Shown: piece after piece, positions 1-64,000 of the stretch
Numbering within the stretch: the first letter of the stretch is position 1
Layout of the letters: the number at the start of each line of letters is the position of its first letter
DNA from: Vibrio sp. Of7-15
Lineage (GTDB): Bacteria > Pseudomonadota > Gammaproteobacteria > Enterobacterales > Vibrionaceae
Direction: 5' to 3'
NCBI RefSeq assembly: GCF_022347565.1
Contig: NZ_JAKRGH010000025.1
Location: 1-64,000, forward strand
DNA: 64,000 bases
Position numbers and translations under genes: made by a program
The notes under the pieces: generated by a model
Databases searched by the model: none
What the model was told of the DNA's origin: nothing
Seen by the model: the letters and a program-made list of their open reading frames with translations, nothing else

Positions 1-100
1 GTTCGTAAGATGGTCGTTATCCTAAACTCAATGCTACGAGATGGCGTCATGTGGGATGAAAGCACAGCTAAAAATTAGTTATTGACGCCATAGTCGTTTG

Positions 101-1258
101 TTATATGCGTGTTTGGGATACTGCATTAAAAACAGATAGCCCAATGACTTCAGCCAACTTAGCAGGTACTGCATTACCTAACTGTCTCATAATTTCACCC
201 CACGCCCCCTCAAACAAATAATCGTCGGGAAACGTTTGTATGCGAGCACTTTCGCGGACAGTAAAATAACGAACACTACCATCTTCATATCTGATCATAT
301 TTTCTCCACCAGGAACGCCGTGAGCTCCAGCTTTTAAAGCTTTAGATGGCTCATCAATATAACTTCCTGTATGCCCTGGATAGATCTTTGCACCATCCTT
401 GAAGATATGCTGGTCATGCTGAGCAGCTACGGGAGATTTTGGATCTGGAAGATCTGAAGTTGCGTCACGTACAGTAACCCAAGGACTTTCAATAGGTCTG
501 AAAAGACCATATTTTTTATGTAGTTTCGCAACTTTCTTGTCTGTACGTTCATCTATACATGGTTTATCTATATTGTGACGTATCCAATATTCACCCGTCA
601 CCCACTTATCCCAGAGCAAACTATCTTCCGAATGAGTTGCCTCAGGAAAAGCCCACTCGGCATCAACGTCAGAGCGAAAGCCAATAATAAACACCCTTTC
701 TCGTTTTTGGGGTACACCGTAGTCAGCTGCATTAACAAGCCTATAAACTACTTTATACTCTAACTCTTCATGCTGAAGCTTTGTATGATACTTTTCTAAA
801 CGACTTCGATGCTCTTCCCAAGTTTCACTTTCTTCTTTCACTACAGATGGGTATTGCAGTTGAAAAATAATGTACTCGAAATACTCTGAAAAATTCTTTC
901 TCAATAAACCCTTAACGTTTTCAAAAATAAACGCTTTCGGCCTCTTTTCTCTGATAGCTCTAACAGCTTCAGGAAACATATCGCGAGAGTCATCATTTCC
1001 TTTAGCCTTTCCCCCAATTGAAAAAGGCTGACATGGGGGGCCACCTGATACTAGATCAATAGCTTCATTGACTTGCTTATAATCAAAGTCAACAACATTA
1101 CCCTCGAACAAACTTTCGCCATAGCCAAAAATAGAGTTTTTTTTCAAAGTGTTACAAGCATGCTTGTTTAGTTCAACAACTGCTTTTGGATTAAAACCAC
1201 TCTTACTTAAACCTATCGCAAGTCCTCCAGCGCCGGCAAAAAGTTCGACTGAATTCAT
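101..1258 (-). CDS. DNA (cytosine-5)-methyltransferase, the type II R-M modification subunit
   Basis: Translation carries the C5-MTase motifs: FAGAGG (motif I, AdoMet binding), GGPPCQPFS (motif IV, catalytic Cys), ENV (motif VI), QKRERVFIIG (motif VIII) and RQLGNAVP (motif X). It sits immediately downstream of a restriction endonuclease gene on the same strand. Confidence 0.9.
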   Translation of the reverse strand: MNSVELFAGAGGLAIGLSKSGFNPKAVVELNKHACNTLKKNSIFGYGESLFEGNVVDFDYKQVNEAIDLVSGGPPCQPFSIGGKAKGNDDSRDMFPEAVRAIREKRPKAFIFENVKGLLRKNFSEYFEYIIFQLQYPSVVKEESETWEEHRSRLEKYHTKLQHEELEYKVVYRLVNAADYGVPQKRERVFIIGFRSDVDAEWAFPEATHSEDSLLWDKWVTGEYWIRHNIDKPCIDERTDKKVAKLHKKYGLFRPIESPWVTVRDATSDLPDPKSPVAAQHDQHIFKDGAKIYPGHTGSYIDEPSKALKAGAHGVPGGENMIRYEDGSVRYFTVRESARIQTFPDDYLFEGAWGEIMRQLGNAVPAKLAEVIGLSVFNAVSQTRI

Positions 1259-1278
1259 TATTAACCCCCAAGTTATCT

Positions 1279-1884
1279 CTATTTTTTGACCGAGTAGTTT
1301 ACCACTTTCTCCATGATGATGTCTTTATCCCTTGGTTCACCAGTAAGCATTTTAACGTAGCTTCGACCAGGGTGGAGAGTGTCCCATTCAGATGGTTGTT
1401 GGTTATACCGCCCCTTACCTGGGGCGTTAATGCCAAAACCATCGATGTAAGAATTCCACAGTGGATTATACTCTCGGATTAAATATGATTCGATTGTACT
1501 TATCATCTCTGTAGCATTACCTTGCAAAATTATAAATCGGCATAGAAAATCATTTTCATCAAGATTTTCCGCCTGAGTAATACTATTACGATGTTTCGCT
1601 AAACGATTCTTAAGTTGGCTGCCAACTTTAGTCGTAAGCCCCTGCCTAGAACCTGTTGGGACAGCTTTACCAACATAGATTGGATACATTGCAGGTAGCG
1701 CTCCTTGGTAACAAGTTTCGTCCGTTGATTTCAAATATAGAGCATAAACACCAACGCCATTAAAGGAAGGGATGTTTGTCATCTGGTAAAAAGGGGTTTG
1801 TTCAAAGAAATCAATAGTAGGTTTAACTATTGCGTCTATCTGTTGATCTGAAATACTTGCGATATGGTTATTAATATCAAACAA
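1279..1884 (-). CDS. Eco29kI-family (GIY-YIG) type II restriction endonuclease
   Basis: The GIY-YIG core GVYALY...PIYVGKAVP is present. Conserved blocks FLCRFIIL, MISTIE, YNPLWN, DGFGINAPGKGR and WDTLHPGR match my recollection of the Eco29kI/Cfr42I family (recognition CCGCGG). Its size of 201 aa fits, and it is coupled to the C5-MTase 20 bp downstream. Confidence 0.8.
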   Translation of the reverse strand: MFDINNHIASISDQQIDAIVKPTIDFFEQTPFYQMTNIPSFNGVGVYALYLKSTDETCYQGALPAMYPIYVGKAVPTGSRQGLTTKVGSQLKNRLAKHRNSITQAENLDENDFLCRFIILQGNATEMISTIESYLIREYNPLWNSYIDGFGINAPGKGRYNQQPSEWDTLHPGRSYVKMLTGEPRDKDIIMEKVVNYSVKK

Positions 1885-2083
1885 TTATACATCCTCATTA
1901 ATTGCTAATTTTATTACTTGCATACTAGAGTGATTCTATACGTTTCGCGACAGAAAAGCATATAACGCCGCATTAAGTTGTGAGCAACGCTGCCACATTA
2001 CCTAAACACTTCACCGTAATCACCAAACCAATTGAAACCAAAAGTGCCGAGCGTTGCGAATCAGCTTGAATTGCTTGTTAGCA

Positions 2084-2731
2084 CTATTTTCCTGATTTGG
2101 CTAAAGAACTATAAACCAGATCTACAAAGAATGAACCGTGCCAGTCCTCTTCTAACGAAGGATTCACTGTATCTGGAGCTTTTCCAAGAATTTCTCTAAC
2201 TTGTCGATAGGCAATTGAACGCTCACCCAGCATCAGAACTTTTTGTTGATGCTCTGGGGGCAACATTTTGTATTTTTTCCAAGTATCAAATATATGCTCA
2301 GCCAACGATTGACTACACGAAAACCACTCACCTTGACGACGTAAACTAGCAAATTGCTTATGAAGCTCAGCTTCTCTTTCACTACCTCCAGGTTCAAGGG
2401 CGTGAATAACCAAGTCGCCATAAGTGCCCGTCTGTAGGTTTTTAAGACGTTGAAGAACATTTTTAGAACGACCAATTTTAACAAACAAACCATGATATGG
2501 ATGAGCGTCAACAGCTGGTCCAGGCCATGTGTCAGGAACTTGAATAATATAGTAAATGCTATCGACACCACCGTCGGCGACGCGGTTAGCCCAATTACAC
2601 CAATCTTCAGCCCACTGCACTGCTTTGGAGCGAGAGCCAAAATGTTCTGTCGTGAAGTAAAAGTCACCATCATCATGGTAAATATCTGCTACGAAACGAC
2701 CACATTTACATTTTCGTACTTCTGAATCCAT
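2084..2731 (-). CDS. T5orf172 (GIY-YIG superfamily) domain protein with an N-terminal Cys-rich element
   Basis: The segment GLFVKIGRSKNVLQRLKNLQTGTYGDLVIHALEPGGSEREAELHKQFASLRRQGEWF is the characteristic T5orf172/MUG113 signature (KIG.S.N..RL..LQTG...L......E..LH..F...R..GEWF). The N-terminus has CKCGRF and more Cys/His. It lies directly upstream of the R-M pair on the same strand. Confidence 0.65.
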   Translation of the reverse strand: MDSEVRKCKCGRFVADIYHDDGDFYFTTEHFGSRSKAVQWAEDWCNWANRVADGGVDSIYYIIQVPDTWPGPAVDAHPYHGLFVKIGRSKNVLQRLKNLQTGTYGDLVIHALEPGGSEREAELHKQFASLRRQGEWFSCSQSLAEHIFDTWKKYKMLPPEHQQKVLMLGERSIAYRQVREILGKAPDTVNPSLEEDWHGSFFVDLVYSSLAKSGK

Positions 2732-3154
2732 TTACTATCTCCGAATAGTGCTAACATTAACTATATGGCTTAGATCCGTATATATCTGGGTTTTGGGGGA
2801 GATATACGGATTTGAACCATATATACCGAACTCAGAATAGGTTCACAAAAATAGCCATAAATGTATCATTAATTGTACATACAAATGGAAGTAATCTGAA
2901 CTATACACATAAGAAATCAACTTTCATTCTGTAAAACTTCGCATCTATCCCATTAGCCTACCCATTCTTCCAATTTCAGGAAGTTTTATCTGTTCCAATT
3001 CAGGATTTGTTGATCTTAATGTACATGATTATAAAAACGAAAAGATGATGAGGGTTGTGTATTTTCCCCACCAAGTAGAGAGGCGGAAGTGCCGGATGAA
3101 AGCGTGTTGTACCTTTTAGTTGAAACAAACTAAACACAGTAATTCAATTAAATA

Positions 3155-3179
3155 ATGGGGCTCTGATAGTAAGCCCCAT
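3155..3179 (-). terminator. Rho-independent terminator candidate downstream of the MCP gene
   Basis: A perfect 8-bp inverted repeat ATGGGGCT / AGCCCCAT with a 9-nt loop sits about 55 bp after the MCP stop. The minus strand reads stem then TATTTAATT. Confidence 0.5.
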
Positions 3180-3232
3180 TTGTGGTTTTAAGCTCTCAAA
3201 CTTCAAGAGCATTTTCTAATATAGCCTGTCAA

Positions 3233-5113
3233 TTACACGTCGAAACGTTCCACAGATTGTTGTAACTCTTTCGCCATGCCTTGTAGCTCGCTTGCGCGCT
3301 GAGTATTTTGGCTAGACACATCAAAAGTGGTTTTCGCCATGTCGTTAATGTCCATGATGCTTTGATTGATCTCATTGGCTACGTGGCTTTGTTCTTGAGC
3401 CGATGTCGCAATGTGATCATTCATGTCATTGATCATCGATACCGCCACCAAAATCGAATCCAAAGCCGCATTTGCTTCATCGGATTTTGACGCCGTTAAC
3501 TGGGCTTCTGTCATATTCTCACGCATTAAGTTCGTTGAGTTACTGGCTTTCACTTGCAAACTGCCAATCATTTCTTGAATTTCTTGGGTGCTTTGCTTAG
3601 TACGGTTTGCTAGGTTGCGCACTTCGTCTGCCACAACAGAAAAACCTCGACCTTGCTCGCCAGCACGTGCAGCTTCTATGGCCGCATTAAGTGCCAACAA
3701 GTTAGTTTGCTCTGAGATATCATCAATCACTTGCAAAATACTGCTGATGTTATGTGATTCTTGCTCTAATTCCGTGGTTACTTCCACTACCTTCTCAACA
3801 CCAGTGACAAGCTGAGACAATTCAGAGTTCATTTCTTTAACGATTTGAATACCATCTTCTGAACGTTCCGTCGCTTCGCGTGCAGAGCTCGATGCTTTTG
3901 AAGCGCTTTGAGCCACTTCTTCTACCGTTAGCGTCATTTCATGCATGGCAGTAGAGGTTTGCTCTAATTGGCGTAACTGACTTTCCGATGAACTGCGCAC
4001 TGTACCGGCTGAATCGGCAATGGCACTGGAGAACGATCCCAATGTACTTGACGCAGTGCGAATATCCACAATGATGGTTTTCAGGTTTTCAATCATAGAA
4101 ATTACCGCCCCATAAACACCACCACGTCGTTCAACATGAGCACTATCTAAACGAAGATCGCCATCAGCGGCATTTTTCACCATAGATTCGATATGACTTG
4201 GCTCACCACCAAGAGGCACATACATAATTTTATGAATGATGAAGTAGCTGCATACCAGAGAAATAGCAATCAATACTAAGGCCATGCTAAGAGTTGAAAC
4301 CAGGTTATCTGTCGACGCTTTAAAAATGTTATCTGATGCTTCAAAAGCCCAGATGCTCCACCCCAAAGTCGGAGAAATGCCATTCACAACAAAAAATTCT
4401 GTGCCATCAAACTCATAGTAGTGGCTAGAGCCATTTTGATGACGATATTCTGCATAACTAGGACGAATATCAAAAATGTTTTTACCAATATTGCCTGAGT
4501 CTTGTGATGACATGATGAAACCATCTTGTCTCACCGCAAACAAATTATTTTCTTTTGATAAAGTGCCAACAAACTTAGTAATGCCATTAATGCCAATATT
4601 AACACCCAAGATGCCTTTAACTTGGAAGCCATCTTTAATAGGTACCACCAGCGACATCACAATGTCACCCGATTTCGAGGCATAAGGGGTTGTGATCACA
4701 TAATCTTCAGCTGCCATACCACGTGTGTACCACTCTCGATTCTGCGTTTTGGCATTAAAATTTGGTACGACGCCAGAAGAGAAATACGCGATGCCGTCAG
4801 CTCGGCCATAAAATGCGTTCACAATATCAAAGTCTTGCTCCAGCTTTTTTAATGTCGCAAGTAATGAGCGCTCATCCACACTTCCTTGACCATCAAACTC
4901 AATAGCATACGATGCAGATTTCAACGCATCAAATCGACGCAAAACACGTTGTTCAACACTGGAGGCAATAAGAGAGGCTTGATTCGTCAAACTCTCATGG
5001 AAATTACCCACTGAAGAGGCTTGAAAAGATCGGTAGCTAAAAGTAGCAATAAGGGCAATGATAATGGCAGACAAAAGGCCATAGGAAGTCAGTAACTTAT
5101 ATTTAGCACTCAT
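3233..5113 (-). CDS. Methyl-accepting chemotaxis protein with a Cache-type periplasmic sensor
   Basis: It has an N-terminal TM, a periplasmic region, a second TM, a HAMP domain and a C-terminal MCP signalling domain ([29 protein letters not shown], highly conserved hairpin). Length is 626 aa. Confidence 0.9.
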
Positions 5114-5493
5114 TTAAGTTCTCATTTTATTGGACAATAATTGCACTTATTATACAAAATAATGATATGTAGATCACACTTTATATTATGATTGTATGAA
5201 TTTACTTCCAAAATACCGGTGTAAAAAGACGAGGGTAATACTTAAACTCTAATTTGATGACTATTTAAAAACAATTAAGTTACCGAATTGGAACACCGCT
5301 TTTTGCTGGTTAACTTAAGAATAACGACAGTAATAATTTAAATAATTGCACTGGTTCCCATTCTGCGATTTCATCTGTAAAGTACGCGCCACCCTCCGTA
5401 TGCATCGTATGTGTAATCATGGAAGGTAAGATAGGAGCAAGAATGCTTTTTTGCTCTATGCTTGAAGCAAGTAGCCAAATGTAGCCACACAAT

Positions 5494-5805
5494 GTGATTA
5501 TGATGGCCTCAAGCAAGTCAATAAATGAAGTAAATAAGAGTATTAAACACATGAATAGCGAACTTGATGTAATTGATAACCTCGAAGAGTTAGAACGTTT
5601 TCTGATCTCAGTGGAAGACGGCGGTTTTGGTTTAGAAGACGTTTCTGGCGTCGGTATGGCAACAAACAACTCCGATGGACGTCATTTTGTTGCGGTATTC
5701 GACAGTAATCAGAAGCTACTGCTCGCACGCTGGGTAACTCAAGAAGTGTTTGAAAATGGTAAAGACATGGTGCGTAATGGGCCAAAACGTACCCTCAATT
5801 CATAA
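5494..5805 (+). CDS. Hypothetical small cytoplasmic protein
   Basis: A 103-aa ORF of non-repetitive composition. The real start is possibly ATG at 5552 (MNSELDVIDNLEEL). The overlapping minus-strand ORF 5310..5669 is low-complexity and less plausible. Confidence 0.35.
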   Translation: MIMMASSKSINEVNKSIKHMNSELDVIDNLEELERFLISVEDGGFGLEDVSGVGMATNNSDGRHFVAVFDSNQKLLLARWVTQEVFENGKDMVRNGPKRTLNS

Positions 5806-6000
5806 GCGAACATAGCCTCTGCTAGCCATTCCTATTTTACAGCTTTCAACAAACTCAACATCTGCTGAAGGCTGTTCTCTCCTCTGTTTCTAGGTTTCCT
5901 CGAAATACACCTCGTTAGCAGGTTACTCCAGCTATTTTCATTCTCTATTGAAACCTAGAATGACGAATGAAATCAGCAGACCTAACGGTAGACTATCAGA

Positions 6001-7038
6001 CTATTCCACTACGTATACATACCACAGTACCTCATTACGTTGTTCTATCTTGATTTGAATTCCCGTCATTTGCTCAATCACCTTCGCATTGGTGATGGTG
6101 TGTAAGCTAGGTTGGGTGGTTGTGAAACTACCGCTTCCTGCCAGCGCGATCAGCAATAACAATTGATCCGCTAAATGTTCTTCGACAGCCGCTTGAGAAT
6201 GAAGGAATTTATTCACTCGACCCGCCGCTCGTTTTGCTACTCTTTCGGCAGAGACTCCCAACTCGCCAACGACTTCAAACACATTACGATGAAAACTACT
6301 TTGAATGCTTAATTGAAAACTGTTACCAGGCCCTGGGCTTACAACATCTTGCACTTGGCTTGTGGCACCTTGCCAATTCAAGATGCTCTGAGCAGTGCGT
6401 ATTTCGCGTCGCCCAATACTCTCAGGGAGTGAGCAGATCAAAGCATGAAGGGAACAATTATGCAGATCTTGAGCAAAACCACTCCCCGATTCTAACAAAT
6501 GAACTGGCCTTAGCTTTTCAGTTGGCTCAATACCAAGTCGCCACTTACCGCCACCAGCAGGGTAAAATCCAAAGCGTATCGTTTTTATGTCACATTTACC
6601 CCCCATATGCCTCAATATGGGCAGATACGACTGCTCTAAAAAACTTAACGAAGGCGACATGCCATTATGGGTTCCCCCTTCAAAGGTGACCGTCGATTTT
6701 TCTTTAGCCAAAGCCAACACAGGTAAGATAGTCTGACAAACTAGCACCGTACTGCCCGCCGTGCCAATGGCAAAATGAAAATGACCTGCTTTTACTCGGC
6801 CGGGAGAAAATCGAATGCGTGTAGATCCAAGCTCTACTCCTTCTGTTGTAGCACCACAAATCTCTTGAGCCGCCAACACCGACGTTAGATGCTGACGCAA
6901 GAGCCCTGGTTTTTTTCTTTTTGATCTAAGGTTAATTAATTCAATATTTGTCTGAGTAAGAATGGATAGTGTCAGTGCTGTTCTAAGTATCTGACCGCCA
7001 CCTTCCCCTTGAGAACCATCAATCACTAAATAAGACAT
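6001..7038 (-). CDS. rtcA: RNA 3'-terminal phosphate cyclase
   Basis: N-terminal DGSQGEGGGQILRTALTLS is the RtcA signature. Length is 345 aa, and it is the last gene of an operon with rtcB. Confidence 0.9.
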   Translation of the reverse strand: MSYLVIDGSQGEGGGQILRTALTLSILTQTNIELINLRSKRKKPGLLRQHLTSVLAAQEICGATTEGVELGSTRIRFSPGRVKAGHFHFAIGTAGSTVLVCQTILPVLALAKEKSTVTFEGGTHNGMSPSLSFLEQSYLPILRHMGGKCDIKTIRFGFYPAGGGKWRLGIEPTEKLRPVHLLESGSGFAQDLHNCSLHALICSLPESIGRREIRTAQSILNWQGATSQVQDVVSPGPGNSFQLSIQSSFHRNVFEVVGELGVSAERVAKRAAGRVNKFLHSQAAVEEHLADQLLLLIALAGSGSFTTTQPSLHTITNAKVIEQMTGIQIKIEQRNEVLWYVYVVE

Positions 7039-7056
7039 GCTTCTGCCCTTTGTTGT

Positions 7057-8280
7057 TTAACCTTTCACACACACCACTTGTTTTAAGGTGTGCACCACCT
7101 CCACCAAGTCTTTTTGGGCGTCCATCACCTTCTCAATGTCTTTATACGCATGAGGGATCTCATCAATCACTGAAGCGTCTTTTCTGCACTCGACACCAGC
7201 CGTAGCTTTTACCTGATCATCAATGTTATACACCTTTTTGGCCTGAGTACGAGACATCACTCGGCCTGCCCCATGGCTACAACTGTTAAAACTATCAGGA
7301 TTTCCTAATCCGCGGACAATAAACGATCGCGCCCCCATACTACCTGGAATAATGCCTAACTCACCTTTTTCAGCGCGCACCGCTCCTTTGCGGGTAACAT
7401 AACACTCTTTGCCAAAATGCTTTTCCCGCGAAATGTAGTTATGGTGACAATTCACCGCCAACTCAGCGGTGGAGAACTCGACCGGCAGCTGTTTCCTAAG
7501 TGCAGAAATGGCATTAAACATCATAATTTCACGGTTTTTAGCGGCAAAATCTTGTGCCCACTCTACCGCTTCAACGTAATCTTCAAAATACTCGCTTCCT
7601 TCTTCAAGGTAAGCCAAATCCATATCAGGTAAGTTCATCTGATGGCGCTGCATTTCTTTTTTAGCCAGCTCAATAAAATAAGTGCCAATTCGGTTTCCTA
7701 CTCCTCGGCTTCCTGAGTGCAACATGATCCACACGGCATCATTTTCATCTAAACACAGCTCTAAGAAGTGATTGCCCGTTCCCATTGTGCCTAGGTGCTT
7801 CACATGATTGCTTTTTTTGATGGCTGGATGTTTCGCGCATATTTTCTCAAAGCGAGCTTCTAACTTCAGCCATTCCTTCGCGACAACCTCGGGAACATTG
7901 TGCCATGCGCCCCTGTCTGCTCTTCCTCGCCCACTCGTTCTCCCATGAGGCACCGCAGCTTCAAAAGCGTGTCTAATCGCTGATAGGTTATCGGGTAATT
8001 GACTTGCCATTAGTGTTGTTTTGGTTGCGACCATACCACAGCCAATATCTACCCCGACTGCCGCAGGAATAACAGCATCAACCGATGGGATCACACTGCC
8101 AATAGTCGCCCCTTTCCCCAAATGCACATCAGGCATCACCGCAATATGAGAATGCACCAAAGGCATCTTCGCAATATTAGTTAACTGCTGCTGTGCTTTT
8201 TCATCAAACGGCACGCCTTTTGTCCATGATTTGATGGTTGCGTGCCCTTTTTTTTCAATAACATCATAATTTTTACACAT
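7057..8280 (-). CDS. rtcB: RNA-splicing ligase RtcB
   Basis: A 407-aa protein with RtcB hallmarks: HSGSRGVGN, NCHHNY and metal-binding His/Cys. It is 18 bp upstream of rtcA. Confidence 0.9.
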   Translation of the reverse strand: MCKNYDVIEKKGHATIKSWTKGVPFDEKAQQQLTNIAKMPLVHSHIAVMPDVHLGKGATIGSVIPSVDAVIPAAVGVDIGCGMVATKTTLMASQLPDNLSAIRHAFEAAVPHGRTSGRGRADRGAWHNVPEVVAKEWLKLEARFEKICAKHPAIKKSNHVKHLGTMGTGNHFLELCLDENDAVWIMLHSGSRGVGNRIGTYFIELAKKEMQRHQMNLPDMDLAYLEEGSEYFEDYVEAVEWAQDFAAKNREIMMFNAISALRKQLPVEFSTAELAVNCHHNYISREKHFGKECYVTRKGAVRAEKGELGIIPGSMGARSFIVRGLGNPDSFNSCSHGAGRVMSRTQAKKVYNIDDQVKATAGVECRKDASVIDEIPHAYKDIEKVMDAQKDLVEVVHTLKQVVCVKG

Positions 8281-8329
8281 TGTTTTACCTTTCTATCTGT
8301 TTATTTTTATAACTCAGAGCCCTGAAGCA

Positions 8330-9484
8330 TTAAGCAACTTTCACAACACCGTTCATCAAACCGTCTAAACCACCGTAAACCGTTAAGCTATCAATGCGCT
8401 CTGCGACTTTTTCGAGGGCTTCTAACTCTTTTAGTCGCATTAAGGTTGGGTTGTTTTCCATCACTTTTGCTGTGTTGTGTAAACTTCGTGTTGCGCTGGT
8501 TTCTTCACGCCTTTTGATCACGTTGGCTTCAGCGGCTTTTTGCGCTTCCACGACTTGATTGAGGATTGCTTTCATTTCGCCCGGTAAAATGATGTCTTTC
8601 ACACCAACGCTCAACAGCGCAATCCCTATGTTAGACAAACGCGCTACAACTAACTCTTTCACGGTTTCGTTGACGTATAATTTATCCAATAAGATATCAT
8701 CGAGTGACTTAGTCCCCACCGCTTCCCTTAAAGCCAGTTGCAAAGTTTTATAAATAAAGTCTCCTACGTCATCGACACTGCGCGCCGCCAGCTCAGCGTC
8801 ATTCACTTGGATACTGGCATTTAAATTAATACGCAGACTCACCCTATCTTTACTCAAGATCTCCTGACCAGAAATCTCCAACATTTGCGCTCGACAATCG
8901 AACGACTTCACTTCGACTGTATGATTGAATTGCCAAAAACCATGCTGACCCGGCGTTAGTTGCTTAACAAGCTGTCCGTTCACATACAGCAAGCCGATAT
9001 GATTTTTAGCCACATAAAGATCCGCAATCGGCTTAATGGCCACCGTTTGATCGTTTTTGATCAGCCTCGCCGCCGTATTTGCTCCAGCACGATTAATCAA
9101 AAAAAGAGCGTGCTCATCGACATTAATATTGTCTTCAATAGGCACTGTGTCTAACCGTATTTCACCGCTCTCCTTCCACAGATATAAATGAGTGCTGGGG
9201 GCAACCACTCCTCTTAGCAAATCATTCACATACAATAAGCCAGCTTCTGTACTTCCTAGCTGGTAATGAGAAATGTGCTCACTTAATTCCGGATAATGAC
9301 GATATAATCTTTCTGCATTCTTTTCTTTAAAGTACAAATCATTAATATCAAAAGTTATGCATTCCAATTCATTTTTTATGTCCCACATGTGGTACTTACC
9401 CGGAGTTAATACCCTGTCTAGTGCTTGGTTCTTAAACACCAATACTCGTTGGTTTTCAGCCACTATTTGCGTTTTTCTCAACAT
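8330..9484 (-). CDS. SPFH/band-7 (slipin-like) domain protein, first cistron of the rtcBA operon
   Basis: The C-terminal half shows a band-7 pattern (LSKDRVSLRINLNASIQV...IGIALLSVGVKDIILPGEMKAILNQVVEAQKAAEANVIKRREETSA...). It lies 49 bp upstream of rtcB on the same strand. Confidence 0.6.
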   Translation of the reverse strand: MLRKTQIVAENQRVLVFKNQALDRVLTPGKYHMWDIKNELECITFDINDLYFKEKNAERLYRHYPELSEHISHYQLGSTEAGLLYVNDLLRGVVAPSTHLYLWKESGEIRLDTVPIEDNINVDEHALFLINRAGANTAARLIKNDQTVAIKPIADLYVAKNHIGLLYVNGQLVKQLTPGQHGFWQFNHTVEVKSFDCRAQMLEISGQEILSKDRVSLRINLNASIQVNDAELAARSVDDVGDFIYKTLQLALREAVGTKSLDDILLDKLYVNETVKELVVARLSNIGIALLSVGVKDIILPGEMKAILNQVVEAQKAAEANVIKRREETSATRSLHNTAKVMENNPTLMRLKELEALEKVAERIDSLTVYGGLDGLMNGVVKVA

Positions 9485-9654
9485 CGTTAACCTCTGCGCT
9501 TAAATGGGGTGTTAGTAAGGGTGATATGCGTATTTAACAAAGGCCCAAGACTGCATTACAGCGGGGAGCGTCCTGCTTGCCACTACGTATTCGTACTCGG
9601 CATTCATCAAACATTGGCACTCACGACTTACTAACTCTTTTACTTACAAATGAA

Positions 9655-9715
9655 AAATGATTGGGATTTGAACCCTAACAATCCGAAACCATTGTTCGGT
9701 GTTTTACCTGTATGT
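9655..9715 (-). ncRNA. Second, partial tRNA-like module (stem-loop plus T-arm)
   Basis: Minus-strand CCGAA-CAATGGT-TTCGG ... GGGTTCAAATCCC gives a 5-bp stem with a 7-nt loop, then a T-arm-like GGGTTCAAATCCC. It sits directly 3' of the complete tRNA-like element. Confidence 0.4.
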
Positions 9716-9789
9716 TTTTAAGATGGGAATCGAACCCATGACAAACGAACCTTTAGTTCGCCGCTCTACCAAACTGAGCTACTTAAATG
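9716..9789 (-). ncRNA. tRNA-like RNA (complete cloverleaf mimic); candidate Y-RNA/YrlA-like module, not a canonical tRNA
   Basis: Minus-strand read: ATTTAAG-T-A-GCTC-AGTTTGGTA-GAGC-G-GCGAA-CTAAAGG-TTCGT-TTGTC-ATGGG-TTCGATT-CCCAT-CTTAAAA. The D-arm (AGCTCAGTTTGGTAGAGC) and T-arm (GGGTTCGATTCCC) are canonical. Against a real tRNA: the acceptor stem is AT-rich with an A1-A72 mismatch, no CCA is encoded, and the anticodon loop reads AAA. Confidence 0.55.
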
Positions 9790-9885
9790 GTTGTTTGACC
9801 CATTGATTCGGCATACGCCTTTGCATGGCTTGGCGCACCGAAGTGACTTTTTGAATCACACCTCATGAATCAGACACTGAAGTAA

Positions 9886-9903
9886 TTACAAGTCACGTGC
9901 CAA
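9886..9903 (-). promoter_or_regulatory. Sigma-54 (-24/-12) promoter candidate for the tRNA-like RNA and SPFH-rtcB-rtcA transcript
   Basis: Minus strand reads TTGGCACGTGACTTGTAA, i.e. TGGCACG-N4-TTGT against consensus TGGCACG-N4-TTGCW. The GG and the spacing are preserved; the -12 element is GT instead of GC. It lies divergent from RtcR, a sigma54 activator, and about 90 nt upstream of the tRNA-like element. Confidence 0.5.
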
Positions 9904-10051
9904 CATAGATAAAAACCCTCAAATTAATTTATAAGCCTTTGTTAATGATGAGAAATAAATAGATCTAGATGGATTTTCTATAAAATAAGATTGAAAATGA
10001 AATAGCAGAAAGTTACCTTTAAAGATAGGAGTATATCTATTTGGATAGGGC

Positions 10052-11653
10052 ATGAAGAAGAATACCATCGTTGTTAGTTTGCTGGGCACACAGTTAGACT
10101 ATGTAGGGAAAAGAGCTGATCGGTGGGAAAAATGGCGACCCAACGTGAGCCTGTGTAGCCAAGAAAACTTTCTCGTCCATCACCTGCACCTACTGCACGA
10201 TCACCATAAGAACAACCTCGCGAGTACAATCAGCGAAGATATAAAGTCGGTTTCCCCTGAAACCACCACTCATTTGCATACCATCAACTTTACTGATCCT
10301 TGGGATTTTGAAGAGGTGTATGCCAAGTTATTCGATTGGTGCCAACAACAAGAGTTTGATACGGATAACAACGACTATTTATTTCACATCACCACTGGCA
10401 CTCACGTGGTTCAAATATGCAGTTACTTACTCACCGAAAGTCGCCATTTTCCGGGTCGTCTTATTCAAACTGCACCGGACAGTAAAAATAAGAACAAATC
10501 GGTTGGTTATGTTCAAATTATTGATTTGGATTTATCGAAATACGATCAGCTGGCCACACGTTTTGACGTAGAGCACCTTGAAGGTAAAGAGTTTCTAAAA
10601 GATGGTATTGAGACTAAGAACAAAGCCTTTAACAAGCTGATCACTCAAATAGAGAAAGTGGCGATTCGATCCCATGATCCAATGCTATTAACCGGGCCAA
10701 CAGGGGCAGGAAAAAGTCAGTTAGCCACACGGATCTACCAACTAAAGAAGAAGCGTTCCATGCTCACTGGCCCTTTAGTTTCTGTCAACTGTGCCACGTT
10801 AAAAGGTGACAATGCCATGGCTGCGTTATTTGGCCATACCAAAGGGGCATTTACTGGCGCTCTAAAATCACGAGATGGCTTTTTACTGACCGCCCATCAA
10901 GGCGTTTTGTTTCTCGATGAAATCGGTGAGCTGGGGTTAAAAGAGCAAGCCATGTTACTGCATGCCATCGAAAATAAAACCTTTCACCCAGTGGGCAGTG
11001 ATACCCCTGTACAAAGTGATTTCCAACTCATTGCTGGCACTAACAGAAACCTCAAGCAAGACATTGAAAAAGGCCTGTTCCGAGAGGATTTACTGGCTCG
11101 CATCAACCTGTGGACGTACGAGTTACCCGCTTTAAAAGACAGAAAGGAAGACATACCCGCTAACGTAGAGTATGAAATGGAGCGATTTGCTAAAAATTCC
11201 GGGCAACGGGTGCAATTTAACAAAGAAGCCAAAAGTGCCTTCATTGATTTTGCCACTTCCGCCCAAGCTCTGTGGTCGGGTAATTTTCGCGATCTCAGCT
11301 CAGCCATCACAAGGCTCTGTACTTTGGCCGACTCTTCACGAATTACGGTTGATGACGTCACCGATGAAATAGCGAGACTAAAACAGTCTTGGTATCCTGT
11401 TAAGCCACAAACATCAACAAGGCACCTAGACAAATACCTCTCTGATAATCAGCTCACTCAACTGGATCAATTTGATGCCAACCAGCTTAATTATGTACTC
11501 GGTATTTGTCAGCAACACAGCAGCATGGCATCTGCTGGCAGAGAGCTATTTAATGTCAGCCGTACAATGAAGTCGCAGCCGAACGATTCCAGTCGATTAC
11601 AAAAATACTTGGCTAAATTTGGGTTAAAATGGAAAGACATATCCAGCCATTAA
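10052..11653 (+). CDS. rtcR: Sigma-54-dependent transcriptional activator RtcR (CARF-like N-domain, AAA+ sigma54-interaction domain, C-terminal HTH)
   Basis: GPTGAGKSQLA is the Walker A and GAFTGA-like HTKGAFTGA is the sigma54-contact motif; GVLFLDEIGEL is the Walker B. Length is 533 aa, and it is divergent from the rtc operon. Confidence 0.9.
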   Translation: MKKNTIVVSLLGTQLDYVGKRADRWEKWRPNVSLCSQENFLVHHLHLLHDHHKNNLASTISEDIKSVSPETTTHLHTINFTDPWDFEEVYAKLFDWCQQQEFDTDNNDYLFHITTGTHVVQICSYLLTESRHFPGRLIQTAPDSKNKNKSVGYVQIIDLDLSKYDQLATRFDVEHLEGKEFLKDGIETKNKAFNKLITQIEKVAIRSHDPMLLTGPTGAGKSQLATRIYQLKKKRSMLTGPLVSVNCATLKGDNAMAALFGHTKGAFTGALKSRDGFLLTAHQGVLFLDEIGELGLKEQAMLLHAIENKTFHPVGSDTPVQSDFQLIAGTNRNLKQDIEKGLFREDLLARINLWTYELPALKDRKEDIPANVEYEMERFAKNSGQRVQFNKEAKSAFIDFATSAQALWSGNFRDLSSAITRLCTLADSSRITVDDVTDEIARLKQSWYPVKPQTSTRHLDKYLSDNQLTQLDQFDANQLNYVLGICQQHSSMASAGRELFNVSRTMKSQPNDSSRLQKYLAKFGLKWKDISSH

Positions 11654-11713
11654 CCATAACGCAATTTAAATTCAGCAAACAGAAACTAGACGACTGGTCT
11701 AATTTGTTTTATA

Positions 11714-12313
11714 GTGCCCAACATGAACACAAAAACAAACGATACACGACAGCATATTCTTGATGTTGGTTACCAATTGGTGGTATCCAAAGGCTTCACC
11801 AGTGTGGGCTTATCTGCACTATTAAAAGAAGCGGATGTCCCAAAAGGCTCTTTTTACCATTACTTTAAGTCTAAAGAGCAATTTGGTGAGGCATTGATCC
11901 AAGATTACTTCCAACAATACCTAGAGCGTATTTCTGCTTTGCTGATAGATGCACCGGGGACAGGATTGGAACGAGTGACTGATTATTTCTCTCGCTGGAT
12001 GCAAGTAGAAAATGGCGTATGCAACGCCAACAGATGCTTAGTTGTTAAGCTGAGTGCGGAAGTCTCTGATCTTTCTGATCCCATGCGATCAGCCCTACAA
12101 ACGGGTGCCGATAAGGTAATAAACACCATTGCGACTTGTATTGAAACGGGTATTCAAGATGGCTCAATCGCAAGTATAGATAGCAAAACAATGGCCCAAA
12201 CACTATATCAGCTTTGGCTTGGGGCCAGCTTACTGAATAAACTAAACCAAGATTTATCAGGCTTGCAACAAGCACTTGAAACAACCAAAAAGATCTTAAC
12301 GAACCGTATGTAA
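11714..12313 (+). CDS. TetR/AcrR family transcriptional regulator
   Basis: N-terminal HTH GFTSVGLSALLKEADVPKGSFYHYFKSKEQ. Length is 199 aa. Confidence 0.85.
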   Translation: MPNMNTKTNDTRQHILDVGYQLVVSKGFTSVGLSALLKEADVPKGSFYHYFKSKEQFGEALIQDYFQQYLERISALLIDAPGTGLERVTDYFSRWMQVENGVCNANRCLVVKLSAEVSDLSDPMRSALQTGADKVINTIATCIETGIQDGSIASIDSKTMAQTLYQLWLGASLLNKLNQDLSGLQQALETTKKILTNRM

Positions 12314-12440
12314 ACCTGACCACCAGCAGATTGACACCCGTTCGATTAAACAGCTTACAACCCGCCAATTGCTGGCGGGATTTTTTGAAACAAACACTAG
12401 ACGACCGGTCTAATCAATAAAATACACATAAGGACTCTCC

Positions 12441-13469
12441 ATGACAGAAACAAACCGTAGAATTGTGCTCGCTTCTCGTCCTGTGGGTGCACCAACGACA
12501 GACAACTTCCGTTTAGAGCAAACCGCTATCCCTTCACCACAAGCAGGGGAAATGTTGCTGCGTAGTGTGTACCTGTCGTTAGATCCCTATATGCGTGGCC
12601 GCATGAGTGAGGCAAAATCCTATGCAGATCCCGTAAAAATAGATGAAACCATGGTCGGCGGCACCGTGTGCCAAGTGGTGGAATCACACCACCCTGATTT
12701 TGCTCAAGGTGAATGGGTATTGGCGTTCACGGGTTGGCAAGACTACGGCATTTCCAATGGCGAGGGCGTTATTCGTCTTGGTATGAACCCAAGTCACCCT
12801 TCTTATGCCTTAGGCGTAATGGGCATGCCCGGTTTTACGGCCTACATGGGGCTGCTTGATATTGGTCAGCCAAAACCAAACGACACCATTGTTGTCGGTG
12901 CTGCAACTGGAGCGGTAGGCTCTATGGTGGGTCAAATTGGCAAACTAAAAGGCTGCCGAGTTGTTGGCGTTGCTGGCGGCGAAGAAAAATGCCGCTATGC
13001 CAAAGAGGTATTAGGCTTTGATGAATGTATCGATCATAAAGCCGAAGATTTTGCCGACCAATTGGCCAATGCATGTCACAACGGCATTGATGTGTATTTC
13101 GAAAACGTGGGCGGCAAGATATTTGATGCTGTCATGCCACTGCTGAACACGGGGGCTCGCATTCCATTATGTGGCTTAATCTCTCAATACAATGCTACGG
13201 CGTTACCGGAAGGCCCAGACAGAATGTCGATGTTAATGGGGCAACTGCTGGTTAAGCGCATCAAAATGCAAGGTTTTATCATCTTTGATGACTATGCCCA
13301 CCGTTACAACGAGTTTGCGACTGACATGGCTCAATGGTTGGCAGAAGGAAAAATCCACTACCGAGAGCACCTTGTCGATGGGCTAAATAACGCACCTGAA
13401 GCATTTATTGGCCTACTTGAAGGCAAAAATTTCGGCAAGCTTGTTGTTCAAACCAATCAACCACTGTAA
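12441..13469 (+). CDS. NADP-dependent oxidoreductase (medium-chain dehydrogenase/reductase, YncB/CurA-like)
   Basis: Rossmann motif GAATGAVGSMVGQIGKLKGCRVVG on an MDR fold. Length is 342 aa. Confidence 0.85.
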   Translation: MTETNRRIVLASRPVGAPTTDNFRLEQTAIPSPQAGEMLLRSVYLSLDPYMRGRMSEAKSYADPVKIDETMVGGTVCQVVESHHPDFAQGEWVLAFTGWQDYGISNGEGVIRLGMNPSHPSYALGVMGMPGFTAYMGLLDIGQPKPNDTIVVGAATGAVGSMVGQIGKLKGCRVVGVAGGEEKCRYAKEVLGFDECIDHKAEDFADQLANACHNGIDVYFENVGGKIFDAVMPLLNTGARIPLCGLISQYNATALPEGPDRMSMLMGQLLVKRIKMQGFIIFDDYAHRYNEFATDMAQWLAEGKIHYREHLVDGLNNAPEAFIGLLEGKNFGKLVVQTNQPL

Positions 13470-13479
13470 GGGCACTAAC

Positions 13480-14097
13480 ATGATCACACTACACCATTTA
13501 AATCAATCTCGCTCAAAGCGTATTATCTGGTTGTTGGAAGAGCTTGGCGTTGACTATAACATCGTCCCTTATCAACGAGACAGTGTCACCTTTCTAGCAC
13601 CACCTGAGCTGAAAAGTATTCACCCGTTAGGTAAATCTCCGGTGATTGAAGATCAAGGCATGGTGATCACCGAATCCGGTGCCATTACCGAATATCTGAT
13701 CAACACATACGGCAAAGAGAAGTTTGCTCCAGAATACGGAAGCAAGGCCTACATTGAATATTCACAGTGGTTACATTTTGCTGAAAGTTCGGCCATTTTA
13801 CCCCTGCTTTTGAAGATGTTTGTCGCTAAAGACGGTGTGAAAACCAACTTCTTGGCAGATTATGCCGACGATGAAACCCAAAAAGTGATCAGCTACTTTG
13901 ATCAATCTTTGGAAGGGAAAACCTATTTAGTAGAAGAGCGTTTAACTGGTGCCGATATCATGATGTCGTTCATCGTTGAACTTGTTGAAAAATACGGCAT
14001 GTTCGAGCAATTTGCCAACATTAAACGCTACGCAGCCCAACTGGAAACGCACGATGCCTTCCATAAAGCAGAGCAAGTCGAAGCCCAACATGGTTAA
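13480..14097 (+). CDS. Glutathione S-transferase
   Basis: N-terminal thioredoxin-like GST fold (ITLHHLNQSRSKRIIWLLEELGVDY) and a C-terminal alpha domain. The track ORF begins at 13408; ATG at 13480 is the more likely start and sits just after the upstream stop. Confidence 0.8.
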   Translation: MITLHHLNQSRSKRIIWLLEELGVDYNIVPYQRDSVTFLAPPELKSIHPLGKSPVIEDQGMVITESGAITEYLINTYGKEKFAPEYGSKAYIEYSQWLHFAESSAILPLLLKMFVAKDGVKTNFLADYADDETQKVISYFDQSLEGKTYLVEERLTGADIMMSFIVELVEKYGMFEQFANIKRYAAQLETHDAFHKAEQVEAQHG

Positions 14098-14114
14098 CTA
14101 GAGTGCGTTGTTTT

Positions 14115-14160
14115 CAAAGGGGATTAACTGTCTGTTGATCCCCTTTGCATTTTGGTTTCA
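14115..14160 (+). terminator. Rho-independent terminator after the GST gene
   Basis: A 10-bp inverted repeat CAAAGGGGAT / ATCCCCTTTG with a 13-nt loop, followed by CATTTTGGTTTC. Confidence 0.6.
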
Positions 14161-14266
14161 GCTTTTACTTGTTAACTCCCTAGCTCAGTACCAAGCACGG
14201 CTTTTTCCGCAGCTTTTCCAATCGCCCGTGATCCCATTATGATTCGACATTATTCTTATATCTCAA

Positions 14267-14611
14267 CTAAATCTTCAACACTCTAAATAACCAAGCGGAA
14301 ATCTTTAGCATTAATATGAACACAAAGAAGGAAGCTAGCAAAGTAATCACTAGCATAGTTCCAGGAATCCAATGATTTTCAATTAGACGCCCAGGAGTAT
14401 CAATGTCTAACCCTAGCCATTTAGCCCACACTACTTGTAGAATAAACTCTGAAAATAAAACCATAATCACTGCACTTAAAACTACAAAGCATCCTCGCAA
14501 AAATCGATGGAAAGCATTTTTTCCTTCAGAGATTGAAATAATGTGTTTTGCTGCCATTTTACTTCCTATTTTATAAAGTCTATTTATCTTCTGATAACGA
14601 TGAAATTTCAC
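14267..14611 (-). CDS. Hypothetical small inner-membrane protein
   Basis: Two clear hydrophobic helices (VVLSAVIMVLFSEFILQVVW and MLVITLLASFFVFILML). There is no recognisable family. Confidence 0.4.
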   Translation of the reverse strand: MKFHRYQKINRLYKIGSKMAAKHIISISEGKNAFHRFLRGCFVVLSAVIMVLFSEFILQVVWAKWLGLDIDTPGRLIENHWIPGTMLVITLLASFFVFILMLKISAWLFRVLKI

Positions 14612-14842
14612 ATTGGCTGTTTGAAAATACAGGGAGATGAATCATGTTTTGTGTATAACCGCTTACAAATATGTACGCCAGTTTTTTCCTAAGTATTGGA
14701 ATTCTGGCTTTTCCGAATCGAGCAGATAAAAATAATAAACATCATTAAATTTGCTTCGTAAGGTTGTAATAAAAAGAGAAACAATCACCTTTCACCGCAA
14801 TTAAGGAGAAAAATGATTGCTTTCGATTTTAGGCTGGTGGTG

Positions 14843-15583
14843 TTAATACCAATTTACACCGACGTATTTAAAATCCGGTTTTTCAGTATCAATCAAGTCG
14901 TGATAGAACACATCGTTAAACACGTAATCTATCCAAAACTCTTTGTATGCGTGGTAATAGCCACGAGTGTCGTTGTAATTACTTTCAACATCAAGAGGCG
15001 TGCCATTTTTAACCAATATGTAATCAGCCACATTGATTCCTTTGTATGGCTGATTCGTTTTTATGGCCAAAGTCGTTTCGAAAGGGTTCGCAATCATAGT
15101 TGCAACTGTTGGTGACACGTAAGGTAGGTAGGTATTGAGCTTTTCTATCGTTCTAAGGTGGTAACCACGAGTGTATTGTGATTCTTTTATTTTGGTTGGA
15201 TCTTTTTCATCAAGGTAGGTGGAGCCAATGAAATACATGAGTAATATCATTGCATCCGCATCATTGATGATCTGGGTCTTAAATCGATCCAGTTTACTTT
15301 CCCCAAATCCTAAGACTTTACCTTCATCCCAGTTAACAGGGGCTTTGTGGTATATTCCTCTAGCCATAAAATAGTGAGTCGAGCGTGTATCCATTTCCTT
15401 GATGTGCTCTCTAGAAGGCTTAAGCAGCCGATTTTTCCAATCAACAACATGCTGATAGCTTTCGGCTTCATACTCAAGAGTTTGAGCATCGGGGGTGTTG
15501 GTAAACTGAAGTGCGGCGAGGGTGGAGGCAGTCAGTATGCCAGCGAGCGCTAGGCCGCCGACGATTTTCTTTATTTTTGACAT
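14843..15583 (-). CDS. Hypothetical secreted protein
   Basis: N-terminal signal peptide MSKIKKIVGGLALAGILTASTLAALQ. Length is 246 aa. Confidence 0.5.
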   Translation of the reverse strand: MSKIKKIVGGLALAGILTASTLAALQFTNTPDAQTLEYEAESYQHVVDWKNRLLKPSREHIKEMDTRSTHYFMARGIYHKAPVNWDEGKVLGFGESKLDRFKTQIINDADAMILLMYFIGSTYLDEKDPTKIKESQYTRGYHLRTIEKLNTYLPYVSPTVATMIANPFETTLAIKTNQPYKGINVADYILVKNGTPLDVESNYNDTRGYYHAYKEFWIDYVFNDVFYHDLIDTEKPDFKYVGVNWY

Positions 15584-15787
15584 GGTTATTTTTAAGCTTT
15601 TATTTTTATCAATATTACCGAATGGTCACACTCAGCCATTTAAAAGTCAACAATAACAAATTGATATATAATGAAATTTTACATATAAAAAACGGCTAAT
15701 GATAAATAAAAAGAGCCACCTAGCGCAAACTAAGCAGCTCTTATCAGCAAAGGCTGTAATTACTTCCCAATATTTACCAAGGGCCTG

Positions 15788-17752
15788 TTATTTCGCCAAA
15801 CCAGATAACGTGAACATGCCTCCTCTACCCGAAGACACGGTTACGGAGGTGGTTGACGCTTCTAAATTGAACGGAATTTCCGTGGTGGGATAAGACTCTT
15901 TTACGACTAGCTGACCAGCATAATCCAAACTAAAGGCTGTTACCGCAGCGGTCTGACCCACATAAACCGTGTCATTATTGCCATCTAATGACCAAACATT
16001 GTGATATTCGCTGGGTAAATTCACTTTAGAGATCTGAGTTGGGTTGGTAATATCCGTTAAATCGACCGACACGACCGCTCGGCCGTCGAGGTTATTACAA
16101 CCCAGTACACCCACTTTATCTTTTGCTCTCATCCAAACGCCCATTACCGCATCGCAGCCTTCAAAGTGCCCAACCACCTGAGGGTTGGAAGGATCCAACG
16201 TATCTACCATCATTAGGCCACTTGTCGTGCCAAGAAGTAAGGTCGAATCCACCGCATGTAAATCTTTCACTTGAGCAGACATACCCAAATTATACTGGCT
16301 CAGTAATTGGGGGCTTGATGGCTCTGTAATGTCATAAGTCCATAAAGTGCCACCATTGGTGGTTTGCCCTACGTATAAATTATTTCCGGCAATAGATAGT
16401 GAAGAAGGAAAGCCATTAACCCACAGATTCGTGAGCAGTGAAGGCTCCGTTGGATCAGCCACATCGACCACAGACAATGCACCCGCCCAATCGGCTAAAT
16501 ACACGGTATCGCCTTTCTTTTTAATATCTTCAACAACAGCGCTACGGAGGAAATTTAAACGGCCAACATCCTGCTTATTTTTCCCCATCACTCGTAAACC
16601 GTTAATATTATCGGCCGCATAAACATAACCCTCGTCAGATACCGTTGACATGCATGCGGTACATCCCGCAAGTTCCACGGTATGGTTAACAACGGTTTCT
16701 TGATCTGACACTTCACCCTGATACAAATAGCCCTTATCAGACATAGCAACGATATGCCCTTCTGCCCCTTTGGTGATGCTGGTGACTCTTTTCATGGGTG
16801 TTGGATCAAGACCAATCAAGTGATGAGTGAACGCATCATATTGACGAAGCCCCTCTTCACTGGCAGTGTAAATGCGCCCATTTTCAGAAAATATGGCCTG
16901 ACTCTTATTCTGAGTAGCAAACAATTCTACTGGCTGGTGAATATCGTCAATATTATACGCGATGTACCTTTCATCGACAGTTTGAATATGCGCCGTGATC
17001 GCACCATTTTCTAAGTTTTGCTGAAAGGTTGCGTCTTTCGCAAACGGAACTTGTCCGTAACCCATTGGGCGTAATGTGTTTGCGTCAAACTGATAAATAT
17101 AAGAGTACCCGCCAGTTATTCCTGTATTAAAGGTAAATAGAAAATCCCCTCTCTTTTCTATCGCTTGCCCCTTAGCAAAAGCCGCACTCGCAATCAGCTC
17201 TGGCTTTTTGGGGTAAGAAATATCAAAAGCAAACATACCCAAATTGCTGTCTAACAAATACAACGTATTCCCTTCGATGAAAATATCTTCTGGTACACGA
17301 AGGCTGCCTTCCACTCCGTACACAAGCTCTGTTTTGTATTTCAGATCATAGTCGGATTCCATATCGAAAATATGTACGCCGCCACTAAAATCATTGTATC
17401 CAGCCGATGCGACAAATAAGGTATCCTTTTTATGCTTCGCAATCGCCGTCACCACACCCGGTAACGCATCCGTTTGCCCTTTCCATTTCGGCTCTTTATT
17501 ACGCTTAATGTCTCGAATAACCACTTTAGGGCCTTCACCAGAGTAAATGACGCCATTTTTATCGATAAATGATGCAATAACTTCACCACCAGATTGCTCT
17601 ACTTCAATATGCTGTCTCAACGAAGTTCTGTTTTCTAATTGAAACTCCGCCAATACCGGTGCAGTAAAAGCCGCGCTAGAAATAACGCTGCACGTGATGA
17701 TTTGACTTAACAGTGTTGATTTAAATTGTGTCTTGCAAAAATCGATATTCAT
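15788..17752 (-). CDS. Secreted LVIVD-repeat beta-propeller protein
   Basis: A signal peptide, then repeated units of the LVIVD type (LYLLDSNLGMFAFDISYPKKPELIAS, VYLADWAGALSVVDVADPTEPSLLT, LYVGQTTNGGTLWTYDITEPSSPQLL). Length is 654 aa. Confidence 0.65.
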   Translation of the reverse strand: MNIDFCKTQFKSTLLSQIITCSVISSAAFTAPVLAEFQLENRTSLRQHIEVEQSGGEVIASFIDKNGVIYSGEGPKVVIRDIKRNKEPKWKGQTDALPGVVTAIAKHKKDTLFVASAGYNDFSGGVHIFDMESDYDLKYKTELVYGVEGSLRVPEDIFIEGNTLYLLDSNLGMFAFDISYPKKPELIASAAFAKGQAIEKRGDFLFTFNTGITGGYSYIYQFDANTLRPMGYGQVPFAKDATFQQNLENGAITAHIQTVDERYIAYNIDDIHQPVELFATQNKSQAIFSENGRIYTASEEGLRQYDAFTHHLIGLDPTPMKRVTSITKGAEGHIVAMSDKGYLYQGEVSDQETVVNHTVELAGCTACMSTVSDEGYVYAADNINGLRVMGKNKQDVGRLNFLRSAVVEDIKKKGDTVYLADWAGALSVVDVADPTEPSLLTNLWVNGFPSSLSIAGNNLYVGQTTNGGTLWTYDITEPSSPQLLSQYNLGMSAQVKDLHAVDSTLLLGTTSGLMMVDTLDPSNPQVVGHFEGCDAVMGVWMRAKDKVGVLGCNNLDGRAVVSVDLTDITNPTQISKVNLPSEYHNVWSLDGNNDTVYVGQTAAVTAFSLDYAGQLVVKESYPTTEIPFNLEASTTSVTVSSGRGGMFTLSGLAK

Positions 17753-18377
17753 GAGTAAACCTTTGATTCCTTGTATAACGTTGTCAACTAATTACTCGAA
17801 AACAACCTACTAATAATCAGCTACTTATAGATAAATGGTGTCTTGCTTTATCCGGTATAAAGTGAGAAGCATGAATGTTATTCTTTGTTTCTTAGGCTTT
17901 CATTTTTCCTAAAAACACAACCAAACAGCATGCATGACGGTATTATCATCCATAAACTTACTAAAGTTTATTCATTTCTTTAATTCCATTTACAGAATGA
18001 GATTCCAGATATAATGAAATGTAATAACAGTGAATTATCACTAGAGTTTAGTGTGCGTAGCATCAAAAGAAATGGCTCAATTACAAAAGGAGCTATGAAT
18101 AAAAGATATCGCCCTACCTTATTTCTGAATGGCACAACTGAGGATAACTCGCCAAACATGTCACGAAGGTTTCGTTCGTCTAGCGATGGACTGTGACTCA
18201 AATCGGCTCGTTTTTTATAAAACTGGCTTAACATCACCATACACAATGTGAACACTTGTCGACCCCAATCAAGTTTCGCATAATCCCCCTTTCTATTTCT
18301 AATTCCTTCAATCTCATAGATTTTCTTTCAAATAACACTATGGTTTGGAGTAACAATCATCAATAGCAGTAATTAAA

Positions 18378-19073
18378 ATGGCTAAAAAAAACAAATCTCG
18401 GGCTAACAGATCAAAGAAAACCAACAAACCACATCACCAAGGGCAACGTGCTACAACAAAAAATCAAAAAGAAAAAACGCGAGGCAAGTGGAAACTGCGG
18501 CTGGGGGTAGTTGCAGTGTTGGTTGTAGCCTTCTTAGGTTTAAGTTGGTACAACTCCCCAACTAACTATGTTTTTCGCATGAACATGTGGGATTTGGTCA
18601 ATGATGAGGCAAGATACGATCGTCCACGAGAATACCTGCACATGGTTGCTGAAGGTAAAACTGACGAGCTACACAATCGTATTACCACCATCATCGAAAA
18701 CAACGGTTTGTCCACAGATTTGACACTAAATACGCTCTTCAAAGATCACCCTCAAATCACTGATTTTGCCGTAAGGGAGATTGACTCTTTTCGCGATATC
18801 GATGGTGAAAGTAAACCCGTGACCGTAGTCAGCATTACATTCTATGAAAAAAGCCGCTATATCTATCGTGTGCTTGAATTCTCAATGTATAACCCATTCT
18901 TCTTGCCGATTCCACTCCACTATGAAATGGTCTCTGCCGCAGGGGTTCGATCGCACAAAGATGAAGAAGGTGAACTGCACGTAAATCGTGGCATAAACCC
19001 TTTCGCGATCATGGCTGATTTCTACAACGATGAGTTTTCCAGCGAAGGCTATCTCGCTCTTCCTGAAAACTAA
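18378..19073 (+). CDS. Hypothetical membrane-anchored protein with a highly basic N-terminus
   Basis: N-terminal K/R-rich tail (KKNKSRANRSKKTNKPHHQGQR), one TM (LRLGVVAVLVVAFLGLSWY), then a soluble domain. Confidence 0.45.
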   Translation: MAKKNKSRANRSKKTNKPHHQGQRATTKNQKEKTRGKWKLRLGVVAVLVVAFLGLSWYNSPTNYVFRMNMWDLVNDEARYDRPREYLHMVAEGKTDELHNRITTIIENNGLSTDLTLNTLFKDHPQITDFAVREIDSFRDIDGESKPVTVVSITFYEKSRYIYRVLEFSMYNPFFLPIPLHYEMVSAAGVRSHKDEEGELHVNRGINPFAIMADFYNDEFSSEGYLALPEN

Positions 19074-19093
19074 GAATAAAAGTAGATCATAAT

Positions 19094-19127
19094 GCAATCT
19101 AAGCTCGCTCGTCTGGGCTTAGATTGC
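19094..19127. terminator. Bidirectional hairpin terminator between convergent genes
   Basis: An 11-bp inverted repeat GCAATCTAAGC / GCTTAGATTGC with a 12-nt loop. Confidence 0.45.
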
Positions 19128-19153
19128 AATATAAACGATTCATTTTCCTCTTT

Positions 19154-19588
19154 TCATCCCGAAAAAGTGTATTCATAAAAGTCGGTTAATTCATGCTTGG
19201 GATTTTTACTCAAAAACCGCCAACCGCATTTTCTATAATGATTCAGTGCGCGTTCATTACTTCGACTTACCGACAAAATGACTCCTTGGCAACCTCTCGC
19301 CCGCAGTTGTGCCTCAATATAAGGCAAAATTGATGAGGCAACCCCAGTCCCTCGATAGTCAGGCACCACATAAACTAAGTGAACGTAGCCGTAATCAGGT
19401 TTAAACGAAAAGGTCTTAAACTCTAATTGACCGACTATACGGTCATGGTGCCAAATATGAACATAAAACCATTCAGGAGAGCCCATCCGCGTTGTGATTT
19501 TATCTTGATAACCAATAACACTTTGCTCGTACCCTTCCAGTGTACCGAAACTGCAAAAATACGAGTCTTTTCTAAACTCATAACACAT
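19154..19588 (-). CDS. GNAT family N-acetyltransferase
   Basis: Acetyl-CoA-binding motif RGTGVASSIL...GCQGVILSV. Length is 144 aa. Confidence 0.8.
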   Translation of the reverse strand: MCYEFRKDSYFCSFGTLEGYEQSVIGYQDKITTRMGSPEWFYVHIWHHDRIVGQLEFKTFSFKPDYGYVHLVYVVPDYRGTGVASSILPYIEAQLRARGCQGVILSVSRSNERALNHYRKCGWRFLSKNPKHELTDFYEYTFSG

Positions 19589-19645
19589 TTAAAAATGCTG
19601 TTCGGTATCGATATCTTTAAATGTAACGTCCATGTTTACCTTTAT

Positions 19646-20179
19646 TTAATAATGCAATTCACCACGGTAACACTCATAATGCTTTACCTTTCGCTCTACA
19701 CCAGAAGTATACGCAGTGACCTCCGAGATATACTGGAACCCTGACTTTATCATCACCGCACCAGATTGGGGGTTATGAAGTAAATGCCGGGCGTACAACA
19801 TGGGAAGATTGAGGGTTGTAAAAGCAAAATGCACCAAGGCCTGGCTGGCTTCTGTACAATACCCCTTACCCCAATAAGGAACGCCTAACCAATACCCCAG
19901 ATTACCATCCGTCTGAGTCATTTCCGTTAAGCTAATGGTGCCTATCAAGACACTGTCTTCTTTTCTTTCAATTGCAAATACGACGGCTTGGCGAGCAAAC
20001 CATAACGTTTGATGGGTCTCAATCCACGCCTCTGCCATGCCATCTTCATAGGGGTGAGGGATATTAGCCGTCATTTCGGCAATAAGCGTATGACCCGCTA
20101 ATGTCTGTACCTGTTTGGCATCTTCAAGTGTAAACGGCCTTAATCGTAATCTTTCTGTTTCAATCGTGGGCTGTTGCAT
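19646..20179 (-). CDS. GNAT family N-acetyltransferase (RimJ/RimL-like)
   Basis: GYWLGVPYWGKGYCTEASQALVHFAF is the motif A/B region. Length is 177 aa. Confidence 0.8.
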   Translation of the reverse strand: MQQPTIETERLRLRPFTLEDAKQVQTLAGHTLIAEMTANIPHPYEDGMAEAWIETHQTLWFARQAVVFAIERKEDSVLIGTISLTEMTQTDGNLGYWLGVPYWGKGYCTEASQALVHFAFTTLNLPMLYARHLLHNPQSGAVMIKSGFQYISEVTAYTSGVERKVKHYECYRGELHY

Positions 20180-20193
20180 CTATTCATTTCCCT

Positions 20194-20697
20194 CTACTCA
20201 AAATGACGTAAATCACACGTTAATTGCAACCTATCTTTATGTTGAATACCGTTTTCAAAAATAGGATCTTGGTAATGTTCCAAAAAGTAGTTTTTCACAA
20301 CGGACTCTACCCGAAAGCCTTGTCGCTGATAAAAAGCCAACTGATGGCCAAATGTCCCTGTACCCAGCTCCACAGTTACAATTCCTCGACTTTTCAATGT
20401 TTTTAGAGTGAATCTTAATAACTGAGCACCAATCCCTTTGCTTTGTAACGCTGGAAGAACCGCAATGTTCGCCAACTCCACTGTGGTATGAGAAAGTGGA
20501 CAAATAAGGCAAACACCGATCACACATTGATTTTCTATGGTGGCAAAACACCACGATTTATTAAGGTAACGTTGCACACTACATACCGATGGGTCGGCTT
20601 CTAACAATAAAGCCATTGGTACTTGTTCTGGTTCTATTTCAGTGAAAACCAAACTATCCCTCTCATACTTCATCCAGTTTTTTATCGTAGCTGGCAA
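20194..20697 (-). CDS. GNAT family N-acetyltransferase
   Basis: ALQSKGIGAQLLRFTLKTLKSRGIVTVELGT is the Q/RxxGxG/A motif. Length is 167 aa. Confidence 0.75.
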   Translation of the reverse strand: MPATIKNWMKYERDSLVFTEIEPEQVPMALLLEADPSVCSVQRYLNKSWCFATIENQCVIGVCLICPLSHTTVELANIAVLPALQSKGIGAQLLRFTLKTLKSRGIVTVELGTGTFGHQLAFYQRQGFRVESVVKNYFLEHYQDPIFENGIQHKDRLQLTCDLRHFE

Positions 20698-20998
20698 TAA
20701 TCACGGTACTGGCAACCGACTTTTGAAAGTACTGCTCTTTTATTTTGAGATACTCGGGATGGGCAAAGAACTGCTCCATCGCATGACGATCTTTAAAAAA
20801 GATAGTAAAAACCCGGTTAATATCCTCACTTCCAAGTGGCAATAAAACCTCAGACACTTTCCCATCAAAACCAAAACCACCGCCATAGCTTGCTAAAATT
20901 GGTGTCATGGCTTCTCGATACTGTTGATAAACTTCGCTATCAACCACATTCAAGCCCACTAACATTTCATAAGACATAACTAATACCCCCTGTGCCAC
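20663..20998 (-). CDS. DUF1330 domain protein
   Basis: A 111-aa protein with a dimeric alpha+beta barrel-like pattern typical of DUF1330 (VLVMSYEM...YREAMTPILASYGG). Confidence 0.6.
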   Translation of the reverse strand: MAQGVLVMSYEMLVGLNVVDSEVYQQYREAMTPILASYGGGFGFDGKVSEVLLPLGSEDINRVFTIFFKDRHAMEQFFAHPEYLKIKEQYFQKSVASTVIIASYDKKLDEV

Positions 20999-21325
20999 GT
21001 AAATACCTTCACCACTAACCTAACACGAAATCAAACTACCCTTTGATATTTATAATAAAATTATTTAAAAATGAAGAAGGCAAACAAAACTGTGCGTTCA
21101 AACACCTTTCATGTAATAAATGAAAGTAAGTCTTTACTTGCGCGATTAAGATAGGGAAATGACGAATATTTGAGGCTAAAAACAATATTAAGGTACAAAA
21201 AACAATCATAAAATAACCAACTCGATCTATTTTATGCCCTATGAAAAATAGGTACTTTTCAAAAATGATCGCTCCTGCACCTTTACTAATTGGATCTCAA
21301 AAGTGAAGATTTAGTGACGACTAAC

Positions 21326-21934
21326 CTACATGTAAGCCGAATCAATGGATGAAGTGATCAGCTCTTCATAGATCTCTTTTTGCCCTGCGGGAATAAGTTG
21401 CCTTAATACTTCTTGTCGTTTTGACTTATCGAACAAGCGTTCAGCCATCCAACCAATTAAGTAGATAGCAGATAAACACCCACCAGCGGTCGCAACATTG
21501 CCATTAACCACCAATGGCTTATCTTGCACATCTTCTCCCATGGCTTGTAGCGCTGCTTTGGCGTCTGGGTGAGTGGTTATTTTCTGACCCTTTAACAAAC
21601 CCAACTTAGACAAGATAAAAGATCCTGCGCACATAGAACCAATTAACTGAGTTTCAGGATGTAAACGAAACGACGACATAAACTCCTTATCTTCAAGAGC
21701 CATAGGGACTCCTTTATAACCACTGGTAAATAGAACAACATCAGCGTCATTGGCAGCAGATACATGACCATCCGTAGGTACCTTCATCCCCAATGTTGAG
21801 GTATGTACCTCTTTTGTGCCTAAAACCTTTACTTCCCAATCCGGTTTGGTTCGGCCAAGAATATCTCGCATCAGGAAAAAGTCGATATCCGTAAATTCAT
21901 CAAATATCACAATCGCCACAGTAACCACATTCAA
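21326..21934 (-). CDS. DJ-1/PfpI family protein
   Basis: Nucleophile elbow SMCAGSFIL. Length is 202 aa. Confidence 0.8.
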   Translation of the reverse strand: MNVVTVAIVIFDEFTDIDFFLMRDILGRTKPDWEVKVLGTKEVHTSTLGMKVPTDGHVSAANDADVVLFTSGYKGVPMALEDKEFMSSFRLHPETQLIGSMCAGSFILSKLGLLKGQKITTHPDAKAALQAMGEDVQDKPLVVNGNVATAGGCLSAIYLIGWMAERLFDKSKRQEVLRQLIPAGQKEIYEELITSSIDSAYM

Positions 21935-22228
21935 TTCCTTAACTTACAGAATAAACACCAAATTTATCATGCCATCAACACATTAAAGGTCGGTACTGTC
22001 ATGTTCTGAGATATTGTTTTTTAAATTTTTCTATTAGAAACATCAGGGGCATTCGAAAACATCCATCGCTTTTATGACTCTTTATTCTCCATTGCTAAGT
22101 TCTACTGTCGTATCCTTACCCACCACTAAACCTCTGATTTATAATAATTTAATTAGGTTTAGTGATGAGACTGTGTACCGGAATTACCTTGATATCAGAA
22201 CAAATGCCATTTTCTAATCCGAGTAATA

Positions 22229-22256
22229 AAAAAGCCGACTCAGTGCCGGCTTTTGG
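22229..22256. terminator. Hairpin terminator after the membrane-protein gene
   Basis: AAGCCG-N8-CGGCTT, followed on the minus strand by TTTTTTATT. Confidence 0.5.
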
Positions 22257-22324
22257 TTAATTGAATTCGTGATGCACAGGATAGAACACCTTTTATTATT
22301 CTACCCATGCTCAATGTGTCTAAA

Positions 22325-23110
22325 TTACTGCTCGACTTTGCTTATTTTCCCTGTCCCAACAGCCATCTGTTTTTCTTCTTCAGTATAAGGGCGGCATGAC
22401 ACGTCATAGACTTTTTGATACCACTGAAAGTACTTAAACAATGAGCGTAAGTTTCTAAAATAAACACCATAGCCTTTTGCATAACATGCCCCATCCTGTT
22501 GAGGGATATTCGCAAAAACATCTTCTTCAGGGTAATAAAGAGAGGGAAAAAAGTGGCTGGCCTCTATTTTATAATACTTACCGTTATCCGCTTGAGTACT
22601 GCAAGGTAAAGAGGTACAGCCCGTAAATTGATACTGTTCACCAGCTTCAATTTCTTGCTTACCCGTTGTATACACTAGCTCTTCAAATTGGGTACCATAA
22701 AAGTAACTGGCGATGACAGCAAAGTAGCCCGCAATGACTACACCACTGACACAACCTCCTCTTATACCCAAACGTCGAGAAGAAAAACGAAGTTCATTGT
22801 CTTCCTTATTACTCCCTTCTGGTACAGGCTCAAAAGCCAACCAAATTACAGCGGCTTTAAGCCAACGAAATACTCGATTACGCTCGCTAAAAACATCCTT
22901 TAGCCACAAAAAGGGGCGTAATAATACATCACGAATGGACGCAAAAAAGCGGAGCACACCAGCAATCGCAGTAACCAAAAATGAGGCGTTTTTATGTACT
23001 GGCTCAGGAGGCGGGGAGTTGTCGGCTACCGCTTGCTGAGCACGACGTAGCAGCTCATCTCGATCTAGATTAGTCTCATTCTCTTGCTTCATGGTGTGCC
23101 CTTCTTTCAT
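22325..23110 (-). CDS. Hypothetical integral membrane protein, last gene of the ClpB-like cluster
   Basis: Hydrophobic helices (SFLVTAIAGVLRFFASI, AVIWLAFEPV, VSGVVIAGYFAVIASYFYG) and a Cys-rich C-terminal soluble part. It is 21 bp downstream of the AAA+ gene. Confidence 0.5.
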   Translation of the reverse strand: MKEGHTMKQENETNLDRDELLRRAQQAVADNSPPPEPVHKNASFLVTAIAGVLRFFASIRDVLLRPFLWLKDVFSERNRVFRWLKAAVIWLAFEPVPEGSNKEDNELRFSSRRLGIRGGCVSGVVIAGYFAVIASYFYGTQFEELVYTTGKQEIEAGEQYQFTGCTSLPCSTQADNGKYYKIEASHFFPSLYYPEEDVFANIPQQDGACYAKGYGVYFRNLRSLFKYFQWYQKVYDVSCRPYTEEEKQMAVGTGKISKVEQ

Positions 23111-23131
23111 TTTTCAAGTTCTAACGACGAA

Positions 23132-25375
23132 TTAAGCCGGATCTAATACTGACGGTACGCCGGGAGCAGAAATATCCAGCTCTTTTGTGGTAGTGTCGTA
23201 CTTAATCACCATTTCTCCTTCCGCATTTGGCGTTTGAAGAAGCGTATTCGCCACCGCAGGCTTAATGCGTGTGGTGATGTAACCAGGCAAACCACGCGCA
23301 CCAATCGCTGGCACATAGATATCTTGACAAATATCGGCCAATGTTTGGTCGCTAATATTAATGTGAATGTTTTTACCACCAGCCTGAATTTGATGATTCA
23401 GTTTTTCAATTTCACGGCGAGCAATTTTTTCCACCACCGCAAGATCCAAGCGATTGAAACACACAATATTTTCACGACCGTTAAAGCGGTTCAAGAACTC
23501 AGGGCGATACACTTCATCCAGCTCTTCCATTGTTGCACTCACGGCTTCATCAAAGGTGAGGCTTTCATCTAGGAAGTTAGGTTGACCAATGTTAGTTGTC
23601 ATCAGGATAATGGCTTCACCGAATGATACCGTTAAACCACGGTTATCGGTTAAGCGACCATCATCAAGCACTTGAAGTAGTACGTTAAATACATCTGGAT
23701 GTGCTTTTTCCATTTCATCAAAAAGAATGATAACACGAGGGTTTGCACGCATTGAGTTGGTTAAAATTCCTCCCGCTTCATAACCTTCATAACCAGGAGG
23801 AGCACCGATCAGCTTCGCCACACCGTGTTTTTCCATGTACTCGGACATATCAAATCTAAGCAGGGCACGCTCATCATCAAACAAAGCCGCCGCCAGCGCT
23901 TTTGCTAATTCAGTTTTACCCGTACCCGATGGGCCTAAAAACATGAAAGAAGCTTGTGGTTTTTCAGGATCTTTTAAGCCTACACGCGCAACTCGTACCG
24001 CGTCTGCTAATTGATTCACGGCATGATCTTGACCATACACGCGAGAATTTAATACGGAATGTATTTTAAGTAATTTACTGCGTTCGTCTTGATTCAACTT
24101 ATCTGTTGCAATACCTGAAATGGCACTGAACTTCGATAATACGCTGTCTGTATCTAAAGACAAATTTGCATTAACTTGCGCTGTCAGCTGATCAAAGGCC
24201 GCTTTATTTTCTTGTACATAGGCTTCCATTTTCGTAATGTCAGCACGAATTTTACTGATCGCTTCCGACTCAAATCCAGCGGCTAATGAAGCAGAAAATG
24301 AACGGAATTGGTTAACGGTTTCTGGCTCAGCTTTTTTCTCGCCTTTTTGTTGTTCGATTTCTTGCTGTTTTAGCAACGCTTCTTCAAGCTCCAGCAGCCC
24401 TTCTTCACCATCACGTTGATTTTTATAACACTTACGCAATTGTTGTTGAACCGCTTGCCATTGCTCATGTTGCTGGCTAATTGCCTGAATAAGCTCATTC
24501 TTTTTCGCTAATAGCTGCTCAGCAGGTACATGCGTAAGTTCGCTGGTTTCATCTCCAGCTAAGGCGCTTTCAATCTGGCTCAGCTGTTGGTTTAATTCGG
24601 TTAATGCCGCTGGTGAAGCATGAGCTTGCTGACGGTAAGTTGTCAACGCACGGTCAAGTAAGTTCAAAGTACGCTCAGGCTGAGCACGACTTAAACTCAT
24701 TTCTCGTACACGATACTTATTGGTTAAATCGATAGCGGTATTAATCGCTTCTGCACTGATTTTGATTTTATGGTGCTGCTCTAATCGTTTGCTGGTGGTA
24801 GTAATGATGTCAAACAAAGAATCATCCGCCGGCTCTTTAATGTCGAGCATGGTGTAATATTCACGCATATCTGAGTGACATTTCAACACGACTTCTAAAT
24901 CTTCATCACGTGTTTCAAAAATAACCTGAAACTTACCTAAACGAACGTCTCGTACTAAGGCATTGATAAAGTTGGTGCAACCATTATTACGGGCTGCTTC
25001 AATAAAATCACGCGCGTCTTCAACAATCAAAATCGCTTCCGCTGAGCGCCCTAGCGTTCGCAATAGCTTTTGAAAGTGTTCATTCATGCTGTTTGGATCG
25101 CCCGATGAAAACAAACCATCGGTATCTAACCAGTAAAAACGTTTATTAATAATATCGAAAGACGCATGCTGGTCGCTTTTGCTGGCTTGCAAGCCTAAAC
25201 ACAACGCAGAGCAGCCAACACCGCCTGTACCAACCAATAAAACACTGTTGGCTTGCTTACGCATTAAAATACCCGTCAGCTGCTTTAATTCTTTATCACG
25301 GCCAACCAGTTGAAAATCTGTATGTTGGGCTAGCTTATCACGCCCACGAATTAAGTAGTTATGTTGTTGTGGCAT
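23132..25375 (-). CDS. ClpB/ClpV-like double-AAA+ ATPase with a degenerate D1 Walker A and a long coiled-coil middle domain
   Basis: D2 is intact: GPSGTGKT (Walker A), IILFDEMEKAH (Walker B), MTTNIG (sensor 1) and the VYGQDHAV signature. D1 reads LLVGTGGVGCSAL, with Cys where the Walker A Lys normally sits. About 200 aa of coiled coil separate the modules. Length is 747 aa. Confidence 0.75.
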   Translation of the reverse strand: MPQQHNYLIRGRDKLAQHTDFQLVGRDKELKQLTGILMRKQANSVLLVGTGGVGCSALCLGLQASKSDQHASFDIINKRFYWLDTDGLFSSGDPNSMNEHFQKLLRTLGRSAEAILIVEDARDFIEAARNNGCTNFINALVRDVRLGKFQVIFETRDEDLEVVLKCHSDMREYYTMLDIKEPADDSLFDIITTTSKRLEQHHKIKISAEAINTAIDLTNKYRVREMSLSRAQPERTLNLLDRALTTYRQQAHASPAALTELNQQLSQIESALAGDETSELTHVPAEQLLAKKNELIQAISQQHEQWQAVQQQLRKCYKNQRDGEEGLLELEEALLKQQEIEQQKGEKKAEPETVNQFRSFSASLAAGFESEAISKIRADITKMEAYVQENKAAFDQLTAQVNANLSLDTDSVLSKFSAISGIATDKLNQDERSKLLKIHSVLNSRVYGQDHAVNQLADAVRVARVGLKDPEKPQASFMFLGPSGTGKTELAKALAAALFDDERALLRFDMSEYMEKHGVAKLIGAPPGYEGYEAGGILTNSMRANPRVIILFDEMEKAHPDVFNVLLQVLDDGRLTDNRGLTVSFGEAIILMTTNIGQPNFLDESLTFDEAVSATMEELDEVYRPEFLNRFNGRENIVCFNRLDLAVVEKIARREIEKLNHQIQAGGKNIHINISDQTLADICQDIYVPAIGARGLPGYITTRIKPAVANTLLQTPNAEGEMVIKYDTTTKELDISAPGVPSVLDPA

Positions 25376-25450
25376 AAGGGATCTCTTTAAACAAACAAAG
25401 TAGAAAATAGCCCCAGAAAGGAGCTATTTTTAGGGAGCTAAACAGTTAGA

Positions 25451-27142
25451 TTAAAAGCCAAATGGGCTCTTTTCTGCTTGCTTTTGTGGTTGTTCCGCTT
25501 GTTTTTCATCATCAAACTTTCCAGCCGTAACGTCAGCGGCAACCGAGATAGAGTCTTGTACGCTCTCTTGTACGTCTTTTGCTGTGCTCTCTAAACGGCT
25601 TAATAGATCTTTCGTTTCAAGCAGACCATCGCGGGTAATGCCTGTCGCTGTTTCAATCACTTGGCCATATTGCTCTAAATCTTCAAGTGCTTTGCTCAGC
25701 TCATTGTTTTGCTCTTGTGTACCAAGGGCAACACGGATCACTTCTTTTTGGCCTAAGTTAGAAGTGGTTTGCTGCATACGCTCAAGGGACATACGCGCCA
25801 TTTCTGACGATTCGCCCAATGCCGCAGAAGACACTGCTTGCAGTACCGTGCTCAGCTGATCCGCAACGCCAGCGACGCCCGAGCTGTGCAGTTGGCGTGT
25901 TTTAGAAATTTGCTGATCATTGGCATCCTGCATCGACTTGATTCGGTGGCCTGAGCCCGTTAGCTCCGCCAGTACTGACGTCGTATCAATCGCCGAGTTA
26001 CCTAACGATTTAATGTGGTTTTCCAGATCACGCTTGTGACGCTCACGAGTCATACGCTCGATGTCACCTTCTGACTCTCCGCCTGGTTGCAGCGTGTCAC
26101 GTAATGCTTCGTTTTGAGCATCGGCTTCTTTAGTCGCATCGTTAATGATGGCGTACATTTCACGCATGCTGAAGTTTGCCTCATTAAGGTTCTCGATCTG
26201 ACCATTCATCATGTCAAAATGCTCAGAAACCGTACCCACTCGAACTTCCGTTGTTTCAATAAAGTCTTGCGCCGCCGTGACTAAAGCTTTTTGTCTGTCT
26301 TTGTGCTCGTTAGAAGAGATATCAAGCAGCTCGCGTAGTTTAGCTTTTTGAGCCGCATACTCGCTCAGGCTGGACTCTTTTGTTGGGTGTTGCGGAGTAT
26401 CTGCGATAGTTTGAGTTAACTGGGCTAACTCTTGGGTGTGTTTGTCCATTTCCATTTGTAAAAGCGCAATCTGTTCGCGCGATTTACGGGTTACATTACC
26501 AAAACCAAACCATGACTTATCTTCACCCAGTTTAGTAATGTACTTTTTCTTCTCATCCATCAGTGATGTTAGAGAAGATAGTTGCTCTTCTTGCTCGGCG
26601 CGCAGTGCAGCCAACTCAGCTTCGGCCTCTTTATCTTCAGCGATTTCTCGGAATACATCAAACGTCACGCCATTCATACGTAGGGTATATACCGCGTCAA
26701 CGATGTCGGTTAGTGGAGAGATCTTATCTTCAAATGACATCAACGCAGTATTGATGTCATCGTAAACGGTTTTTAGCTCAGAGAATGCACCAGTATCCGT
26801 TAGGGAAATGATTTCTTGTGCCATGCGCTTACGTTCATGCTGTAAGAATTCTTTGAATTGGTTGAATTCTTCCAGTTTCTCTTTAGCTTCGTCTTTGTTA
26901 TTACTGAACGTCAATGCTTTTGAAACGGCATTCTTCTTGTCCGTTGGCGTTAAGCTTGGATCTAAAATAATCCCATAAAATGTGTTCGCCTGAATATTGG
27001 CAAACTTTTGACTGCTCTCTTGCTGCGCTCTGGTCTCTGATTTTGAATTACTAGAGCGACGCTTCGACGTATTGACTGCCTGCTCTAACACGTTATTCAT
27101 TTCATTGGACTGTTTTCTTTTTTTACTCGAATTAGATGACAT
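25451..27142 (-). CDS. Hypothetical coiled-coil protein (possibly TelA-like), first gene of the cluster
   Basis: A 563-aa protein dominated by heptad-like acidic/Gln-rich segments with no TM and no nucleotide-binding motifs. The TelA/KlaA-like assignment is only an impression. Confidence 0.4.
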   Translation of the reverse strand: MSSNSSKKRKQSNEMNNVLEQAVNTSKRRSSNSKSETRAQQESSQKFANIQANTFYGIILDPSLTPTDKKNAVSKALTFSNNKDEAKEKLEEFNQFKEFLQHERKRMAQEIISLTDTGAFSELKTVYDDINTALMSFEDKISPLTDIVDAVYTLRMNGVTFDVFREIAEDKEAEAELAALRAEQEEQLSSLTSLMDEKKKYITKLGEDKSWFGFGNVTRKSREQIALLQMEMDKHTQELAQLTQTIADTPQHPTKESSLSEYAAQKAKLRELLDISSNEHKDRQKALVTAAQDFIETTEVRVGTVSEHFDMMNGQIENLNEANFSMREMYAIINDATKEADAQNEALRDTLQPGGESEGDIERMTRERHKRDLENHIKSLGNSAIDTTSVLAELTGSGHRIKSMQDANDQQISKTRQLHSSGVAGVADQLSTVLQAVSSAALGESSEMARMSLERMQQTTSNLGQKEVIRVALGTQEQNNELSKALEDLEQYGQVIETATGITRDGLLETKDLLSRLESTAKDVQESVQDSISVAADVTAGKFDDEKQAEQPQKQAEKSPFGF

Positions 27143-27969
27143 TTATTTTCCTAATCAGCAATGCTGAAGTTCAATATAGGGAATAGGTTCTAAATCCATG
27201 ACAGCCAGCTTATTGATGAGACTATAATTGCCAAGGATGTTTCAAATAGTAACAGGTAAAAAGGGTTGCAATCTCACCGAATAACTAGACAAAACGAGCT
27301 TTTTATATCGATAAATAAAAACAGCCCCTTAATAAACGAATTCTTAACGGAAAACTCCCTGTTTATGTAGCGTTTCACCTGTTGTAACCACTATTACAGG
27401 TTTACCTACTTGTGTAAATCTGGGGAATATTAAAGGCTGTCTGCTATCACAAATTTGATATGGGGATAAGATTTTAACCATTATTTTGACAGGATATTTA
27501 GTTTTATTGCCTTAAAAATAAAGAATGAAAGAAGAATAACACTAGGTGAAACAAAAAAACCAAAAGTCCATGTACATCAATAATATGACTAAAACCCACC
27601 AATAATGACAAAATAGTCATTAACGAGCTATTCTCAGTGGTCATCAGCTAGGCTAAAAACAAACTTTTTACCTTATTAAGCTCAGAAATGGAAAGTGAAT
27701 GACTATTTACATAAATGATTTAAAGTCAATTTAATGACATTAAAATTAGTAAGAAATATTGCTGCAAGCATGGAGAGTGGTAGCAACCATCGTTTTAAAT
27801 GAAAGAAAGAGAATTTCTGCAAAGAGAAAAATACATGGGAAAGTAATAAGCCATTTATTATGCAGAAGGACATGCATAAACGGTGTAAATAGCAGGCCAA
27901 GAGTAAACTTATTCTAAATACTTTAAGGCAGAGCCATGTAACAATGACTCTGCACAAATCTCTGACAAA

Positions 27970-28947
27970 TTAGAACTGATAAATCATACCAACACCAACT
28001 GATTTGTCACTTTCATTAAAAAAGGCGATATTAGAATTTCTTTTTTCGTACCCTAACGTGCCGACAAAAGACCAATCATCCCAGCCCAACATGTCTTCAT
28101 ATTGGTAGGTCAAAGTCGCATCATAGCTATTATCTGAACGCTCTTTACTAAATACAGGATGAGCAGCATCATAGTTACGATGAGCATACCCCATTGATAG
28201 CGAGATCTGATGGTTCTCGACAAATGTATGGAAATTCACCCCAACACCAACCTTATGGAACGCACTGGCTTTACCTTGGGCATCATAACGAAGGTAAGAT
28301 AGGCTAGGCTCTACATAAATGGCTTCAGCAGCTTCAAAAATAGCACTGCCTTCCACGGCATAAGATTTAGCATCCCGTTTTAATAACGCTTGCTGCGACT
28401 GAGATAAGTTCAGCCCAGACTGTTCCTTGTCTATCTCGGTATCTGCAAAGGCAGCTTCCAGTGATAATGGCATACCGAAGATATTTTCGGCCATCATCCT
28501 TATTCCATGTGTGCTCGCTTTAGATTTGGTCCGCAGCTTTTTATTTATATATGGGTCACTGTATACCTCACCACTGCCTATGGCAGGCAAATACGCAAAG
28601 CCAACAACCGTCCCATTATTAAGCTCTGTTTTATAACCTAGTTGGAACAACGATACCCCTTCAATGAGATCGTCTTCTGCAAGACCAGCATACACCTGAT
28701 GATCGTGCTCTTGGCCAAACGTATAATGCAGTTCACCAATCGGGCCCAAGCTACTTCCAGACGATTTATCATTTCCGGGCCCTGAGTGGTTTTCATTGCT
28801 CGGATCCATGTTAGATACACTACTAGAGTAACTCGTCACCACCCCAATATAACCACCAAAACCCTCATCAATGGCTAAATCAGCGGCCGCAGACACAGAA
28901 AAAAGAGAAGTAGAAGCCGCCATTAGCATCATAGGTTTAATATTCAT
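27970..28947 (-). CDS. Outer-membrane beta-barrel protein
   Basis: Signal peptide MNIKPMMLMAASTSLFSVSAAADLA, alternating amphipathic beta-strands, and a C-terminal aromatic residue (…MIYQF). Confidence 0.65.
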   Translation of the reverse strand: MNIKPMMLMAASTSLFSVSAAADLAIDEGFGGYIGVVTSYSSSVSNMDPSNENHSGPGNDKSSGSSLGPIGELHYTFGQEHDHQVYAGLAEDDLIEGVSLFQLGYKTELNNGTVVGFAYLPAIGSGEVYSDPYINKKLRTKSKASTHGIRMMAENIFGMPLSLEAAFADTEIDKEQSGLNLSQSQQALLKRDAKSYAVEGSAIFEAAEAIYVEPSLSYLRYDAQGKASAFHKVGVGVNFHTFVENHQISLSMGYAHRNYDAAHPVFSKERSDNSYDATLTYQYEDMLGWDDWSFVGTLGYEKRNSNIAFFNESDKSVGVGMIYQF

Positions 28948-28965
28948 AATAATTCCAATATTTTA

Positions 28966-29982
28966 TTAATTAGGTAAAAACTCAGTGACGAGGTTGTGAT
29001 CCAGTAGCTCATTTTTTTTCATAATATGAATATCATCAAAATCGGCAGCATTAATGGTGTAGAAATAAAAATCACTGCCATTAATAAGGATCTCATTAAA
29101 ATAAGTAATTTGTGACCAGTGGGCTTTATCTGATTCATTCAATAAATTGGCAGGTTTATCCCCTTTACAGCACCAAGAATGCACACCCAACTTGGCACCG
29201 CTTTGGTATTGGCGCACCTTTCCCGCAGCAAAAAGATCCACACCGCCAGAATACGCTTCACCTGTGGAAGAAATGTAAGTATTTAAGCCCGCATTTCTAA
29301 TCAGCCTACCTGTGTGCATATTAATGTCGTCATTCAACGAGCCCGGAACAAAATCAAACTCCAACGTTTTCACTTCTGGGTGCTGCTCAATCAGATCCTT
29401 AATTTGAATATAACTTTTTGTTCCTAATACCCCCGACAACACGGCTTTATTACCTTTCACTTTTAGCTCTGAATTACCTGCCTCAATAAAGCTGTCGTTA
29501 AACACGACTTTAACCCATTTCGAACTTTCCTCCTTTTGATCGTACAGATAGCCGTTAAATATCTGGTTACCCGCTTGATCTTCAAAGATCTTTATTCCCT
29601 TTTTTTTGCTATAAAAAGTAAGCGGCAGATTATGAAAGGAAGAGTCGTTGCTAGGTATGGTAAACACCACGTTTTCAGCTCTTGACTCATTCGTATTAAC
29701 TTCAAAGCGAATTGATTTATCATTGCACTCAGCGGTCAAATCCAGCATATCATCGCCAAAATCTAACTCGGTCAATGACAATGGGCAGGATTCACCGTCT
29801 ACCACCAACCTATTTCGGGCAAACTGTTTTTCAAATAACTTGATATAGCTCGATACTTTATCTGGCGCAATATGGTGTGTTTCAGGAACGCTGCTATTGC
29901 CAAATGCTAAGCCGTGAATAGTGGTTCCGAGTGCCGCAACAATAAAACCAGCCACTTTATTTTTATTTATAGGTAAAAGCAT
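28966..29982 (-). CDS. Hypothetical secreted protein
   Basis: A signal peptide (VAGFIVAALGTTIHGLAFG) on a 338-aa protein. Confidence 0.5.
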   Translation of the reverse strand: MLLPINKNKVAGFIVAALGTTIHGLAFGNSSVPETHHIAPDKVSSYIKLFEKQFARNRLVVDGESCPLSLTELDFGDDMLDLTAECNDKSIRFEVNTNESRAENVVFTIPSNDSSFHNLPLTFYSKKKGIKIFEDQAGNQIFNGYLYDQKEESSKWVKVVFNDSFIEAGNSELKVKGNKAVLSGVLGTKSYIQIKDLIEQHPEVKTLEFDFVPGSLNDDINMHTGRLIRNAGLNTYISSTGEAYSGGVDLFAAGKVRQYQSGAKLGVHSWCCKGDKPANLLNESDKAHWSQITYFNEILINGSDFYFYTINAADFDDIHIMKKNELLDHNLVTEFLPN

Positions 29983-30248
29983 ACTTCGCTCTGCGTGTAG
30001 TTTCGATGAACACTACTTTACAAAGCAAGCATGTACGCTTATACACCTAGGTCGTCAGGCTTTGTATAGAAAAAATACAAACTCGTACAATCAATTGAAG
30101 TTAGACGTATTAAAAATGATCTAAAGAAAATGAGAGGCTTTGACAGAATAAATGTGGAGTGTAATAAATAGAATTTTCCGATGTGACACTTATTTAAAAC
30201 CGGAGGGATGTAAGATACCACCTCCGGTATGTCTATATTACAGTAGAC

Positions 30249-31379
30249 TTACTTCTTTTTGATTCTTCGCATTGAGGCAAAGATAAATAAAGAAAGGAAT
30301 GATAATAAACCTGTCGACCCTCCTTCTGTTGAGAATAAGCTTTGGTTGGTTGAACTGTTATCACCAACAGTAACCACATCAGAGCCTATTTCATTTTTAA
30401 CAACAAAAGGATCGATATTAAACGTGTATTGATTAGCTCCAGTAAGTTGATTCACTGTAATGCCTGTTTTACTGGAAATCCAATTTAGATAATTCGATAC
30501 CTGAGTGTAAACTCCTGGATGTTCGCCTACACCGCACCCATTACTCGTGCCAAAGCTTACTACCCCCACCAAGCGCATTCCTTTATCGATATCAGCTGTA
30601 TTACTTGGGTCACGCCACACTAAAGGACCACCACTGTCTCCCTGACAACTGCTTGTGTTTGAATGTTGCACAGGTTTTGCCGCACATATCATTAAATCGT
30701 CAGGTAAACTAATTCCCCAAGTAGTTTCACACGCGTTATCTGGTACTCCAATCAGTAAAGCTTGCCTTAAACGACTGGACGTATCGTCTTCAGTTGCAGA
30801 TGAAAGAGGCACTGTATTACCCCAGCCGGAAACCAATAAGGTAGCTTCATTATCTTGATTGTAATTGTAATTATGACCACTCCATTGATTGGCAAAAGCC
30901 TTATCCATACTTTGCTGGCCTTCACTATCAAGTAGAGTAATAGGCGTTCCAGATTTAAGGTCGCCATTGATCTTAATAAGCGCAATGTCATTTACAACCG
31001 TAACTGGAGAGTAACTTTCGTGAATAATTAACTCACTCACCGCATGAGATACACCTTTGCCTTTAAGAGTACTGCCAGAGTAAATGGTAACGGTTCTTGA
31101 GGTATCAACGTAACTCTGGTTTTTATTGGCTAGGCAATGTGCGGCAGTCAGTACCCAGTTTGCATTGAGAATAATTCCACCACACAAGTAAGTCACGTTC
31201 ACACTTTCTCCATTGACTTGGAGCGTTTTTTTGCCTTCTACTTGCACTTGCCATGGAATAGCGTTTGTTTGGCTTATATTACCATCGACAACGTATGGCG
31301 ATATTCCATCTTGAGCAAACGCATTGAGTGAAACCACACACGCTAAAGGAAGAGAAAGAGGTAAGTATTTCGTTTTCAT
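30249..31379 (-). CDS. Secreted trypsin-like (S1) serine protease with a GlyGly-CTERM sorting signal (VesB-like)
   Basis: Catalytic triad motifs TAAHC, DIALIKI and GDSGGPL. The C-terminus GGSTGLLSFLSLFIFASMRRIKKK is GG, then a TM, then a basic tail. The likely start is Met at 31379, giving signal peptide MKTKYLPLSLPLACVVSLNAFA. Confidence 0.85.
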   Translation of the reverse strand: MKTKYLPLSLPLACVVSLNAFAQDGISPYVVDGNISQTNAIPWQVQVEGKKTLQVNGESVNVTYLCGGIILNANWVLTAAHCLANKNQSYVDTSRTVTIYSGSTLKGKGVSHAVSELIIHESYSPVTVVNDIALIKINGDLKSGTPITLLDSEGQQSMDKAFANQWSGHNYNYNQDNEATLLVSGWGNTVPLSSATEDDTSSRLRQALLIGVPDNACETTWGISLPDDLMICAAKPVQHSNTSSCQGDSGGPLVWRDPSNTADIDKGMRLVGVVSFGTSNGCGVGEHPGVYTQVSNYLNWISSKTGITVNQLTGANQYTFNIDPFVVKNEIGSDVVTVGDNSSTNQSLFSTEGGSTGLLSFLSLFIFASMRRIKKK

Positions 31380-31679
31380 CAAAGCTTTTTTCCTGCTTAT
31401 TAATTGCATATTTATAGTTATAATCAAGCAGGGATTATAATTTAACCTTTGATTTTATAAAGCCTTTTATCAGGAATCATTTCAATAAAGTAAGAACGTG
31501 ATTTGCCCCAAGTGCCGCGTATACCCTTCTTTTGGACACGAGGAATTAAGAAAGACTACGAAGAAGGTGAAAGGGAGCTATAACAATATGATAGGTATAA
31601 TATAAATCATTACATTAATGAAAAAGCCGGAGGCATAGAAAAGACTACCTCCGGAATATCTACACTATTGAAAACTTTA

Positions 31680-32801
31680 CTACTTTTTTACTCTTCTAAG
31701 AGAAGCAAGAATAAGCAGAGACAACATGGAGAATACGCCAGTAGAGCCACCTGATGTAGTGACTGTTCTATTGCTAATCGTTGTACCCGTGCCAGTATCC
31801 ACCTCAGTAGCTACTTCATTTTTAACCGCAAAAGGATCCGCGTAAAATACATGTTTATTGGCATCAGTAAGTTCAGAATTCAGCCCCGTGTTAGATCTAA
31901 TCCAGTCAAGGTAACTTGATACCTGAGTATAAACTCCAGGAGTGCTAGATCCACATCCATTACCATAACTCACTACCCCAGCTAAGCGCATACCTTTATC
32001 ACTATCAGAGACATGAGACGGATCACGCCACACTAAAGGCCCGCCACTATCACCTTGACAGCTGTCGGTTTTTGAATTTTTCTGGGGCTTCATCGCACAC
32101 ATAGAGAGAGTAGTATCAGGATCATACTGAAGGCCTCTGTATATAGCTCTCAGCTCCGCCCAGCTAGTATCACAGACAGTATCAGTCACTCCCACCAGCA
32201 AGGCTTGTCTTAAATTATTACTGGATATAGCTTGATCTTTAGTATCCCCCCAACCAGAAACCAGCAAAGTTGCTGCGTTATCTTGATTGTATTCATAATC
32301 AAAGCCACTCCACTGGTTACGAAAAGCGTCATCCATGCTTTGCTGCCCTTGGCTATCAAGCAGAGTGATAGGAGTACCAGATTTTAGGACACCATCTATC
32401 TTGATAAGAGCAATATCATTCAAGCCTGTTTTATTGGACGTTGAGTAACCAGAATGGATAATAGTTTCACTTACAGCATGGGCATCCCCTCCGTCTTTTA
32501 CATTACTGCCTGAATAGATGGTGATGTTATTATCAGTAATACGCTGTTCATCACTGTCGTAGAGGCAATGTGCCGCTGTAAGAACCCAATTATTATTAAG
32601 GATGGTACCACCACAAGTGTAAGTGTAGATATAAAAGCCTTGAATAGATTGACTTTTAATTTGCACTTGCCATGGAATAGAGCCCGTTTGGCTTGTATTA
32701 CCATCTACAATATAAGGCGAGATTCCATCTTGAGCAAAAGCATTGAAAGAAAACGCACACGCCAAAGAGAGGGGTAGAGTTAAAGCTCTAAATTCCATCA
32801 A
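31680..32801 (-). CDS. Secreted trypsin-like (S1) serine protease with a GlyGly-CTERM sorting signal, paralog of the preceding gene
   Basis: TAAHC, DIALIKI and GDSGGPL are present. The C-terminus reads GGSTGVFSMLSLLILASLRRVKK. The N-terminal region IPWQVQ is shared with the neighbouring protease. Confidence 0.85.
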   Translation of the reverse strand: MMEFRALTLPLSLACAFSFNAFAQDGISPYIVDGNTSQTGSIPWQVQIKSQSIQGFYIYTYTCGGTILNNNWVLTAAHCLYDSDEQRITDNNITIYSGSNVKDGGDAHAVSETIIHSGYSTSNKTGLNDIALIKIDGVLKSGTPITLLDSQGQQSMDDAFRNQWSGFDYEYNQDNAATLLVSGWGDTKDQAISSNNLRQALLVGVTDTVCDTSWAELRAIYRGLQYDPDTTLSMCAMKPQKNSKTDSCQGDSGGPLVWRDPSHVSDSDKGMRLAGVVSYGNGCGSSTPGVYTQVSSYLDWIRSNTGLNSELTDANKHVFYADPFAVKNEVATEVDTGTGTTISNRTVTTSGGSTGVFSMLSLLILASLRRVKK

Positions 32802-33002
32802 ATATAATTCCTGCTTATTAGTTAAGTATTTATAGAGATAAGTGATGAAGCATTTTAATCATTAAAAATATTTAATAAAGCAGTTATTGATAAAAGGCCG
32901 TAATATTAACCATCTTTTATAAAGACGCCAACCGATTGTTATAACTGTGTGTAATTTAAAGATTTTAAGTTAACAAACGAAAATTAAAGTCCGTAAAAAG
33001 CT

Positions 33003-34274
33003 CTAATGGATGGGCAAAGTAGCTACAAAAACCGCACCGCTTCGTTCATTAGATTCAATCACTATGGTTCCCAAATGGCCATGAATCACTTGCGCAACAA
33101 TTGCAAGACCCAGCCCATGACCACCACTTTGACGATCCCGTGCCGTACCAATTCGATAAAAAGGCTTGAATACGCTTTCTCGCTCAAACTCCGGAATTCC
33201 CGGACCGTCATCTTCAACTTGAAGCACAAATTGCCCATTATTTACATAAACTTTGACCTTTACTTCACTATTTGCATAACGAATAGCGTTACCAATCAAG
33301 TTCGACATCGCACGCTGAAGTTGAACATGATCCACATTCACCTCTTCATCAGTACACTCCAATAAAATGGGCACAGGGCTCACCACTTGGTGCTTTTTCA
33401 CCAAGAGATTAAGCCAATTTGATGGCGCTTCTAACGTACGACAGGGTTTCATATCAAGTCCTTCTAAACGCGCATAATAAAGCAGCTCCTCCACCAGTTC
33501 TTCCAATTCATCAATATCAGCGGCTAGTCCATCCAAATGGCGTTGAACATCTTCATTCACTTCCAACTCATCTAAAAGTGCGAGCTGACACTCCATCCTA
33601 AATAATGGTGTCCGTAGTTCATGAGCAACCGCATTACTAAGTTGCTTTTGACTAGTAATGAGCTGGCTCACCCGCTGTGCCATTCCGTTAAATTGCTCGT
33701 TAAGCGCCCCTAGCCGGATCCCTGCCTTTTCAGGAGCCCGGGCTGAAAAAACACCATTAGCGAACTCATAAGTCGCATTTTCCAAAGGTTTTAAACGACG
33801 ATGAAGAAGAAAAACAACCACTAAGCTATAAAAAAAGAAAACTCCACCAAACCAATAAAACGCAAATGAGTCTTCATAATCCAGCTCGCCCCAAATGGAA
33901 TACTGACGATCCGGAAATAAGTAATAAAGCCTTTCCCCGATGTACAACAAATATTCATTATCATCAATGCTTATGGCTCGCTTTTCCTTGAGCTCTGCAT
34001 GTTTGTGGCTACTCAGACCATTCACATCTTTCCAGTCAATCACTCTTACATCAAAAAAACTGTCTCTTACAAATTTTTCGATGGCGCTGGCCGCTTTTTC
34101 ATGACCGATAACGGTGACATCATCCACCACCCGGGCGAAAGAAGAAACATGTGTCGCCGCAAGTTGAGTATCGTAATCAGGCCTGATCTCTTGAAAATAA
34201 TACGACATTGACACCAGCCCCAAGAAGAAGCAGAGAAACGATCCAGCAAAAATCTCTAAAAAAATACGTCTCAT
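33003..34274 (-). CDS. Two-component sensor histidine kinase
   Basis: Two TMs, a HAMP domain, the H-box VAHELRTPL, and HATPase_c motifs N (NLIGNAIRY) and G (GLGLAIV). Confidence 0.85.
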   Translation of the reverse strand: MRRIFLEIFAGSFLCFFLGLVSMSYYFQEIRPDYDTQLAATHVSSFARVVDDVTVIGHEKAASAIEKFVRDSFFDVRVIDWKDVNGLSSHKHAELKEKRAISIDDNEYLLYIGERLYYLFPDRQYSIWGELDYEDSFAFYWFGGVFFFYSLVVVFLLHRRLKPLENATYEFANGVFSARAPEKAGIRLGALNEQFNGMAQRVSQLITSQKQLSNAVAHELRTPLFRMECQLALLDELEVNEDVQRHLDGLAADIDELEELVEELLYYARLEGLDMKPCRTLEAPSNWLNLLVKKHQVVSPVPILLECTDEEVNVDHVQLQRAMSNLIGNAIRYANSEVKVKVYVNNGQFVLQVEDDGPGIPEFERESVFKPFYRIGTARDRQSGGHGLGLAIVAQVIHGHLGTIVIESNERSGAVFVATLPIH

Positions 34275-34283
34275 AACTCCTCA

Positions 34284-35000
34284 CTACCATTGCTTTGAGA
34301 CAAACACATACCCTTTGCCACGCACGGTGATGAGCTTAAATGCGTTGCTTGGATCATCCCCGAGTTTCTTTCTTAAAATAGCAATTTTGTTATCGACTGT
34401 TCTGTCTAGCCCATCGTATTCAATACCTCGAGTTTCTGACACCAAAAACGATCTCGATAAAATTTGATCTGGGTTACATGCAAAGATCCACAATAAATCG
34501 AACTCTGCGTCGGTCAATTTCACGTTCACTTCAGCAAGGGTACACATTCGCTGGATTTGATTTAGGTACAGCCCACCAAAACGCCGATCGCTATTCACCA
34601 CTTTTTCAGTTTGGGTACTGGGGGCAACTTCTTCCGCGCGTACCTGACGACGTAATAAATTCCGAATACGGGCCATCAATACCCGAGGTTTCACAGGTTT
34701 AGATACAAAATCATCAGCCCCCACTTCAAGCGCTGATACATGATCAAAATCATCATCACTGGCCGTTAACATTAAAATTTGCCCTGAATACTGATGCCGA
34801 ACTTGACCACAAATCTGCAAACCATCCAGACCAGGAAGCATCAAGTCTAAGATAACGAGCTCTGGCCCCTGCTCTAAAATCACAGCAACGGCTTTTGCGC
34901 CATCGTAAACAGGAGTTACATCAAATCCACTACCAGAAAGGTACTCCGTCAACAGTGCACTGAGCTTCTCGTCATCTTCTACCAAAACTATATGGGGCAT
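34284..35000 (-). CDS. OmpR-family response regulator
   Basis: Receiver domain (HIVLVEDD...DLMLPGLDG...LTASDD) plus a winged-helix C-terminus. Met at 35000 (MPHIV…) is the likely start, not 35060. Confidence 0.85.
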   Translation of the reverse strand: MPHIVLVEDDEKLSALLTEYLSGSGFDVTPVYDGAKAVAVILEQGPELVILDLMLPGLDGLQICGQVRHQYSGQILMLTASDDDFDHVSALEVGADDFVSKPVKPRVLMARIRNLLRRQVRAEEVAPSTQTEKVVNSDRRFGGLYLNQIQRMCTLAEVNVKLTDAEFDLLWIFACNPDQILSRSFLVSETRGIEYDGLDRTVDNKIAILRKKLGDDPSNAFKLITVRGKGYVFVSKQW

Positions 35001-35362
35001 TTTCGTCATCAGCCTTAAAATCACTAATACAGCCAGAGGGGGAGGTAATCTAAGCGGCAAACTCGCTCTTTACTCTTTGTTAGCCTCACCAATACAAGCG
35101 TAGCCAAGCCTAGATCTCTTATCAGCGTAAAATACAAAACCACCATTAATCTGTATATAAAAAAACAGAGTTCAAATGTATGGATTTGTATGTGAGCAAC
35201 ATGCAATCTCCGACAATAGAACACTGTATTAATGAAAAATACTCACTTACTTTATAACTAAACAACCTGTTAATTGTCTGGCAACTTAGCACAAAGGACG
35301 AAGCATCTCGTATTTCAACAATTGCAGCGTTACATTTTATTTTCCAATCTAAGGCAATTGCT

Positions 35363-36416
35363 ATGAATACTAAACAACGTATCGTCAGTCTTGATTTCCT
35401 AAGGGGGCTCATGATTTTCATGGCGGTATTTGAGCACTACACTGGCTACCTAAATTACTGGTATATCGACTTTTTCATCCGTGAGCGCTCTTTTAGTACC
35501 TTGGGTGAGCCAAATCTACTTGGCTCTGGCGGGCTTTAACCTTGCGATAAAAAACCAACAACAGATCCGAGCTGGGCTCATAAAAAAACTGATGCTTTTT
35601 GGCTCTATCATATTAATTCTGTGCATTGAGGGCTTGATCGTCGCCCCAAATTTCGGTGAAGCGATCTCCTTTTACCCTGTCATGCTATGGATGATATTGC
35701 TTGCACTTTTTGCGATTGTTTACGCCTTTGCAGGGATCCGTGGCATGCTCGCTTTAACGTTAATCAGCTTGTTCATAAGCCAACTCGGCGTACCTAAAGC
35801 CATCAACAACCTTGAAATTGCCATCCGAACTCTGATCCACCCAGATTTTGAATTAGATGCCCGAGTTGAGCTGTTTATGGCCAGTGGTTGCTTTGGTTTT
35901 CTGTATGGTTGGGTATGGCATCACAAACCTGAAAAACAAGATCTCATCAATTATGTCGTCATCGCCACGTCGATCATCGCACTGATCGTTTATGTCATTT
36001 TTGGCGATGCGATCTCTATCAATTTAGCCAATATTTACGCAGAGGAACACTCCCTTGCAGAAGGTGTTTTGGGCCGCATTGGGATATGGAGCATGGAATT
36101 TTTGGTGATCAGTAGTGTGCTGATACTGCATCGACGAGGGATCCAATTAAACTGGCCTCCAATTAATTGGATTGGTATGTACTCACTAACGGTATTTATC
36201 TTCCATAAATCAATCTTTGTGTTCCTATGGGGACCATTAATGACACTGATCACTGCAAAACTGGGCATCACTCTGATCAACAGCTTTTCCCTTGTTTTTG
36301 CCTTGACGACGCTATCCATTATGATGATTTACGTTGTCAAACGCTCAGGCATTGTTTGCCACTTAATGGGAGATCACCAAGACAAAAATTGGCATGCATC
36401 GTACAAAAGCCCATAA
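35363..36416 (+). pseudogene. Multi-pass membrane protein (acyltransferase-3/DUF418-like N-terminus) interrupted by a frameshift
   Basis: ATG at 35363 encodes MNTKQRIVSLDFLRGLMIFMAVFEHYTGYLNYWYIDFFIRE, the RI.SLD.LRG…H N-terminal signature, and stops at about 35540. The long ORF 35481..36416 continues the membrane protein in another frame, so a frame change is needed between roughly 35480 and 35540. Confidence 0.5.
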
Positions 36417-36522
36417 CGACATCATGCCCATAATTTTTAACTTATCGTAGGTAGCAGTTTATAAATGGCAGCAAAGGTTTGCCTTTCATACGCACTGGGT
36501 GAGTATTCAATCACACTGAAAA

Positions 36523-37035
36523 CTAAGAAAGCAGTGCCTTTGCTAATTCAACCTCATGAAGAATGTAATCATCAAGTTGCTCAGAGTTAGTTTCTCCGGT
36601 GGCTTGATAACCTTGAGAGGAATAAAAACGAAGAGCGGATTCATTCGATTCTAGCGAAGATAATACAACCTTTTCATAATCGAGTCTGACGAGTTCCGAC
36701 TCACAACGCGCAAGTAACAATGAACCAATACCTTTTCTATAAAAATCAGGGCGTACATACAAGGTGCTCACTTTTGCTATTTTTCCCGTATCGTCACCTC
36801 GAAAATCATCAAAACACATAAAACCGACAATGTCATGATCATACGCCGCCACAAACACATGTGCTAATTGCTCGCCCACCATTCTAGTCCACAATTTATG
36901 TCGGCGCTCATAAGAAAACCGAGCAATGTAGCTTTCTGGCATCAATCCCTTATACGCAACAGCCCACGAATTAACATGTAAATTTGCTATGGCACTGACA
37001 TCTTCCATGACAGCTTTTCTGACGTTGTAGCTCAT
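36523..37035 (-). CDS. GNAT family N-acetyltransferase
   Basis: RKGIGSLLLARCESELVRLDYEKVVLSS shows the GNAT fold. Length is 170 aa. Confidence 0.8.
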   Translation of the reverse strand: MSYNVRKAVMEDVSAIANLHVNSWAVAYKGLMPESYIARFSYERRHKLWTRMVGEQLAHVFVAAYDHDIVGFMCFDDFRGDDTGKIAKVSTLYVRPDFYRKGIGSLLLARCESELVRLDYEKVVLSSLESNESALRFYSSQGYQATGETNSEQLDDYILHEVELAKALLS

Positions 37036-37275
37036 TCACTCTTTCCTTACCATGATCATTCCTTAATCTGTACCAAAGAAGGCATACAGAAATGCAAACT
37101 TCACAAAAAAGCCGAGCCTCAATATAGCTCGACTTACAAGAAACAATAACCGCCTTCTTAAGCAGTCTTAAAAATTTGTATTACAGTGTCTAGATAAGCT
37201 CAATTTTTGCGTTGAGTTTTTACTAACGCTACCAATAATGCTTCTTGCTTTCATATTAGAGCCCAAATGATGATC

Positions 37276-38190
37276 TTACTGCTTATTTGTGTTGCTGTAA
37301 TCGAATTGCGCATAACCAAACGCAGGGCTCAACAATTTATACAAACTCTTCAGTTCAAAAGTCGTTGCCATGTTGATATCTTCTGAGCTGTATTTGGATT
37401 CCAATTCAAATGACACCGTAATAGGAGTATTGAAAAAGACATCCGTAATTGAGTAATGATCGTTGCCAGTGCCGTAATACGGACTAAACGGTAACGATTC
37501 ATATCGGCCATTAAGCTGGATGAGGTCACTCTCTAACTTGGATACTGTTTTCTTATAGCAACCTTCATCGACACACTTTTTGAATGTGTATTTAACCTGA
37601 TTTACCGATTGATCTTCTAGAGAAGGATCCGTTTGAAAAACAATTTTAGGCGTTAGCGATTTTTTGTTAATTGTCTCTTTAGAAACCTTGAATATAAGCT
37701 CATAAGAGACATCGGATAGACCGCTTTTGAATTCCTGATCAACAATTATATCCATTTCATCCACACCAAAATGGCATGAAATATTATCTTTGTTGCAAGT
37801 CGCAATCGTTTCTTCATATGGCAGGTGATAAATGGCATCCATGGTGATCGCATTTTTCACAAGAAGAGCATGCTCTTTTGTGGATGAATTTTTGATCGGT
37901 TTTCCGCTCCTATCCACCACGATGATACGGCCCGTTTTACAATCAATAAGAGTGAATGTGCCATCACCATTAAAACCAACAGATCGAACTCTTTTACTTG
38001 GATCTTCATCAATCTGATAAGAGTTATATACCGTACATAACTGACTTGAAACAGACAGTTCTTGGTGATTAATGCTTGTCGGTATTTGTACTTTTCCTTG
38101 CCAATGAGCGCTCGTTTTTTCGGCACTTTCACTTTTATCACATCCTTGTAGTAATCCTATTACAGTTAATAGTATTGCTACGTTTTTCAT
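37276..38190 (-). CDS. Hypothetical lipoprotein
   Basis: Lipobox LLQGC after a signal peptide (MKNVAILLTVIGLLQGCDKS). Length is 304 aa. Confidence 0.6.
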   Translation of the reverse strand: MKNVAILLTVIGLLQGCDKSESAEKTSAHWQGKVQIPTSINHQELSVSSQLCTVYNSYQIDEDPSKRVRSVGFNGDGTFTLIDCKTGRIIVVDRSGKPIKNSSTKEHALLVKNAITMDAIYHLPYEETIATCNKDNISCHFGVDEMDIIVDQEFKSGLSDVSYELIFKVSKETINKKSLTPKIVFQTDPSLEDQSVNQVKYTFKKCVDEGCYKKTVSKLESDLIQLNGRYESLPFSPYYGTGNDHYSITDVFFNTPITVSFELESKYSSEDINMATTFELKSLYKLLSPAFGYAQFDYSNTNKQ

Positions 38191-38454
38191 CTTCCACTCT
38201 ATATTGAACAGTGTATTTAATTAAAGTGGAATTATATCGCCTTTTGCAAACGAATCACCATCTGTATTTGTGGTTTAAAAAGGAATTTTCTCAACGGCTA
38301 TCGCACAAAAAACGTCCCCTTTATCATATCAACTGAAGTATTAATATTTTTTATAAATTATGGGAGACACATCTGCTTATCTCAATGAAAGACATGGAAG
38401 CATTAATGAGCGTTATGGTTATTAGTCTGGAGTCTGTATGGTGGACTTAAATAA

Positions 38455-39456
38455 ATGTTGAAAATCGATAATTTGGCTTCGGAAATGGACTTCAAAGATC
38501 GTTATTTTACAGTATTAGACTCTCTACCAGATCATATTTTTGTTTTTTCTGAATCGGGCAGCTACGTTGATGTCTACGGCGGAGAAGAGAATGAAACGGG
38601 CTTTGATTGCAAATCCTTCATTGGTCGCTCGCTTTATGAAGTATCTCCCCCTGACATGGCAAAAAAGTTTCATGCTTATATTAGAGCAGCGCTAGAAAGC
38701 AATAAAATCCAAGTGATCAAATACAAATTTGATAAGCAAGAGATGATTGATTTGCCTGATCACGTCTCGACCCCTATGGAAATTTGGTTCGAAGGCATTA
38801 TTAAACCACTTACCCTTATAGAAAATAACGAAAGAACCGTTGTGTGGATGGCAAAGAACATCACGGAGCGTCATTACTTAGAGCAGCGCTTAAAAACACT
38901 TTCTGAGATAGATGAATTAACAGGGATTTACAATAGACGCTCATTCACCAGCTCTCTTTCAAAATCGTTAGAACGCTTCCACTCAGAGCAACGTTCTTTT
39001 TCCTTACTGATGATTGATATAGATAGATTTAAACGAATCAATGATTCTATCGGGCATTCATCTGGTGATGATGTGATTAACCATGTTGTCTCGATATTTC
39101 AGTCAGAATTAGCCCCAACACACTGTATTGGCCGGCTAGGGGGCGAAGAATTTTCGGTAATACTCGATGGCACCACACCATTAAACGCCCTATGTGTCGC
39201 CGAAAAAATCAGAGCAAAAATTGAAAAATCCCCCTGCAAAACAGGAGAGTATACAGTGCAAGCAACCGTCAGTATCGGCGTTACTGGTGTACTTAAAAAC
39301 GATGACGACATCAAAAATCTGTTATCCCGGGCGGATAAGGCCATGTACCATTCAAAAACTAGCGGAAGAAACCGAGTCAGCTTATATACAGAAGATATAG
39401 AGCGGAACAATAGACGCTCAACGGACGGAATACAAATATTAAACGACACAACTTAA
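38455..39456 (+). CDS. Diguanylate cyclase (GGDEF) with an N-terminal PAS-like sensor
   Basis: Active-site GGEEF within IGRLGGEEFSVIL, preceded by the RRSF I-site-like motif. Length is 333 aa. Confidence 0.85.
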   Translation: MLKIDNLASEMDFKDRYFTVLDSLPDHIFVFSESGSYVDVYGGEENETGFDCKSFIGRSLYEVSPPDMAKKFHAYIRAALESNKIQVIKYKFDKQEMIDLPDHVSTPMEIWFEGIIKPLTLIENNERTVVWMAKNITERHYLEQRLKTLSEIDELTGIYNRRSFTSSLSKSLERFHSEQRSFSLLMIDIDRFKRINDSIGHSSGDDVINHVVSIFQSELAPTHCIGRLGGEEFSVILDGTTPLNALCVAEKIRAKIEKSPCKTGEYTVQATVSIGVTGVLKNDDDIKNLLSRADKAMYHSKTSGRNRVSLYTEDIERNNRRSTDGIQILNDTT

Positions 39457-39506
39457 TCACGCTCACCTGTTCACTCAATCAGCATTTGTAATCAACGGAA
39501 AATTAA

Positions 39507-40676
39507 ATGGATTTAAGACACTGTTCGGGATTCACCTTACCACTCCAAAAAGGGCCATTTCAGAATAATGGAGCAACGCCTTGGTATTGCGAACTAGGGA
39601 TTGGCTCTCCTGCGCAAAAACTCAAAATGTGCTTTGACACTGGCAGTAACTTCAACTGGGTAACATCCAATCTCTGCTCAGATGATGGCTGCAAGCATTA
39701 TGCAAATGCTCGCTTTAATTTAAATTTGTCTTCAACGTTTGAATGGATAAACCAAGACGTACAATCGGTCAATTTTGGGCCATGGGGCACAATGCAAGTA
39801 GAAACAGGAAGAGATCGTTTATGCCTCCCCTACCATCACGGCCCCTCAATTGTTAGTGATCTCTTTTTAGCCTCTGAATATTCTGGCACTCAGTTTGAAG
39901 AACTCGACTGGGATGGTGGGATCGGCCTGCCAAGCTCTCAAGACATAACAGCGATTGCTCCAAGTGCTTCTTATCCTTTTAGGGGGCACCACACGAATAC
40001 CAATTCAAATGAAGACTTTAATTTTTTCTTAACACTACTAAAAATGGGGCTGGTAGGCACTTCTACCCCTTATATTTCAGTACAAACAGAGCCACTGTGC
40101 GATCACCCAACAGGCTATATTGGGTTTGGCACATTGGATAGGTCTTACGCCTCTTCTCTTGAATATTTGTTTCTGCCTTGGTCGTGTTACCAACAAGAGG
40201 CCAGTTATTTATGGACAACAGCCAACACAACCGTAAAAGTCAATGGCAACACCATTGGCACCAACATGTTTTTTGCCCTAGATACTGGTTCATCGCAATT
40301 TAAAGGGGACAACTCAGTGTTAACCCAAGTGTATAACTTAACAAAAAACGATGGTCCCCCTGTCTCTATTATGCTCTCAGATGAAAATGGCATTGAATAT
40401 GGTGAATTAAACATCACTAGAGATATATACCAATGCAAAATAGAGGCAGGAGAGAAAAAAGGCAAAGTAGTTTCACAATTCCAAGGACTACCTGGGGCAG
40501 ACGACATGCTACTGGTTGGCTCTGTGTTAATGGATCACCTTTACACTGTGTACGAATATGAAGTGATCTCCAACAATGATATTCGCCCTAAAGGCGTCTG
40601 GATTTTCAATAAGCCGAATGGCCCCAAAATTATAAAAAACAGACAAACTTCCACTGCCTCATTATTCTCTCGTTAA
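39507..40676 (+). CDS. Pepsin-like (family A1) aspartic protease homologue, no signal peptide
   Basis: Two catalytic DTGS motifs arranged as in bilobal pepsins: YCELGIGSPAQKLKMCFDTGSNFNWV in the first lobe (compare pepsin Y.G.I.IGTPPQ.F.V.FDTGSS..WV) and FFALDTGSSQF in the second. Length is 389 aa, with a hydrophilic N-terminus. Confidence 0.8.
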   Translation: MDLRHCSGFTLPLQKGPFQNNGATPWYCELGIGSPAQKLKMCFDTGSNFNWVTSNLCSDDGCKHYANARFNLNLSSTFEWINQDVQSVNFGPWGTMQVETGRDRLCLPYHHGPSIVSDLFLASEYSGTQFEELDWDGGIGLPSSQDITAIAPSASYPFRGHHTNTNSNEDFNFFLTLLKMGLVGTSTPYISVQTEPLCDHPTGYIGFGTLDRSYASSLEYLFLPWSCYQQEASYLWTTANTTVKVNGNTIGTNMFFALDTGSSQFKGDNSVLTQVYNLTKNDGPPVSIMLSDENGIEYGELNITRDIYQCKIEAGEKKGKVVSQFQGLPGADDMLLVGSVLMDHLYTVYEYEVISNNDIRPKGVWIFNKPNGPKIIKNRQTSTASLFSR

Positions 40677-40691
40677 AGGATACATCGATTC

Positions 40692-41465
40692 ATGAACACG
40701 TGTTTATCTGGAATCTGGACCAACTCTTTCGGCTCCAAAATGTCTCTCATCGTCGATGGTACTCAAATCATTGGTACCTATTCTTCTCATACTGGATCGA
40801 CTGGGGAATACCGCCTAATCGGTCATTGCTCGAAACTGAGTCCATCTGAGCAGTTAGGCCAAAGCATCGCTATCTCTATTTACTGGAAGAATATTCACGA
40901 TGGGGTTAAAGATGAAAGCTGGCATTGGTCTGGCACGATGTGTGGCCAACTACAACTAGATGGCACCATGACCTTAACCAACGCCATTGTGGTGTCAGTC
41001 GCATTTGAGCATTATCAGAAAGGAAATTACATTGATGAACTGGTATTTAGTAAAAATGGTCAACTCAGCCAACCCGAGATGGATGCGATCCACCAGCACT
41101 TCACGCTAAAAGAACCAACTTTGCCGTCTTATCCATTAGTCGGAAAATGGCAAAATAACACTCTCACGCTCGATATTAATCAGCCCCATCCCATCTCCGG
41201 CTACACACAAGCACACTTAATTACACCAGGTATCGAGCTCACCCTTTCTGGCTTTATCGATGTAGATGCACACAAAAATATGGCACAAAGTTTATCACTG
41301 TCAGGCTATAACCCCATTACAGAAGAAACCATATCCATGTCAGGTATGCTTGATTACAGCAGCCATCATTTAACCTTATATTCTTGGTCAGCACAACCAA
41401 CGTCACCTGAAGACAGCTTCATGCAAACACAAATGAGGGCCCTTCAGTTTGAAAAGAGCGGATAA
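40692..41465 (+). CDS. Tandem avidin/streptavidin-like domain protein, no signal peptide
   Basis: Residues 5-125 align with the streptavidin core: GIWTNSFGSKMSL..GTYSSHTGSTGEYRLIG...ISIYWKN...WHWSGT against GTWYNQLGSTFIV..GTYESAVGNAESRYVLTG...WTVAWKN...TTWSGQ. Several biotin-contact positions (Asn, Ser, Tyr, Ser, Trp, Trp) are retained. A second, weaker repeat (LVGKWQNNTLTL...ISGYTQ...LTLYSWSA) follows. It is 16 bp downstream of the A1 protease gene. Confidence 0.7.
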   Translation: MNTCLSGIWTNSFGSKMSLIVDGTQIIGTYSSHTGSTGEYRLIGHCSKLSPSEQLGQSIAISIYWKNIHDGVKDESWHWSGTMCGQLQLDGTMTLTNAIVVSVAFEHYQKGNYIDELVFSKNGQLSQPEMDAIHQHFTLKEPTLPSYPLVGKWQNNTLTLDINQPHPISGYTQAHLITPGIELTLSGFIDVDAHKNMAQSLSLSGYNPITEETISMSGMLDYSSHHLTLYSWSAQPTSPEDSFMQTQMRALQFEKSG

Positions 41466-41866
41466 AGAGGCTTTTCTTTAAGTAAGTTAGTTAATGGCAA
41501 AAACAGTGGTTCAGGTAGGTGGTTCACATCGCACCATTGCCACTGTTTACATTTATCGATTTCTTTTACTTCAGGCTCACCTGAATGGCACTCAGCAGCA
41601 ACAAACAGAGTAATATAATGCTTGCCTTCTTCTTTGAAAATGTCATTCGTAAAACTAAGCTTGGTTACGGATTCAATGGCTAACCCCGTTTCTTCAAAAA
41701 CCTCACGTTGAGCGCATTTCTCTATGCTCTCACCAACTTCCAAATGCCCACCCGGAGTAGCCCACGTGTTTGCACCATGAGAGCCAATTCGCTCTCCCAA
41801 TAAGATTCGATTATTCCTGATAATAATACACCTACCCCAACTCGAACTTCTTTCGTCATCGTTTAC
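41444..41866 (-). CDS. NUDIX hydrolase, N-terminus apparently frameshifted
   Basis: Nudix box GGHLEVGESIEKCAQREVFEETGL. The ORF as listed starts at Met 41800 inside the fold. A canonical N-terminus (MTKEVRVGVGVLL…) exists from ATG 41866 in another frame, and the two frames meet at a TTATTATTAT run. Confidence 0.6.
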   Translation of the reverse strand, partial: VNDDERSSSWGRCIIIRNNRILLGERIGSHGANTWATPGGHLEVGESIEKCAQREVFEETGLAIESVTKLSFTNDIFKEEGKHYITLFVAAECHSGEPEVKEIDKCKQWQWCDVNHLPEPLFLPLTNLLKEKPLYPLFSN

Positions 41867-41888
41867 ATTCCTTTTTATCCCTGATCGA

Positions 41889-42224
41889 CTACCAAACCAG
41901 CACTTTAAAAATACACAAAATGAGACTCACCGATATCAGCCCTATCCAGCCTAATATTTGGGTCACTTTTTCAGGTGAGGCCGGATTAAAATGAGGGAAC
42001 AATATCGCCCCGAAAGAAACTAAAGGAACATATTCATAAAGCTGGCCTGTCCTCACCGAGGTTCCATTTAATTGAGAAGGTAAAAATAAATAGACAACGA
42101 TATACAGCGCCATAAATACCATGGCACAATAGATTTGCCGTTCGACAAACTCACCGCGATTGACGTAAAAAAAGCACAGAGCTAAGCCCAGTGCCACTCC
42201 TATCAAAACCATAAAGGCCCACAC
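41889..42224 (-). CDS. Hypothetical small membrane protein
   Basis: Three hydrophobic helices on a 111-aa protein. Confidence 0.4.
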   Translation of the reverse strand: MWAFMVLIGVALGLALCFFYVNRGEFVERQIYCAMVFMALYIVVYLFLPSQLNGTSVRTGQLYEYVPLVSFGAILFPHFNPASPEKVTQILGWIGLISVSLILCIFKVLVW

Positions 42225-42277
42225 TCCCTCACTTTCAGAACTAAATCAGCTTCTCTGCCATAACACCACACCAAAGG

Positions 42278-42904
42278 TTAGCCATCACTCTTAAGCTGTT
42301 TATTAGCCGCAGATCTTACACGGAGCTCAGAGCCAAACAAAATTAGCGCCCCCAAGCTAAAACTAAGTACATGCCCGAGCTTAGGAAGGTGATACTCACT
42401 AAAAAACACATCTAAAGAAAAGGCAGGCAAAATGGTTAAGACTAAGACAAAAAACGCAATACGCCCGACCACCTCCCCTTTCAAGAATTTAACTAACCCA
42501 GCAGCAGCTAAACCTAACACAGCCTGAGATGCACCTGTACCCAAATTCCAAGGCTCAGGGACTGTAAACGTACTTGCGAATGTACCAATGGAACCCGCTA
42601 CAAACCAAATTGAAAGAAAGGTCATCGATCCAATTTTACATTCAAACAAAAAACCAAGAGCCACGAGAGACAAAACATTGTAAATCATATGAGGTTGCTT
42701 CACATGAATTAACTGGGAAGCAACCAGCCTCCAAAGTTCATAGTTCAAAAGATGCTTAAACGTATAGCCGCCATATGGCTCTAGCTCAGGCACTTTGATT
42801 TGTCCAAATAGCGAACCTGATATCTGATAATGAACCACTAATGACACTATCACCGTCGCTAATGCCAATAAAATAGTCACATATGGTAGACATCTGGATA
42901 CCAC
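42278..42904 (-). CDS. Rhomboid-family intramembrane serine protease, rhombosortase candidate
   Basis: Rhomboid TM2 motif WRLVASQLIHVKQPHMIYNVLSL (WR…H…H..N), a TM4 Ser motif GASQAVLGL (GxSx), and the TM6 His in GHVLSFSLGAL. Its small size (208 aa) is typical of rhombosortase. Two GlyGly-CTERM substrates are encoded about 10 kb upstream. Confidence 0.6.
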   Translation of the reverse strand: MVSRCLPYVTILLALATVIVSLVVHYQISGSLFGQIKVPELEPYGGYTFKHLLNYELWRLVASQLIHVKQPHMIYNVLSLVALGFLFECKIGSMTFLSIWFVAGSIGTFASTFTVPEPWNLGTGASQAVLGLAAAGLVKFLKGEVVGRIAFFVLVLTILPAFSLDVFFSEYHLPKLGHVLSFSLGALILFGSELRVRSAANKQLKSDG

Positions 42905-43060
42905 AGTTACCTCCTTTGTTGCTAACGGTCAATTAAGTAGTGTAAGAAATACTTCCATCTACGCTATTTCACTGTAAACACTACGTCGATTTAATTATTC
43001 CTTCGTTTGAAAAACAATTAAAAGAAGTGATAGTCAAAATAGAAAAAGCAATAACTCGCA

Positions 43061-43453
43061 TCACATCAAAACTTCAACCCCTAACAACTGTGCACCAACT
43101 TTTGAATTACAGTTACCTTTTTGCAAATACAGCATGACTTCTTTTTTTTGTGCCTGAGCGGTCATCAACAATGACTGCCACGTCGTAGTCCACCCCTCAT
43201 TCCATGCATTAGGGCTTGGAGAAGCATAGCCAACAATATTGTTCGCTTCTGTCACGGTGCAACTAGGTATAGAGATTGAACCGTTAAATTTAACGAATAA
43301 TTTAGATCTTGAGTGATTCCCAGCAGGCTGATCGACATAGTGCCCCATACTTGTCACAGTAACAGGGCCATACCACGCCCCCAATTCAGCATATGTCTTA
43401 GTAATCCCTAATGACATCATGATAATTCCAAATAACCACATTCTTTTTTTCAT
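43061..43453 (-). CDS. Small secreted two-Cys protein, orphan
   Basis: Signal peptide MKKRMWLFGIIMMSLGITKTYA. The mature part is about 110 aa with two Cys. A loose resemblance to AB5-toxin B-pentamer subunits (C-terminal MTAQAQKKEVMLYLQKGNCNS against LT-II B MTAEMRKIAMAAVLSGMRVNMC) is unverified. Confidence 0.4.
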   Translation of the reverse strand: MKKRMWLFGIIMMSLGITKTYAELGAWYGPVTVTSMGHYVDQPAGNHSRSKLFVKFNGSISIPSCTVTEANNIVGYASPSPNAWNEGWTTTWQSLLMTAQAQKKEVMLYLQKGNCNSKVGAQLLGVEVLM

Positions 43454-43699
43454 TTTAACGCCCTCCATTGTTAAAAACTTATAATTAACGCCAAATTAAA
43501 TAGCAAAATAAGGCTAACACTTACCCAAAATATCAAGTATAAATTCTGCCTAATTTTAGCTGATTCAGACCAATCAATTTTCCACTCCACCTCCGAAATA
43601 TAACGCTTAGAAAAACAGTGAAAGGTAACAGGCTAAGTTGACGAAAAGTTGGGTGTCGGCCAAGTACTTAACGCCATTTTTGATGTGTTTGCTATGTTT

Positions 43700-44185
43700 C
43701 TAACACTCGGTATCGTCAATAAATCCAACTAAGTCGGAAGCTAACTTACGATTACGCTGGCTTTCACCCACTAAGTTAGCTAATTCAAAAAACTTAGGGT
43801 AAAACTCTTCTATGTCTTTTTGTACATCGGATTTTAACTGCCCGTAAAGGTGAAAAGTTTCTTGAGTTAATTCTGGAACAAATGCGCAATAAATATCAGT
43901 TAATATTTCAAGAGCACAATTTTTTGAAACTTCGTAGCTCCCTTCAATAGCTGTAATTAAGATAAATCTTAACGCTTCTTTAATCGCAGAATAATATGTA
44001 CCTCCATGATTATTACCAATAGCGAATAACACTTGGTTATAAACATCTTCATTGATACTTTCATCATCCAAACTGACTAAAGCAATTAAAGCAGGAGCAA
44101 CATCATTAGGTTTGTAATACTCGATATCTTTGTATTTTTCCCAATCAATAGATTTAATTTCCTCTACTATGCTCAACGTACCCAC
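43700..44185 (-). CDS. Hypothetical cytoplasmic protein
   Basis: A 161-aa acidic protein with no recognised family, in an AT-rich islet. Confidence 0.4.
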   Translation of the reverse strand: MGTLSIVEEIKSIDWEKYKDIEYYKPNDVAPALIALVSLDDESINEDVYNQVLFAIGNNHGGTYYSAIKEALRFILITAIEGSYEVSKNCALEILTDIYCAFVPELTQETFHLYGQLKSDVQKDIEEFYPKFFELANLVGESQRNRKLASDLVGFIDDTEC

Positions 44186-44291
44186 CTTAGAAATATAACG
44201 TATTAATTAACTGCACAAAGATAGCAGGCTAAAATTAGTGGTGACCAAGCGAAAACCTACTGCTTTTTTTTAAAAAATTTTTATATTTCAA

Positions 44292-44666
44292 CTATCTCAG
44301 CGCTTGTTCAACTGCGCATTGCAGTAATCCCTCATTTTCATATAACTCTCGATACTCAGCTAAAGGTAAATTACCTTCATTATATTGTTTTTCAAAGAAG
44401 ATTCGTAAACGCCATTCGTCCGGATTTAACTTGTCGAAGTCAAAATCAATTCCCCCAACATCCGCTGTTCGATAGATGTCTACACCAATGCCATGGGTGC
44501 AATACATCCAGTTAGTCCCAGGAATCGGGTTTGCTCCGCGATATTTTTTTTGAAGTATGTCTTCAGCTTTTTCTAATTGGAAAGATTGAACCAGTAACTC
44601 TTCAGCCCATTTTCTTTGGGCATACCACAAAGGAATAATCTTCCTGATTTTCTCAATATTATCCAT
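44292..44666 (-). CDS. Hypothetical cytoplasmic protein
   Basis: A 124-aa protein with no recognised family, in the same AT-rich islet. Confidence 0.4.
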   Translation of the reverse strand: MDNIEKIRKIIPLWYAQRKWAEELLVQSFQLEKAEDILQKKYRGANPIPGTNWMYCTHGIGVDIYRTADVGGIDFDFDKLNPDEWRLRIFFEKQYNEGNLPLAEYRELYENEGLLQCAVEQALR

Positions 44667-45203
44667 ATGTTCCTACAACATAATGCCGTATTAACTTGTG
44701 AGTTACGTCAATCAAGTAACTTAAAACCATTACGCCTTACAAAATTGAGCTCGGAGCACTAGCGTCAGGATTGCTCTTGAAGCGTTTATTAGATTCCCTA
44801 GACGATCAACTCAAAGTTATTTCTATAAAACGGAGTGTGATTAAACTCCGCAACTACACCGCAGTCTAAATCTGAAAATTTAACTTTATAAGAAGGTCCA
44901 TCAGTGTCAAAGAATAACCAACCTTTATTTTCAATAAGTAGACTCGCATCTTACCTTCTAATCTAGTAGGTTCACTACAAACACAAAAGAGTGAAAGTAA
45001 AATGTGTGATATTCGTATACTACACGGGTCGTTGGAAAATCATTGTCCTAATATTCACAAAAAGAGACTCAAATCACTTATGCACTTACACTGACTGTAT
45101 TAAGGCATGCCTCACTGAATAAGCAAAGCACACCGAGCTCCTTACCAAAACCGCCGAGTGTAAAGCATCGCTTGGATTGTATTGTTAAATTTAACACACA
45201 AGG

Positions 45204-45497
45204 TCAAAGGCTGGATTTAATCTTTCCACTTATGTACAGAAAAAAAGCACTAACAATTGAGAAAAAAGCAATAATTGTCATAAGAGCAAATGATAAAGGA
45301 TTCGTTATATCCGATAATAATAAGTCAAAGCTACCATCTGGTAATTTCGTCAAATAATAGGCAATTGCTCCACCATACAAACCTGTGAGCCAGAACAAAA
45401 CAAACCTAAACGACCACCTTAGTGAGCTTTCCCATTTGTTCATTTGAGAGACAAAAAAACTACTCCAAATACCTGACCAAACTAAGACATTATCCAT
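45204..45497 (-). CDS. Hypothetical small membrane protein
   Basis: Two or three TM helices on a 97-aa protein. Confidence 0.35.
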   Translation of the reverse strand: MDNVLVWSGIWSSFFVSQMNKWESSLRWSFRFVLFWLTGLYGGAIAYYLTKLPDGSFDLLLSDITNPLSFALMTIIAFFSIVSAFFLYISGKIKSSL

Positions 45498-45706
45498 AAT
45501 AACACCATATGCAACTACAATAATTACAGTTGTTTTAACACATTTTTATTATGTATCAAAGGCCGGAACCAATAGTAATTGAGACTTCAACAATAAGAAA
45601 AATTCATCGTTTTGTTTTTCCTTATGCTTGATTCGACATTTATCTATGAGTTACCTCTCAATCAGATATGAGATCAAATTAGAAAGGTATCTAACCTGAG
45701 ATCGGT

Positions 45707-45995
45707 TTAAGCCATTGTCATTAGTTCTGCTTTTTCAACAGGCGTAATATTCAGCGATGGCTTTTCTGGTTTTAAACAGTAAGCGATAATGATGGTCATT
45801 ATTTCACTTTCGGGCATTCGCTCTTTCTGGTTGCGCTTACGCTCTCCACTTTCTAGCTGCCACTTTTGCCACTGGGGTAGAAAAGCCTGACAAAAATCAT
45901 CGACATGACAAAATAAGTCTACTAACTTACGCATAGCTGGTTCCTTTGTGATGAGTCCTTCTTGGTCGAAAAATCTGATCGCAGAACCAGCTTTT
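45707..45995 (-). mobile_element. Truncated IS982-family insertion sequence remnant (5' end with the N-terminal 75 codons of the transposase)
   Basis: ORF MRKLVDLFCHVDDFCQAFLPQWQKWQL…MPESEIMTIIIAYCL matches the characteristic IS982 transposase N-terminus. The terminal region carries inverted repeats AGCTGGTTC…GAACCAGCT. The ORF stops after 75 aa and the rest of the IS is absent. Confidence 0.65.
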
Positions 45996-46061
45996 AGTTC
46001 CGTTCAGTTTTTATCCCTAATGCTGATAGTAGCCGCCTCCCACTCAAATGGAAAAGTTGTG

Positions 46062-46496
46062 ATGAACCAAAAACCGCTCATTCTTTTTTTTCTTGGTTTT
46101 GCCTTTTTTGTCTTGATTGGGAACCAATTTAATTTATTTGGAACCAGTAATGCAGACTCCTTTCCAAAGCTTCCATCAAAGCCTGATTTCACCGTTTCCC
46201 ATCAATTTGATGGCCAATGGCTAGGGCGAAGGATCAACACCACCAATAACAACATGTGCGAACGCACCACCATCACCGGAAGGGTTGTCGATGGCAAAGT
46301 CTCTCTTTTACTGACTTATAACGGTACACCGCTTCAAGGGTGGATCACTGAAAGTGGCGACTTAAGGCTCTATGCCAACCATCAACAGTGGGACTATCGT
46401 TTCTCGGGGAAGGCAATCAACAATAAAATTCAAGGAAAATGGCATTTAACCAATGGCCCATGCCAAGGGATTTGGTACATAGAACGGAAAAGTTAA
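46062..46496 (+). CDS. Hypothetical secreted protein
   Basis: Likely start MNQKPLILFFLGFAFFVLIGNQFNLFG, a signal peptide. Upstream in-frame codons overlap the IS remnant. Confidence 0.45.
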   Translation: MNQKPLILFFLGFAFFVLIGNQFNLFGTSNADSFPKLPSKPDFTVSHQFDGQWLGRRINTTNNNMCERTTITGRVVDGKVSLLLTYNGTPLQGWITESGDLRLYANHQQWDYRFSGKAINNKIQGKWHLTNGPCQGIWYIERKS

Positions 46497-46551
46497 CAAC
46501 AATTATTCTCCGCCGATCATTCAGGCATTACCATTAAAGACAGGAGACAAG

Positions 46552-46938
46552 ATGATCCTTATATACGGAATTAAAGAACGGTTAAATCCCATCAAAGCTG
46601 ACCTATCCGAGGTTATTCACGCTTGTATGGGATCCGTTATTGGCTTACCAGAAGACAAACGTGCCCACCGCTTTATTCCCATGAACCGAGACGATTTTTA
46701 TTACCCCGGAGGAAGAAGTGATGTTTATACGGTGATTGAAATTAACATGATGGAAGGCCGTAAAGTTGAAACCAAAAAAGCCCTGATCAAATCTCTATTT
46801 ACCCATATTGAGAGTAAGCTGGGTATTTCACCGATCGATATCGAAATCACCATCAAAGAACAACCAGCACACTGCTGGGGCTTTCGTGGTATCACAGGGG
46901 ATGAAGTGAACGATCTCAAATACCAAGTTAATGTCTAA
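46552..46938 (+). CDS. Tautomerase-family (long 4-OT-like) protein
   Basis: Begins MI and has conserved basic residues in an approximately 128-aa, tautomerase_3-like layout. The assignment is by pattern only. Confidence 0.4.
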   Translation: MILIYGIKERLNPIKADLSEVIHACMGSVIGLPEDKRAHRFIPMNRDDFYYPGGRSDVYTVIEINMMEGRKVETKKALIKSLFTHIESKLGISPIDIEITIKEQPAHCWGFRGITGDEVNDLKYQVNV

Positions 46939-47507
46939 AAGATTTATCTCAGATAAGTAGACATACACCAAAACAGCAAAACATCACGGTATCTAGCATT
47001 AACCACTCGTGGCTCTGGGCATCCTGTTGTCGCGGACAACGGTTTGCTTATTCAAAAGTAAACGTCTAGCCTCATGGTTCTACCCTATGTTTTCACTGAT
47101 ATAGAATTGCAGTTGAGGCTATTCCATGTTCATCAACATAAACTATAGAGAAAATATAAATCAAAGAAAGCATTTATCACTCAAAAATATAATAATCTAG
47201 TTCGATATAACCTATAGCAAATATAAATAAAAGCCAATAAAGCAGGACTGAACTATAAGCCTAATTAAGCAACCACACCAATACAACTCCACTCTATCGG
47301 CTAAAAGTTAAATTATTCCAGCGATATATGATTTTGAGCCATAACTATAACCTCTAGATAATAAATGGTATTTTTATTTATTATGTACAATATTCAAAAT
47401 ATCAAAAACCGATATTGACATATATATAACTAATCATTCACTATGCACTAGAAAAAGCTATTCTCACAAAACATTCACCCACAAAACTAGATAGAAGGAA
47501 ATAAATT

Positions 47508-48443
47508 ATGCCAGTTGATGTTGGTCAAAAAATAAATCAACAGCTAAAAAAAGGGCCTATGGTTCCAGGGTTTGTAGCTGATCCAATTGGTGCCGAGTTA
47601 GATAGCCTTGTTATTAGTAAACTTGAACAGACGATGATTTTTAACAATGCCAAGATGAAGTTTTCTGCATCAATAAGTCAGGTTGCAGCTCAAAAAATAC
47701 AATCCGCGCTTGTACCTAAAATGAATTTTACTAACTCATTTGAACCCTCTTTTAAGTTTGACGCGAATAAAAATGAATTAGTTACTCGAAGCTACATGGA
47801 AACAACGAAATCGGCGTATGACATAGCAACTAGAAGTAAAGGCTACAGGATTAAGAAAAAACTTGTGCATATGATTCGCGAGCAAAAAAAGAAGCCACTT
47901 AAGATACTAACAATGCCTTTGACTCTCCTTCCCTATGGCAAGCTTGTCAGCAATACCATTAATGCAATAGGAGGAGGGGTAGATAAAGCAAGAAGAAAAC
48001 GTAAAAAAGAGCAGTATGGACACAATAATATAGAGCAGTTAACAGCTAGCTTAGGTGAAGAAAAAGCACTGAGAAAAGTAGCTAAGTGGCAGGCTAAAGA
48101 TATATCCGAGCTGGGACCGAAAATTCAACGAAATCTGCATAAGCTAAAACATGCTTCGGCCATGTTAAATCAACGTCAAAGTAAGCTAGAGCTTTTAATC
48201 GAAAGGCAATTCTCGATTGATAGTCATCTTCAAGCAAATAGCAGTACATGGGAAAGAAAAATAGAGACTGCCCGCGGAGAGCTCGCCATGAGTTACCATG
48301 AAGTGAGACATTATATTGATAAAATACAAGACATGAGCAAAACGATGCAAACAACCATGCTCGATATTAATGCTCATATGGCTTATTTAGATGCAGTAGT
48401 CGAAGGAAGTGAAGAGGTTATTGAATGGTCGCTGGATTACTAA
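47508..48443 (+). CDS. Hypothetical coiled-coil protein with a basic patch
   Basis: A 311-aa protein with a KARRKRKKEQ cluster, predicted helical, and no family recognised. It is preceded by about 550 bp of very AT-rich DNA. Confidence 0.45.
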   Translation: MPVDVGQKINQQLKKGPMVPGFVADPIGAELDSLVISKLEQTMIFNNAKMKFSASISQVAAQKIQSALVPKMNFTNSFEPSFKFDANKNELVTRSYMETTKSAYDIATRSKGYRIKKKLVHMIREQKKKPLKILTMPLTLLPYGKLVSNTINAIGGGVDKARRKRKKEQYGHNNIEQLTASLGEEKALRKVAKWQAKDISELGPKIQRNLHKLKHASAMLNQRQSKLELLIERQFSIDSHLQANSSTWERKIETARGELAMSYHEVRHYIDKIQDMSKTMQTTMLDINAHMAYLDAVVEGSEEVIEWSLDY

Positions 48444-48544
48444 TTGTTAACGAGCACCTTTTAGACTTTAAAGAGTTGATATAGATCTCTGTAAGTCATG
48501 GCGTCTTTTAATTTAGACCCTGTCATTTATGGTCGTTATTTCTA

Positions 48545-48735
48545 ATATTCAACCTTTGTGGTTATGCTTGCGCTCTTCATTTTTTAATTACCACTTTTTC
48601 CACTTAGGTAGAAAGGCCTGATAACAATCATCGACATAAAAAATTGGTCTACTCACTGACGGATAGCTGGTTCCTTGGTAATCAAGCTTTCTTAATCGAA
48701 AGTTCTGATCTTAGAACCAGCTTTTATTATCTAGA
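48545..48735 (-). mobile_element. Second, shorter and degenerate IS982 5'-end remnant
   Basis: About 75-80% identical to 45800-45995 (CCACTTTTTCCACTTAGGTAGAAAGGCCTGATAACAATCATCGACAT…TAGCTGGTTCCTTGGTAAT…AGAACCAGCTTTTA), including the AGCTGGTTC/GAACCAGCT inverted repeats. The transposase ATG is mutated (ATC). Confidence 0.6.
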
Positions 48736-48747
48736 ATTCAGGTTCAG

Positions 48748-50043
48748 TTACGATTGGCTAGCCATACAGTTGGCATAGTAAGTCACTGTTGCTGGCCAAT
48801 CACTGAATACCCCCATTACACCAACATCTTGAGCAAGCACGTCCAGCATTTTCATCATGTCACCATCATTATTAATACCCTGCTGAACACTTTTGTAATA
48901 CCAACCGCCACCTTGTGCTAGTGGGCCAGAACGCTCTAACGTCCACGCAATGATATCAAGATCTGCTTCTTTGGCTAACTTCGCATAGTGAGATGCCACC
49001 AGCTCATTTTTGTCATCCAATTCAACTAGAGCGAACAGCGGCGGCGCAATAATATTAACACCAGCATCACGCAGATCTTTCATATTCTCGGCTGACGCAA
49101 TAAAATCTTTTTGTTCATACATACGAGCGTCCAAATATACGGCTTGTTTACCGAAACTTGGAGTTTCATTAATCCAGTATTTCACATCACCTAAATCAAA
49201 AGATTGCAAATACGTTTCAGATGGCTTGAAACCAGCCGCTTTCAGCTCATCGACCAACTTTTGCGCATACATTTCCTGAGTAAAGCCATCAAAGGGCATC
49301 TCAACCGCGGCAGACTTCAATTCGGGAGTCACTTTTACGCCATGCTTTTTAAACAAGGCCGCACTTTCTGCGTGAGTCATCAATGTACCGTTTTGACTGT
49401 ACAAATCAGTTCGCCAACTCGGAGTACCATTCATGTATTCTTCAGCCGTGGTGGCTTTGGGGTTTGCACCATCCATTTTCCCTTTCAGCGTTTTAAACTC
49501 TGCTAAAGTAAAATCAGACGTGCGGCACTCTACTTGAGCCTCTTCCCCCGTCGCAGGGTTGGCTGGCTTAAATGGCACAGAACATTTTTTCGCAAGTTCT
49601 GGGTGAGCTAATACATCTGTTGTTGTATGAAGATCACTTTGCGAGTGGCGGCAAACGAGCTGTTTGTCTTTCGTGAAAGTCACGTCACACTCCACCACGC
49701 CTGCTCCCATTTGAATCGCCGCTAAGTACGACTCTTTAGTATGTTCAGGAAACTGCATAGCCGCGCCGCGGTGACCAATTGAAAATTCACTTCGATAAAA
49801 AGGCCCTTCACTGCAACTCAATAACTTAGATTTTAGCGGCCCTTCGTCCATATTATTCACTAAAAAAAGAGGACGAGGCCCTAAGTTTGCTGGTGGTTGA
49901 GCTGCCAACGCCGTCACCGAGCTCACTCCCAGCATAAGCGCAATAGAGCCTTTTACAAATTGCTTCACTTTGTATCTCCTTACACAAACCATTTTTCTTA
50001 TAAATATGCTATTCAACCCTACTTTACAGCGATGAATATGCAT
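48748..50043 (-). CDS. Glycerophosphodiester phosphodiesterase family protein (GlpQ-like), secreted
   Basis: GDPD catalytic motif [20 protein letters not shown] and E/D-rich metal site ECDVTFTKD. Signal peptide [18 protein letters not shown]. Confidence 0.8.
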
Positions 50044-50171
50044 TTACATTGATATCTTTAATGACCTGCGCCATGCTAACAGTAAAAGGCTCTTATTTAC
50101 AATGAGTTATATGTTATAACATGACTGTTAACCTACCTTATTTTACTCGAATGTTGATTAACACCGAATTT

Positions 50172-50648
50172 TTAAGCTTTCTTCTGCGTCGCTTCAACGA
50201 TGACACAACCCGCAGTCCCGATGAAATACGCTACTAAATCCATCCAATCAAATGTGGCCCCGAAGATCACTCGTAACGCAGGATGAGCTCCCCAGCCAAG
50301 CCAATTCAATACTTGGAAGTACTGACTAATTTCCACCATAAACGCGATCCCATACACTAATCCAGCCAACATCAAAGGCTGGCAGCGCCAGAAGCTACCG
50401 AGCAGACTATAAAGCCACACGACAACCAGCACATCTCCTACAAAAGGCCGAATAAAATCATCCCGCACAAACAAAGCAATAAAAACCAATATTCCCAGTA
50501 ATATAAGGCTGATCCCACTACGCTTATAACAAATACGAAAAACACCTTGTGACTTTGTCATCTCAGCACTTTGATTATGAGTACATCCGCTACGACTGCT
50601 CATCATCGCTCTCCTTATTTGCTTTTTGAGCCACTGCACGGCGCTCAT
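50172..50648 (-). CDS. Hypothetical small inner-membrane protein downstream of creD
   Basis: Four hydrophobic helices. It overlaps the creD 3' end by 59 nt, so the true start is probably an internal Met. Confidence 0.45.
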   Translation of the reverse strand: MSAVQWLKKQIRRAMMSSRSGCTHNQSAEMTKSQGVFRICYKRSGISLILLGILVFIALFVRDDFIRPFVGDVLVVVWLYSLLGSFWRCQPLMLAGLVYGIAFMVEISQYFQVLNWLGWGAHPALRVIFGATFDWMDLVAYFIGTAGCVIVEATQKKA

Positions 50649-51939
50649 ACCAATTCACATTTCGGGTTAATACCATCACTAGGCTAAGTACAGCAAAACA
50701 AAGCAACGTCCCCATCAATAACGCGTAACTTTCTGCCTGTAGCAAACCAAACAACAGGCCGTATAGCATCAGTAAACTCGCGCCAAAAAGAGAACCATGT
50801 TTATTATTGCTAAGCATCCCCGCCACATACACACTTAATAACCCAGTGGAGGACAAGGCAGACACAAGATAAGCCCAGTTAAACCCAATGTGCTCACTTA
50901 ATGAAATCAGCAGCAAATAAAACAGCGCTAGAGCCAAACCTACAAAGCCATATTGAACCGGATGAATTGGTCGTGCTTGAAACAACTCCAATAAAAAGAA
51001 GCTGGCAAAAATCAACGTCACCACCAGTAATGAATAATTCACCGCTCGATGTGATTTCAAGTAATGATCCACCGGATCAATCAGGCTAACGCCCATCTGA
51101 CGCCCATCCAGTTCATGGCACTGCGAGGTATCCGACATGCAAAGAGAAAAAAGCTGGCTGATATTACTAGAAAAATTATTTGTCGCCCAACTTGCTTTAA
51201 AACCAGATTCAGAAATATCAGACGCGATTGGAAGGTAATCACCAATAAAACTTGGATGTGGCCAAGCAGAAGACAATTCAACCCGAGTGGATTTCCCCAT
51301 TGGTGTCACCTGTAACTGCCCCATCCCTTGTAACATAAAATTAAAGTCAAACTGCAACGGCTTGGTAAGATCCAGCAAATGAAAAGGCAGTGTTTTGTGG
51401 AACCCTTGTGCTAGCTGCTTCAACCCCGTACCAGGTTCTACCGAGATCGACTGCTTGTTTAACTTCAACTCACCAATGTCAATTAACCCACGGCTATCAC
51501 TCACCGACACCACTAAATTCACATCCACAATTGAATCAGGATCAAAATCTTCCAGATCTGACAAATCAAAATGACCTGTTAACTGAGTATTTGCCTGATA
51601 TAAACGCGCGGTATAAATACTACGGTACTTCTCAAAGCTATTCAGTTCCGAAGTCAGGTTAAATCGTTCAGGTAAAATGAAGGCCTGGCGCGTTACCTTA
51701 TAGTCACGTTCATCTCCAGAGATTGTCTCTTTATATAAGACACTGATAAAAGGCCCCATAATGCGCTGTTCACCGCTACTGCTGCGAGCAATATCATTAC
51801 GTACCTCTTCCATACGATACGATCGCTCGGAAATCAGGCTTTCAATCATATTTACGGGGATCTGCAACAGCAGAAAAAGAAATAATACGAAGCCGAACTT
51901 AGTGCCCAGCTCATTGCTTAACCATTTTTTCATGACCAC
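50590..51939 (-). CDS. creD: Cell-envelope integrity inner-membrane protein CreD
   Basis: 449 aa. It has an N-terminal TM, a large periplasmic domain and a C-terminal TM cluster, in operon position after creC. Confidence 0.75.
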   Translation of the reverse strand: MVMKKWLSNELGTKFGFVLFLFLLLQIPVNMIESLISERSYRMEEVRNDIARSSSGEQRIMGPFISVLYKETISGDERDYKVTRQAFILPERFNLTSELNSFEKYRSIYTARLYQANTQLTGHFDLSDLEDFDPDSIVDVNLVVSVSDSRGLIDIGELKLNKQSISVEPGTGLKQLAQGFHKTLPFHLLDLTKPLQFDFNFMLQGMGQLQVTPMGKSTRVELSSAWPHPSFIGDYLPIASDISESGFKASWATNNFSSNISQLFSLCMSDTSQCHELDGRQMGVSLIDPVDHYLKSHRAVNYSLLVVTLIFASFFLLELFQARPIHPVQYGFVGLALALFYLLLISLSEHIGFNWAYLVSALSSTGLLSVYVAGMLSNNKHGSLFGASLLMLYGLLFGLLQAESYALLMGTLLCFAVLSLVMVLTRNVNWYERRAVAQKANKESDDEQS

Positions 51940-52004
51940 TCTCCTCAGTTTTCTTTTACTTTAAAAAAACAATTTGGAGAGTGGATGGAGGGAATGTGGA
52001 GTTT

Positions 52005-53447
52005 TTATGGAGTTGGCAAACAAAGCGTCACTTTGACACCCTCATCGACATTTTCCACACACAACTTTCCTTGGTGTAACTTCATCACCTGCTCAATAAA
52101 GTTAAGTCCAAGCCCAGTACTTTTTACGCCATTCTCTCTTGGCAAAGAATAAAACCGCTCGGTTAACCGGCTCAAGGCATAATCGGGAATATGTGGGCCC
52201 TGATTAAAAACCGATATTTCTACCTTATCTAACTTTTTCTGGATCCGCCAATGAATGACACCACCCTCGAAGACAAAATCGACAGCGTTATCCATTAAGT
52301 TAAACAGTGCCTGTTGCAAAAGAAAACGATCACCGTGAACCATAATATTCGCATCGGTAATGAGATCACTATTTACTGCCTTTTGACTTAATCGTGCCGC
52401 CGAAGATTCTAAGATCTCCTCCAGCATCATTTTCGGAGAAAGTGATTCAACCTGATCTAGCTGGGGCATTTTTTCTAATCGTGCTAACTCAAGTAGTTTA
52501 TCTATCAAGAGCTGCATTCGTTCACTTTCACGTTCGATATTACTGGCAAAACGTTGGGTTTTCTCTTCAGGCAGCGGCATTTGCAGAATTTCACTGGCCC
52601 CTTTAATAGCAGAAATTGGACTTTTTAACTCATGGGTCAGTGTTTGCACGTACTCTTCGACATATTGCTTGCCATCGAGCTGATTCCGCATTTTTTCCAA
52701 AGCGTTGCTTAACGTGGTGTACTCATAAAAAATACGAAAAGTGGGCTTAGCAACTTTTTCTCCTCGCCCCATCTTATCAGCGTAATTTTCCAATTTATGC
52801 AGAGCCGAATGAATACGCCACGCAATTAACGCCCCGACCATCAAAGCTAAAACGGTCATCAGTATCATCCAGAACAACACTTTACGCTTTGAAAGGTCAA
52901 TAAATGGCTGAACCGAACGGTTGGCTTTTGCAACAGTTACACTGCCTATGATTTCCCCTTCGTGATAAATCGGCGCGGCTACGTGCATCACAGTGGAAAG
53001 CGGATCTTGTGGATCTGACGCCGTACTGCGAGCGCCGTAACGCCCGCGTAATGTCAGGTATACGTCGTTCCATTGGGAATAGTCTTTACCGACATCTTGT
53101 TGCCAAGAATCTGCAACAACGATCCCCTGCTTGTCCGTAATATAAATACGGTGATTAATGACTTTTTTGCCTAGCTCCCAAATTCGCGCATTTGGTTCTC
53201 GAATACCATATGCCGTAAGCAGATCAGAAAACCGGCTGTCGCTCATATTCCCTTTTGCCATTTCTTCTTCAGCTAGGACTGCCAGTAAGTTCGCCATGTC
53301 AACTAAAGTTTCTTCGGTTGCTTGGCGAACTGTTGGTTTCATCTCTTGAATGACGGTTTTGCTCACAAAGTAAGCGGTCATTCCCACTAAAATGAAATAC
53401 AGGAAAAACAATCGGATCCCAAGTGGGATTCTGGGCCAACGATTCAT
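52005..53447 (-). CDS. creC: Sensor histidine kinase CreC
   Basis: 480 aa with two TMs, H-box LTHELKSPISAI and HATPase motifs (NLMDNAVDF, GLGLNFIEQV). Its start overlaps creB by 4 nt. Confidence 0.8.
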   Translation of the reverse strand: MNRWPRIPLGIRLFFLYFILVGMTAYFVSKTVIQEMKPTVRQATEETLVDMANLLAVLAEEEMAKGNMSDSRFSDLLTAYGIREPNARIWELGKKVINHRIYITDKQGIVVADSWQQDVGKDYSQWNDVYLTLRGRYGARSTASDPQDPLSTVMHVAAPIYHEGEIIGSVTVAKANRSVQPFIDLSKRKVLFWMILMTVLALMVGALIAWRIHSALHKLENYADKMGRGEKVAKPTFRIFYEYTTLSNALEKMRNQLDGKQYVEEYVQTLTHELKSPISAIKGASEILQMPLPEEKTQRFASNIERESERMQLLIDKLLELARLEKMPQLDQVESLSPKMMLEEILESSAARLSQKAVNSDLITDANIMVHGDRFLLQQALFNLMDNAVDFVFEGGVIHWRIQKKLDKVEISVFNQGPHIPDYALSRLTERFYSLPRENGVKSTGLGLNFIEQVMKLHQGKLCVENVDEGVKVTLCLPTP

Positions 53448-54169
53448 TCTTGATCCTGACGACTATAATAATAACCAAAACCACGCTTGGTTCGGATCCG
53501 ATCTGCCATACCAATACCCTTGAGCTTATTGCGAATGGCCTTAATGTGAGAGTCGATATTTCTTTCATACACCGCTTCTGGAGCCATGTCTGCTGCTATC
53601 ATTAATTGCTCACGGCTGAGAACATTCGCCGACACCTGGATCAATTTATGTAATATTTTGAACTCCACCGCTGTTAACCCCAGCATTTGGCCTGCAAAGC
53701 CATAATCGAAGTTTTCTACGTACAAACTCTCAGCGCTATTTTCGACTGTGGTTGCCATTGGAGTGACGGCTGGAGAACCAACGAGCTCATGCTCAGAAAT
53801 GGCTCGGGATTTAATACGCAGCTTTATACGAGCCAACATCTCTCTTGGGCTAAAAGGCTTTGTAACATAGTCATCGGCTCCTATTTCTAACCCCACAACT
53901 CGATCTATTTCGTCATTTCTAGCAGTGAGAAAAATGATGGGAATGGCGGAAAACTCACGAATGGTTTTACACAATTCAAAGCCATTACCATCTGGCAAAC
54001 CCACATCCAACACCAATAACGCAGGGTTGTGCTCTTTAAGGTAAGCTAACCCTGCTCCAGCGGTAGTAAACCAGCTAACTTGGTAACCATCCACCTCTAA
54101 AACGTGGATCAGATTCTCTGCAATGGCGGGTTCATCTTCAATGATCAATATATTCAAAATGTTACTCAT
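53444..54169 (-). CDS. creB: Response regulator CreB (OmpR family)
   Basis: Receiver domain (ILIIEDEP…DVGLPDGNG…LTARNDE) and a winged-helix C-terminus. Length is 241 aa. Confidence 0.8.
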   Translation of the reverse strand: MSNILNILIIEDEPAIAENLIHVLEVDGYQVSWFTTAGAGLAYLKEHNPALLVLDVGLPDGNGFELCKTIREFSAIPIIFLTARNDEIDRVVGLEIGADDYVTKPFSPREMLARIKLRIKSRAISEHELVGSPAVTPMATTVENSAESLYVENFDYGFAGQMLGLTAVEFKILHKLIQVSANVLSREQLMIAADMAPEAVYERNIDSHIKAIRNKLKGIGMADRIRTKRGFGYYYSRQDQE

Positions 54170-54358
54170 TTATTGCTTATTTTTAAGGATTATACGCAAA
54201 GCGTTAAAACATGCTTGCCGCATTAGTCGTTTTATGACTGTATTTCTTATCATACAGCAGCATATTACAAGTAAGTGATAAAGCCACACACTAAACAATC
54301 AAGACAGGGGATGCAGAAGGAAGAAATAAATGAGGGAAATTATAGTACCGAACAAGCA

Positions 54359-55147
54359 CTATTCTGCCGCGGTTGTGTGCCGGGTAATCTCCGCCTCGAT
54401 ATCCACCGTATCATAATATTCACGAATTGCCGAAATCAATAAACCTGAATATCTGGAATATTGTTCAGAATTTTTTCCCATTACATAATACGCTGGTGTT
54501 TCTCTATGTATTTCCAGTACTTTATTGAACTTAACGTGAGCAAGTTCTGGAAATAGCACAATGCTCTCCGTTACCGCTTCATCCAGCTCAACTTCCAGAA
54601 AGAAATAATCAATCCGGTTAACGCTCGTCATTTTTAGGATTTGCGCTTGTAAACTTAACTCAATCACCCGTCTACTGGAAATACTATTAATATAACCATC
54701 AATTTCAACCCCAAGAGAATTCCCTTTGATGACACCAAGCTTATAATTTCTCAAATCATCGAGGGTACTGACCTTACCCACCTTATTATTACCTTCTAAC
54801 GTATAAACACCTACAGTCGACTTATTTATCAAAGCGGTTTCTTCTAGATAATGGAGTACGGCTTCACGAGATGGACTTTTGTAAGCCCCTAAAATTAAAC
54901 TCACTCTCCCTCTTTCTACTTCTGCCTGACAGCGCTTCCAGTTTTCGATTACACGGACTTCTACCTGAATATCTGGGTTGCGTTTCTTAAAAATTTCTAG
55001 CTGATCGATCAAAATACCAGCATAGCTACCTTTACTCGGATAGATCCAAGGAGGCCAATTGTAAAAGGCGCACCATGTTATTGTATCTGCAAAGCTTTGC
55101 GCACTAAAAAGTATTAAAGAGAATAAAATAGCGACTAATTTATTCAT
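54359..55147 (-). CDS. Periplasmic substrate-binding protein (SBP family 3-like)
   Basis: Signal peptide MNKLVAILFSLILFSAQSFA on an SBP_bac_3-like layout. Length is 262 aa. Confidence 0.6.
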   Translation of the reverse strand: MNKLVAILFSLILFSAQSFADTITWCAFYNWPPWIYPSKGSYAGILIDQLEIFKKRNPDIQVEVRVIENWKRCQAEVERGRVSLILGAYKSPSREAVLHYLEETALINKSTVGVYTLEGNNKVGKVSTLDDLRNYKLGVIKGNSLGVEIDGYINSISSRRVIELSLQAQILKMTSVNRIDYFFLEVELDEAVTESIVLFPELAHVKFNKVLEIHRETPAYYVMGKNSEQYSRYSGLLISAIREYYDTVDIEAEITRHTTAAE

Positions 55148-55505
55148 AATTTCACCAACGAAAAAGCTCTCTCTTTAACCCTATATTCAAAAGATAGAAA
55201 AGGGAAAAACAAAATACAACGTAGATAATCAGTCAGCCTCTGCCTCTATTTTCCCCTGAATAAATTCACGAATGTCAAACATGACAGAAAGGCCTGATAT
55301 TTGATCTCTTCTTCGCCAGACTTTTCTAATCACTCAACCAATGCAATCAAATCACGAATTTTAATATTGTCTCCACAGCCCGAATACTAATTGATATGCA
55401 TATTTATAAGTTATATTAAGTTGGTTAAACTGAAACCATCATAAAATGAGTTTCACAACCTTACATTGATACATGGCGAACTATTAATAAGGAACCGCAA
55501 TACAA

Positions 55506-55991
55506 ATGACGCAACAAAAAAAGCAAGAACTTAACCTGTCTGATGAGTCTCAACTTGCATCACGATGGTCTCGACTCAGCGCAGCCTTGATCGACATGAT
55601 CATTTCACTGATTTTCCTGCTACCTTTAATCTACTTCACTGGTGGCTTTGATGGCTTTTTTCAAAATCCCCCGGTAGCAATGCCTCTTTCCTACCAAATA
55701 TTGCTCTCAATTCTAAGCATAGGGCTTTATTGTGCGATTAACTGGAGTCTTCTGGCCAAGAAAGGGCAAACAGTCGGTAAAAACGTCATGGATATGCGAA
55801 TTGTGAACCTAGACGGAACCCAGCCAAGTCGTACTGATATTTTAGTCAAACGCTATGCCCCTTACGTATTGATCCCCTATATCCCGTTTATTGGAACAAT
55901 AGTGAGTTTCATCGGTATAGCTATGATTTTTGGTAAGCAGAAACGTTGTTTACATGAAAGAATCGCGGGTACAAAAGTCATCAAATGCTAA
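55506..55991 (+). CDS. RDD family membrane protein
   Basis: RWSRLSAALIDMIISLIF carries the R..D..D motifs and three TMs. Confidence 0.7.
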   Translation: MTQQKKQELNLSDESQLASRWSRLSAALIDMIISLIFLLPLIYFTGGFDGFFQNPPVAMPLSYQILLSILSIGLYCAINWSLLAKKGQTVGKNVMDMRIVNLDGTQPSRTDILVKRYAPYVLIPYIPFIGTIVSFIGIAMIFGKQKRCLHERIAGTKVIKC

Positions 55992-56393
55992 ACCATGTTG
56001 ATAATATGCGCATTTACTGAACACCAAGAATTAAAACAGTCTCCAAAAACCTGTTGCCCTGTAATGACAAAATAACCAACGATATCCCCTCTAGCGTTGT
56101 AACCTTTTAAATAAACAACAATGGAGGGGCTCACCTGCTTCATACACTCTTTTGTCACTTCACCGAACTGCTTTTACCTCATTGAAAATCCGACATACCC
56201 CATTACCAAAACTCCCTCATTAACCGCGACGAAAAATGACTCCAACAGTTATGCACGGTATGAACTGGCCCATTAACTTGCTGTTTTAGGCTGTTATGGC
56301 GAACTTGAATAAGCCCATCCATGATATCGACAAAATTGATAACTTAAGTAAGATAATAAACCCACGGTATTCATAAAAATAAGTTGATTAAAC

Positions 56394-56891
56394 ATGGAAG
56401 TCTCGTTAGTCGAAATTGATCTGTCCTCCCGTCCAGTACTGGAAAACCTATTTCAATATTACGTTTATGACATGTCTGGCTTTCTCGCTTTATCAACAAA
56501 TGAAATGGGTCAATATAACGTGAATCACTCTCAGCTAGACATATACTGGCAAAGAGACGATCACACCCCATTTTTTATTTATGTGGACTCAGAAATCGCA
56601 GGGTTTGCTTTAATTCGGCGCTACCCTACTCAATTATCTACTTATGATATCGAGCAATTTTTTGTCTTGAAGGCATTTAAAGGAAAAGGCGTTGGCAAAA
56701 AAGCGCTAAAACTTTTGACGACACAGTTTAGCGGAGAATGGCAAGTACGGGTGTTGGTTGAAAACAGCGACGGTCTACAGTTTTGGTTATCCGCGATTAC
56801 CAACATAGTCGAGCAAGAATACGTCTTATCTCAAGAACTCGATATTGATCTGATGATGCATTTCATTCGATTTACCACCAGCGAAAAATAG
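56394..56891 (+). CDS. GNAT family N-acetyltransferase
   Basis: FKGKGVGKKALKLL motif. Length is 165 aa. Confidence 0.75.
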   Translation: MEVSLVEIDLSSRPVLENLFQYYVYDMSGFLALSTNEMGQYNVNHSQLDIYWQRDDHTPFFIYVDSEIAGFALIRRYPTQLSTYDIEQFFVLKAFKGKGVGKKALKLLTTQFSGEWQVRVLVENSDGLQFWLSAITNIVEQEYVLSQELDIDLMMHFIRFTTSEK

Positions 56892-56903
56892 GAAGGCTTC
56901 TCA

Positions 56904-57344
56904 ATGAACCTTAAACCAGTACGAGATAGTGAATTTGAAGCGTTATTTTCAACGGTAAAACAGGGGCTTTACCCTTATGTGGATGCCGTCTTTGGCTGGG
57001 ATGATAATTTTCAACGTGCTAGGCTAAAAAAAGACTACAAACCCTCTTGGTTTTATTGGATTATCATCAACAATACACGTGTTGGCTTGCTCTGTTTCAA
57101 ACCCTATAAAAACGCATACCATGTTCACTTATTACTGGTTTTTCCTGACTACCAGAATCAGAACATTGGCTCAAAAGTGATGAGGCATGTTCATCAGCTC
57201 ACTTTAACTGAACAACGCAGTCGCGTAACGTTATCCAGCTTTAAAGTGAACCATAAGGCGATTTCTTTCTATCAGAAATTAGGCTATCAAGTTTATGATG
57301 ACAGTGACGCTGATTTCGTTTCTTTATCTCGTGAGCTAATTTAA
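56904..57344 (+). CDS. GNAT family N-acetyltransferase
   Basis: YQNQNIGSKVMRHV motif. Length is 146 aa, 12 bp after the previous GNAT. Confidence 0.75.
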   Translation: MNLKPVRDSEFEALFSTVKQGLYPYVDAVFGWDDNFQRARLKKDYKPSWFYWIIINNTRVGLLCFKPYKNAYHVHLLLVFPDYQNQNIGSKVMRHVHQLTLTEQRSRVTLSSFKVNHKAISFYQKLGYQVYDDSDADFVSLSRELI

Positions 57345-57368
57345 ATACTACCTACCCACAACAACTTT

Positions 57369-57998
57369 TTAGCTTTGCGTCGACACAAGTAACCTGATCC
57401 CAAACACACCAAATAGGCTGGCAGTAAATCGATTCAACCACTTACGCACTGCTTTATTGACTGACAGCTTTCGGCTCATTGAAGAGGAGGCCCACGCAAT
57501 AAAGTGACACCATATCATGCCATTAACATTAAAAATCAAGCCAAGCACGAAGAAAGCTAATGCCTTATTCTCGCTCGACTCGGAAATAAACTGTGGCATA
57601 AAAGATAGGAAGAATATCGCAACTTTAGGGTTAAATAAGTTTGTGATTACCCCTTGGGTGTAGATTTTTTTCAGTGGCGTAGACCCAAACGTTTTTGTTG
57701 TACCGTCACCTTGTTGGTCTTTAAACATGCTTATTGCCATATAAATCAGATAAACGCCCCCAATGACCTTCACGACCGTAAATGCAGTGGCAGACGTCGC
57801 TAAAATAGCAGACAGCCCTAACGCCGCCGCAATAATGTGAATCAAGGTACCTGTTCCTATACCGAGTGCTGCCGCAGAGCCAGCTCTAAACCCTTGACTT
57901 GCCGCTCTACCTGCAATGAGTACTGAATCCGGGCCTGGGATCAAGTTAAGCAAAATACCTGAAGCAACAAATAACCATAAGTTTTCTATACCGAGCAA
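57369..57998 (-). CDS. LysE/RhtB family amino-acid exporter
   Basis: N-terminal LFVASGILLNLIPGPDSVLI is the LysE family hallmark. It has six TMs over 209 aa. Confidence 0.85.
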   Translation of the reverse strand: MLGIENLWLFVASGILLNLIPGPDSVLIAGRAASQGFRAGSAAALGIGTGTLIHIIAAALGLSAILATSATAFTVVKVIGGVYLIYMAISMFKDQQGDGTTKTFGSTPLKKIYTQGVITNLFNPKVAIFFLSFMPQFISESSENKALAFFVLGLIFNVNGMIWCHFIAWASSSMSRKLSVNKAVRKWLNRFTASLFGVFGIRLLVSTQS

Positions 57999-58277
57999 TG
58001 TAAATACTCCTTTTTACACTTTAAAAATAAACGCTTACTCTATAGCGGCTAACTATCATAATTACTGTAAATCCCTCTAAACACTGAAGCAATTATTCTT
58101 TACGATTAAAAAACAATAATTACGTTATTGCGATCACCGCAGTATTTATATTCAACCAGCTCGATGAGGAAATGCCGTGATTTAATGAAATGCTTTTTCA
58201 AATAAGAAAGGTATCAAGAAAGAAAAGTGAGGAATAACCTGTATCACCATAGGATACGCTGACACAGGTTTTATAGA

Positions 58278-58721
58278 TTATAATGCTTCAGATTGGGCTA
58301 GCTTGCTCTCAAGTACCCCATTTTTGCCTTCTTCTTCATCCACCAATTGCAGTTTGCTGCGGGCTGAAATAATGCCCATTTTTACTTCCTGCCAAAGATA
58401 ATAAAGGCTGCCTTTTTTCACATCCAGTTCAACTTCGGATGTATTTTCAGCGATAGAGCTAATGGTATGCTTGCCTTCTGGCAACTCAGTATAAAGGTAA
58501 GTGTGTGATCCTGTGCTACCAAGCTGTTTATCGTTCACTTTAACATCCATAGATACCGCACCGCCAAACAGCTCATTACGATAAATATAAACACCCGCTT
58601 TATCATCGGGAGCAATAAACTCTTTACGCTGTTCATCTTGTGCTGAGTCTGCCATCTTGATGCTTGAACAGCCTGTCATGAACACCGCTAAACTTGCCGC
58701 AATGAAAAGTTTCTTAAACAT
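58278..58721 (-). CDS. Lipoprotein (DUF2846-like)
   Basis: Lipobox FMTGC on a 147-aa protein. Confidence 0.55.
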   Translation of the reverse strand: MFKKLFIAASLAVFMTGCSSIKMADSAQDEQRKEFIAPDDKAGVYIYRNELFGGAVSMDVKVNDKQLGSTGSHTYLYTELPEGKHTISSIAENTSEVELDVKKGSLYYLWQEVKMGIISARSKLQLVDEEEGKNGVLESKLAQSEAL

Positions 58722-58912
58722 GAATTTTCCCTAATAATTGCAATGAGTTAAATAAAAATCACTGGAAAAGGAAAATACCATTCATTAAATAAATATCAAT
58801 GCCATTTATATATTAATCATTAAGGTGTTTAATTATTGAGGCAAATAGCACATAAAACAATCAATAAGCAACCAGCAGCAACGCGATGTTATTTCACGTT
58901 GCTGCTTGTTAT

Positions 58913-60093
58913 TTATCCATTTGTACTAGGCGAGCTCATAACATTGTCCAGCGCTGCCATACTTTGCTCAAAGTAGGGATTATAAGTGAGCCGAGCGTGA
59001 ATTTTACCCGCTTCTTGATAGCCCCATGATGAATACCACACATCTTCGCCTTTCATGCATAAAGCTTCGGCCTCTTCTCCTTGGCCATTACTACAGATTC
59101 TCTCAGTACCATTTACACCGTATTCTGGGTTATCTGGTGAAAAGAGTAACCCCATGTGCGAGCCATTCGAAATGCGTTGTTCATTTAATTTCATGCTGAC
59201 CGAAATCGAACGAGGTTCATTCAAATCGGCTTCCCCTTGCCAGACCAACTTATTTTTCGGGTTTGTCATGACATGAGTGAACGTATGACGCACATATTGC
59301 GTATCAATCACACTGTCACCTTCACTCATCATCACAAAAACAGGTTTATCATACGTTTGCCCAGTAATATCGTTACGTACCATTTCAGACGTCTGGTAAT
59401 ACACCGCAGCCCCATTCATTGGCAACGAGTTATAACGTAAGTAGCTATCTTCCGGGTCTTGGTCAGCCCATGTCATGAAATAGCTGGCGATCTCAGCATA
59501 CTTTACGGCTTCCGAGTTAGGCTTAAATGCAGGGGAGAACAATAAAAGCCCTTCAATGTCAGGATCTTTCATTGCTTGAGAAGTCACTAAATTAGCCCCT
59601 GTTGAATAGCCTCCTAACCATACTGTCCCAAACTCTTTCTTCAATAGTTGAGTATGGTGATCCACCACACCTTGCCAGTCTTGTAATGTCGGTAACTTCA
59701 AATCGCCCACTTTACTACCATGACCAGGTAATAAAACCGTACGAACCACATAACCTTGCTCCGACAAGTGCGTGGCTACGTCTTTAAATGAATAAGGAGA
59801 ATCCCCTAACCCATGCACCAATAACACTGCCTCACCGTTGGGTTGCGAAGGTAAATATTCCGTTGGCATGTTAGCGGCCAATTCTCTGTTTTTATCTTTG
59901 CCGATGAACACACGGTTTTCAGACAACCACTCTCGTGTTTCTTTTGTGTATTGTTCAAAGGTTGGCTGAGTATATTCTGGCAGAGTTTGAGAAGCTTGAT
60001 AGCTCGGTTCAGAAGGTTGCGTGGAGCAACCCAATATCCCTGTTGTTACAGCGGCTGCAACATAAAAAGTGATGGCCGTAATTTTTCTCATTC
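58913..60093 (-). CDS. Alpha/beta-hydrolase fold lipoprotein
   Basis: LLVHGLGDSPYSF (oxyanion region) and nucleophile elbow GGYSTGANL. The likely start is the internal Met with lipobox (MRKITAITFYVAAAVTTGILGC). Confidence 0.75.
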
Positions 60094-60453
60094 TGTATTC
60101 CTTGGCTTCAGAATGTTGAACACTGTGTTCTAATTTACTCATTTTATGATAAAAACTCATCTTCAGCACCACCCTTTATCGCTCACTCTTTTTACTAGGG
60201 TACCTTAAGCTAGATGAATCAAGTATGAACGAAGTATTATGATGCGAATTTAATCTTCCGGTGAAGAAAAAGCACATATTTTCATCATTTATATAGCATG
60301 GTTACCATTTATCAATGGGCGAAAAGAAAATACAGCTCATATTAGTTCTATAATAGTAACAAAGTTATTTCCACATAATAATTTATAAAAACAGACAAAC
60401 CTGATTATATGCAGTTATCGAAATATCTCGAAAAATAAATCAACGACGTTTTC

Positions 60454-60533
60454 ACCCTTACACCCTTACACCCTTACACCCTTACACCCTTACACCCTTA
60501 CACCCTTACACCCTTACACCCTTACACCCTTAA
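60454..60533. repeat. Perfect octanucleotide tandem repeat (CCCTTACA) x ~10
   Basis: CACCCTTACACCCTTACACCC… runs uninterrupted for about 80 bp, 120 bp upstream of ORF 60651. Confidence 0.95.
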
Positions 60534-60650
60534 ATGACAATAATATCAATATTATATTAGAACCGCTGTTTTCAAAGATTATGTTTTAAATTTAAATAAG
60601 ATCAGTTAAATTTAGCCCCACTCTAAATTAACCATAATTAAAAAACATTT

Positions 60651-61220
60651 ATGTTAAAGCGTTTTATTATCTTACTATTTATATTTTCTGCCAATCTTTC
60701 TTTTGCAGCTTCAACAGAGCATAAAGAATTTGAGCTCAGCCTTTTTCAAGAGGGCATCGAGATCCCACTCAACAGTGATACCATTAGCTTAAAAAAAGAA
60801 CCATTTGTACTTCAGTTTAAATTTAAGAAAGAATTATGGATGCTGGTAAATGCATACCATGATGAAGAATCTTTTCTTCAAGCTAAAAAAGGGCTTCCAT
60901 ATAAAGAAATCATTGGCTTCACCTATACTGGTATGGCCGAAAGTAAATATAATCCAAACGAGTATTTTACTCCAAGCAAAAAGGGACCACACTTTTGGGG
61001 CTATGACTCTCCTTCACGTCACCGATGTGATGCAAGAACTATAGGAATAAAAGGCGATGAAACCATATGCCGACGAACAATTAGCCAATTTACCAATGAA
61101 AACGGTGATTACACCCCGCTAAAAGACTACCCACACGATGAGCTTAACTTTGTATTTATACCCTTTAGTCAAAGAGAAGATGTAACAGCAAGACAATTAT
61201 TAAAAATCCAGTTTAAATAA
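60651..61220 (+). CDS. Hypothetical secreted protein
   Basis: Signal peptide MLKRFIILLFIFSANLSFA. Length is 189 aa. Confidence 0.5.
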   Translation: MLKRFIILLFIFSANLSFAASTEHKEFELSLFQEGIEIPLNSDTISLKKEPFVLQFKFKKELWMLVNAYHDEESFLQAKKGLPYKEIIGFTYTGMAESKYNPNEYFTPSKKGPHFWGYDSPSRHRCDARTIGIKGDETICRRTISQFTNENGDYTPLKDYPHDELNFVFIPFSQREDVTARQLLKIQFK

Positions 61221-61373
61221 TTAGATTACCCTATTAAACATACACAGTGTCCCCGTGATTATCTTGGTTTCACCTCTGCAACGAACCCATTCAATAATTA
61301 AGGGGCACTGCATAGTCTATAGTGTAAAGAAGATTTTAAACAGGACTGGCCTTTCTAAAAAATAGGGGCATAA

Positions 61374-61829
61374 GTGATGAACATGAAGATAAACACGTCT
61401 TTTGTGGCTGGCGTTGCTCTTGCCTTTTTTAACCATCAACCCAAAATGTTGTTACTCAAACGCGCTAAAGAAAGCTACTGGTGCCATATAGCAGGAGAAA
61501 TAGAATCAGAGGAAACCGGGTGGCAAGCCCTATTACGAGAGGTAAATGAAGAAACACAGATCTCTGTTCACAAACTCTACAACGGAGATTACCTCGAACA
61601 ATTTTATGATCCACACCAAAATCAAATCATGATGATCCCATGCTTTGTTCTCTTCTGCTCAGCAGACCCCCGAGTTATTCTTAACGAAGAACACACGGAT
61701 TATAAATGGTGTACATTAGAAGAAGCAAAAGCGCTTGCCCCTTTCCCTAACCAACACGATCTTTATGATCATATCTGGCGCTATTTTGTTCTAAAAACGC
61801 CCCCTTCATACCTAAACATTACTTTATAG
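61374..61829 (+). CDS. NUDIX hydrolase
   Basis: Nudix box GEIESEETGWQALLREVNEETQI. Confidence 0.8.
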   Translation: MMNMKINTSFVAGVALAFFNHQPKMLLLKRAKESYWCHIAGEIESEETGWQALLREVNEETQISVHKLYNGDYLEQFYDPHQNQIMMIPCFVLFCSADPRVILNEEHTDYKWCTLEEAKALAPFPNQHDLYDHIWRYFVLKTPPSYLNITL

Positions 61830-62165
61830 AAACAACGACAAAGCACCTCACAGCGTAGAATTTTATTAAAGTGTGCTTTCAAACACCTTTCACTGTTTAA
61901 AGCTCAATCATAGTTTTGAAAACAATTATTGCGAGTCACTTCAATAAAAAAGCACTATCAATATGCACCTAAAAACCTATTTTTTGCGGTCATTAAGTAA
62001 AAATTGCTCAAAAATCCACTTTTCAAATGCTTTTTCTGTCTAGTTTCATCATTTTTACTCTTAAAATAAGGTGTTTTAACGATCAGCCACATCTAAAAAG
62101 AAATAGTGTGATCGTTTAAACACCCTTAATTTAACCAATTGATTTAATTAGTCATTATTAAAAAG

Positions 62166-62930
62166 TTAAAAGTCGTACGTAATATTGACCGTGCTATAGA
62201 GCTCATCATTGTTCTGCTCTGCTGCCACTGTGCTGTTATAGATATATTCGGTATCAACCAATAAGGCGAGTTTATCCATGAGCTGGTTTTTAATGTAACC
62301 CTTCACATTTGTGCTGGTATTTTCTTCGCCATAATCCACATTTACTTTCCCACCAACTTCAAGGCTCTCCGTTAGCAATGATGTGCCTTCAATAAAACCA
62401 TTGGCAATCAATTCCTCTTGGATCTGGCTAGGGAAGTCGGGATCATCACTTTGACGCTGCGAGAAACGATAACCCGGCCCCGCACCAATGTTCACGGTAG
62501 TTTGATCATTACTGGTAATGATCGCACCAAAGCCTGCAACGACCACCACTTGATCCCGATAAGTACCGAACTGATCGTATTCATACTTGTTATGACCAAA
62601 TACAAAATTATCGTGAGTGAAATCATATTTAGCCCCATAAGTTGCGGAATACTTTTGGGTCCCATCACTTTCACTGTTGGAGTTGGTGTAATAGGTGGCT
62701 AAATCCGCTTTATGATGCCAATCCGACGGTTGGTAAACCAAAGTGGCACCAGAATTAATGGACAAAGAGGTATCGGTATTTTGTGAATAAATAAAGCCTA
62801 ATTTAACACTGCCACTATAAGGGCTTGGGTCTTGCCCATCTGTTTGGTTGTCAGTTTGGCTGTCTGTTTCTGCAAAAACAGATCCTGTGATTAAACTGCC
62901 ACATAACGGCAATAAAAGATGATATTTCAT
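62166..62930 (-). CDS. Outer-membrane beta-barrel protein (DUF481-like)
   Basis: Signal peptide MKYHLLLPLCGSLITGSVFA, alternating beta-strands and a C-terminal …ITYDF. Confidence 0.6.
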   Translation of the reverse strand: MKYHLLLPLCGSLITGSVFAETDSQTDNQTDGQDPSPYSGSVKLGFIYSQNTDTSLSINSGATLVYQPSDWHHKADLATYYTNSNSESDGTQKYSATYGAKYDFTHDNFVFGHNKYEYDQFGTYRDQVVVVAGFGAIITSNDQTTVNIGAGPGYRFSQRQSDDPDFPSQIQEELIANGFIEGTSLLTESLEVGGKVNVDYGEENTSTNVKGYIKNQLMDKLALLVDTEYIYNSTVAAEQNNDELYSTVNITYDF

Positions 62931-63154
62931 AAAATAGCTACTATTGTTTTTTCGCCATTGTAGAAACCCAAACCAACAAAATGTCATGACTTTGTTAATT
63001 CATAAAATACCATTAAAATTCAAATAACTAGTCTTTTAGCCCTTATATATACGGCCTTGTGCCACTTTGGTCATGTATTAACACCATCTATACAACAACC
63101 CTTTTGAAACCATTTTCGACCAAAGTGGCTTTCCGCTAGTACAAGATTAAGAAA

Positions 63155-64000
63155 TCAAAAAGGGCGAGGGAAAAACGTCGGTTTTCCATTAAGCATTGCA
63201 GCATTAAGCAACTGATACGTCACAAACACATCAAAACTCATGTCGCCTTCTATAACGGCGTCCAGTAACACGCTGTCTGCGAACAAACTCACCTTGGCAC
63301 TCTCTGCACTAGCTGCGAATTGCAAACTTATATCGACCTGGCTGTTCGACATCGAGAGAAAATCAACCACCTCATCTACTAGCTGGGCATTATCTAACAC
63401 CAGTGTATCCGCTTTCACATTGGCTGAAGAACGGATATTCAAACTGCCTTTAAATTCAAAAAGCGTCTCTTCAATATCTAGCATTTCATCCATCAGCTCA
63501 CCATTTGTGATTTTCACGCTGCTACCAAGTTCTGAGCTAGGGGTAAAATTAGCAGTATTTTCAACGCTCAATTCCAATAAAGAATAACTGCCCGCTGTCG
63601 CATCGACAATTTCATCAACCAACTCGCCTTCCAAAATATCTAATTGATGCCCTGAAACATTAGCGCTGTTATTTATGCCAATATATAAATCACTGCGAGT
63701 AAAATGATCTTCAATGTCAAGCGCTTCATCAATCAGTTCCCCGCCAGAGACCCTTAACTGATCAGATTCTACGTTACCAACCTGATCAAAATTCAAGTTA
63801 ACACGAATATCAGACAACATTTCACCATCTAACACCTCATCGACCAACTCCCCCTCTTCAATCTTCAATGCATCGCTAAACACATTGGCAGAAGCATCGA
63901 AATGAATGTCAAACACAGTATCTTGATATTGCTCTCCGTCGATACTTTCATCGATGAGCTCCCCTTCCTTCACCGATACAATTGGCGCAGTCACGTTTGC
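63155..64000 (-). CDS. C-terminal part of a large acidic tandem-repeat protein; the gene continues beyond the window end
   Basis: At least six roughly 35-38-aa repeats, each beginning G-E-L-[IVM]-D-E-x-[LIV]-D and rich in D/E/S/N. There is no stop before position 64000. Confidence 0.6.
   Translation of the reverse strand, partial: ANVTAPIVSVKEGELIDESIDGEQYQDTVFDIHFDASANVFSDALKIEEGELVDEVLDGEMLSDIRVNLNFDQVGNVESDQLRVSGGELIDEALDIEDHFTRSDLYIGINNSANVSGHQLDILEGELVDEIVDATAGSYSLLELSVENTANFTPSSELGSSVKITNGELMDEMLDIEETLFEFKGSLNIRSSANVKADTLVLDNAQLVDEVVDFLSMSNSQVDISLQFAASAESAKVSLFADSVLLDAVIEGDMSFDVFVTYQLLNAAMLNGKPTFFPRPF

Follow-up and report, generated by a model that had tools for sequence, protein, structure and literature searches.

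The region between rtcR and the divergent SPFH-rtcB-rtcA operon of Vibrio sp. Of7-15 raises the question of why an RNA with the shape of a tRNA is encoded at the head of an RNA repair operon, and whether it is a tRNA gene, the remnant of one or a working part of the operon. Pfam searches of the window (the whole 64,000-nucleotide stretch of DNA analysed) confirmed the gene context assigned in an earlier note. On the plus strand lies the divergent gene rtcR, for a sigma54 activator whose RtcR domain is of the CARF type (10052..11653; RtcR and Sigma54_activat), and on the minus strand are an SPFH/Band-7 ('slipin') gene encoding 384 amino acids (8330..9484; Band_7) and the genes for the RNA ligase RtcB (7057..8280; RtcB, 429 bits) and the RNA 3'-phosphate cyclase RtcA (6001..7038; RTC, 258 bits). 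The element shares the strand of the operon and follows a sigma54-type promoter-like element read from the sequence, TGGCAC-GTGAC-TTGT (9888..9902, minus strand), which would place transcription start near 9877. This arrangement, also as first described, is kept in relatives, the motif preceding the element both in the window and in 48 related loci (L001-L047 and L074). In most loci the predicted -12 element is TTG(T/A/G), not TTGC, and a strict sigma54 pattern gave no match in the distant loci.

The complete tRNA-like unit (9715..9788, minus strand) lies on the strand of the Band_7 gene and ends 231 nt before it, and was the single tRNA gene called by ARAGORN in the whole 64-kb window (9714-9788(-), 'Phe-AAA'). 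The Rfam tRNA model RF00005 matched it with 56.1 bits against a gathering score of 29 (E = 2e-9 in the window), and R1, a covariance model from 60 related tRNA-like units, with 78.7 bits. ARAGORN and Rfam thus agree with the complete minus-strand cloverleaf described previously, and go against the expectation in the earlier note that tRNA finders would fail on it or score it low. The arms follow the canonical order acceptor-D-anticodon-T, comprising an acceptor stem AUUUAAG/CUUAAAA (A1-A72 mismatch, five A-U pairs and one G-C pair), a D arm GCUC-AGUUUGGUA-GAGC, an anticodon arm GCGAA-CUAAAGG-UUCGU and a T arm AUGGG-UUCGAUU-CCCAU. At the 3' end a discriminator A is followed by CAU, and the unit is thus without CCA. 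The AT-rich mismatched acceptor, the AAA anticodon and the missing CCA, all pointed out before, can be read from the sequence and the Rfam alignment.

A partial unit without a D arm (9652..9713, minus strand) consists of an acceptor 5' strand AUACAGG, an anticodon-type arm CCGAA-CAAUGGU-UUCGG and a T arm with GGGUUCAAAUCCC. It was matched by R1 with 18.9 bits (E = 0.017 in 730 kb), and alignment with close relatives (L001-L008) identified it as unit C, the third in their array, which here has a deletion of the D arm; the second, partial module of the earlier note is therefore real. A search for a terminator after the array gave a sole nearby match on the plus strand, which is the anticodon-type stem of this unit read backwards and was rejected. 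A short hairpin in the minimum-free-energy fold, AUGGGUCAAACAACCAU (9789..9804, minus strand), occupies the position at which many relatives have a T-arm-only partial module and, by eye, might conceivably be a decayed module of that kind.

A class of this type, b7a-tRNA (Band-7-associated tRNA), was predicted computationally by Burroughs and Aravind in 2016 (as cited in 10.1101/312249). Its members were predicted adjoining Band-7 and RtcB genes and proposed to be functionally redundant with YrlA, and as an RNA the class was stated in 2018 to be one that 'has not been validated experimentally' (10.1101/312249). Literature searches, including RtcB with SPFH/slipin and PA4582, found no experimental work on b7a-tRNA. 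The window combines a tRNA call, Band-7/SPFH adjacency and RtcB in the neighbourhood; judged by these features the units belong to the predicted b7a-tRNA class, from which they differ in nothing that defines it. Since the class had been predicted by others, the element in the window is real and not new in kind. The window copy is a reduced array within the class, with one full and one D-arm-less unit.

Conservation was assessed in 77 related loci found via the SPFH protein. At least one near-full unit was present in 68 of the 77, 159-776 nt upstream of SPFH and on its strand. There are one to three copies per locus, and the range extends from Gammaproteobacteria to Planctomycetota and Leptospiraceae; Shewanella algae, Alteromonas mediterranea and a Pseudoalteromonas share the locus with the window. 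Of the nine loci that have no near-full unit, seven gave no Rfam match whatsoever. Pairing in the cloverleaf reached 91.8%, compared with 70% in shuffles and 33-45% with partners slid, percentages that are inflated because the set was partly selected by a tRNA finder; both sides had changed in 18 of 21 pairs. The nucleotides of the tertiary contacts were retained across the 60 units, with U8, G18/G19 and G53-U54-U55-C56 of the T arm invariant, A58 in 58 and C61 in 57. The least conserved part is the anticodon loop, whose columns are about 20-40% identical in close relatives compared with 90-100% for the body. Its length varies between 2 and 9 nt (7 nt in 44 of 82 distinct units, with U33 in 22 of those 44), and in L026 and L027 there are units with no anticodon arm at all. 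The 'anticodons' called by ARAGORN differ among orthologous units (Ser, Arg, Leu, Pro, stop, 2- or 4-base). A CCA, normally encoded in gammaproteobacterial tRNA genes, is encoded in 21 of the 82 family units, the window unit not being one of them. By these comparisons the units are non-decoding tRNA mimics, with the body constrained and the anticodon loop free to vary; the same view had been taken from the window by itself, and the variable loops and anticodons, the A1-A72 mismatch and the absence of CCA support it.

The gene neighbourhoods also indicate which protein accompanies these RNAs. rtcB is present in 53 of the related loci and the gene order of the window in 43 (L001-L046 except L020 and L022, plus L074). 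Many distant loci have the SPFH gene and the RNA without rtc genes; the units adjoin SPFH with no rtc gene within 4 kb in L047-L050, L055, L057-L066, L068 and L070, and they do so even where rtcB lies upstream of the units (L051, L053, L056 and L077). On the evidence of gene order, the constant partner of the mimic is the SPFH protein, not RtcB. The best structural matches of its AlphaFold model were the cage-forming proteins stomatin, HflK/C, prohibitin, flotillin and erlin, and major vault protein (9mxv, 4v60 and 6bp7 for the last). Residues 1-135 form an N-terminal beta domain that the structure matches left unassigned, and no RNA-binding fold was recognisable in the model or its structure matches. 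On inspection of the translation a long hydrophobic stretch was not apparent. A mobile or phage origin was considered and rejected; searches with the SPFH protein confirmed no relative in viral contigs, gave only a marginal match in phage records (25% identity) and found a single relative in the plasmid collection, on a secondary replicon of Photobacterium.

The addition of the present work is that two covarying domains absent from Rfam flank the units in about 50 gammaproteobacterial loci. The 5' leader domain (9793..9880, minus strand; model R2, 71.9 bits) is a three-way junction in which P1 pairs GAUUC (9871-9867) with GAAUC (9809-9805), P2 is a hairpin GUGA[UUCAAAAAG]UCAC and P3 pairs GGUGCGC with GCGUAU. 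Besides the window, 49 related loci have a match to R2, in each case preceding the tRNA-like units of the locus, and pairing was 86.9% compared with 74.2% in shuffles and 23-47% with partners slid. The 3' leader domain (9502..9644, minus strand; model R3, 117 bits) was predicted by RNAalifold as a long imperfect hairpin, or rod, of 36 pairs with compensatory changes in 31. Its P1 pairs GUUAGUAAG (9635-9627) with CUUACUAAC (9519-9511), and an invariant apex, G-CA-AGC-AGGAC-GCU-CC-C (9580-9563), displays a GGA apical loop. R3 matched the window and 47 loci, and pairing was 85.3% compared with 62.4% in shuffles and 32-41% with partners slid, both sides having changed in 32 of the 36 pairs. The leader of about 390 nt is thus ordered as 5' three-way junction, tRNA-like units and 3' rod with the GGA apical loop. 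A candidate second sigma54 promoter, TGGCAA-GCAGG-ACGCT (approximately 9582-9567), has the right spacing but was rejected because L006-L008 have lost its GG and because AGC/GCU, the apical stem of the 3' rod, changes to GGC/GCC by covariation.

Neither leader domain matched an Rfam family. A scan of 9200-10200 with Rfam at E up to 10 returned only tRNA, a sub-threshold YrlA and Plastid-ycf2, the last being a spurious plus-strand match (20 bits against 65.7). In the distant loci L048-L070 the region downstream of the units was too divergent for alignment by MAFFT and RNAalifold. By eye, a GGA-loop hairpin could be seen in five of the distant loci, and a 'CACCUAUU' motif after a hairpin of the GGUGG/CCACC type in six.

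Taken together, we think it rather likely that the tRNA mimics, set in a structured leader, act with the SPFH scaffold, as its RNA partner or cofactor, in RtcB/RtcA repair. The leader would be co-transcribed with SPFH-rtcB-rtcA from the RtcR/sigma54 promoter, and we propose that the RNA would therefore be present only once RtcR has detected damaged tRNA; tRNA fragments with a terminal cyclic phosphate activate RtcR (PMC7790460). The conserved parts, an acceptor/T minihelix and the elbow of D-loop and T-loop, would let the mimics fold into the L-shape of tRNA, and they may be handled by enzymes, such as RNase P and TruB, for which the body of a tRNA is the recognition feature. Neighbouring units lie end to end or share up to 4 nt, which makes it doubtful that RNase P could release each of them cleanly. 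The mimics probably partner the neighbouring SPFH scaffold protein, which, as all solved SPFH proteins do, may form a ring or cage. Bound to it, they might organise or regulate the repair of cleaved tRNAs by RtcB/RtcA, as a Band-7 counterpart of Y RNA and Ro60. A more far-reaching version, which we put forward as a doubtful possibility, is that the leader, about 390 nt in length, is in its entirety a single large structured RNA, undescribed so far, forming a stress-induced RNP cage with a soluble, vault-like SPFH protein, and, as part of the same proposal, that the tRNA-shaped handles capture broken tRNAs and present them to RtcB. Were that version true, the complex would be a bacterial functional analogue, perhaps a relative, of vault or Ro-Y RNA particles.

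Repair operons with RtcB and RtcA occur widely, and the present work offers concrete experimental handles on their Band-7 branch: the SPFH protein as constant partner, the constrained tRNA body, the two flanking covarying domains and the sigma54-type motif beside rtcR. The three covariance models (R1-R3) and the exact coordinates form a basis for experimental work.

The observations just used to link the RNA with the SPFH protein, namely that it immediately precedes the SPFH gene, on the gene's own strand, irrespective of the other contents of the locus, fit equally well with a leader that acts purely in cis, without any trans-acting RNA. The tRNA folds would then be signals for processing or stability, such as entry points for RNase P or RNase E or protection of the 5' end of the mRNA, and the flanking domains would control SPFH translation, for instance by way of a protein that binds the apical GGA loop. 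About 25 nt separate the end of the 3' domain from the Shine-Dalgarno sequence of the SPFH gene (AGAGG, 9491-9495); this spacing favours such a role, but the 3' domain leaves the ribosome-binding site unsequestered, and on the operon strand no terminator was found between the units and the gene. We also count in its favour that the apical NGGAN loop resembles what we take to be the consensus hairpin site of CsrA/RsmA; in distant loci the GGA-loop region reads ACAGGGAUGU. Deletion of rtcB in P. aeruginosa reportedly raises RsmA (PMC8619066). A processing signal, however, needs no full set of tRNA tertiary-contact nucleotides, yet these are kept; one to three tandem copies are left unexplained, and the CCA of 21 of 82 units points to a matured tRNA-like 3' end. 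We regard a purely cis-acting leader as rather unlikely.

The variability of the anticodon loops, taken above as freedom from decoding, could also reflect an arms race. The mimics would in that case be decoys or sensors for tRNA-cleaving toxins, absorbing anticodon nucleases or other tRNases, and the cleavage products with 2',3'-cyclic phosphates would feed back on the CARF domain of RtcR and amplify induction. [quoted passage not shown] By eye, the loops of third units in the arrays keep C-NNN-UAA, like tRNAs reading ANN codons. About 40% of all loops, though, have just 2-6 nt, which is too few to imitate an anticodon loop, U33 is often lost, and some units of L026 and L027 have no anticodon arm. 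The units also cannot supply the first signal, because they lie downstream of the RtcR-dependent promoter. A decoy function is, in our judgement, quite unlikely.

Assignment to the YrlA class, proposed in the earlier note, held in so far as the units belong to the circle of tRNA-like non-coding RNAs of RtcB repair operons; they are not YrlA or Y RNA. The two systems share an RtcR-controlled repair operon, as in Salmonella rsr-yrlBA-rtcBA (PMC7790460), an operon-encoded non-coding RNA with tRNA-like D, T and acceptor elements, an almost identical D-arm sequence and a presumed scaffold-type protein partner. [quoted passage not shown] In contrast to YrlA, whose consensus places the T arm before the D arm, the arms of the window unit are not permuted and there is no Ro-binding terminal stem. 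The suggested check against the Rfam YrlA model (RF02553) came out negative (15.1 bits against a gathering score of 69, E = 6.2). No TROVE (Ro60/Rsr) protein was found among the ORFs of at least 380 aa in the window, in line with the missing Ro gene already remarked upon, and the partner gene is SPFH instead, to which the units are tied even at loci without rtc genes. That the RNA is a YrlA-type Y RNA acting with a Ro60/Rsr encoded elsewhere in the genome is accordingly very improbable. The vault ribonucleoprotein, composed of major vault protein with a shoulder domain of SPFH fold, vault RNA and the TROVE protein TEP1, likewise unites a cage-forming SPFH-fold protein with a small non-coding RNA, but it is eukaryotic, its RNA is unrelated in sequence and structure, and an RNA-enclosing cage of the bacterial protein is suggested here by analogy only. 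Other tRNA mimics are the tRNA-like domain of tmRNA, viral 3' tRNA-like structures and mascRNA. They also use a tRNA body as a handle for tRNA-processing enzymes without decoding, but differ in having a defined 3' CCA or aminoacylation, or else a part in nuclear processing, and have no link to SPFH or RtcB.

Could the complete unit nevertheless be a genuine tRNA-Phe gene with anticodon AAA, co-transcribed with the operon? It shares the cloverleaf and the tertiary-contact nucleotides with genuine co-transcribed tRNA genes, both ARAGORN and Rfam call it, and it has itself, besides a score above the Rfam threshold, the 7-nt loop CUAAAGG with U33 and a purine at 37 expected for decoding. Scores do not discriminate here, since related units obtain 50-72 bits with the Rfam tRNA model and genuine tRNAs in the same loci 47-68 bits. 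The family differs from such genes in its unconstrained loops, often of the wrong length, in unrelated 'anticodons' of orthologous units, in mostly lacking CCA and in overlapping units, and the acceptor stem is AU-rich and mismatched. To our knowledge, bacteria do not use an AAA anticodon with an unmodified A34. We therefore consider a decoding tRNA extremely unlikely, and the case of a bona fide tRNA with CCA, which the earlier note had named as fatal to its own proposal, is excluded by the missing CCA. Least credible of all is the other case named there, a duplicate left by an integrase at an att site, or else a chance match: tRNA 3' fragments do form at integration sites and the second module is incomplete, but it lacks an internal arm and not a terminal portion, among the annotated genes of the window, those on either side of the rtc locus included, no integrase was found, 68 of 77 loci, from several phyla, agree in position, strand and covarying structure, and chance is countered by the Rfam E-value of 2e-9.

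Units that score like real tRNAs present a hazard for genome annotation, being liable to receive labels of odd or suppressor tRNAs; ARAGORN labelled some units of the family 'tRNA-Stop' and one 'tRNA-SeC'.

ARAGORN called a single tRNA gene in the 64-kb window, at 9714–9788 on the minus strand with anticodon AAA, and the Rfam tRNA model scored this stretch at 56.1 bits (gathering score 29, E = 2e-9), in agreement with the complete minus-strand tRNA fold described in an earlier note made by a model from the sequence alone. That note had expected tRNA finders to fail here; they did not, and the Rfam tRNA scores of related units (50–72 bits) overlapped those of genuine tRNAs of the same loci (47–68 bits). 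The unit has canonical D and T arms, an anticodon arm of GCGAA-CUAAAGG-UUCGU and, as already described, an AU-rich, mismatched acceptor stem (AUUUAAG/CUUAAAA, with an A1-A72 mismatch, five A-U pairs and one G-C pair); it carries no CCA because the discriminator A precedes CAU. The partial second module was recovered at 9713–9652 (minus strand) by R1, a covariance model trained on 60 related units, with a score of 18.9 bits (E = 0.017 in 730 kb). Alignment with close relatives identified it as their third unit minus the D arm; it is a real module. Pfam gene calls placed the elements, as proposed, between the sigma54 activator gene rtcR (10052–11653, plus strand) and minus-strand genes for an SPFH (Band_7-domain, 'slipin') protein (8330–9484) and for the RNA-repair proteins RtcB (7057–8280) and RtcA (6001–7038). 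The ARAGORN and Rfam calls, the R1 match and the Pfam context thus confirm the reader's observation; the finding is real and beyond chance.

A scan with the SPFH protein, using one genome per species, gave 77 related loci from Gammaproteobacteria (Alteromonadales, Vibrionales and others), Myxococcota, Planctomycetota and Leptospiraceae. ARAGORN called one to three tandem tRNA-like genes on the SPFH strand, just upstream of the SPFH gene, in most of them, and with R1, 68 of the 77 had one or more near-full-length units upstream of SPFH and co-oriented with it, the last unit ending 159–776 nt (median 215 nt) before the SPFH start; two of the nine unit-less loci had nearly no upstream sequence. 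The SPFH homologue is shorter in L067, L069 and L075 (planctomycete, deltaproteobacterial and related), where the upstream region gave no Rfam tRNA or YrlA match, only an isolated T-arm-like hairpin, so that their RNA may be more divergent; rtcR and rtcB were present in L067 and L069, and neither was detected in L075.

The cloverleaf covaries: 91.8% of its cells were paired, against 70.1% in shuffles and 33–45% with partners slid, in a set picked by a tRNA finder and hence biased toward pairing, and 18 of 21 pairs had changed on both sides. Over 60 aligned units, U8, G18/G19 and the T-arm block G53-U54-U55-C56 were invariant, the D stem GCUC/GAGC was near-invariant, and A58 and C61 were kept in 58 and 57 units, respectively; the kept portions are the acceptor/T minihelix and the tRNA-elbow nucleotides. 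This covarying fold comes with an unconstrained anticodon loop. Called 'anticodons' varied wildly among related units, stop anticodons and two- or four-base calls included (ARAGORN), and over 82 distinct units the anticodon-type loop was 7 nt long in 44, only 22 of which have U33, and otherwise of 5 nt (16 units), 6 nt (nine), 4 nt (seven), 8 or 9 nt (two each) or 2 nt (one), with one outlier of 25 nt. Among close relatives, identity was about 20–40% in loop columns and 90–100% in the remainder of the unit. N73-CCA is encoded in 21 of the 82 units, far beyond chance. The units do not decode. In L048, SPFH is closely followed by an extra tRNA-Lys(UUU)-like gene that encodes its CCA (5456–5530, plus strand; Rfam tRNA 58 bits) and is either a real tRNA or another mimic; in L052, a weak tRNA-His-like call with CCA (3258–3332, plus strand; Rfam 38.7 bits) precedes a unit of the b7a-tRNA (Band-7-associated tRNA) type by 150 nt.

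The loci clearly differ in how many units they have and in how complete these are. Close relatives (L001–L005 and L074) carry three units in the order A-B-C, L006–L008 have B-C, and the window has one full unit whose body resembles A, followed by a C unit that lacks the D arm. Just upstream of its full unit, 9804–9789 forms a small hairpin that may represent a degenerate T-arm module; a T-arm-only partial module stands at the matching site in many relatives. The anticodon arm is wholly missing from some units (L026 and L027, 3706–3756). Neighbouring units lie end to end or share up to 4 nt, and clean excision of each is therefore doubtful. The Pseudoalteromonas luteoviolacea group (L033–L045) has one T-arm-only module and one full unit per locus, and an SPFH protein of ~540 aa, about 150 residues beyond the window's 384 aa.

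The constant partner of the units is SPFH, to whose gene they are strictly linked and co-oriented. As determined by tblastn with the window's four proteins, rtcR stands divergent from leader-SPFH-rtcB(-rtcA) in 43 loci (L001–L046 minus L020 and L022, plus L074), rtcR not being found in L038, and the order is rtcB(-rtcA)-unit-SPFH in L051, L052, L053, L056 and L077. In L047–L050, L055, L057–L066, L068 and L070 none of rtcB, rtcA or rtcR lies within 4 kb, and the adjacent genes are unrelated, which indicates that the RNA-SPFH pair can stand alone. The same SPFH-in-rtc arrangement occurs in P. aeruginosa (PMC13086221, PMC8619066). No long hydrophobic stretch was seen in the translation of the window SPFH gene (WP_239186977.1; RtcB is WP_239186974.1). 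The AlphaFold model (mean pLDDT 78.5) has three parts, an N-terminal beta domain (residues 1–135), the SPFH domain and a long helix, and it matches cage- or ring-forming stomatin, HflK/C, prohibitin, flotillin, erlin and major vault protein; no RNA-binding fold was recognised among its structure matches. No TROVE (Ro60/Rsr) protein was found among window ORFs of at least 380 aa, consistent with the absence of an accompanying Ro (rsr) gene reported earlier.

The leader around the units is conserved from promoter through start codon. The sigma54-like promoter of the earlier note corresponds to a TGGCAC-N5-TTG motif at 9888–9902, also present in 48 loci; the units lie downstream of this sigma54-type promoter and beside rtcR. 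The same leader holds two further structured domains. The 5' domain (9793–9880, minus strand), between promoter and tRNA-like unit, is a three-way junction with the closing helix GAUUC/GAAUC, a hairpin GUGA[UUCAAAAAN]UCAC and another hairpin, GGUGCGC/GCGUAU. Its covariance model, R2, matched the window and also 49 related loci, there too on the 5' side of the tRNA-like units, with 86.9% pairing (74.2% shuffled, 23–47% slid); the weakest portion was the closing helix (69.6% paired), seen by eye elsewhere as GUGAUU/AAUCAC, UGUAAC/GUUACA, GUGUUU/AAACAC and CGUAG/CUACG. The 3' domain (9502–9644, minus strand) is a long imperfect hairpin, or rod, with the near-invariant apex G-CA-AGC-NGGAN-GCU-CC-C (9580–9563 in the window). 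Its model, R3, matched the window and 47 loci, with 85.3% pairing (62.4% shuffled, 32–41% slid); RNAalifold gave compensatory changes in 31 of its 36 pairs, and 32 of 36 had changed on both sides. Neither domain matched an Rfam family at E up to 10. By eye, similar 5' hairpins are visible in distant Gammaproteobacteria, with a second T arm 40–65 nt after the full unit; ahead of this T arm most of these loci have an AAUGG(N)A-type motif and a short hairpin, whose loop is often of GNRA type, and in five a hairpin with a GGA-containing loop lies further downstream.

The window element joins a class already predicted computationally, its units being very probably b7a-tRNA. According to the Discussion of a 2018 preprint (10.1101/312249), Burroughs and Aravind (2016) predicted that certain bacteria encode RtcB beside a Band-7 protein together with a putative ncRNA; the preprint describes this RNA as without experimental validation and as maybe functionally redundant with YrlA. 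Our literature searches on b7a-tRNA-type RNA found no experimental study. The first suggestion, a tRNA mimic connected with RtcB repair, was right in spirit; the family is b7a-tRNA rather than YrlA. The mimic alone would not surprise a specialist, and the features that may be new are the arrangement in tandem units and partial modules and the two flanking covarying domains absent from Rfam. This composite leader provides direct handles for experiments on a class known from prediction.

Taken whole, the best explanation, that the mimics are the RNA partner of an SPFH scaffold in RtcB/RtcA repair, seems to us reasonably probable. The leader would be transcribed solely while RtcR is active, and the units may adopt the tRNA L-shape, be recognised via elbow and acceptor/T helix and, with the SPFH scaffold, organise or regulate repair, a role parallel to that of Y RNA with Ro60; this ribonucleoprotein-cofactor mechanism is itself tentative, at slightly under even chances. 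The 2016 abstract of Burroughs and Aravind is said to present SPFH/Band-7 and Rot/TROVE modules as possible scaffolding cofactors, paired with non-coding RNAs of their own. That the units invariably lie directly upstream of SPFH would also suit a purely cis-acting leader for processing, stability or translational control, as would the GGA apical loop of the 3' rod, which resembles a CsrA/RsmA binding hairpin; we regard this as unlikely. RtcR senses tRNA fragments, its activator being those with 2',3'-cyclic phosphate ends (PMC7790460), so a role as decoy for, or sensor of, toxins that cleave tRNA is attractive, but the short, degenerate anticodon-type loops and the placement of units downstream of an RtcR-dependent promoter make it improbable. 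A genuine tRNA, a YrlA/Rsr RNA and an att remnant are each contradicted by our tests and hardly credible. [quoted passage not shown] A loose parallel exists in Anabaena, where rtcB shares a translation-stress repressor with a slipin gene and a silent tRNA operon (PMC10272220).

The nearest relatives of the SPFH protein are from Colwellia and Paraglaciecola (~83% identity), though by exact protein match both it and RtcB belong to Vibrio sp. Of7-15. In L068, an AAA_2/ClpB_D2-small protein is encoded directly upstream of the tRNA-like and SPFH pair, and the window has a ClpB-like AAA_2 ATPase gene (23132–25375, minus strand) adjoining a 563-aa ORF (25451–27142, minus strand) for which no Pfam family was found; the shared AAA_2 gene may be coincidence. 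The edge of the window holds a gene for a C-5 cytosine DNA methylase (101–1258, minus strand), and an ORF at 39507–40676 (plus strand) has a Pfam 'Eukaryotic aspartyl protease' (pepsin-type) domain, unusual in bacteria.

What the first reader, a model, noticed from the sequence alone, without database searches (positions are those of the whole stretch)
39507..41465. Two-gene operon encoding a pepsin-like aspartic protease and a tandem avidin/streptavidin-like protein, both without signal peptides
Both folds are overwhelmingly eukaryotic. Pepsin (A1) homologues are known from only a handful of marine gammaproteobacteria, and bacterial avidins are few. A tandem (double-domain) avidin-like protein paired with an A1 protease, 16 bp apart on the same strand, is to my knowledge not a described arrangement. 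Neither protein has a signal peptide, which suggests a cytoplasmic pair rather than a secreted biotin scavenger and protease. The function is open.
Basis: partly seen in the sequence, partly recalled or inferred. Interest (0 to 1): 0.75.

Follow-up and report, generated by a model that had tools for sequence, protein, structure and literature searches.

The report
Pepsin-like protease with double-barrel avidin partner
A marine Vibrio carries a cytoplasmic pepsin-type protease gene coupled to a gene for a "double streptavidin" protein and preceded by a c-di-GMP synthase gene; the pairing is real and conserved and was partly described in 2021 as a fused protein, but its function is still unknown.

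Summary
ORF 39507-40676 encodes an A1 (pepsin-family) protease with both catalytic Asp-Thr-Gly-Ser motifs. ORF 40692-41465 encodes a two-barrel avidin-fold protein. Only 15 nt separate them, and neither has a signal peptide.

Protease and avidin module are adjacent or fused in 14 of 16 loci examined, from gamma-, alpha- and delta-proteobacteria. Spacers run from -4 to +37 nt, and fusions occur in both domain orders. A GGDEF diguanylate cyclase gene lies next to them in 12 of 16 loci, so the window unit is probably a three-gene cassette starting at 38455.

The arrangement is not undescribed. Laitinen et al. 2021 reported "Extended-clade" avidins and A1-peptidase-avidin fusions, and the window protein is 50-52% identical to members of their set. 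I did not find three points in the papers searched: the second barrel, the operon form, and the c-di-GMP link. The characterised shewasins form a separate clade without avidin partners.

My best mechanism is a ligand- or tag-recognition subunit of a cytoplasmic protease. This is an inference.

The parts
38455..39456 (+). Soluble PAS-GGDEF diguanylate cyclase (333 aa, GGEEF active-site motif, no RxxD I-site seen). Probable first gene of the cassette.
   Evidence: Pfam GGDEF 142.8 bits and PAS_4 25.8 bits. An orthologue (55-65% identity) lies directly upstream of the pepsin gene in L001-L004 and L009. A GGDEF gene holds the same position in L014 and L015. No N-terminal hydrophobic segment.
39457..39506 (+). 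50-nt spacer between the GGDEF and protease genes.
   Evidence: Sequence read. No + strand terminator-like or promoter-like site was reported here.
39507..40676 (+). A1 (pepsin-family) aspartic protease, 389 aa, with no signal peptide and no propeptide. It belongs to the Marinomonas/Sinorhizobium-type clade of bacterial pepsin homologues.
   Evidence: Pfam Asp 61 bits. PDB sequence hits to chymosin and pepsin at E 1e-8. 100% identical to NCBI 'A1 family peptidase [Vibrio sp. Of7-15]'. The model of the homologous fusion P0041 matches plasmepsin X, proteinase A, chymosin and renin with TM 0.73-0.81.
39636..39647 (+). First catalytic motif, D44-T-G-S.
   Evidence: D44 is invariant in 68 of 68 clade members.
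39774..39788 (+). Flap motif F90-G-P-W-G. Phe replaces the pepsin flap residue Tyr75.
   Evidence: Invariant in 68 of 68. Rawlings & Bateman list Phe at this site for the Marinomonas and Sinorhizobium homologues.
40281..40292 (+). Second catalytic motif, D259-T-G-S.
   Evidence: D259, G261 and S263 are invariant in 68 of 68.
40677..40691 (+). 15-nt spacer with an AGGA ribosome-binding site (40677-40680), 11 nt before the ATG.
   Evidence: In homologous loci the spacer runs from -4 to +37 nt, including overlapping stop and start codons.
40692..41465 (+). Single-chain double-barrel avidin-fold protein (257 aa), a member of the 'Extended' clade of putative avidins.
40704..41060 (+). N-terminal barrel (residues ~5-123), the ligand-pocket-bearing avidin domain.
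   Evidence: Strands 7-10, 16-22, 25-32, 38-46, 57-64, 80-87, 92-101 and 111-123. N11, S15, Y30, S32, G35, W65 and W79 correspond to streptavidin N23, S27, Y43, S45, G48, W79 and W92, and are invariant in 47 of 47. The N-barrel HMM hits streptavidin at E 8e-12.
41061..41138 (+). Inter-barrel linker with a helix (residues 127-135).
   Evidence: DSSP on the model. pLDDT falls to 79-85 in this stretch. The linker is variable in sequence and length across the family.
41139..41456 (+). C-terminal barrel (residues ~150-255), a degenerate second avidin-like barrel without the biotin-contact residues.
   Evidence: Eight strands between residues 151 and 255. hhalign N-barrel against C-barrel: 93% probability, E 3.5e-7, 105 columns. 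Only G151, W153, G170, G187, D190 and G218 are invariant. This is the ~150-aa 'extension' left unassigned in PMC8033661.

Best explanation
The window holds a cytoplasmic cassette of three genes: a PAS-GGDEF diguanylate cyclase, an A1 (pepsin-type) protease, and a single-chain double-barrel avidin.

The protease and the avidin-like protein are two halves of one functional unit. Here they are translationally coupled. In other bacteria they are one polypeptide, in the same order.

The avidin-like protein is an internally duplicated streptavidin fold. Its two barrels pack like the two subunits of a streptavidin dimer. Only the N-terminal barrel keeps the pocket residues that grip the ureido group of biotin.

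Most likely it is the ligand- or tag-recognition subunit of the protease. The N-barrel pocket would bind biotin, biotinyl-lysine, a related ureido or lactam compound, or a short peptide. That binding would either bring a substrate to the protease or switch on a protease that has no propeptide to restrain it. The cassette is expressed together with, and probably wired into, c-di-GMP synthesis.

Shown: folds, internal duplication, residue conservation, intact catalytic sites, absence of export signals, gene linkage and fusions.

Inferred: physical complex, identity of the ligand, direction of control, connection with c-di-GMP.
For: Functional unit:
- The pair is adjacent or fused in 14 of 16 loci from Vibrionales, Alteromonadales, Oceanospirillales, Pseudomonas, Sphingomonas, Desulfuromonas and Woeseiaceae.
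- Spacers run from -4 to +37 nt.
- About 29 of the 120 best pepsin hits are pepsin-avidin fusions. The four read in full are joined exactly where the window genes are split.
- Reverse-order fusions also exist.

Active protease:
- D44 and D259, both psi-loops and the flap motif are invariant in 68 of 68.

Pocket-bearing receptor:
- The streptavidin ureido-binding residues N23, S27, Y43 and S45, plus W79 and W92, are invariant in 47 of 47.
- The lid loop has the same length as in streptavidin.
- The N-barrel carries 17 invariant positions against 6 in the C-barrel.

Rigid pseudo-dimer:

Cytoplasmic location:
- No signal peptides.
- The literature reports the same for bacterial pepsin homologues.

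Signalling link:
- A GGDEF gene is adjacent on the same strand in 12 of 16 loci, in two different architectures. One has PAS-GGDEF upstream. The other has a hybrid histidine kinase plus REC-GGDEF downstream.
Against: - Biotin binding is not established. Streptavidin D128 aligns with an invariant Leu, although a near-invariant Asp sits two residues earlier. W108 becomes Asn or His. No clear W120 equivalent exists. The S88/T90 region is a helical turn in the model.
- The Pfam and HMM alignments stop after strand 6.
- The fusion model has pTM of only 0.69 with a low-confidence linker. No defined docking of the avidin module on the protease was obtained, and no coordinates or PAE could be inspected.
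- Some members stand alone: V. cholerae has the protease without the avidin gene (L009), and L007 has the avidin gene without the protease. Distant tandem avidins carry signal peptides. The module can therefore work outside this partnership.
- A tight cytoplasmic biotin binder would be expected to be toxic (PMC8033661).
- Four of 16 loci lack a GGDEF neighbour.
Confidence: 0.45

Rival explanations
1. The double-barrel protein is a dedicated inhibitor or chaperone of the protease, standing in for the missing propeptide. It keeps the pepsin-like enzyme latent in the cytoplasm until a signal or ligand releases it.
For: - The protease has no prosegment.
- Authors of the shewasin D study proposed a latent cytoplasmic form and unknown regulators for bacterial pepsins.
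- Tight translational coupling and fusions fit a 1:1 inhibitor.
- From general knowledge: related calycin-type barrels include protease inhibitors.
Against: - Strong conservation of a buried ligand pocket is not needed for a plain inhibitor.
- V. cholerae keeps the protease without the partner.
- The fusion model gives no confident docking.
Confidence: 0.2
2. One barrel is a receptor for the c-di-GMP made by the co-encoded cyclase, making the unit a c-di-GMP-gated protease.
For: - A GGDEF gene is adjacent in 12 of 16 loci, in two architectures.
- The C-barrel has its own invariant residues.
Against: - The Cap15 similarity is generic. De novo designed barrels score the same Z, and sequence identity is 7%.
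- No known c-di-GMP-binding motif was identified.
- The avidin pocket is sized for a ligand of about 250 Da (general knowledge).
- Four of 16 loci lack a cyclase neighbour.
Confidence: 0.1
3. It is a biotin-sequestering antimicrobial or defence factor, as proposed for avidins in general. It would be released by lysis or non-classical secretion, with the protease as an accessory weapon.
For: - Laitinen et al. link the peptidase fusion to 'avidin's defence function'.
- Distant tandem avidins and one reverse-order fusion do carry signal peptides.
- The distribution among Vibrio strains is patchy, as for an accessory trait.
Against: - This clade lacks signal peptides throughout.
- No match to defence-system models.
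- The neighbours are cytoplasmic signalling proteins, not secretion or toxin genes.
- Only one of the two barrels keeps the pocket.
Confidence: 0.1
4. The pocket ligand is not biotin but a hydantoin, ureide or lactam metabolite, and the module senses such compounds.
For: - Hydantoinase A/B genes lie directly upstream of the avidin gene in L005 and L007, and near the fusion in L011 together with an Asp/Glu-racemase-family gene.
- Racemase, urate-oxidase and amidohydrolase genes lie near L014.
- The ureido-oxygen triad is kept while the residues that hold the rest of biotin are changed.
Against: - The evidence is anecdotal. L005 and L007 are related MAGs.
- The Vibrio-type loci, including the window, show no such neighbours.
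- No statistics were done.
Confidence: 0.1
5. The adjacency is coincidental, and the second ORF is not really avidin-related.
For: The Pfam Avidin match is modest (29.7 bits) and covers only one third of the protein.
Against: Structure, profile and conservation evidence all contradict this. So do the 14 of 16 linked loci and the many fusions.
Confidence: 0.01

Closest known systems
'Extended' clade putative avidins and A1-peptidase-avidin fusion proteins (Laitinen et al. 2021, BMC Ecol Evol 21:53, PMC8033661)
   Same: Same protein family. The window protein is 52% identical to VIBR_GENO and 50% to ENTE_CALV over its full length. It has the same avidin domain plus ~150-aa extension. The association with a bacterial pepsin homologue is the same, and the fusions have the same domain order as the window genes.
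   Different: Here the two parts are separate, translationally coupled genes. The paper does not report that unfused Extended avidins lie next to pepsin genes. Yet its MARI_MEDI sequence is exactly the gene after the pepsin gene in L008. It could not assign the extension to a fold, and it does not mention GGDEF neighbours. None of these proteins has been tested for biotin binding or proteolysis.
Engineered single-chain dimeric streptavidin (scdSav, PDB 6s4q/6s50) and dual-chain avidin
   Different: Those are laboratory constructs with two functional biotin sites. This one is natural, 16-18% identical to them, and its second barrel has lost the pocket residues. I found no natural tandem avidin described in the papers searched.
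Bacterial pepsin homologues of the Marinomonas/Sinorhizobium group (Rawlings & Bateman 2009, PMC2761423)
   Same: Bilobed A1 peptidase with two Asp-Thr/Ser-Gly sites and Phe at the flap Tyr position. It has no signal peptide or propeptide. It is 43-49% identical to Marinomonas homologues.
   Different: That paper did not look at gene neighbours. No member of this group has been characterised biochemically, as far as the papers searched show.
Shewasin A and shewasin D (characterised cytoplasmic pepsin homologues of Shewanella; PMC4814920)
   Same: Bacterial A1 peptidases without signal peptide. Shewasin D is cytoplasmic, pepstatin-sensitive, has an acidic optimum, and may exist in a latent form.
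   Different: A different clade. BLASTP against shewasin D gives no significant match (E 0.22). None of the 120 best shewasin relatives listed (of 202 hits) carries an avidin domain. Their conserved neighbours are an Acetyltransf_3 gene and a TP_methylase gene, not an avidin.
Ligand-gated or adaptor-directed proteases (DegS-type PDZ gating; Gid4-type barrel degron receptors). This is an analogy only.
   Different: There is no homology beyond the generic barrel. The analogy is my inference and has not been tested.

Membership tests
Peptidase family A1 (pepsin) | Match to the family profile above the curated threshold | tested here: met
   Pfam PF00026: 61 bits against 19.9, residues 27-352. PDB sequence hits to chymosin, pepsin and cathepsin E at E ~1e-8.
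Peptidase family A1 (pepsin) | Two catalytic Asp-Thr/Ser-Gly motifs, each followed by a hydrophobic-hydrophobic-Gly psi-loop | tested here: met
   D44-T-G-S and D259-T-G-S. Psi-loops D-G-G-I-G-L and L-V-G-S. The Asp residues are invariant in 68 of 68.
Peptidase family A1 (pepsin) | Bilobal pepsin fold | tested here: met
   Tested on the 46%-identical fusion P0041, not on the window protein itself. pLDDT 89.3. TM 0.73-0.81 to plasmepsin X, proteinase A, chymosin and renin.
Peptidase family A1 (pepsin) | Flap tyrosine (pepsin Tyr75) | tested here: not met
   Replaced by Phe90 in an invariant F-G-P-W-G motif. The same holds for the Marinomonas and Sinorhizobium homologues. This is a clade trait, not a disqualifier.
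Peptidase family A1 (pepsin) | Signal peptide and N-terminal propeptide (typical of eukaryotic members) | tested here: not met
   The ORF starts ~25 residues before the first conserved strand, and there is no hydrophobic segment. Known for bacterial homologues.
Peptidase family A1 (pepsin) | Pepstatin-sensitive endopeptidase activity | not testable with these tools
   Needs a biochemical assay.
Avidin/streptavidin family (PF01382) | Match to the family profile above the curated threshold | tested here: met
   29.7 bits against 24, residues 5-86. NCBI names the identical protein 'avidin/streptavidin family protein'.
Avidin/streptavidin family (PF01382) | Eight-stranded antiparallel beta-barrel of the avidin type | tested here: met
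   [not shown]
Avidin/streptavidin family (PF01382) | Conserved biotin-contact residues | tested here: inconclusive
   Kept and invariant: the equivalents of N23, S27, Y43, S45, G48, W79 and W92. Changed or uncertain: W108 to N/H, D128 to invariant Leu (Asp two residues earlier), W120, S88 and T90.
Avidin/streptavidin family (PF01382) | High-affinity biotin binding | not testable with these tools
   Needs HABA, ITC or fluorescent-biotin assays.
Avidin/streptavidin family (PF01382) | Dimer or tetramer of identical subunits | tested here: not met
   Replaced by an intrachain pseudo-dimer of two diverged barrels. Any higher oligomeric state is unknown.
'Extended' clade avidins / protease-avidin fusions (Laitinen 2021) | Avidin domain followed by a ~150-aa conserved C-terminal extension | tested here: met
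   257 aa, with the avidin domain at 5-123 and the extension at 124-257. Full-length 50-52% identity to ENTE_CALV and VIBR_GENO from their Additional file 2.
'Extended' clade avidins / protease-avidin fusions (Laitinen 2021) | Covalent fusion to an A1 peptidase domain | tested here: not met
   Separate genes 15 nt apart. The fusion form is found in relatives. The paper itself lists unfused members.
Shewasins (Shewanella/Colwellia pepsin homologues) | Sequence relatedness to shewasin A/D | tested here: not met
   BLASTP against shewasin D gives E 0.22. The gene context differs.
Anti-phage defence systems (PADLOC models) | Match of any cassette protein to a defence-system model | tested here: not met
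   No hit, apart from one marginal match at E 0.005 to PDC-S15.

The most novel reading that the evidence does not exclude
The cassette is a previously unrecognised kind of cytoplasmic signalling protease. A natural single-chain avidin pseudo-dimer would act as the receptor. Its ligand could be biotin or biotinylated carboxylase subunits, a ureide-type metabolite, a peptide degron, or a nucleotide messenger. The receptor would direct or gate a pepsin-type protease, which is functionally coupled to c-di-GMP synthesis. If the ligand is biotinyl-lysine, this would be a natural 'biotin-tag degrader' able to shut down biotin-dependent carboxylases.
Probability: 0.3. Interest if true: 0.8.

Novelty: new member of a known kind. 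Interest (0 to 1): 0.58.

Why it matters
Pepsin-family proteases and avidins are textbook secreted proteins. A conserved cytoplasmic partnership of the two raises a clear and testable question: what does an intracellular avidin bind, and what does the protease cut?

The analysis adds four concrete points to the one published description:
- The unassigned 'extension' is a second, degenerate avidin barrel, giving a natural counterpart of engineered single-chain dimeric streptavidin.
- The separate-gene operon was the commoner form in this sample (11 of the 16 loci, 2 fused).
- The partnership is confined to the uncharacterised Marinomonas-type pepsin clade, not the studied shewasins.
- It travels with diguanylate cyclase genes.

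A naturally monomeric two-barrel avidin with a single pocket could also interest protein engineers. The function remains unknown, and the basic association is already in the literature, which limits the surprise.

Tried and rejected
1. The search for related loci with the full 18-sequence alignment failed because no stretch was conserved enough. It worked with 12 closer sequences.
2. The NCBIfam scan gave no family for either protein.
3. The PADLOC scan gave no credible defence-system match.
4. The Rfam scan of 36500-42500 found no RNA family, so no riboswitch is evident upstream.
5. Inter-domain docking from the fusion model could not be read. Only pTM 0.69 is available, with no coordinates or PAE. 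The inhibitor and targeting models therefore remain unseparated.
6. The AFDB Foldseek library was not available.
7. I tested whether the PAS sensor of the Vibrio-type cyclase and that of the histidine kinases are specifically related. BLASTP found nothing significant.
8. I checked whether shewasins share the avidin partner. They do not.
9. Mapping of the last third of the biotin pocket (strands 7-8) by MAFFT and HMM alignment stays ambiguous.
10. Literature searches for avidin with shewasin, for pepsin-like with diguanylate cyclase, and for natural tandem avidins returned only Laitinen 2021 and engineering papers.
Full report
**1. What is in the sequence**

The two ORFs exist as stated, on the + strand: 39507-40676 (389 aa) and 40692-41465 (257 aa). 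The stop TAA is at 40674-40676 and the ATG at 40692. The spacer is therefore 15 nt, and it carries AGGA at 40677-40680. The consensus scan found no promoter-like or terminator-like site between them. Both proteins are 100% identical to entries from Vibrio sp. Of7-15. NCBI names them 'A1 family peptidase' and 'avidin/streptavidin family protein'.

A PAS-GGDEF diguanylate cyclase ORF (38455-39456, Pfam GGDEF 142.8 bits) ends 50 nt upstream on the same strand, with no terminator-like site in between. The gene upstream of that is divergent. A NUDIX ORF converges on the avidin gene and overlaps its 3' end by 22 nt. The likely transcription unit is thus three genes. Other neighbours are unrelated: a GNAT gene, a rhomboid gene, hypotheticals, and a two-component pair further away. 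No Rfam family matches the region.

**2. The protease**

Pfam Asp scores 61 bits against a cutoff of 19.9. Chymosin, pepsin and cathepsin E are the best solved relatives by sequence. In an alignment of 68 clade members the following are invariant:
- D44 and D259
- both psi-loops
- the flap motif F-G-P-W-G

Phe stands at the position of pepsin Tyr75, as Rawlings & Bateman listed for the Marinomonas and Sinorhizobium homologues. There is no room for a propeptide and no hydrophobic N-terminal segment. A model of the 46%-identical natural fusion P0041 (pLDDT 89.3) matches plasmepsin X, proteinase A, chymosin and renin with TM 0.73-0.81.

The enzyme therefore looks catalytically competent and under purifying selection. 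It is not a shewasin. BLASTP against shewasin D, whose sequence I took from the supplement of PMC4814920, gives no significant alignment.

**3. The avidin-like protein**

Pfam Avidin matches residues 5-86 (29.7 bits against 24). With a 47-sequence alignment AlphaFold2 gives pLDDT 92.6 and pTM 0.90. The model has two eight-stranded barrels (about 5-123 and 150-255) joined by a helix-containing linker.

| Search | Target | Result |
|---|---|---|
| Foldseek, PDB | scdSav 6s50/6s4q | E 5e-11, TM 0.75-0.79, both barrels aligned |
| hhalign, N-barrel vs C-barrel | internal | 93% probability, E 3.5e-7 |

The two barrels pack as in a streptavidin dimer.

In the alignment to them, the N-barrel keeps the equivalents of N23, S27, Y43, S45, G48, W79 and W92 in all 47 family members. 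The lid loop has the same length. Other contacts differ:
- W108 becomes Asn or His.
- D128 aligns with an invariant Leu, while a near-invariant Asp lies two residues earlier.
- There is no clear W120 equivalent.
- The S88/T90 stretch is a helical turn in the model.

The C-barrel has none of these residues. Binding of biotin or a biotin-like ureido compound by the N-barrel is plausible but not shown.

**4. Conservation of the pair**

A genome scan with the avidin-like family returned seven loci. Look-ups for pepsin homologues gave eight more in this clade. Including the window, that makes 16 loci.

| Loci | Arrangement |
|---|---|
| Window, L001 (Vibrio sp. F74), L002 (Motilimonas), L003 (Psychromonas), L004 (Enterovibrio), L014 (Agarivorans), L015 (V. 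salinus) | GGDEF, protease, avidin |
| L006 (Celerinatantimonas), L008 (Marinomonas mediterranea), L010 (Desulfuromonas) | protease, avidin, hybrid histidine kinase, REC-GGDEF |
| L012 (V. tapetis) | protease-avidin fusion, kinase, REC-GGDEF |
| L011 (Pseudomonas cedrina) | fusion alone |
| L013 (Sphingomonas) | pair followed by IS elements |
| L005 (Woeseiaceae) | avidin followed by a divergent, lipoprotein-type pepsin |
| L007 (Woeseiaceae) | avidin only |
| L009 (V. cholerae) | PAS-GGDEF plus protease, no avidin |

Protease and avidin module are adjacent or fused in 14 of 16 loci, and a GGDEF gene is adjacent in 12 of 16. Spacers between protease stop and avidin start run from -4 to +37 nt.

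Among the 120 best pepsin hits, about 29 are 630-680-aa proteins carrying both Pfam domains. In the four I read, the protease is N-terminal and the junction lies exactly where the window genes are split. Reverse-order fusions also exist.

An exhaustive profile search of 1.84 billion representative proteins found 281 relatives with E <= 1e-3, of which 190 reach E <= 1e-10. Nearly all are 250-280 aa and match over the full length. The two-barrel architecture is thus a rare but well-defined family. Some distant members carry signal peptides.

**5. What is already known**

- Rawlings & Bateman 2009 (PMC2761423) described bacterial pepsin homologues in two groups. All lack signal peptides.
- Shewasin D is cytoplasmic and pepstatin-sensitive (PMC4814920).
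- Laitinen et al. 2021 (PMC8033661) defined an 'Extended' clade of putative avidins with a ~150-aa C-terminal extension. InterPro and CDD could not assign that extension. [quoted passage not shown]

Their Additional file 2 contains ENTE_CALV and VIBR_GENO, which are 50% and 52% identical to the window protein. It also contains MARI_MEDI, which is identical to the gene directly downstream of the pepsin gene in L008. The family and its association with A1 peptidases are therefore published.

Four points do not appear in that paper or in other papers searched:
- identification of the extension as a second avidin barrel forming an intrachain pseudo-dimer
- the fact that unfused members are operon partners of unfused pepsins
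- the restriction to the non-shewasin clade
- the recurrent GGDEF or kinase neighbours

Shewasin-type genes have a different conserved neighbourhood: an Acetyltransf_3 gene followed by a TP_methylase gene. None of the 120 best shewasin relatives listed (of 202 hits) carries an avidin domain.

**6. Mechanism**

The following is shown:
- an intact protease
- a rigid double barrel with one conserved pocket
- no export signals
- tight gene coupling, and fusion in both orders
- frequent linkage to soluble c-di-GMP-synthesis proteins

From this I infer that the two proteins act as one unit, probably a complex. The double barrel most likely serves as the ligand- or tag-recognition subunit that recruits substrate to, or gates, a protease lacking a propeptide (confidence about 0.45).

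The rivals are:
- a dedicated inhibitor or chaperone (0.2)
- a c-di-GMP receptor (0.1)
- a released biotin-scavenging defence factor (0.1)
- a sensor for hydantoin- or ureide-type ligands (0.1)

The last rival is prompted by hydantoinase A/B genes directly upstream of the avidin gene in L005 and L007 and near the fusion in L011.

The fusion model's pTM of 0.69 and its low-confidence linker do not fix a docking geometry. The inhibitor and targeting models therefore cannot be separated here. No defence-system model matches.

**7. Verdict**

The locus is a new member of a known but uncharacterised kind. Interest is moderate to high because the biology is unresolved and directly testable: an intracellular avidin coupled to a pepsin-type protease and to c-di-GMP genes.

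Noticed in passing
L005:1900-7968 and L007:4197-7957; L011:1-4472; L014:8091-11161: Hydantoinase A and B genes lie directly upstream, on the same strand, of the tandem-avidin gene in both Woeseiaceae loci. The P. cedrina fusion locus has HyuA/HyuB, an Asp/Glu-racemase-family gene and an MFS transporter just upstream. The Agarivorans locus has racemase-family, urate-oxidase-N and amidohydrolase genes downstream. This may hint at a hydantoin- or ureide-type ligand rather than biotin.
   Followed up: partly
protein P0228: A 5032-aa protein matches the C-terminal (degenerate) barrel part of the profile in 17 separate stretches. It looks like a giant protein built from repeats of this barrel.
   Followed up: no
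L016:5001-7715 and L017:5001-7893: Shewasin-type pepsin genes (a shewasin D-like one and the Colwellia psychrerythraea one) are each followed by an Acetyltransf_3 (GNAT) gene and a TP_methylase gene. A large GGDEF protein lies a few kb further on. There is no avidin-like gene.
   Followed up: partly
L009:3972-6149: Some Vibrio cholerae strains carry the PAS-GGDEF gene plus the pepsin-like gene but no avidin-like gene. The next gene is a convergent GDPD gene. The protease can evidently persist without its usual partner.
   Followed up: partly
L005:8777-10096: The divergent pepsin homologue downstream of the avidin gene in a Woeseiaceae MAG is 27% identical to the window protease. Its N-terminus looks like a lipoprotein signal (..LAVVAAMLGAC..), unlike the rest of the clade.
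   Followed up: partly
proteins P0243, P0260, P0267, P0272, P0251: Distant members of the two-barrel avidin family carry N-terminal signal-peptide-like segments. One is a reverse-order avidin-pepsin fusion (P0251). A secreted branch of the family therefore exists.
   Followed up: partly
[not shown]
   Followed up: no
L012:8024-10721: In Vibrio tapetis the hybrid histidine kinase downstream of the fusion gene is split into two adjacent ORFs: PAS-HisKA, then HATPase-REC-Hpt. This may be a frameshift, a pseudogene or a sequencing error.
   Followed up: no
window 41444-41800 (-): A NUDIX hydrolase ORF converges on the avidin-like gene and overlaps its last 22 nt.
   Followed up: no
window 37276-38190 (-): A 304-aa ORF has a lipoprotein-type N-terminus (..LLQGC..) and no significant Pfam family. 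It is divergent from the GGDEF gene.
   Followed up: no

Follow-up and report, generated by a model that had tools for sequence, protein, structure and literature searches.

Pepsins are an evolutionary curiosity in bacteria, where a native role has been reported only for the shewasin group. [quoted passage not shown] Only 15.5% identity separates the S. denitrificans and Marinomonas pepsins, and the hallmarks of the Shewanella group are Tyr75, Ala218, Leu303, and the absence of the Cys45/Cys50 pair (PMC2761423). A later report identified shewasin A as a leader peptidase of borosin RiPPs that cleaves an N-methylated precursor; 56 aspartic peptidases were found in genomes with a borosin cluster elsewhere, and no RiPP evidence was seen around the non-borosin peptidases (bioRxiv 10.1101/2024.01.09.574750). 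Shewasin D is cytoplasmic and pepstatin-sensitive, and its authors inferred that regulatory mechanisms, not yet known, keep cytoplasmic pepsins latent (PMC4814920). The Marinomonas/Sinorhizobium pepsins form a known group, of which no member has yet been shown to be proteolytic.

A second line of work touches on the same proteins. Laitinen et al. described in 2021 an “Extended clade” of pepsin-avidin fusions of ~640–680 aa, whose avidin part has a ~150-residue extension in which no domain was found; unfused extended avidins beside pepsin genes, and GGDEF or hydantoinase contexts, were not reported in that study (PMC8033661). Here we analyzed a locus of Vibrio sp. Of7-15, within a 64-kb stretch of DNA referred to as the window, at which a pepsin gene, an avidin-like gene, and a diguanylate cyclase gene lie side by side. 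A preliminary description had found the first of these but had overlooked the avidin-like partner and the PAS-GGDEF gene.

Identity, fold, and location of ORF1

The gene on which the analysis centers is:

39507–40676, forward strand: ORF1, an A1-family (pepsin-fold) aspartic peptidase homolog of 389 aa (open reading frame, PF00026, and model).

ORF1 is unbroken from its ATG over exactly these positions. The protein is 100% identical to the NCBI entry “A1 family peptidase [Vibrio sp. Of7-15]” and is already annotated as a pepsin-type protease in public databases; this exact protein was therefore known, as were the pepsin-avidin fusions since 2021. PF00026 (Pfam) matches it with 61 bits (E 1.7e-16), the gathering score being 19.9, over profile positions 3–306 of 315, and a profile of the ORF1 family searched against the PDB retrieves chymosin with an alignment spanning both lobes (E 7.5e-21). 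The AF2 model (pLDDT 91.6, pTM 0.92) has a bilobal pepsin fold, which Foldseek aligns with chymosin and pepsin over ~380 columns (E 5e-22 to ~1e-21, TM 0.75). The bilobal A1 homolog proposed earlier, for which a significant PF00026 match had been named as a check, is thus confirmed, as judged from sequence and model, as a genuine and intact bacterial pepsin-type protease homolog. Its supposed rarity in bacteria was overstated: a sequence search returned 323 clusters at 90% identity, and at least 77 distinct loci were found in a one-genome-per-species collection.

Pepsin, chymosin, and cathepsin D (A1A) have in common with ORF1 the fold (TM 0.75), both catalytic motifs, the equivalents of Ser35 and Trp39, the cysteines of the first disulfide, and the second psi loop. 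However, identity to these enzymes is ~20–23%, and ORF1 lacks their signal peptide and prosegment and has a Phe-Gly-Pro-Trp-Gly flap. Unlike them, ORF1 carries an insertion of ~17–30 residues after the first psi loop (~143–172, low pLDDT), and it has its own conserved 35-residue C-terminal tail and N-terminal GPFQNNGA(S/T)PWY segment.

A TAA stop codon stands directly 5′ of the ORF1 ATG, so a longer N-terminus is impossible. Kyte-Doolittle analysis found no hydrophobic stretch at the N-terminus (the maximum 19-residue mean of the whole protein is 1.13), and neither a signal peptide nor a prosegment is present. Since both are lacking, ORF1 is most probably cytoplasmic, in agreement with the earlier reading of a hydrophilic N-terminus and an intracellular protein.

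Catalytic motifs, flap, and psi loops

The following motifs were located within ORF1 by alignment with pepsin and chymosin:

39633–39647, forward strand: N-lobe catalytic motif FDTGS (residues 43–47), Asp44 corresponding to pepsin Asp32 and Ser47 to Ser35 (alignment with chymosin/pepsin FDTGSS).
39774–39788, forward strand: flap tip FGPWG, with Phe90 at the position of pepsin Tyr75 and Pro-Trp inserted (HMMER alignments to pepsin/chymosin).
39918–39926, forward strand: N-lobe psi-loop motif Gly138-Ile139-Gly140, corresponding to pepsin Ile-Leu-Gly 120–122 (WDGGIG aligned with chymosin FDGILG).
40278–40295, forward strand: C-lobe catalytic motif LDTGSS (residues 258–263), Asp259 corresponding to pepsin Asp215 and Ser262 lying at the Thr218 position (alignment with chymosin LDTGTS).
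40512–40523, forward strand: C-lobe psi-loop motif Leu336-Val337-Gly338 followed by Ser339, corresponding to pepsin Ile-Leu-Gly-Asp303 (LvGsvlm aligned with chymosin ILGDVFI).

Both DTGS motifs are intact, as first noted, with Asp44 at the place of Asp32 and Asp259 at that of Asp215 in chymosin and pepsin. In the AF2 model each follows a strand, 37–44 in the N-lobe and 248–258 in the C-lobe, in a mirrored arrangement, and both motifs, like the glycines of both psi loops, are in register with those of the pepsins. The N-lobe D[TS]G is kept in all but one of the 119 homologs that have this region (the 120th, P0078, is N-terminally truncated and was left out of this count), and its Asp and Gly are invariant across the 86 unfused homologs; the C-lobe D[ST]G, most commonly DSGSS, occurs in 120/120. 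The flap, whose Tyr75 equivalent had been named as a check, has Phe90 at this position, within FGPWG at the turn of the β-hairpin 79–89/95–106 of the model, and FG[PSH]WG is found in all 120 homologs. Homologs with Phe75 do exist within family A1 (PMC2761423). The position of Thr218, also named in the preliminary description, is occupied by Ser262. WDGG[ILM]G is present in 119/120 homologs and LVGS in 111/120. Compared with the hydrophobic-hydrophobic-Gly pattern of psi loops, the N-lobe Gly-Ile-Gly keeps the Gly and one hydrophobic residue and has Gly in first position, and the C-lobe Leu-Val-Gly (336–338) fits.

The persistence of the two D[TS]G motifs and of the FGxWG flap in essentially all 120 homologs indicates that the ORF1 group is under strong selection for catalysis. 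This bears on the alternative that ORF1 is an inactive pepsin-fold scaffold, or else a common protease, housekeeping or exported, that works by itself and has its neighbors by chance, which we regard as highly improbable. A dead enzyme would be consistent with the loss of Tyr75, as Y75F made rhizopuspepsin weaker (PMC2761423), with the atypical N-lobe psi motif, with the DTAS found as first catalytic motif in one fusion (P0038, V. tapetis), and with the doubts of Rawlings and Bateman about the activity of the Marinomonas/Sinorhizobium group (PMC2761423). However, retention of both Asp-Thr/Ser-Gly motifs and of the flap in nearly all homologs, across phyla, would be unexpected in a pseudo-enzyme, and export is contradicted by the missing signal peptide. 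ORF1 is instead predicted to be made without a prosegment as a functional cytoplasmic A1 aspartic endopeptidase.

Relation to the shewasins

ORF1 had been likened to shewasin, and this analogy turned out to be weak. Shewasins A and D are, like ORF1, bacterial bilobal A1 proteins without signal peptide or prosegment, but their identity to the Marinomonas type is ~15%, and they have Tyr75, Ala218, and Leu303 (PMC2761423). ORF1 lacks these hallmarks, having Phe90, Ser262, and Ser339 instead, together with Cys57 and Cys62. It is 43–47% identical to Marinomonas proteins, and the homologs of Marinomonas sp. MWYL1 and Sinorhizobium medicae (MEROPS A1) resemble it in Phe at the Tyr75 position, in Ser303, in Cys45/Cys50 as the only cysteine pair retained, in inserts near the first psi loop, and in the absence of a signal peptide. 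By these features ORF1 is assigned to the Marinomonas/Sinorhizobium-type group and would be only distantly related to shewasin.

The assignment matters for function. Were ORF1 a shewasin-type RiPP maturase, that is, a leader peptidase of (alpha-N-methylated) borosins like SamP/shewasin A, it would share with the shewasins the absence of signal peptide and prosegment, and precedent exists in the cleavage of an N-methylated precursor by shewasin A and in the 56 peptidases with distal clusters (bioRxiv 10.1101/2024.01.09.574750). Shewasins, however, occur in borosin clusters and need an N-methylated leader, whereas ORF1 has an avidin-like partner and, among the scanned ORFs of the window, no borosin genes nearby. 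No PF00590 borosin methyltransferase was detected in the 64-kb window by a Pfam scan of 43 ORFs, which covered 38 of the 39 of at least 200 aa (a 209-aa ORF lay outside the scan). Likewise, no methyltransferase-like recurrent neighbor appeared among the clusters identified in 77 loci: the recurrent neighbors are signaling clusters, Hyu/uptake/regulator clusters, clusters restricted to Marinomonas or Pseudomonas, and a few small clusters outside the scan. Moreover, ORF1 has Phe75/Ser218/Ser303 in place of the Tyr75/Ala218/Leu303 of the Shewanella group, the two groups being ~15% identical (PMC2761423), and the preprint itself saw no sign of RiPPs around non-borosin peptidases (bioRxiv 10.1101/2024.01.09.574750). 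We give the borosin reading very little credence.

The avidin-like partner

Immediately downstream of ORF1 the window contains:

40677–40691, forward strand: 15-nt ORF1-ORF2 spacer, with an AAGGA ribosome-binding site overlapping the ORF1 stop codon (sequence).
40692–41465, forward strand: ORF2, tandem avidin-like protein of 257 aa, predicted to be cytoplasmic and the partner of ORF1 (PF01382, model, and colinearity with fusions).
40704–41060, forward strand: N-terminal barrel of ORF2, ~residues 5–123, with part of the streptavidin ureido pocket kept (profile and hhalign).
41136–41465, forward strand: C-terminal barrel of ORF2, ~residues 149–257, degenerate and without pocket residues (hhalign to the N-barrel, eight strands in the model).

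ORF2 passes PF01382 (Pfam) with 29.7 bits, the cutoff being 24. The AF2 model (pLDDT 92.6, pTM 0.90) consists of two 8-stranded barrels, and its top Foldseek match is an engineered single-chain dimeric streptavidin, scdSav (PDB 6S50/6S4Q), on which it superposes over 268 columns with a TM of 0.75–0.79. The N- and C-terminal halves match each other in hhalign at 92–93% (E 8e-8). A family profile of ORF2 matches tamavidin-2 (E 1.6e-7) and streptavidin (E 3.8e-7), and the N-barrel matches core streptavidin at 94.6% (hhalign); the C-barrel alone gave no significant match to streptavidin. ORF2 appears, from sequence and model, to be a natural single-chain avidin pseudo-dimer with pocket residues in one barrel. 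Like scdSav and dual-chain avidin, it has two avidin barrels per chain, but it is natural, 15–16% identical to scdSav, cytoplasmic, and tied to a protease gene, and only one of its barrels has pocket residues. A literature search for a natural tandem avidin returned only engineered ones.

ORF2 corresponds to the “extended avidin” of Laitinen et al., including the ~150-residue extension, and the part in which these authors saw no domain (PMC8033661) is in ORF2 the second, degenerate barrel. Their fusions are colinear with ORF1 plus ORF2, the pepsin being N-terminal, but they form one chain, whereas Vibrio sp. Of7-15 has two genes 15 nt apart.

Asn11, Ser15, Tyr30, Ser32, Trp65, and Trp79 of ORF2 are invariant and correspond to streptavidin N23, S27, Y43, S45, W79, and W92. 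Because Trp108 of streptavidin is replaced by Asn97 and no clear equivalents of Trp120 and Asp128 are seen, the pocket is probably incomplete, and biotin-like binding is only putative. The N-barrel may retain a pocket of streptavidin type in modified form, which would accept a ureido or cyclic-amide group.

Pairing across genomes

Loci were selected by pepsin motifs only in the one-genome-per-species collection, the best 80 of 90 matching stretches corresponding to 77 distinct loci, and fused or split arrangements were called by strict frame matching. No Shewanella locus was among those retrieved by this motif-pattern scan. Among these best 80 of 90 stretches, an avidin-like homolog lies directly downstream of the pepsin gene or is fused to it in 71 of the 74 informative loci, which come from Gammaproteobacteria, Alphaproteobacteria, Acidobacteriota, and Bacteroidota. 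The two parts are separate genes in 49 of them (with a gap of −4 to +55 nt) and fused in 22, pepsin and avidin being a single polypeptide in Pseudomonas and some Vibrio. ORF2 residues 5–256 align with the C-terminal 260 aa, or about the second half, of two ~660-aa fusions, P0023 (E 1e-34) and P0100 (E 3e-35). The pairing is also seen in secreted T9SS forms and with the gene order reversed. In two loci of close relatives (L004, and L007 of V. metoecus), the GGDEF and pepsin genes are kept and the avidin-like gene is absent, so the protease can persist without a partner. The neighborhood of a distant match (P0201, in L080) is sparse.

Fusion and adjacency on this scale, together with the recurrence of a three-gene cassette (see below) in otherwise unrelated contexts, cannot be put down to chance. 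They suggest that ORF1 does not act alone and that ORF1 and ORF2 form a two-part unit, in which recognition would fall to ORF2: it would guide the protease to molecules bearing the bound group or make proteolysis dependent on a ligand. It is also conceivable, although we find it doubtful, that ORF2 is a latency factor, which would hold the prosegment-less pepsin inactive until a small ligand in the N-barrel releases it, the protease then being ligand-gated and not ligand-targeted. ORF1 is devoid of a prosegment and lies in the cytoplasm, a compartment in which a pepsin left unchecked would do damage, and nearly all loci show the stoichiometric pairing or fusion. Protease inhibitors are also found among the eight-stranded barrels of calycin type. 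Regulation that keeps cytoplasmic pepsins latent is also what the shewasin D authors had inferred (PMC4814920). However, secreted T9SS forms have avidin domains too, where cytoplasmic protection would be needless, and the pepsins of L004 and L007 do without a partner.

Gene neighborhood

A third gene precedes the pair:

38455–39456, forward strand: PAS-GGDEF diguanylate cyclase, with GGEEF intact and no TM segment, gene 1 of the cassette (PF00990, 142.8 bits, and PAS_4).

Residue 1 of its homologs aligns with residue 11 of the window’s protein, and its true start is therefore probably Met11, at 38485. The gene lies 50 nt from ORF1, and an orthologue occurs directly upstream on the same strand in L001–L007, L027, and L039, with two copies in L065. 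The three genes are the only content common to loci from five genera; PAS-GGDEF, ORF1, and ORF2 are thus a portable three-gene cassette. More broadly, 28 of the 32 marine gammaproteobacterial loci have a GGDEF gene within the same-strand cluster. Marinomonas has a PAS hybrid kinase and a REC-GGDEF gene downstream, whereas the PAS-GGDEF gene of Vibrio sp. Of7-15 lies upstream. A common PAS sensor was considered, but neither phmmer nor family HMMs linked the window’s GGDEF protein to the hybrid kinases of Marinomonas and V. tapetis, so the GGDEF output alone is common to both architectures. A defense system made of cyclase and effector was also considered; PADLOC gave no significant match for the GGDEF protein, ORF1, or ORF2. 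A promoter and terminator scan of positions 38100–41900 stayed at chance level and thus neither favors nor disfavors an operon.

The neighbors of the pair vary by lineage. In 29 soil, plant, and Bacteroidota loci and two more distant ones, the pair is flanked by genes for hydantoinase/oxoprolinase A and B, a hydantoin-type racemase, and NCS1, MFS, or TonB uptake; in Pseudomonas, sphingomonads, Tenacibaculum, and the two distant loci, the same-strand block that includes the pair holds Hydantoinase_A/B, Asp/Glu/hydantoin racemase, NCS1 permease, MFS/TonB uptake, and a MalT-type regulator. Neither the window nor the 32 marine loci have hydantoinase genes nearby, and GGDEF signaling genes are found there instead. 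With neighbors of GGDEF type in one lineage and hydantoinase type in another, a single physiological role is not established. A literature search for a link of avidin with hydantoinase or with GGDEF found nothing relevant.

The hydantoinase, racemase, uptake, and MalT-type genes in one same-strand block with the pair also raise the question of whether the pair might not degrade proteins at all and be a small-molecule amidohydrolase module acting on cyclic ureides or lactams that resemble hydantoin, oxoproline, or biotin, with the barrel holding the ring and the aspartic dyad cutting the attached amide. Such a function would fit the invariance in ORF2 of the positions that, in streptavidin, form hydrogen bonds with the ureido ring. 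Yet the window and the 32 marine loci, with GGDEF genes in place of nearby hydantoinase genes, do not fit it. The clefts of A1 enzymes are long and suited to peptides of 6–8 residues, and we know of no small-molecule amidase in family A1. We therefore consider this reading unlikely.

Proposed role of the pepsin-avidin pair

Our best guess is that the pepsin-avidin unit is a ligand-directed cytoplasmic aspartic protease. The reading in which ORF1 is a working cytoplasmic A1 endopeptidase, forms a unit with ORF2 for the recognition of a ligand or substrate, is co-transcribed with the PAS-GGDEF gene, and is coupled to c-di-GMP is one in which our confidence is evenly balanced. According to this proposal, the pair would be co-transcribed with a soluble PAS-GGDEF diguanylate cyclase, and its activity would probably be coupled to c-di-GMP signaling because it lies in a cassette with this cyclase. 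A more specific version is tentative and carries clearly less of our confidence: the pair might be a ligand-dependent cytoplasmic protease of a previously unrecognized kind, whose tandem avidin captures a ureido or cyclic-amide molecule (biotinyl-, hydantoin-, or oxoprolyl-like) and thereby targets or switches the protease, the output in marine lineages being wired to c-di-GMP through co-inherited PAS-GGDEF or phosphorelay genes.

From a biological perspective, the company that this group of pepsins keeps depends on the lineage: c-di-GMP signaling genes in marine bacteria, and genes of cyclic-amide catabolism in soil and plant bacteria and in Bacteroidota. The apparent selection on the protease, its tie to an avidin-like protein, and the gene context together give a testable handle on the role of a cytoplasmic pepsin and on the purpose of a non-secreted avidin. 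A natural single-chain dimeric avidin with one putative binding site could also interest protein engineers.

A pepsin homolog of the Marinomonas/Sinorhizobium group

Three neighboring genes are considered here:

38455-39456 (+), PAS-GGDEF gene, 50 nt upstream of ORF1; soluble product with an intact GGEEF
39507-40676 (+), ORF1, pepsin-type gene; 389 aa, ATG start
40692-41465 (+), ORF2, avidin-like gene; 257 aa, Pfam Avidin at 29.7 bits (cutoff 24)

The preliminary description had placed an open reading frame with two DTGS motifs at exactly the coordinates of ORF1, and FDTGS and LDTGSS indeed occupy residues 43-47 and 258-263. A longer N-terminus is impossible, since a TAA stop abuts the ATG on its 5′ side. 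Membership in the A1 family was likewise borne out by a match to Pfam PF00026 at 61 bits (gathering score 19.9; profile positions 3-306 of 315), and the exact protein is already an NCBI entry, “A1 family peptidase [Vibrio sp. Of7-15]”. Searching PDB sequences with ORF1 alone retrieved chymosin and pepsin at ~1e-8 over the N-lobe only, and a family profile of 86 homologs aligned both lobes with chymosin (E 7.5e-21).

The AlphaFold2 model, computed from an 86-sequence alignment (pLDDT 91.6, pTM 0.92), has both catalytic motifs at strand ends (strands 37-44 and 248-258) and a hairpin flap (strands 79-89 and 95-106); the second DTGS, at the end of strand 248-258, is thus predicted to sit in a pepsin-like place, as had been proposed. 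Foldseek matched the model to chymosin, pepsin, cathepsin D, plasmepsin X, renin, and BACE1 (E 1e-19 to 5e-22; target-normalised TM ~0.75 over ~380 columns), with no bacterial A1 structure among the best 50 PDB matches.

Pepsin residues and their ORF1 equivalents (from alignments and sequence)
N-lobe: Asp32 = Asp44, Ser35 = Ser47, Trp39 = Trp51
Cysteine pair: Cys45/Cys50 = Cys57/Cys62
C-lobe: Asp215 = Asp259; Thr218 position = Ser262
Flap: Tyr75 replaced by Phe90, within an invariant Phe-Gly-Pro-Trp-Gly with a two-residue insertion
First psi loop: Ile-Leu-Gly replaced by Gly138-Ile139-Gly140
Second psi loop: Ile-Leu-Gly-Asp303 replaced by Leu336-Val337-Gly338-Ser339

Tyr75 and Thr218, whose equivalents had been singled out for checking, are both replaced: position 75 is Phe, and Ser stands in place of Thr at 218. 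Rawlings & Bateman 2009 (PMC2761423) divided seven bacterial pepsin homologs into two groups, a Shewanella/Colwellia group with Tyr75, Ala218, and Leu303, and a Marinomonas/Sinorhizobium group in which position 75 is Phe, the first cysteine pair is kept, position 303 is Ser or Arg, and the psi loops bear inserts; the S. denitrificans and Marinomonas proteins are only 15.5% identical. ORF1 has all the hallmarks of the second group and is 43-47% identical to Marinomonas proteins. The first group includes shewasins A and D, both pepstatin-sensitive and the latter cytoplasmic (PMC4814920). The interpretation in the preliminary description, which drew on shewasin, was right as to family and location and wrong in the relative chosen.

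The intracellular location stood up well. ORF1, ORF2, and the upstream GGDEF protein lack a hydrophobic segment (Kyte-Doolittle 19-residue mean, maximum ≤1.21), and ORF1 starts ~12 residues ahead of the position of the mature pepsin N-terminus in alignments, so it has neither signal peptide nor prosegment. The plain reading of the sequence is that ORF1 is cytoplasmic. Beyond the first psi loop comes a lineage-specific insertion (residues ~143-172, window 39933-40022) modeled with low confidence (pLDDT 64-77). Conservation also marks a 35-residue C-terminal tail (residues 353-389) and, at the N-terminus, a GPFQNNGA(S/T)PWY segment. All three are candidates for the surface that meets the partner protein.

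Shewasin A is reported to be a borosin RiPP leader peptidase that requires an N-methylated leader (2024 preprint, bioRxiv 10.1101/2024.01.09.574750), which raises the possibility of a distal borosin role for ORF1. The same preprint describes other bacterial A1 peptidases as being without RiPP context, and a Pfam scan of 43 window ORFs, including 38 of the 39 of at least 200 aa, found no PF00590 methyltransferase. Such a role appears very improbable; given this result and the second-group hallmarks, the likeness of ORF1 to shewasins is confined to “bacterial, cytoplasmic, no prosegment”.

The preliminary description also called such proteins rare in bacteria. A word-indexed search gave 323 clusters of ORF1 homologs at 90% identity, exhaustive comparison with 1.84 billion representatives yielded 343 at E ≤1e-3, 115 at ≤1e-10, and 44 at ≤1e-30, and a one-genome-per-species collection contained 90 matching stretches. 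The family is uncommon and patchy, yet no rarity.

Pairing with an avidin-like gene

The partner gene, ORF2, was missed in the preliminary description. It starts 15 nt past the ORF1 stop, which an AAGGA overlaps, and NCBI lists its product, from the same strain, as “avidin/streptavidin family protein”. Many pepsin homologs of 630-680 aa carry PF00026 and PF01382 on one chain, and ORF2 residues 5-256 align with the C-terminal half of the V. tapetis and Pseudomonas cedrina fusions (E 1e-34 and 3e-35).

We surveyed loci by scanning genomes (one per species) with pepsin motifs only; the best 80 of the 90 stretches represent 77 distinct loci, from Vibrionaceae, Psychromonas, Motilimonas, Marinomonas, Celerinatantimonas, Agarivorans, Pseudomonas, Sphingomonadales, Acidobacteriota, and Bacteroidota. 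A separate ORF2 homolog lies directly downstream in 49 of the 77 (gap -4 to +55 nt), and the two are fused in 22, comprising every one of the 19 Pseudomonas loci plus three from Vibrio. Among the remaining six, three are truncated by contig ends, one (Tenacibaculum L071, 8975-9910) has its sole avidin-like copy directly upstream, and two lack one. These two, the only clear exceptions, are L004 (10001-11191, a Vibrionaceae MAG) and L007 (9962-11137, V. metoecus), where PAS-GGDEF and pepsin genes are followed by no avidin-like gene; the L007 pepsin is the V. cholerae-type 382-aa protein. Three sphingomonad loci (L057, L060, and L072; ~9040-9825) have a second avidin-like gene directly upstream besides the downstream copy.

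The pairing extends to distant homologs: a relative of 30% identity has an avidin-like gene directly upstream, the protein P0166 is a pepsin fused to a full-scoring avidin domain, and among secreted Bacteroidota-type forms with a T9SS sorting tail, one has an N-terminal avidin domain. Five distant secreted multidomain homologs (P0160, P0164, P0172, P0163, and P0156) carry CUB and MAM domains and a C-terminal T9SS sorting tail, and so are probably from Bacteroidota. Bacteria do have exported A1 proteins.

Laitinen et al. 2021 (PMC8033661) noted the pepsin-avidin fusion in a few species and described “extended” avidins with a ~150-residue C-terminal extension holding no recognisable domain; adjacency of the unfused genes is absent from that paper. 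The annotation of ORF1 and the fusion were thus already known, and we found no report of near-universal adjacency of the unfused genes in the literature searched.

A second barrel in the avidin extension

The first 86 residues of the ORF2 family profile match tamavidin-2 (E 1.6e-7) and streptavidin (E 3.8e-7), and hhalign aligned the N-terminal half with core streptavidin at 94.6% probability and with the C-terminal half at 92-93% (E ~1e-7, ~105 columns). The AlphaFold2 model (pLDDT 92.6, pTM 0.90) contains two eight-stranded barrels and a joining helix, and its best whole-chain PDB match is an engineered single-chain dimeric streptavidin (6S50/6S4Q, TM 0.75-0.79). Because of the alignment of the halves, the two-barrel model, and this match, the extension is identified as a second, degenerate avidin barrel and ORF2 as a natural single-chain avidin pseudo-dimer. 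The literature searched contained only engineered tandem avidins, and no account of the extension as a second barrel.

The N-barrel has invariant counterparts of streptavidin Asn23, Ser27, Tyr43, Ser45, Trp79, and Trp92; Trp108 is replaced by Asn or His, and counterparts of Trp120 and Asp128 are not clearly retained. The C-barrel has none of the streptavidin pocket residues, so each chain is predicted to hold one modified ureido-type pocket.

Gene context and proposed function

Unbiased clustering of all neighboring ORFs gave three patterns. In the first, an orthologous PAS-GGDEF gene occupies the same place in the closest relatives (L001-L007, L027, and L039), and the two copies in Agarivorans lie on the opposite strand. 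Residue 1 of all orthologs aligns with residue 11 of the ORF as listed from 38455, so translation probably begins at Met11 (codon at 38485). In the second, a PAS hybrid histidine kinase gene and a REC-GGDEF gene lie directly 3′ of the avidin-like gene (Marinomonas, Celerinatantimonas, Aliagarivorans, a Cellvibrionaceae MAG, and four Vibrio species); between the PAS domains of this GGDEF architecture and the first, no relatedness was detectable. In the third, seen in Pseudomonas, sphingomonads, and Tenacibaculum, genes for a MalT-type regulator, for a TonB receptor or MFS transporter, for hydantoinase/oxoprolinase A and B, and for a hydantoin-type racemase form a block. Same-strand clusters include a GGDEF gene at 28 of the 32 marine gammaproteobacterial loci versus 0 of 45 others, and 29 of those 45 have the hydantoinase block, which also adjoins pepsins of only 30-36% identity, once with an NCS1 permease.

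Within the window's own clade (ten loci, five genera), the three genes are the sole common content, and the flanks all differ save between two Enterovibrio contigs; the trio is therefore a portable cassette. Neither this cassette nor the hydantoinase context was found in the literature searched. PADLOC gave no significant match for the three genes. A NUDIX hydrolase gene (41444-41800, -) converges on ORF2, overlapping its 3′ end by 22 nt. It matches PDC-S07, a PADLOC candidate family, at E 6.6e-11 and is not a conserved neighbor of the cassette in other genomes.

Rawlings & Bateman remarked in 2009 that no Phe75 homolog had ever been demonstrated active (PMC2761423), and the flap chemistry of this group differs from that of pepsin. 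Among 120 listed homologs, however, the second Asp-Thr/Ser-Gly and the flap FGxWG occur in all, both psi-loop glycines in nearly all, and the first Asp-Thr/Ser-Gly in all containing the region but one, with one further sequence N-terminally truncated. Such conservation is expected under purifying selection on catalysis and speaks against a dead scaffold; a pseudo-enzyme, or a coincidental neighbor, is very unlikely. The lone case of a first motif DTAS, not DTGS (Gly34 to Ala), is P0038 (V. tapetis fusion, 672 aa), which may be a weakened or inactive copy.

The element that stays constant, whatever the phylum, cell compartment, or gene order, is the coupling of an aspartic protease with an avidin-like barrel; what varies around it are signaling genes, or genes of cyclic-amide catabolism and uptake. 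The simplest reading is that the N-barrel would deliver to the protease a small group of ureido or cyclic-amide type, either free or peptide-attached. Selection of the protease substrate by the N-barrel is our best explanation, with about an even chance of being correct. The N-barrel could instead be a ligand-released latency factor in place of the prosegment that ORF1 lacks, which we consider rather unlikely. The hydantoinase block might also suggest that the pair is a small-molecule amidase in a hydantoin-like pathway; GGDEF genes take its place around the pair in marine Gammaproteobacteria, and we regard this reading as improbable. The amidase, borosin, and pseudo-enzyme or coincidence readings are all less likely than substrate selection or latency. 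The adjacency, the second barrel, the GGDEF cassette, and the hydantoinase context make this uncharacterised pepsin group directly testable.

Other loci in the window

101-2731 (-), type II restriction-modification pair of an Eco29kI-type restriction endonuclease and a C-5 cytosine DNA methylase, adjoined by a T5orf172/MUG113-domain protein
6001-11653, RNA repair operon with RtcA cyclase, RtcB ligase, and a Band-7/SPFH protein (-), and the sigma-54 activator RtcR divergent (+)
22325-27142 (-), ClpB/ClpV-like AAA+ protein (747 aa), flanked by 261-aa and 563-aa proteins with no Pfam match
30249-35060 (-), two tandem trypsin-family serine protease paralogs (392 and 373 aa), adjoined by an OmpR-type response regulator and histidine kinase pair
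50590-54169 (-), CreBCD-like locus with a CreD inner-membrane protein gene, a histidine kinase, and an OmpR-type regulator
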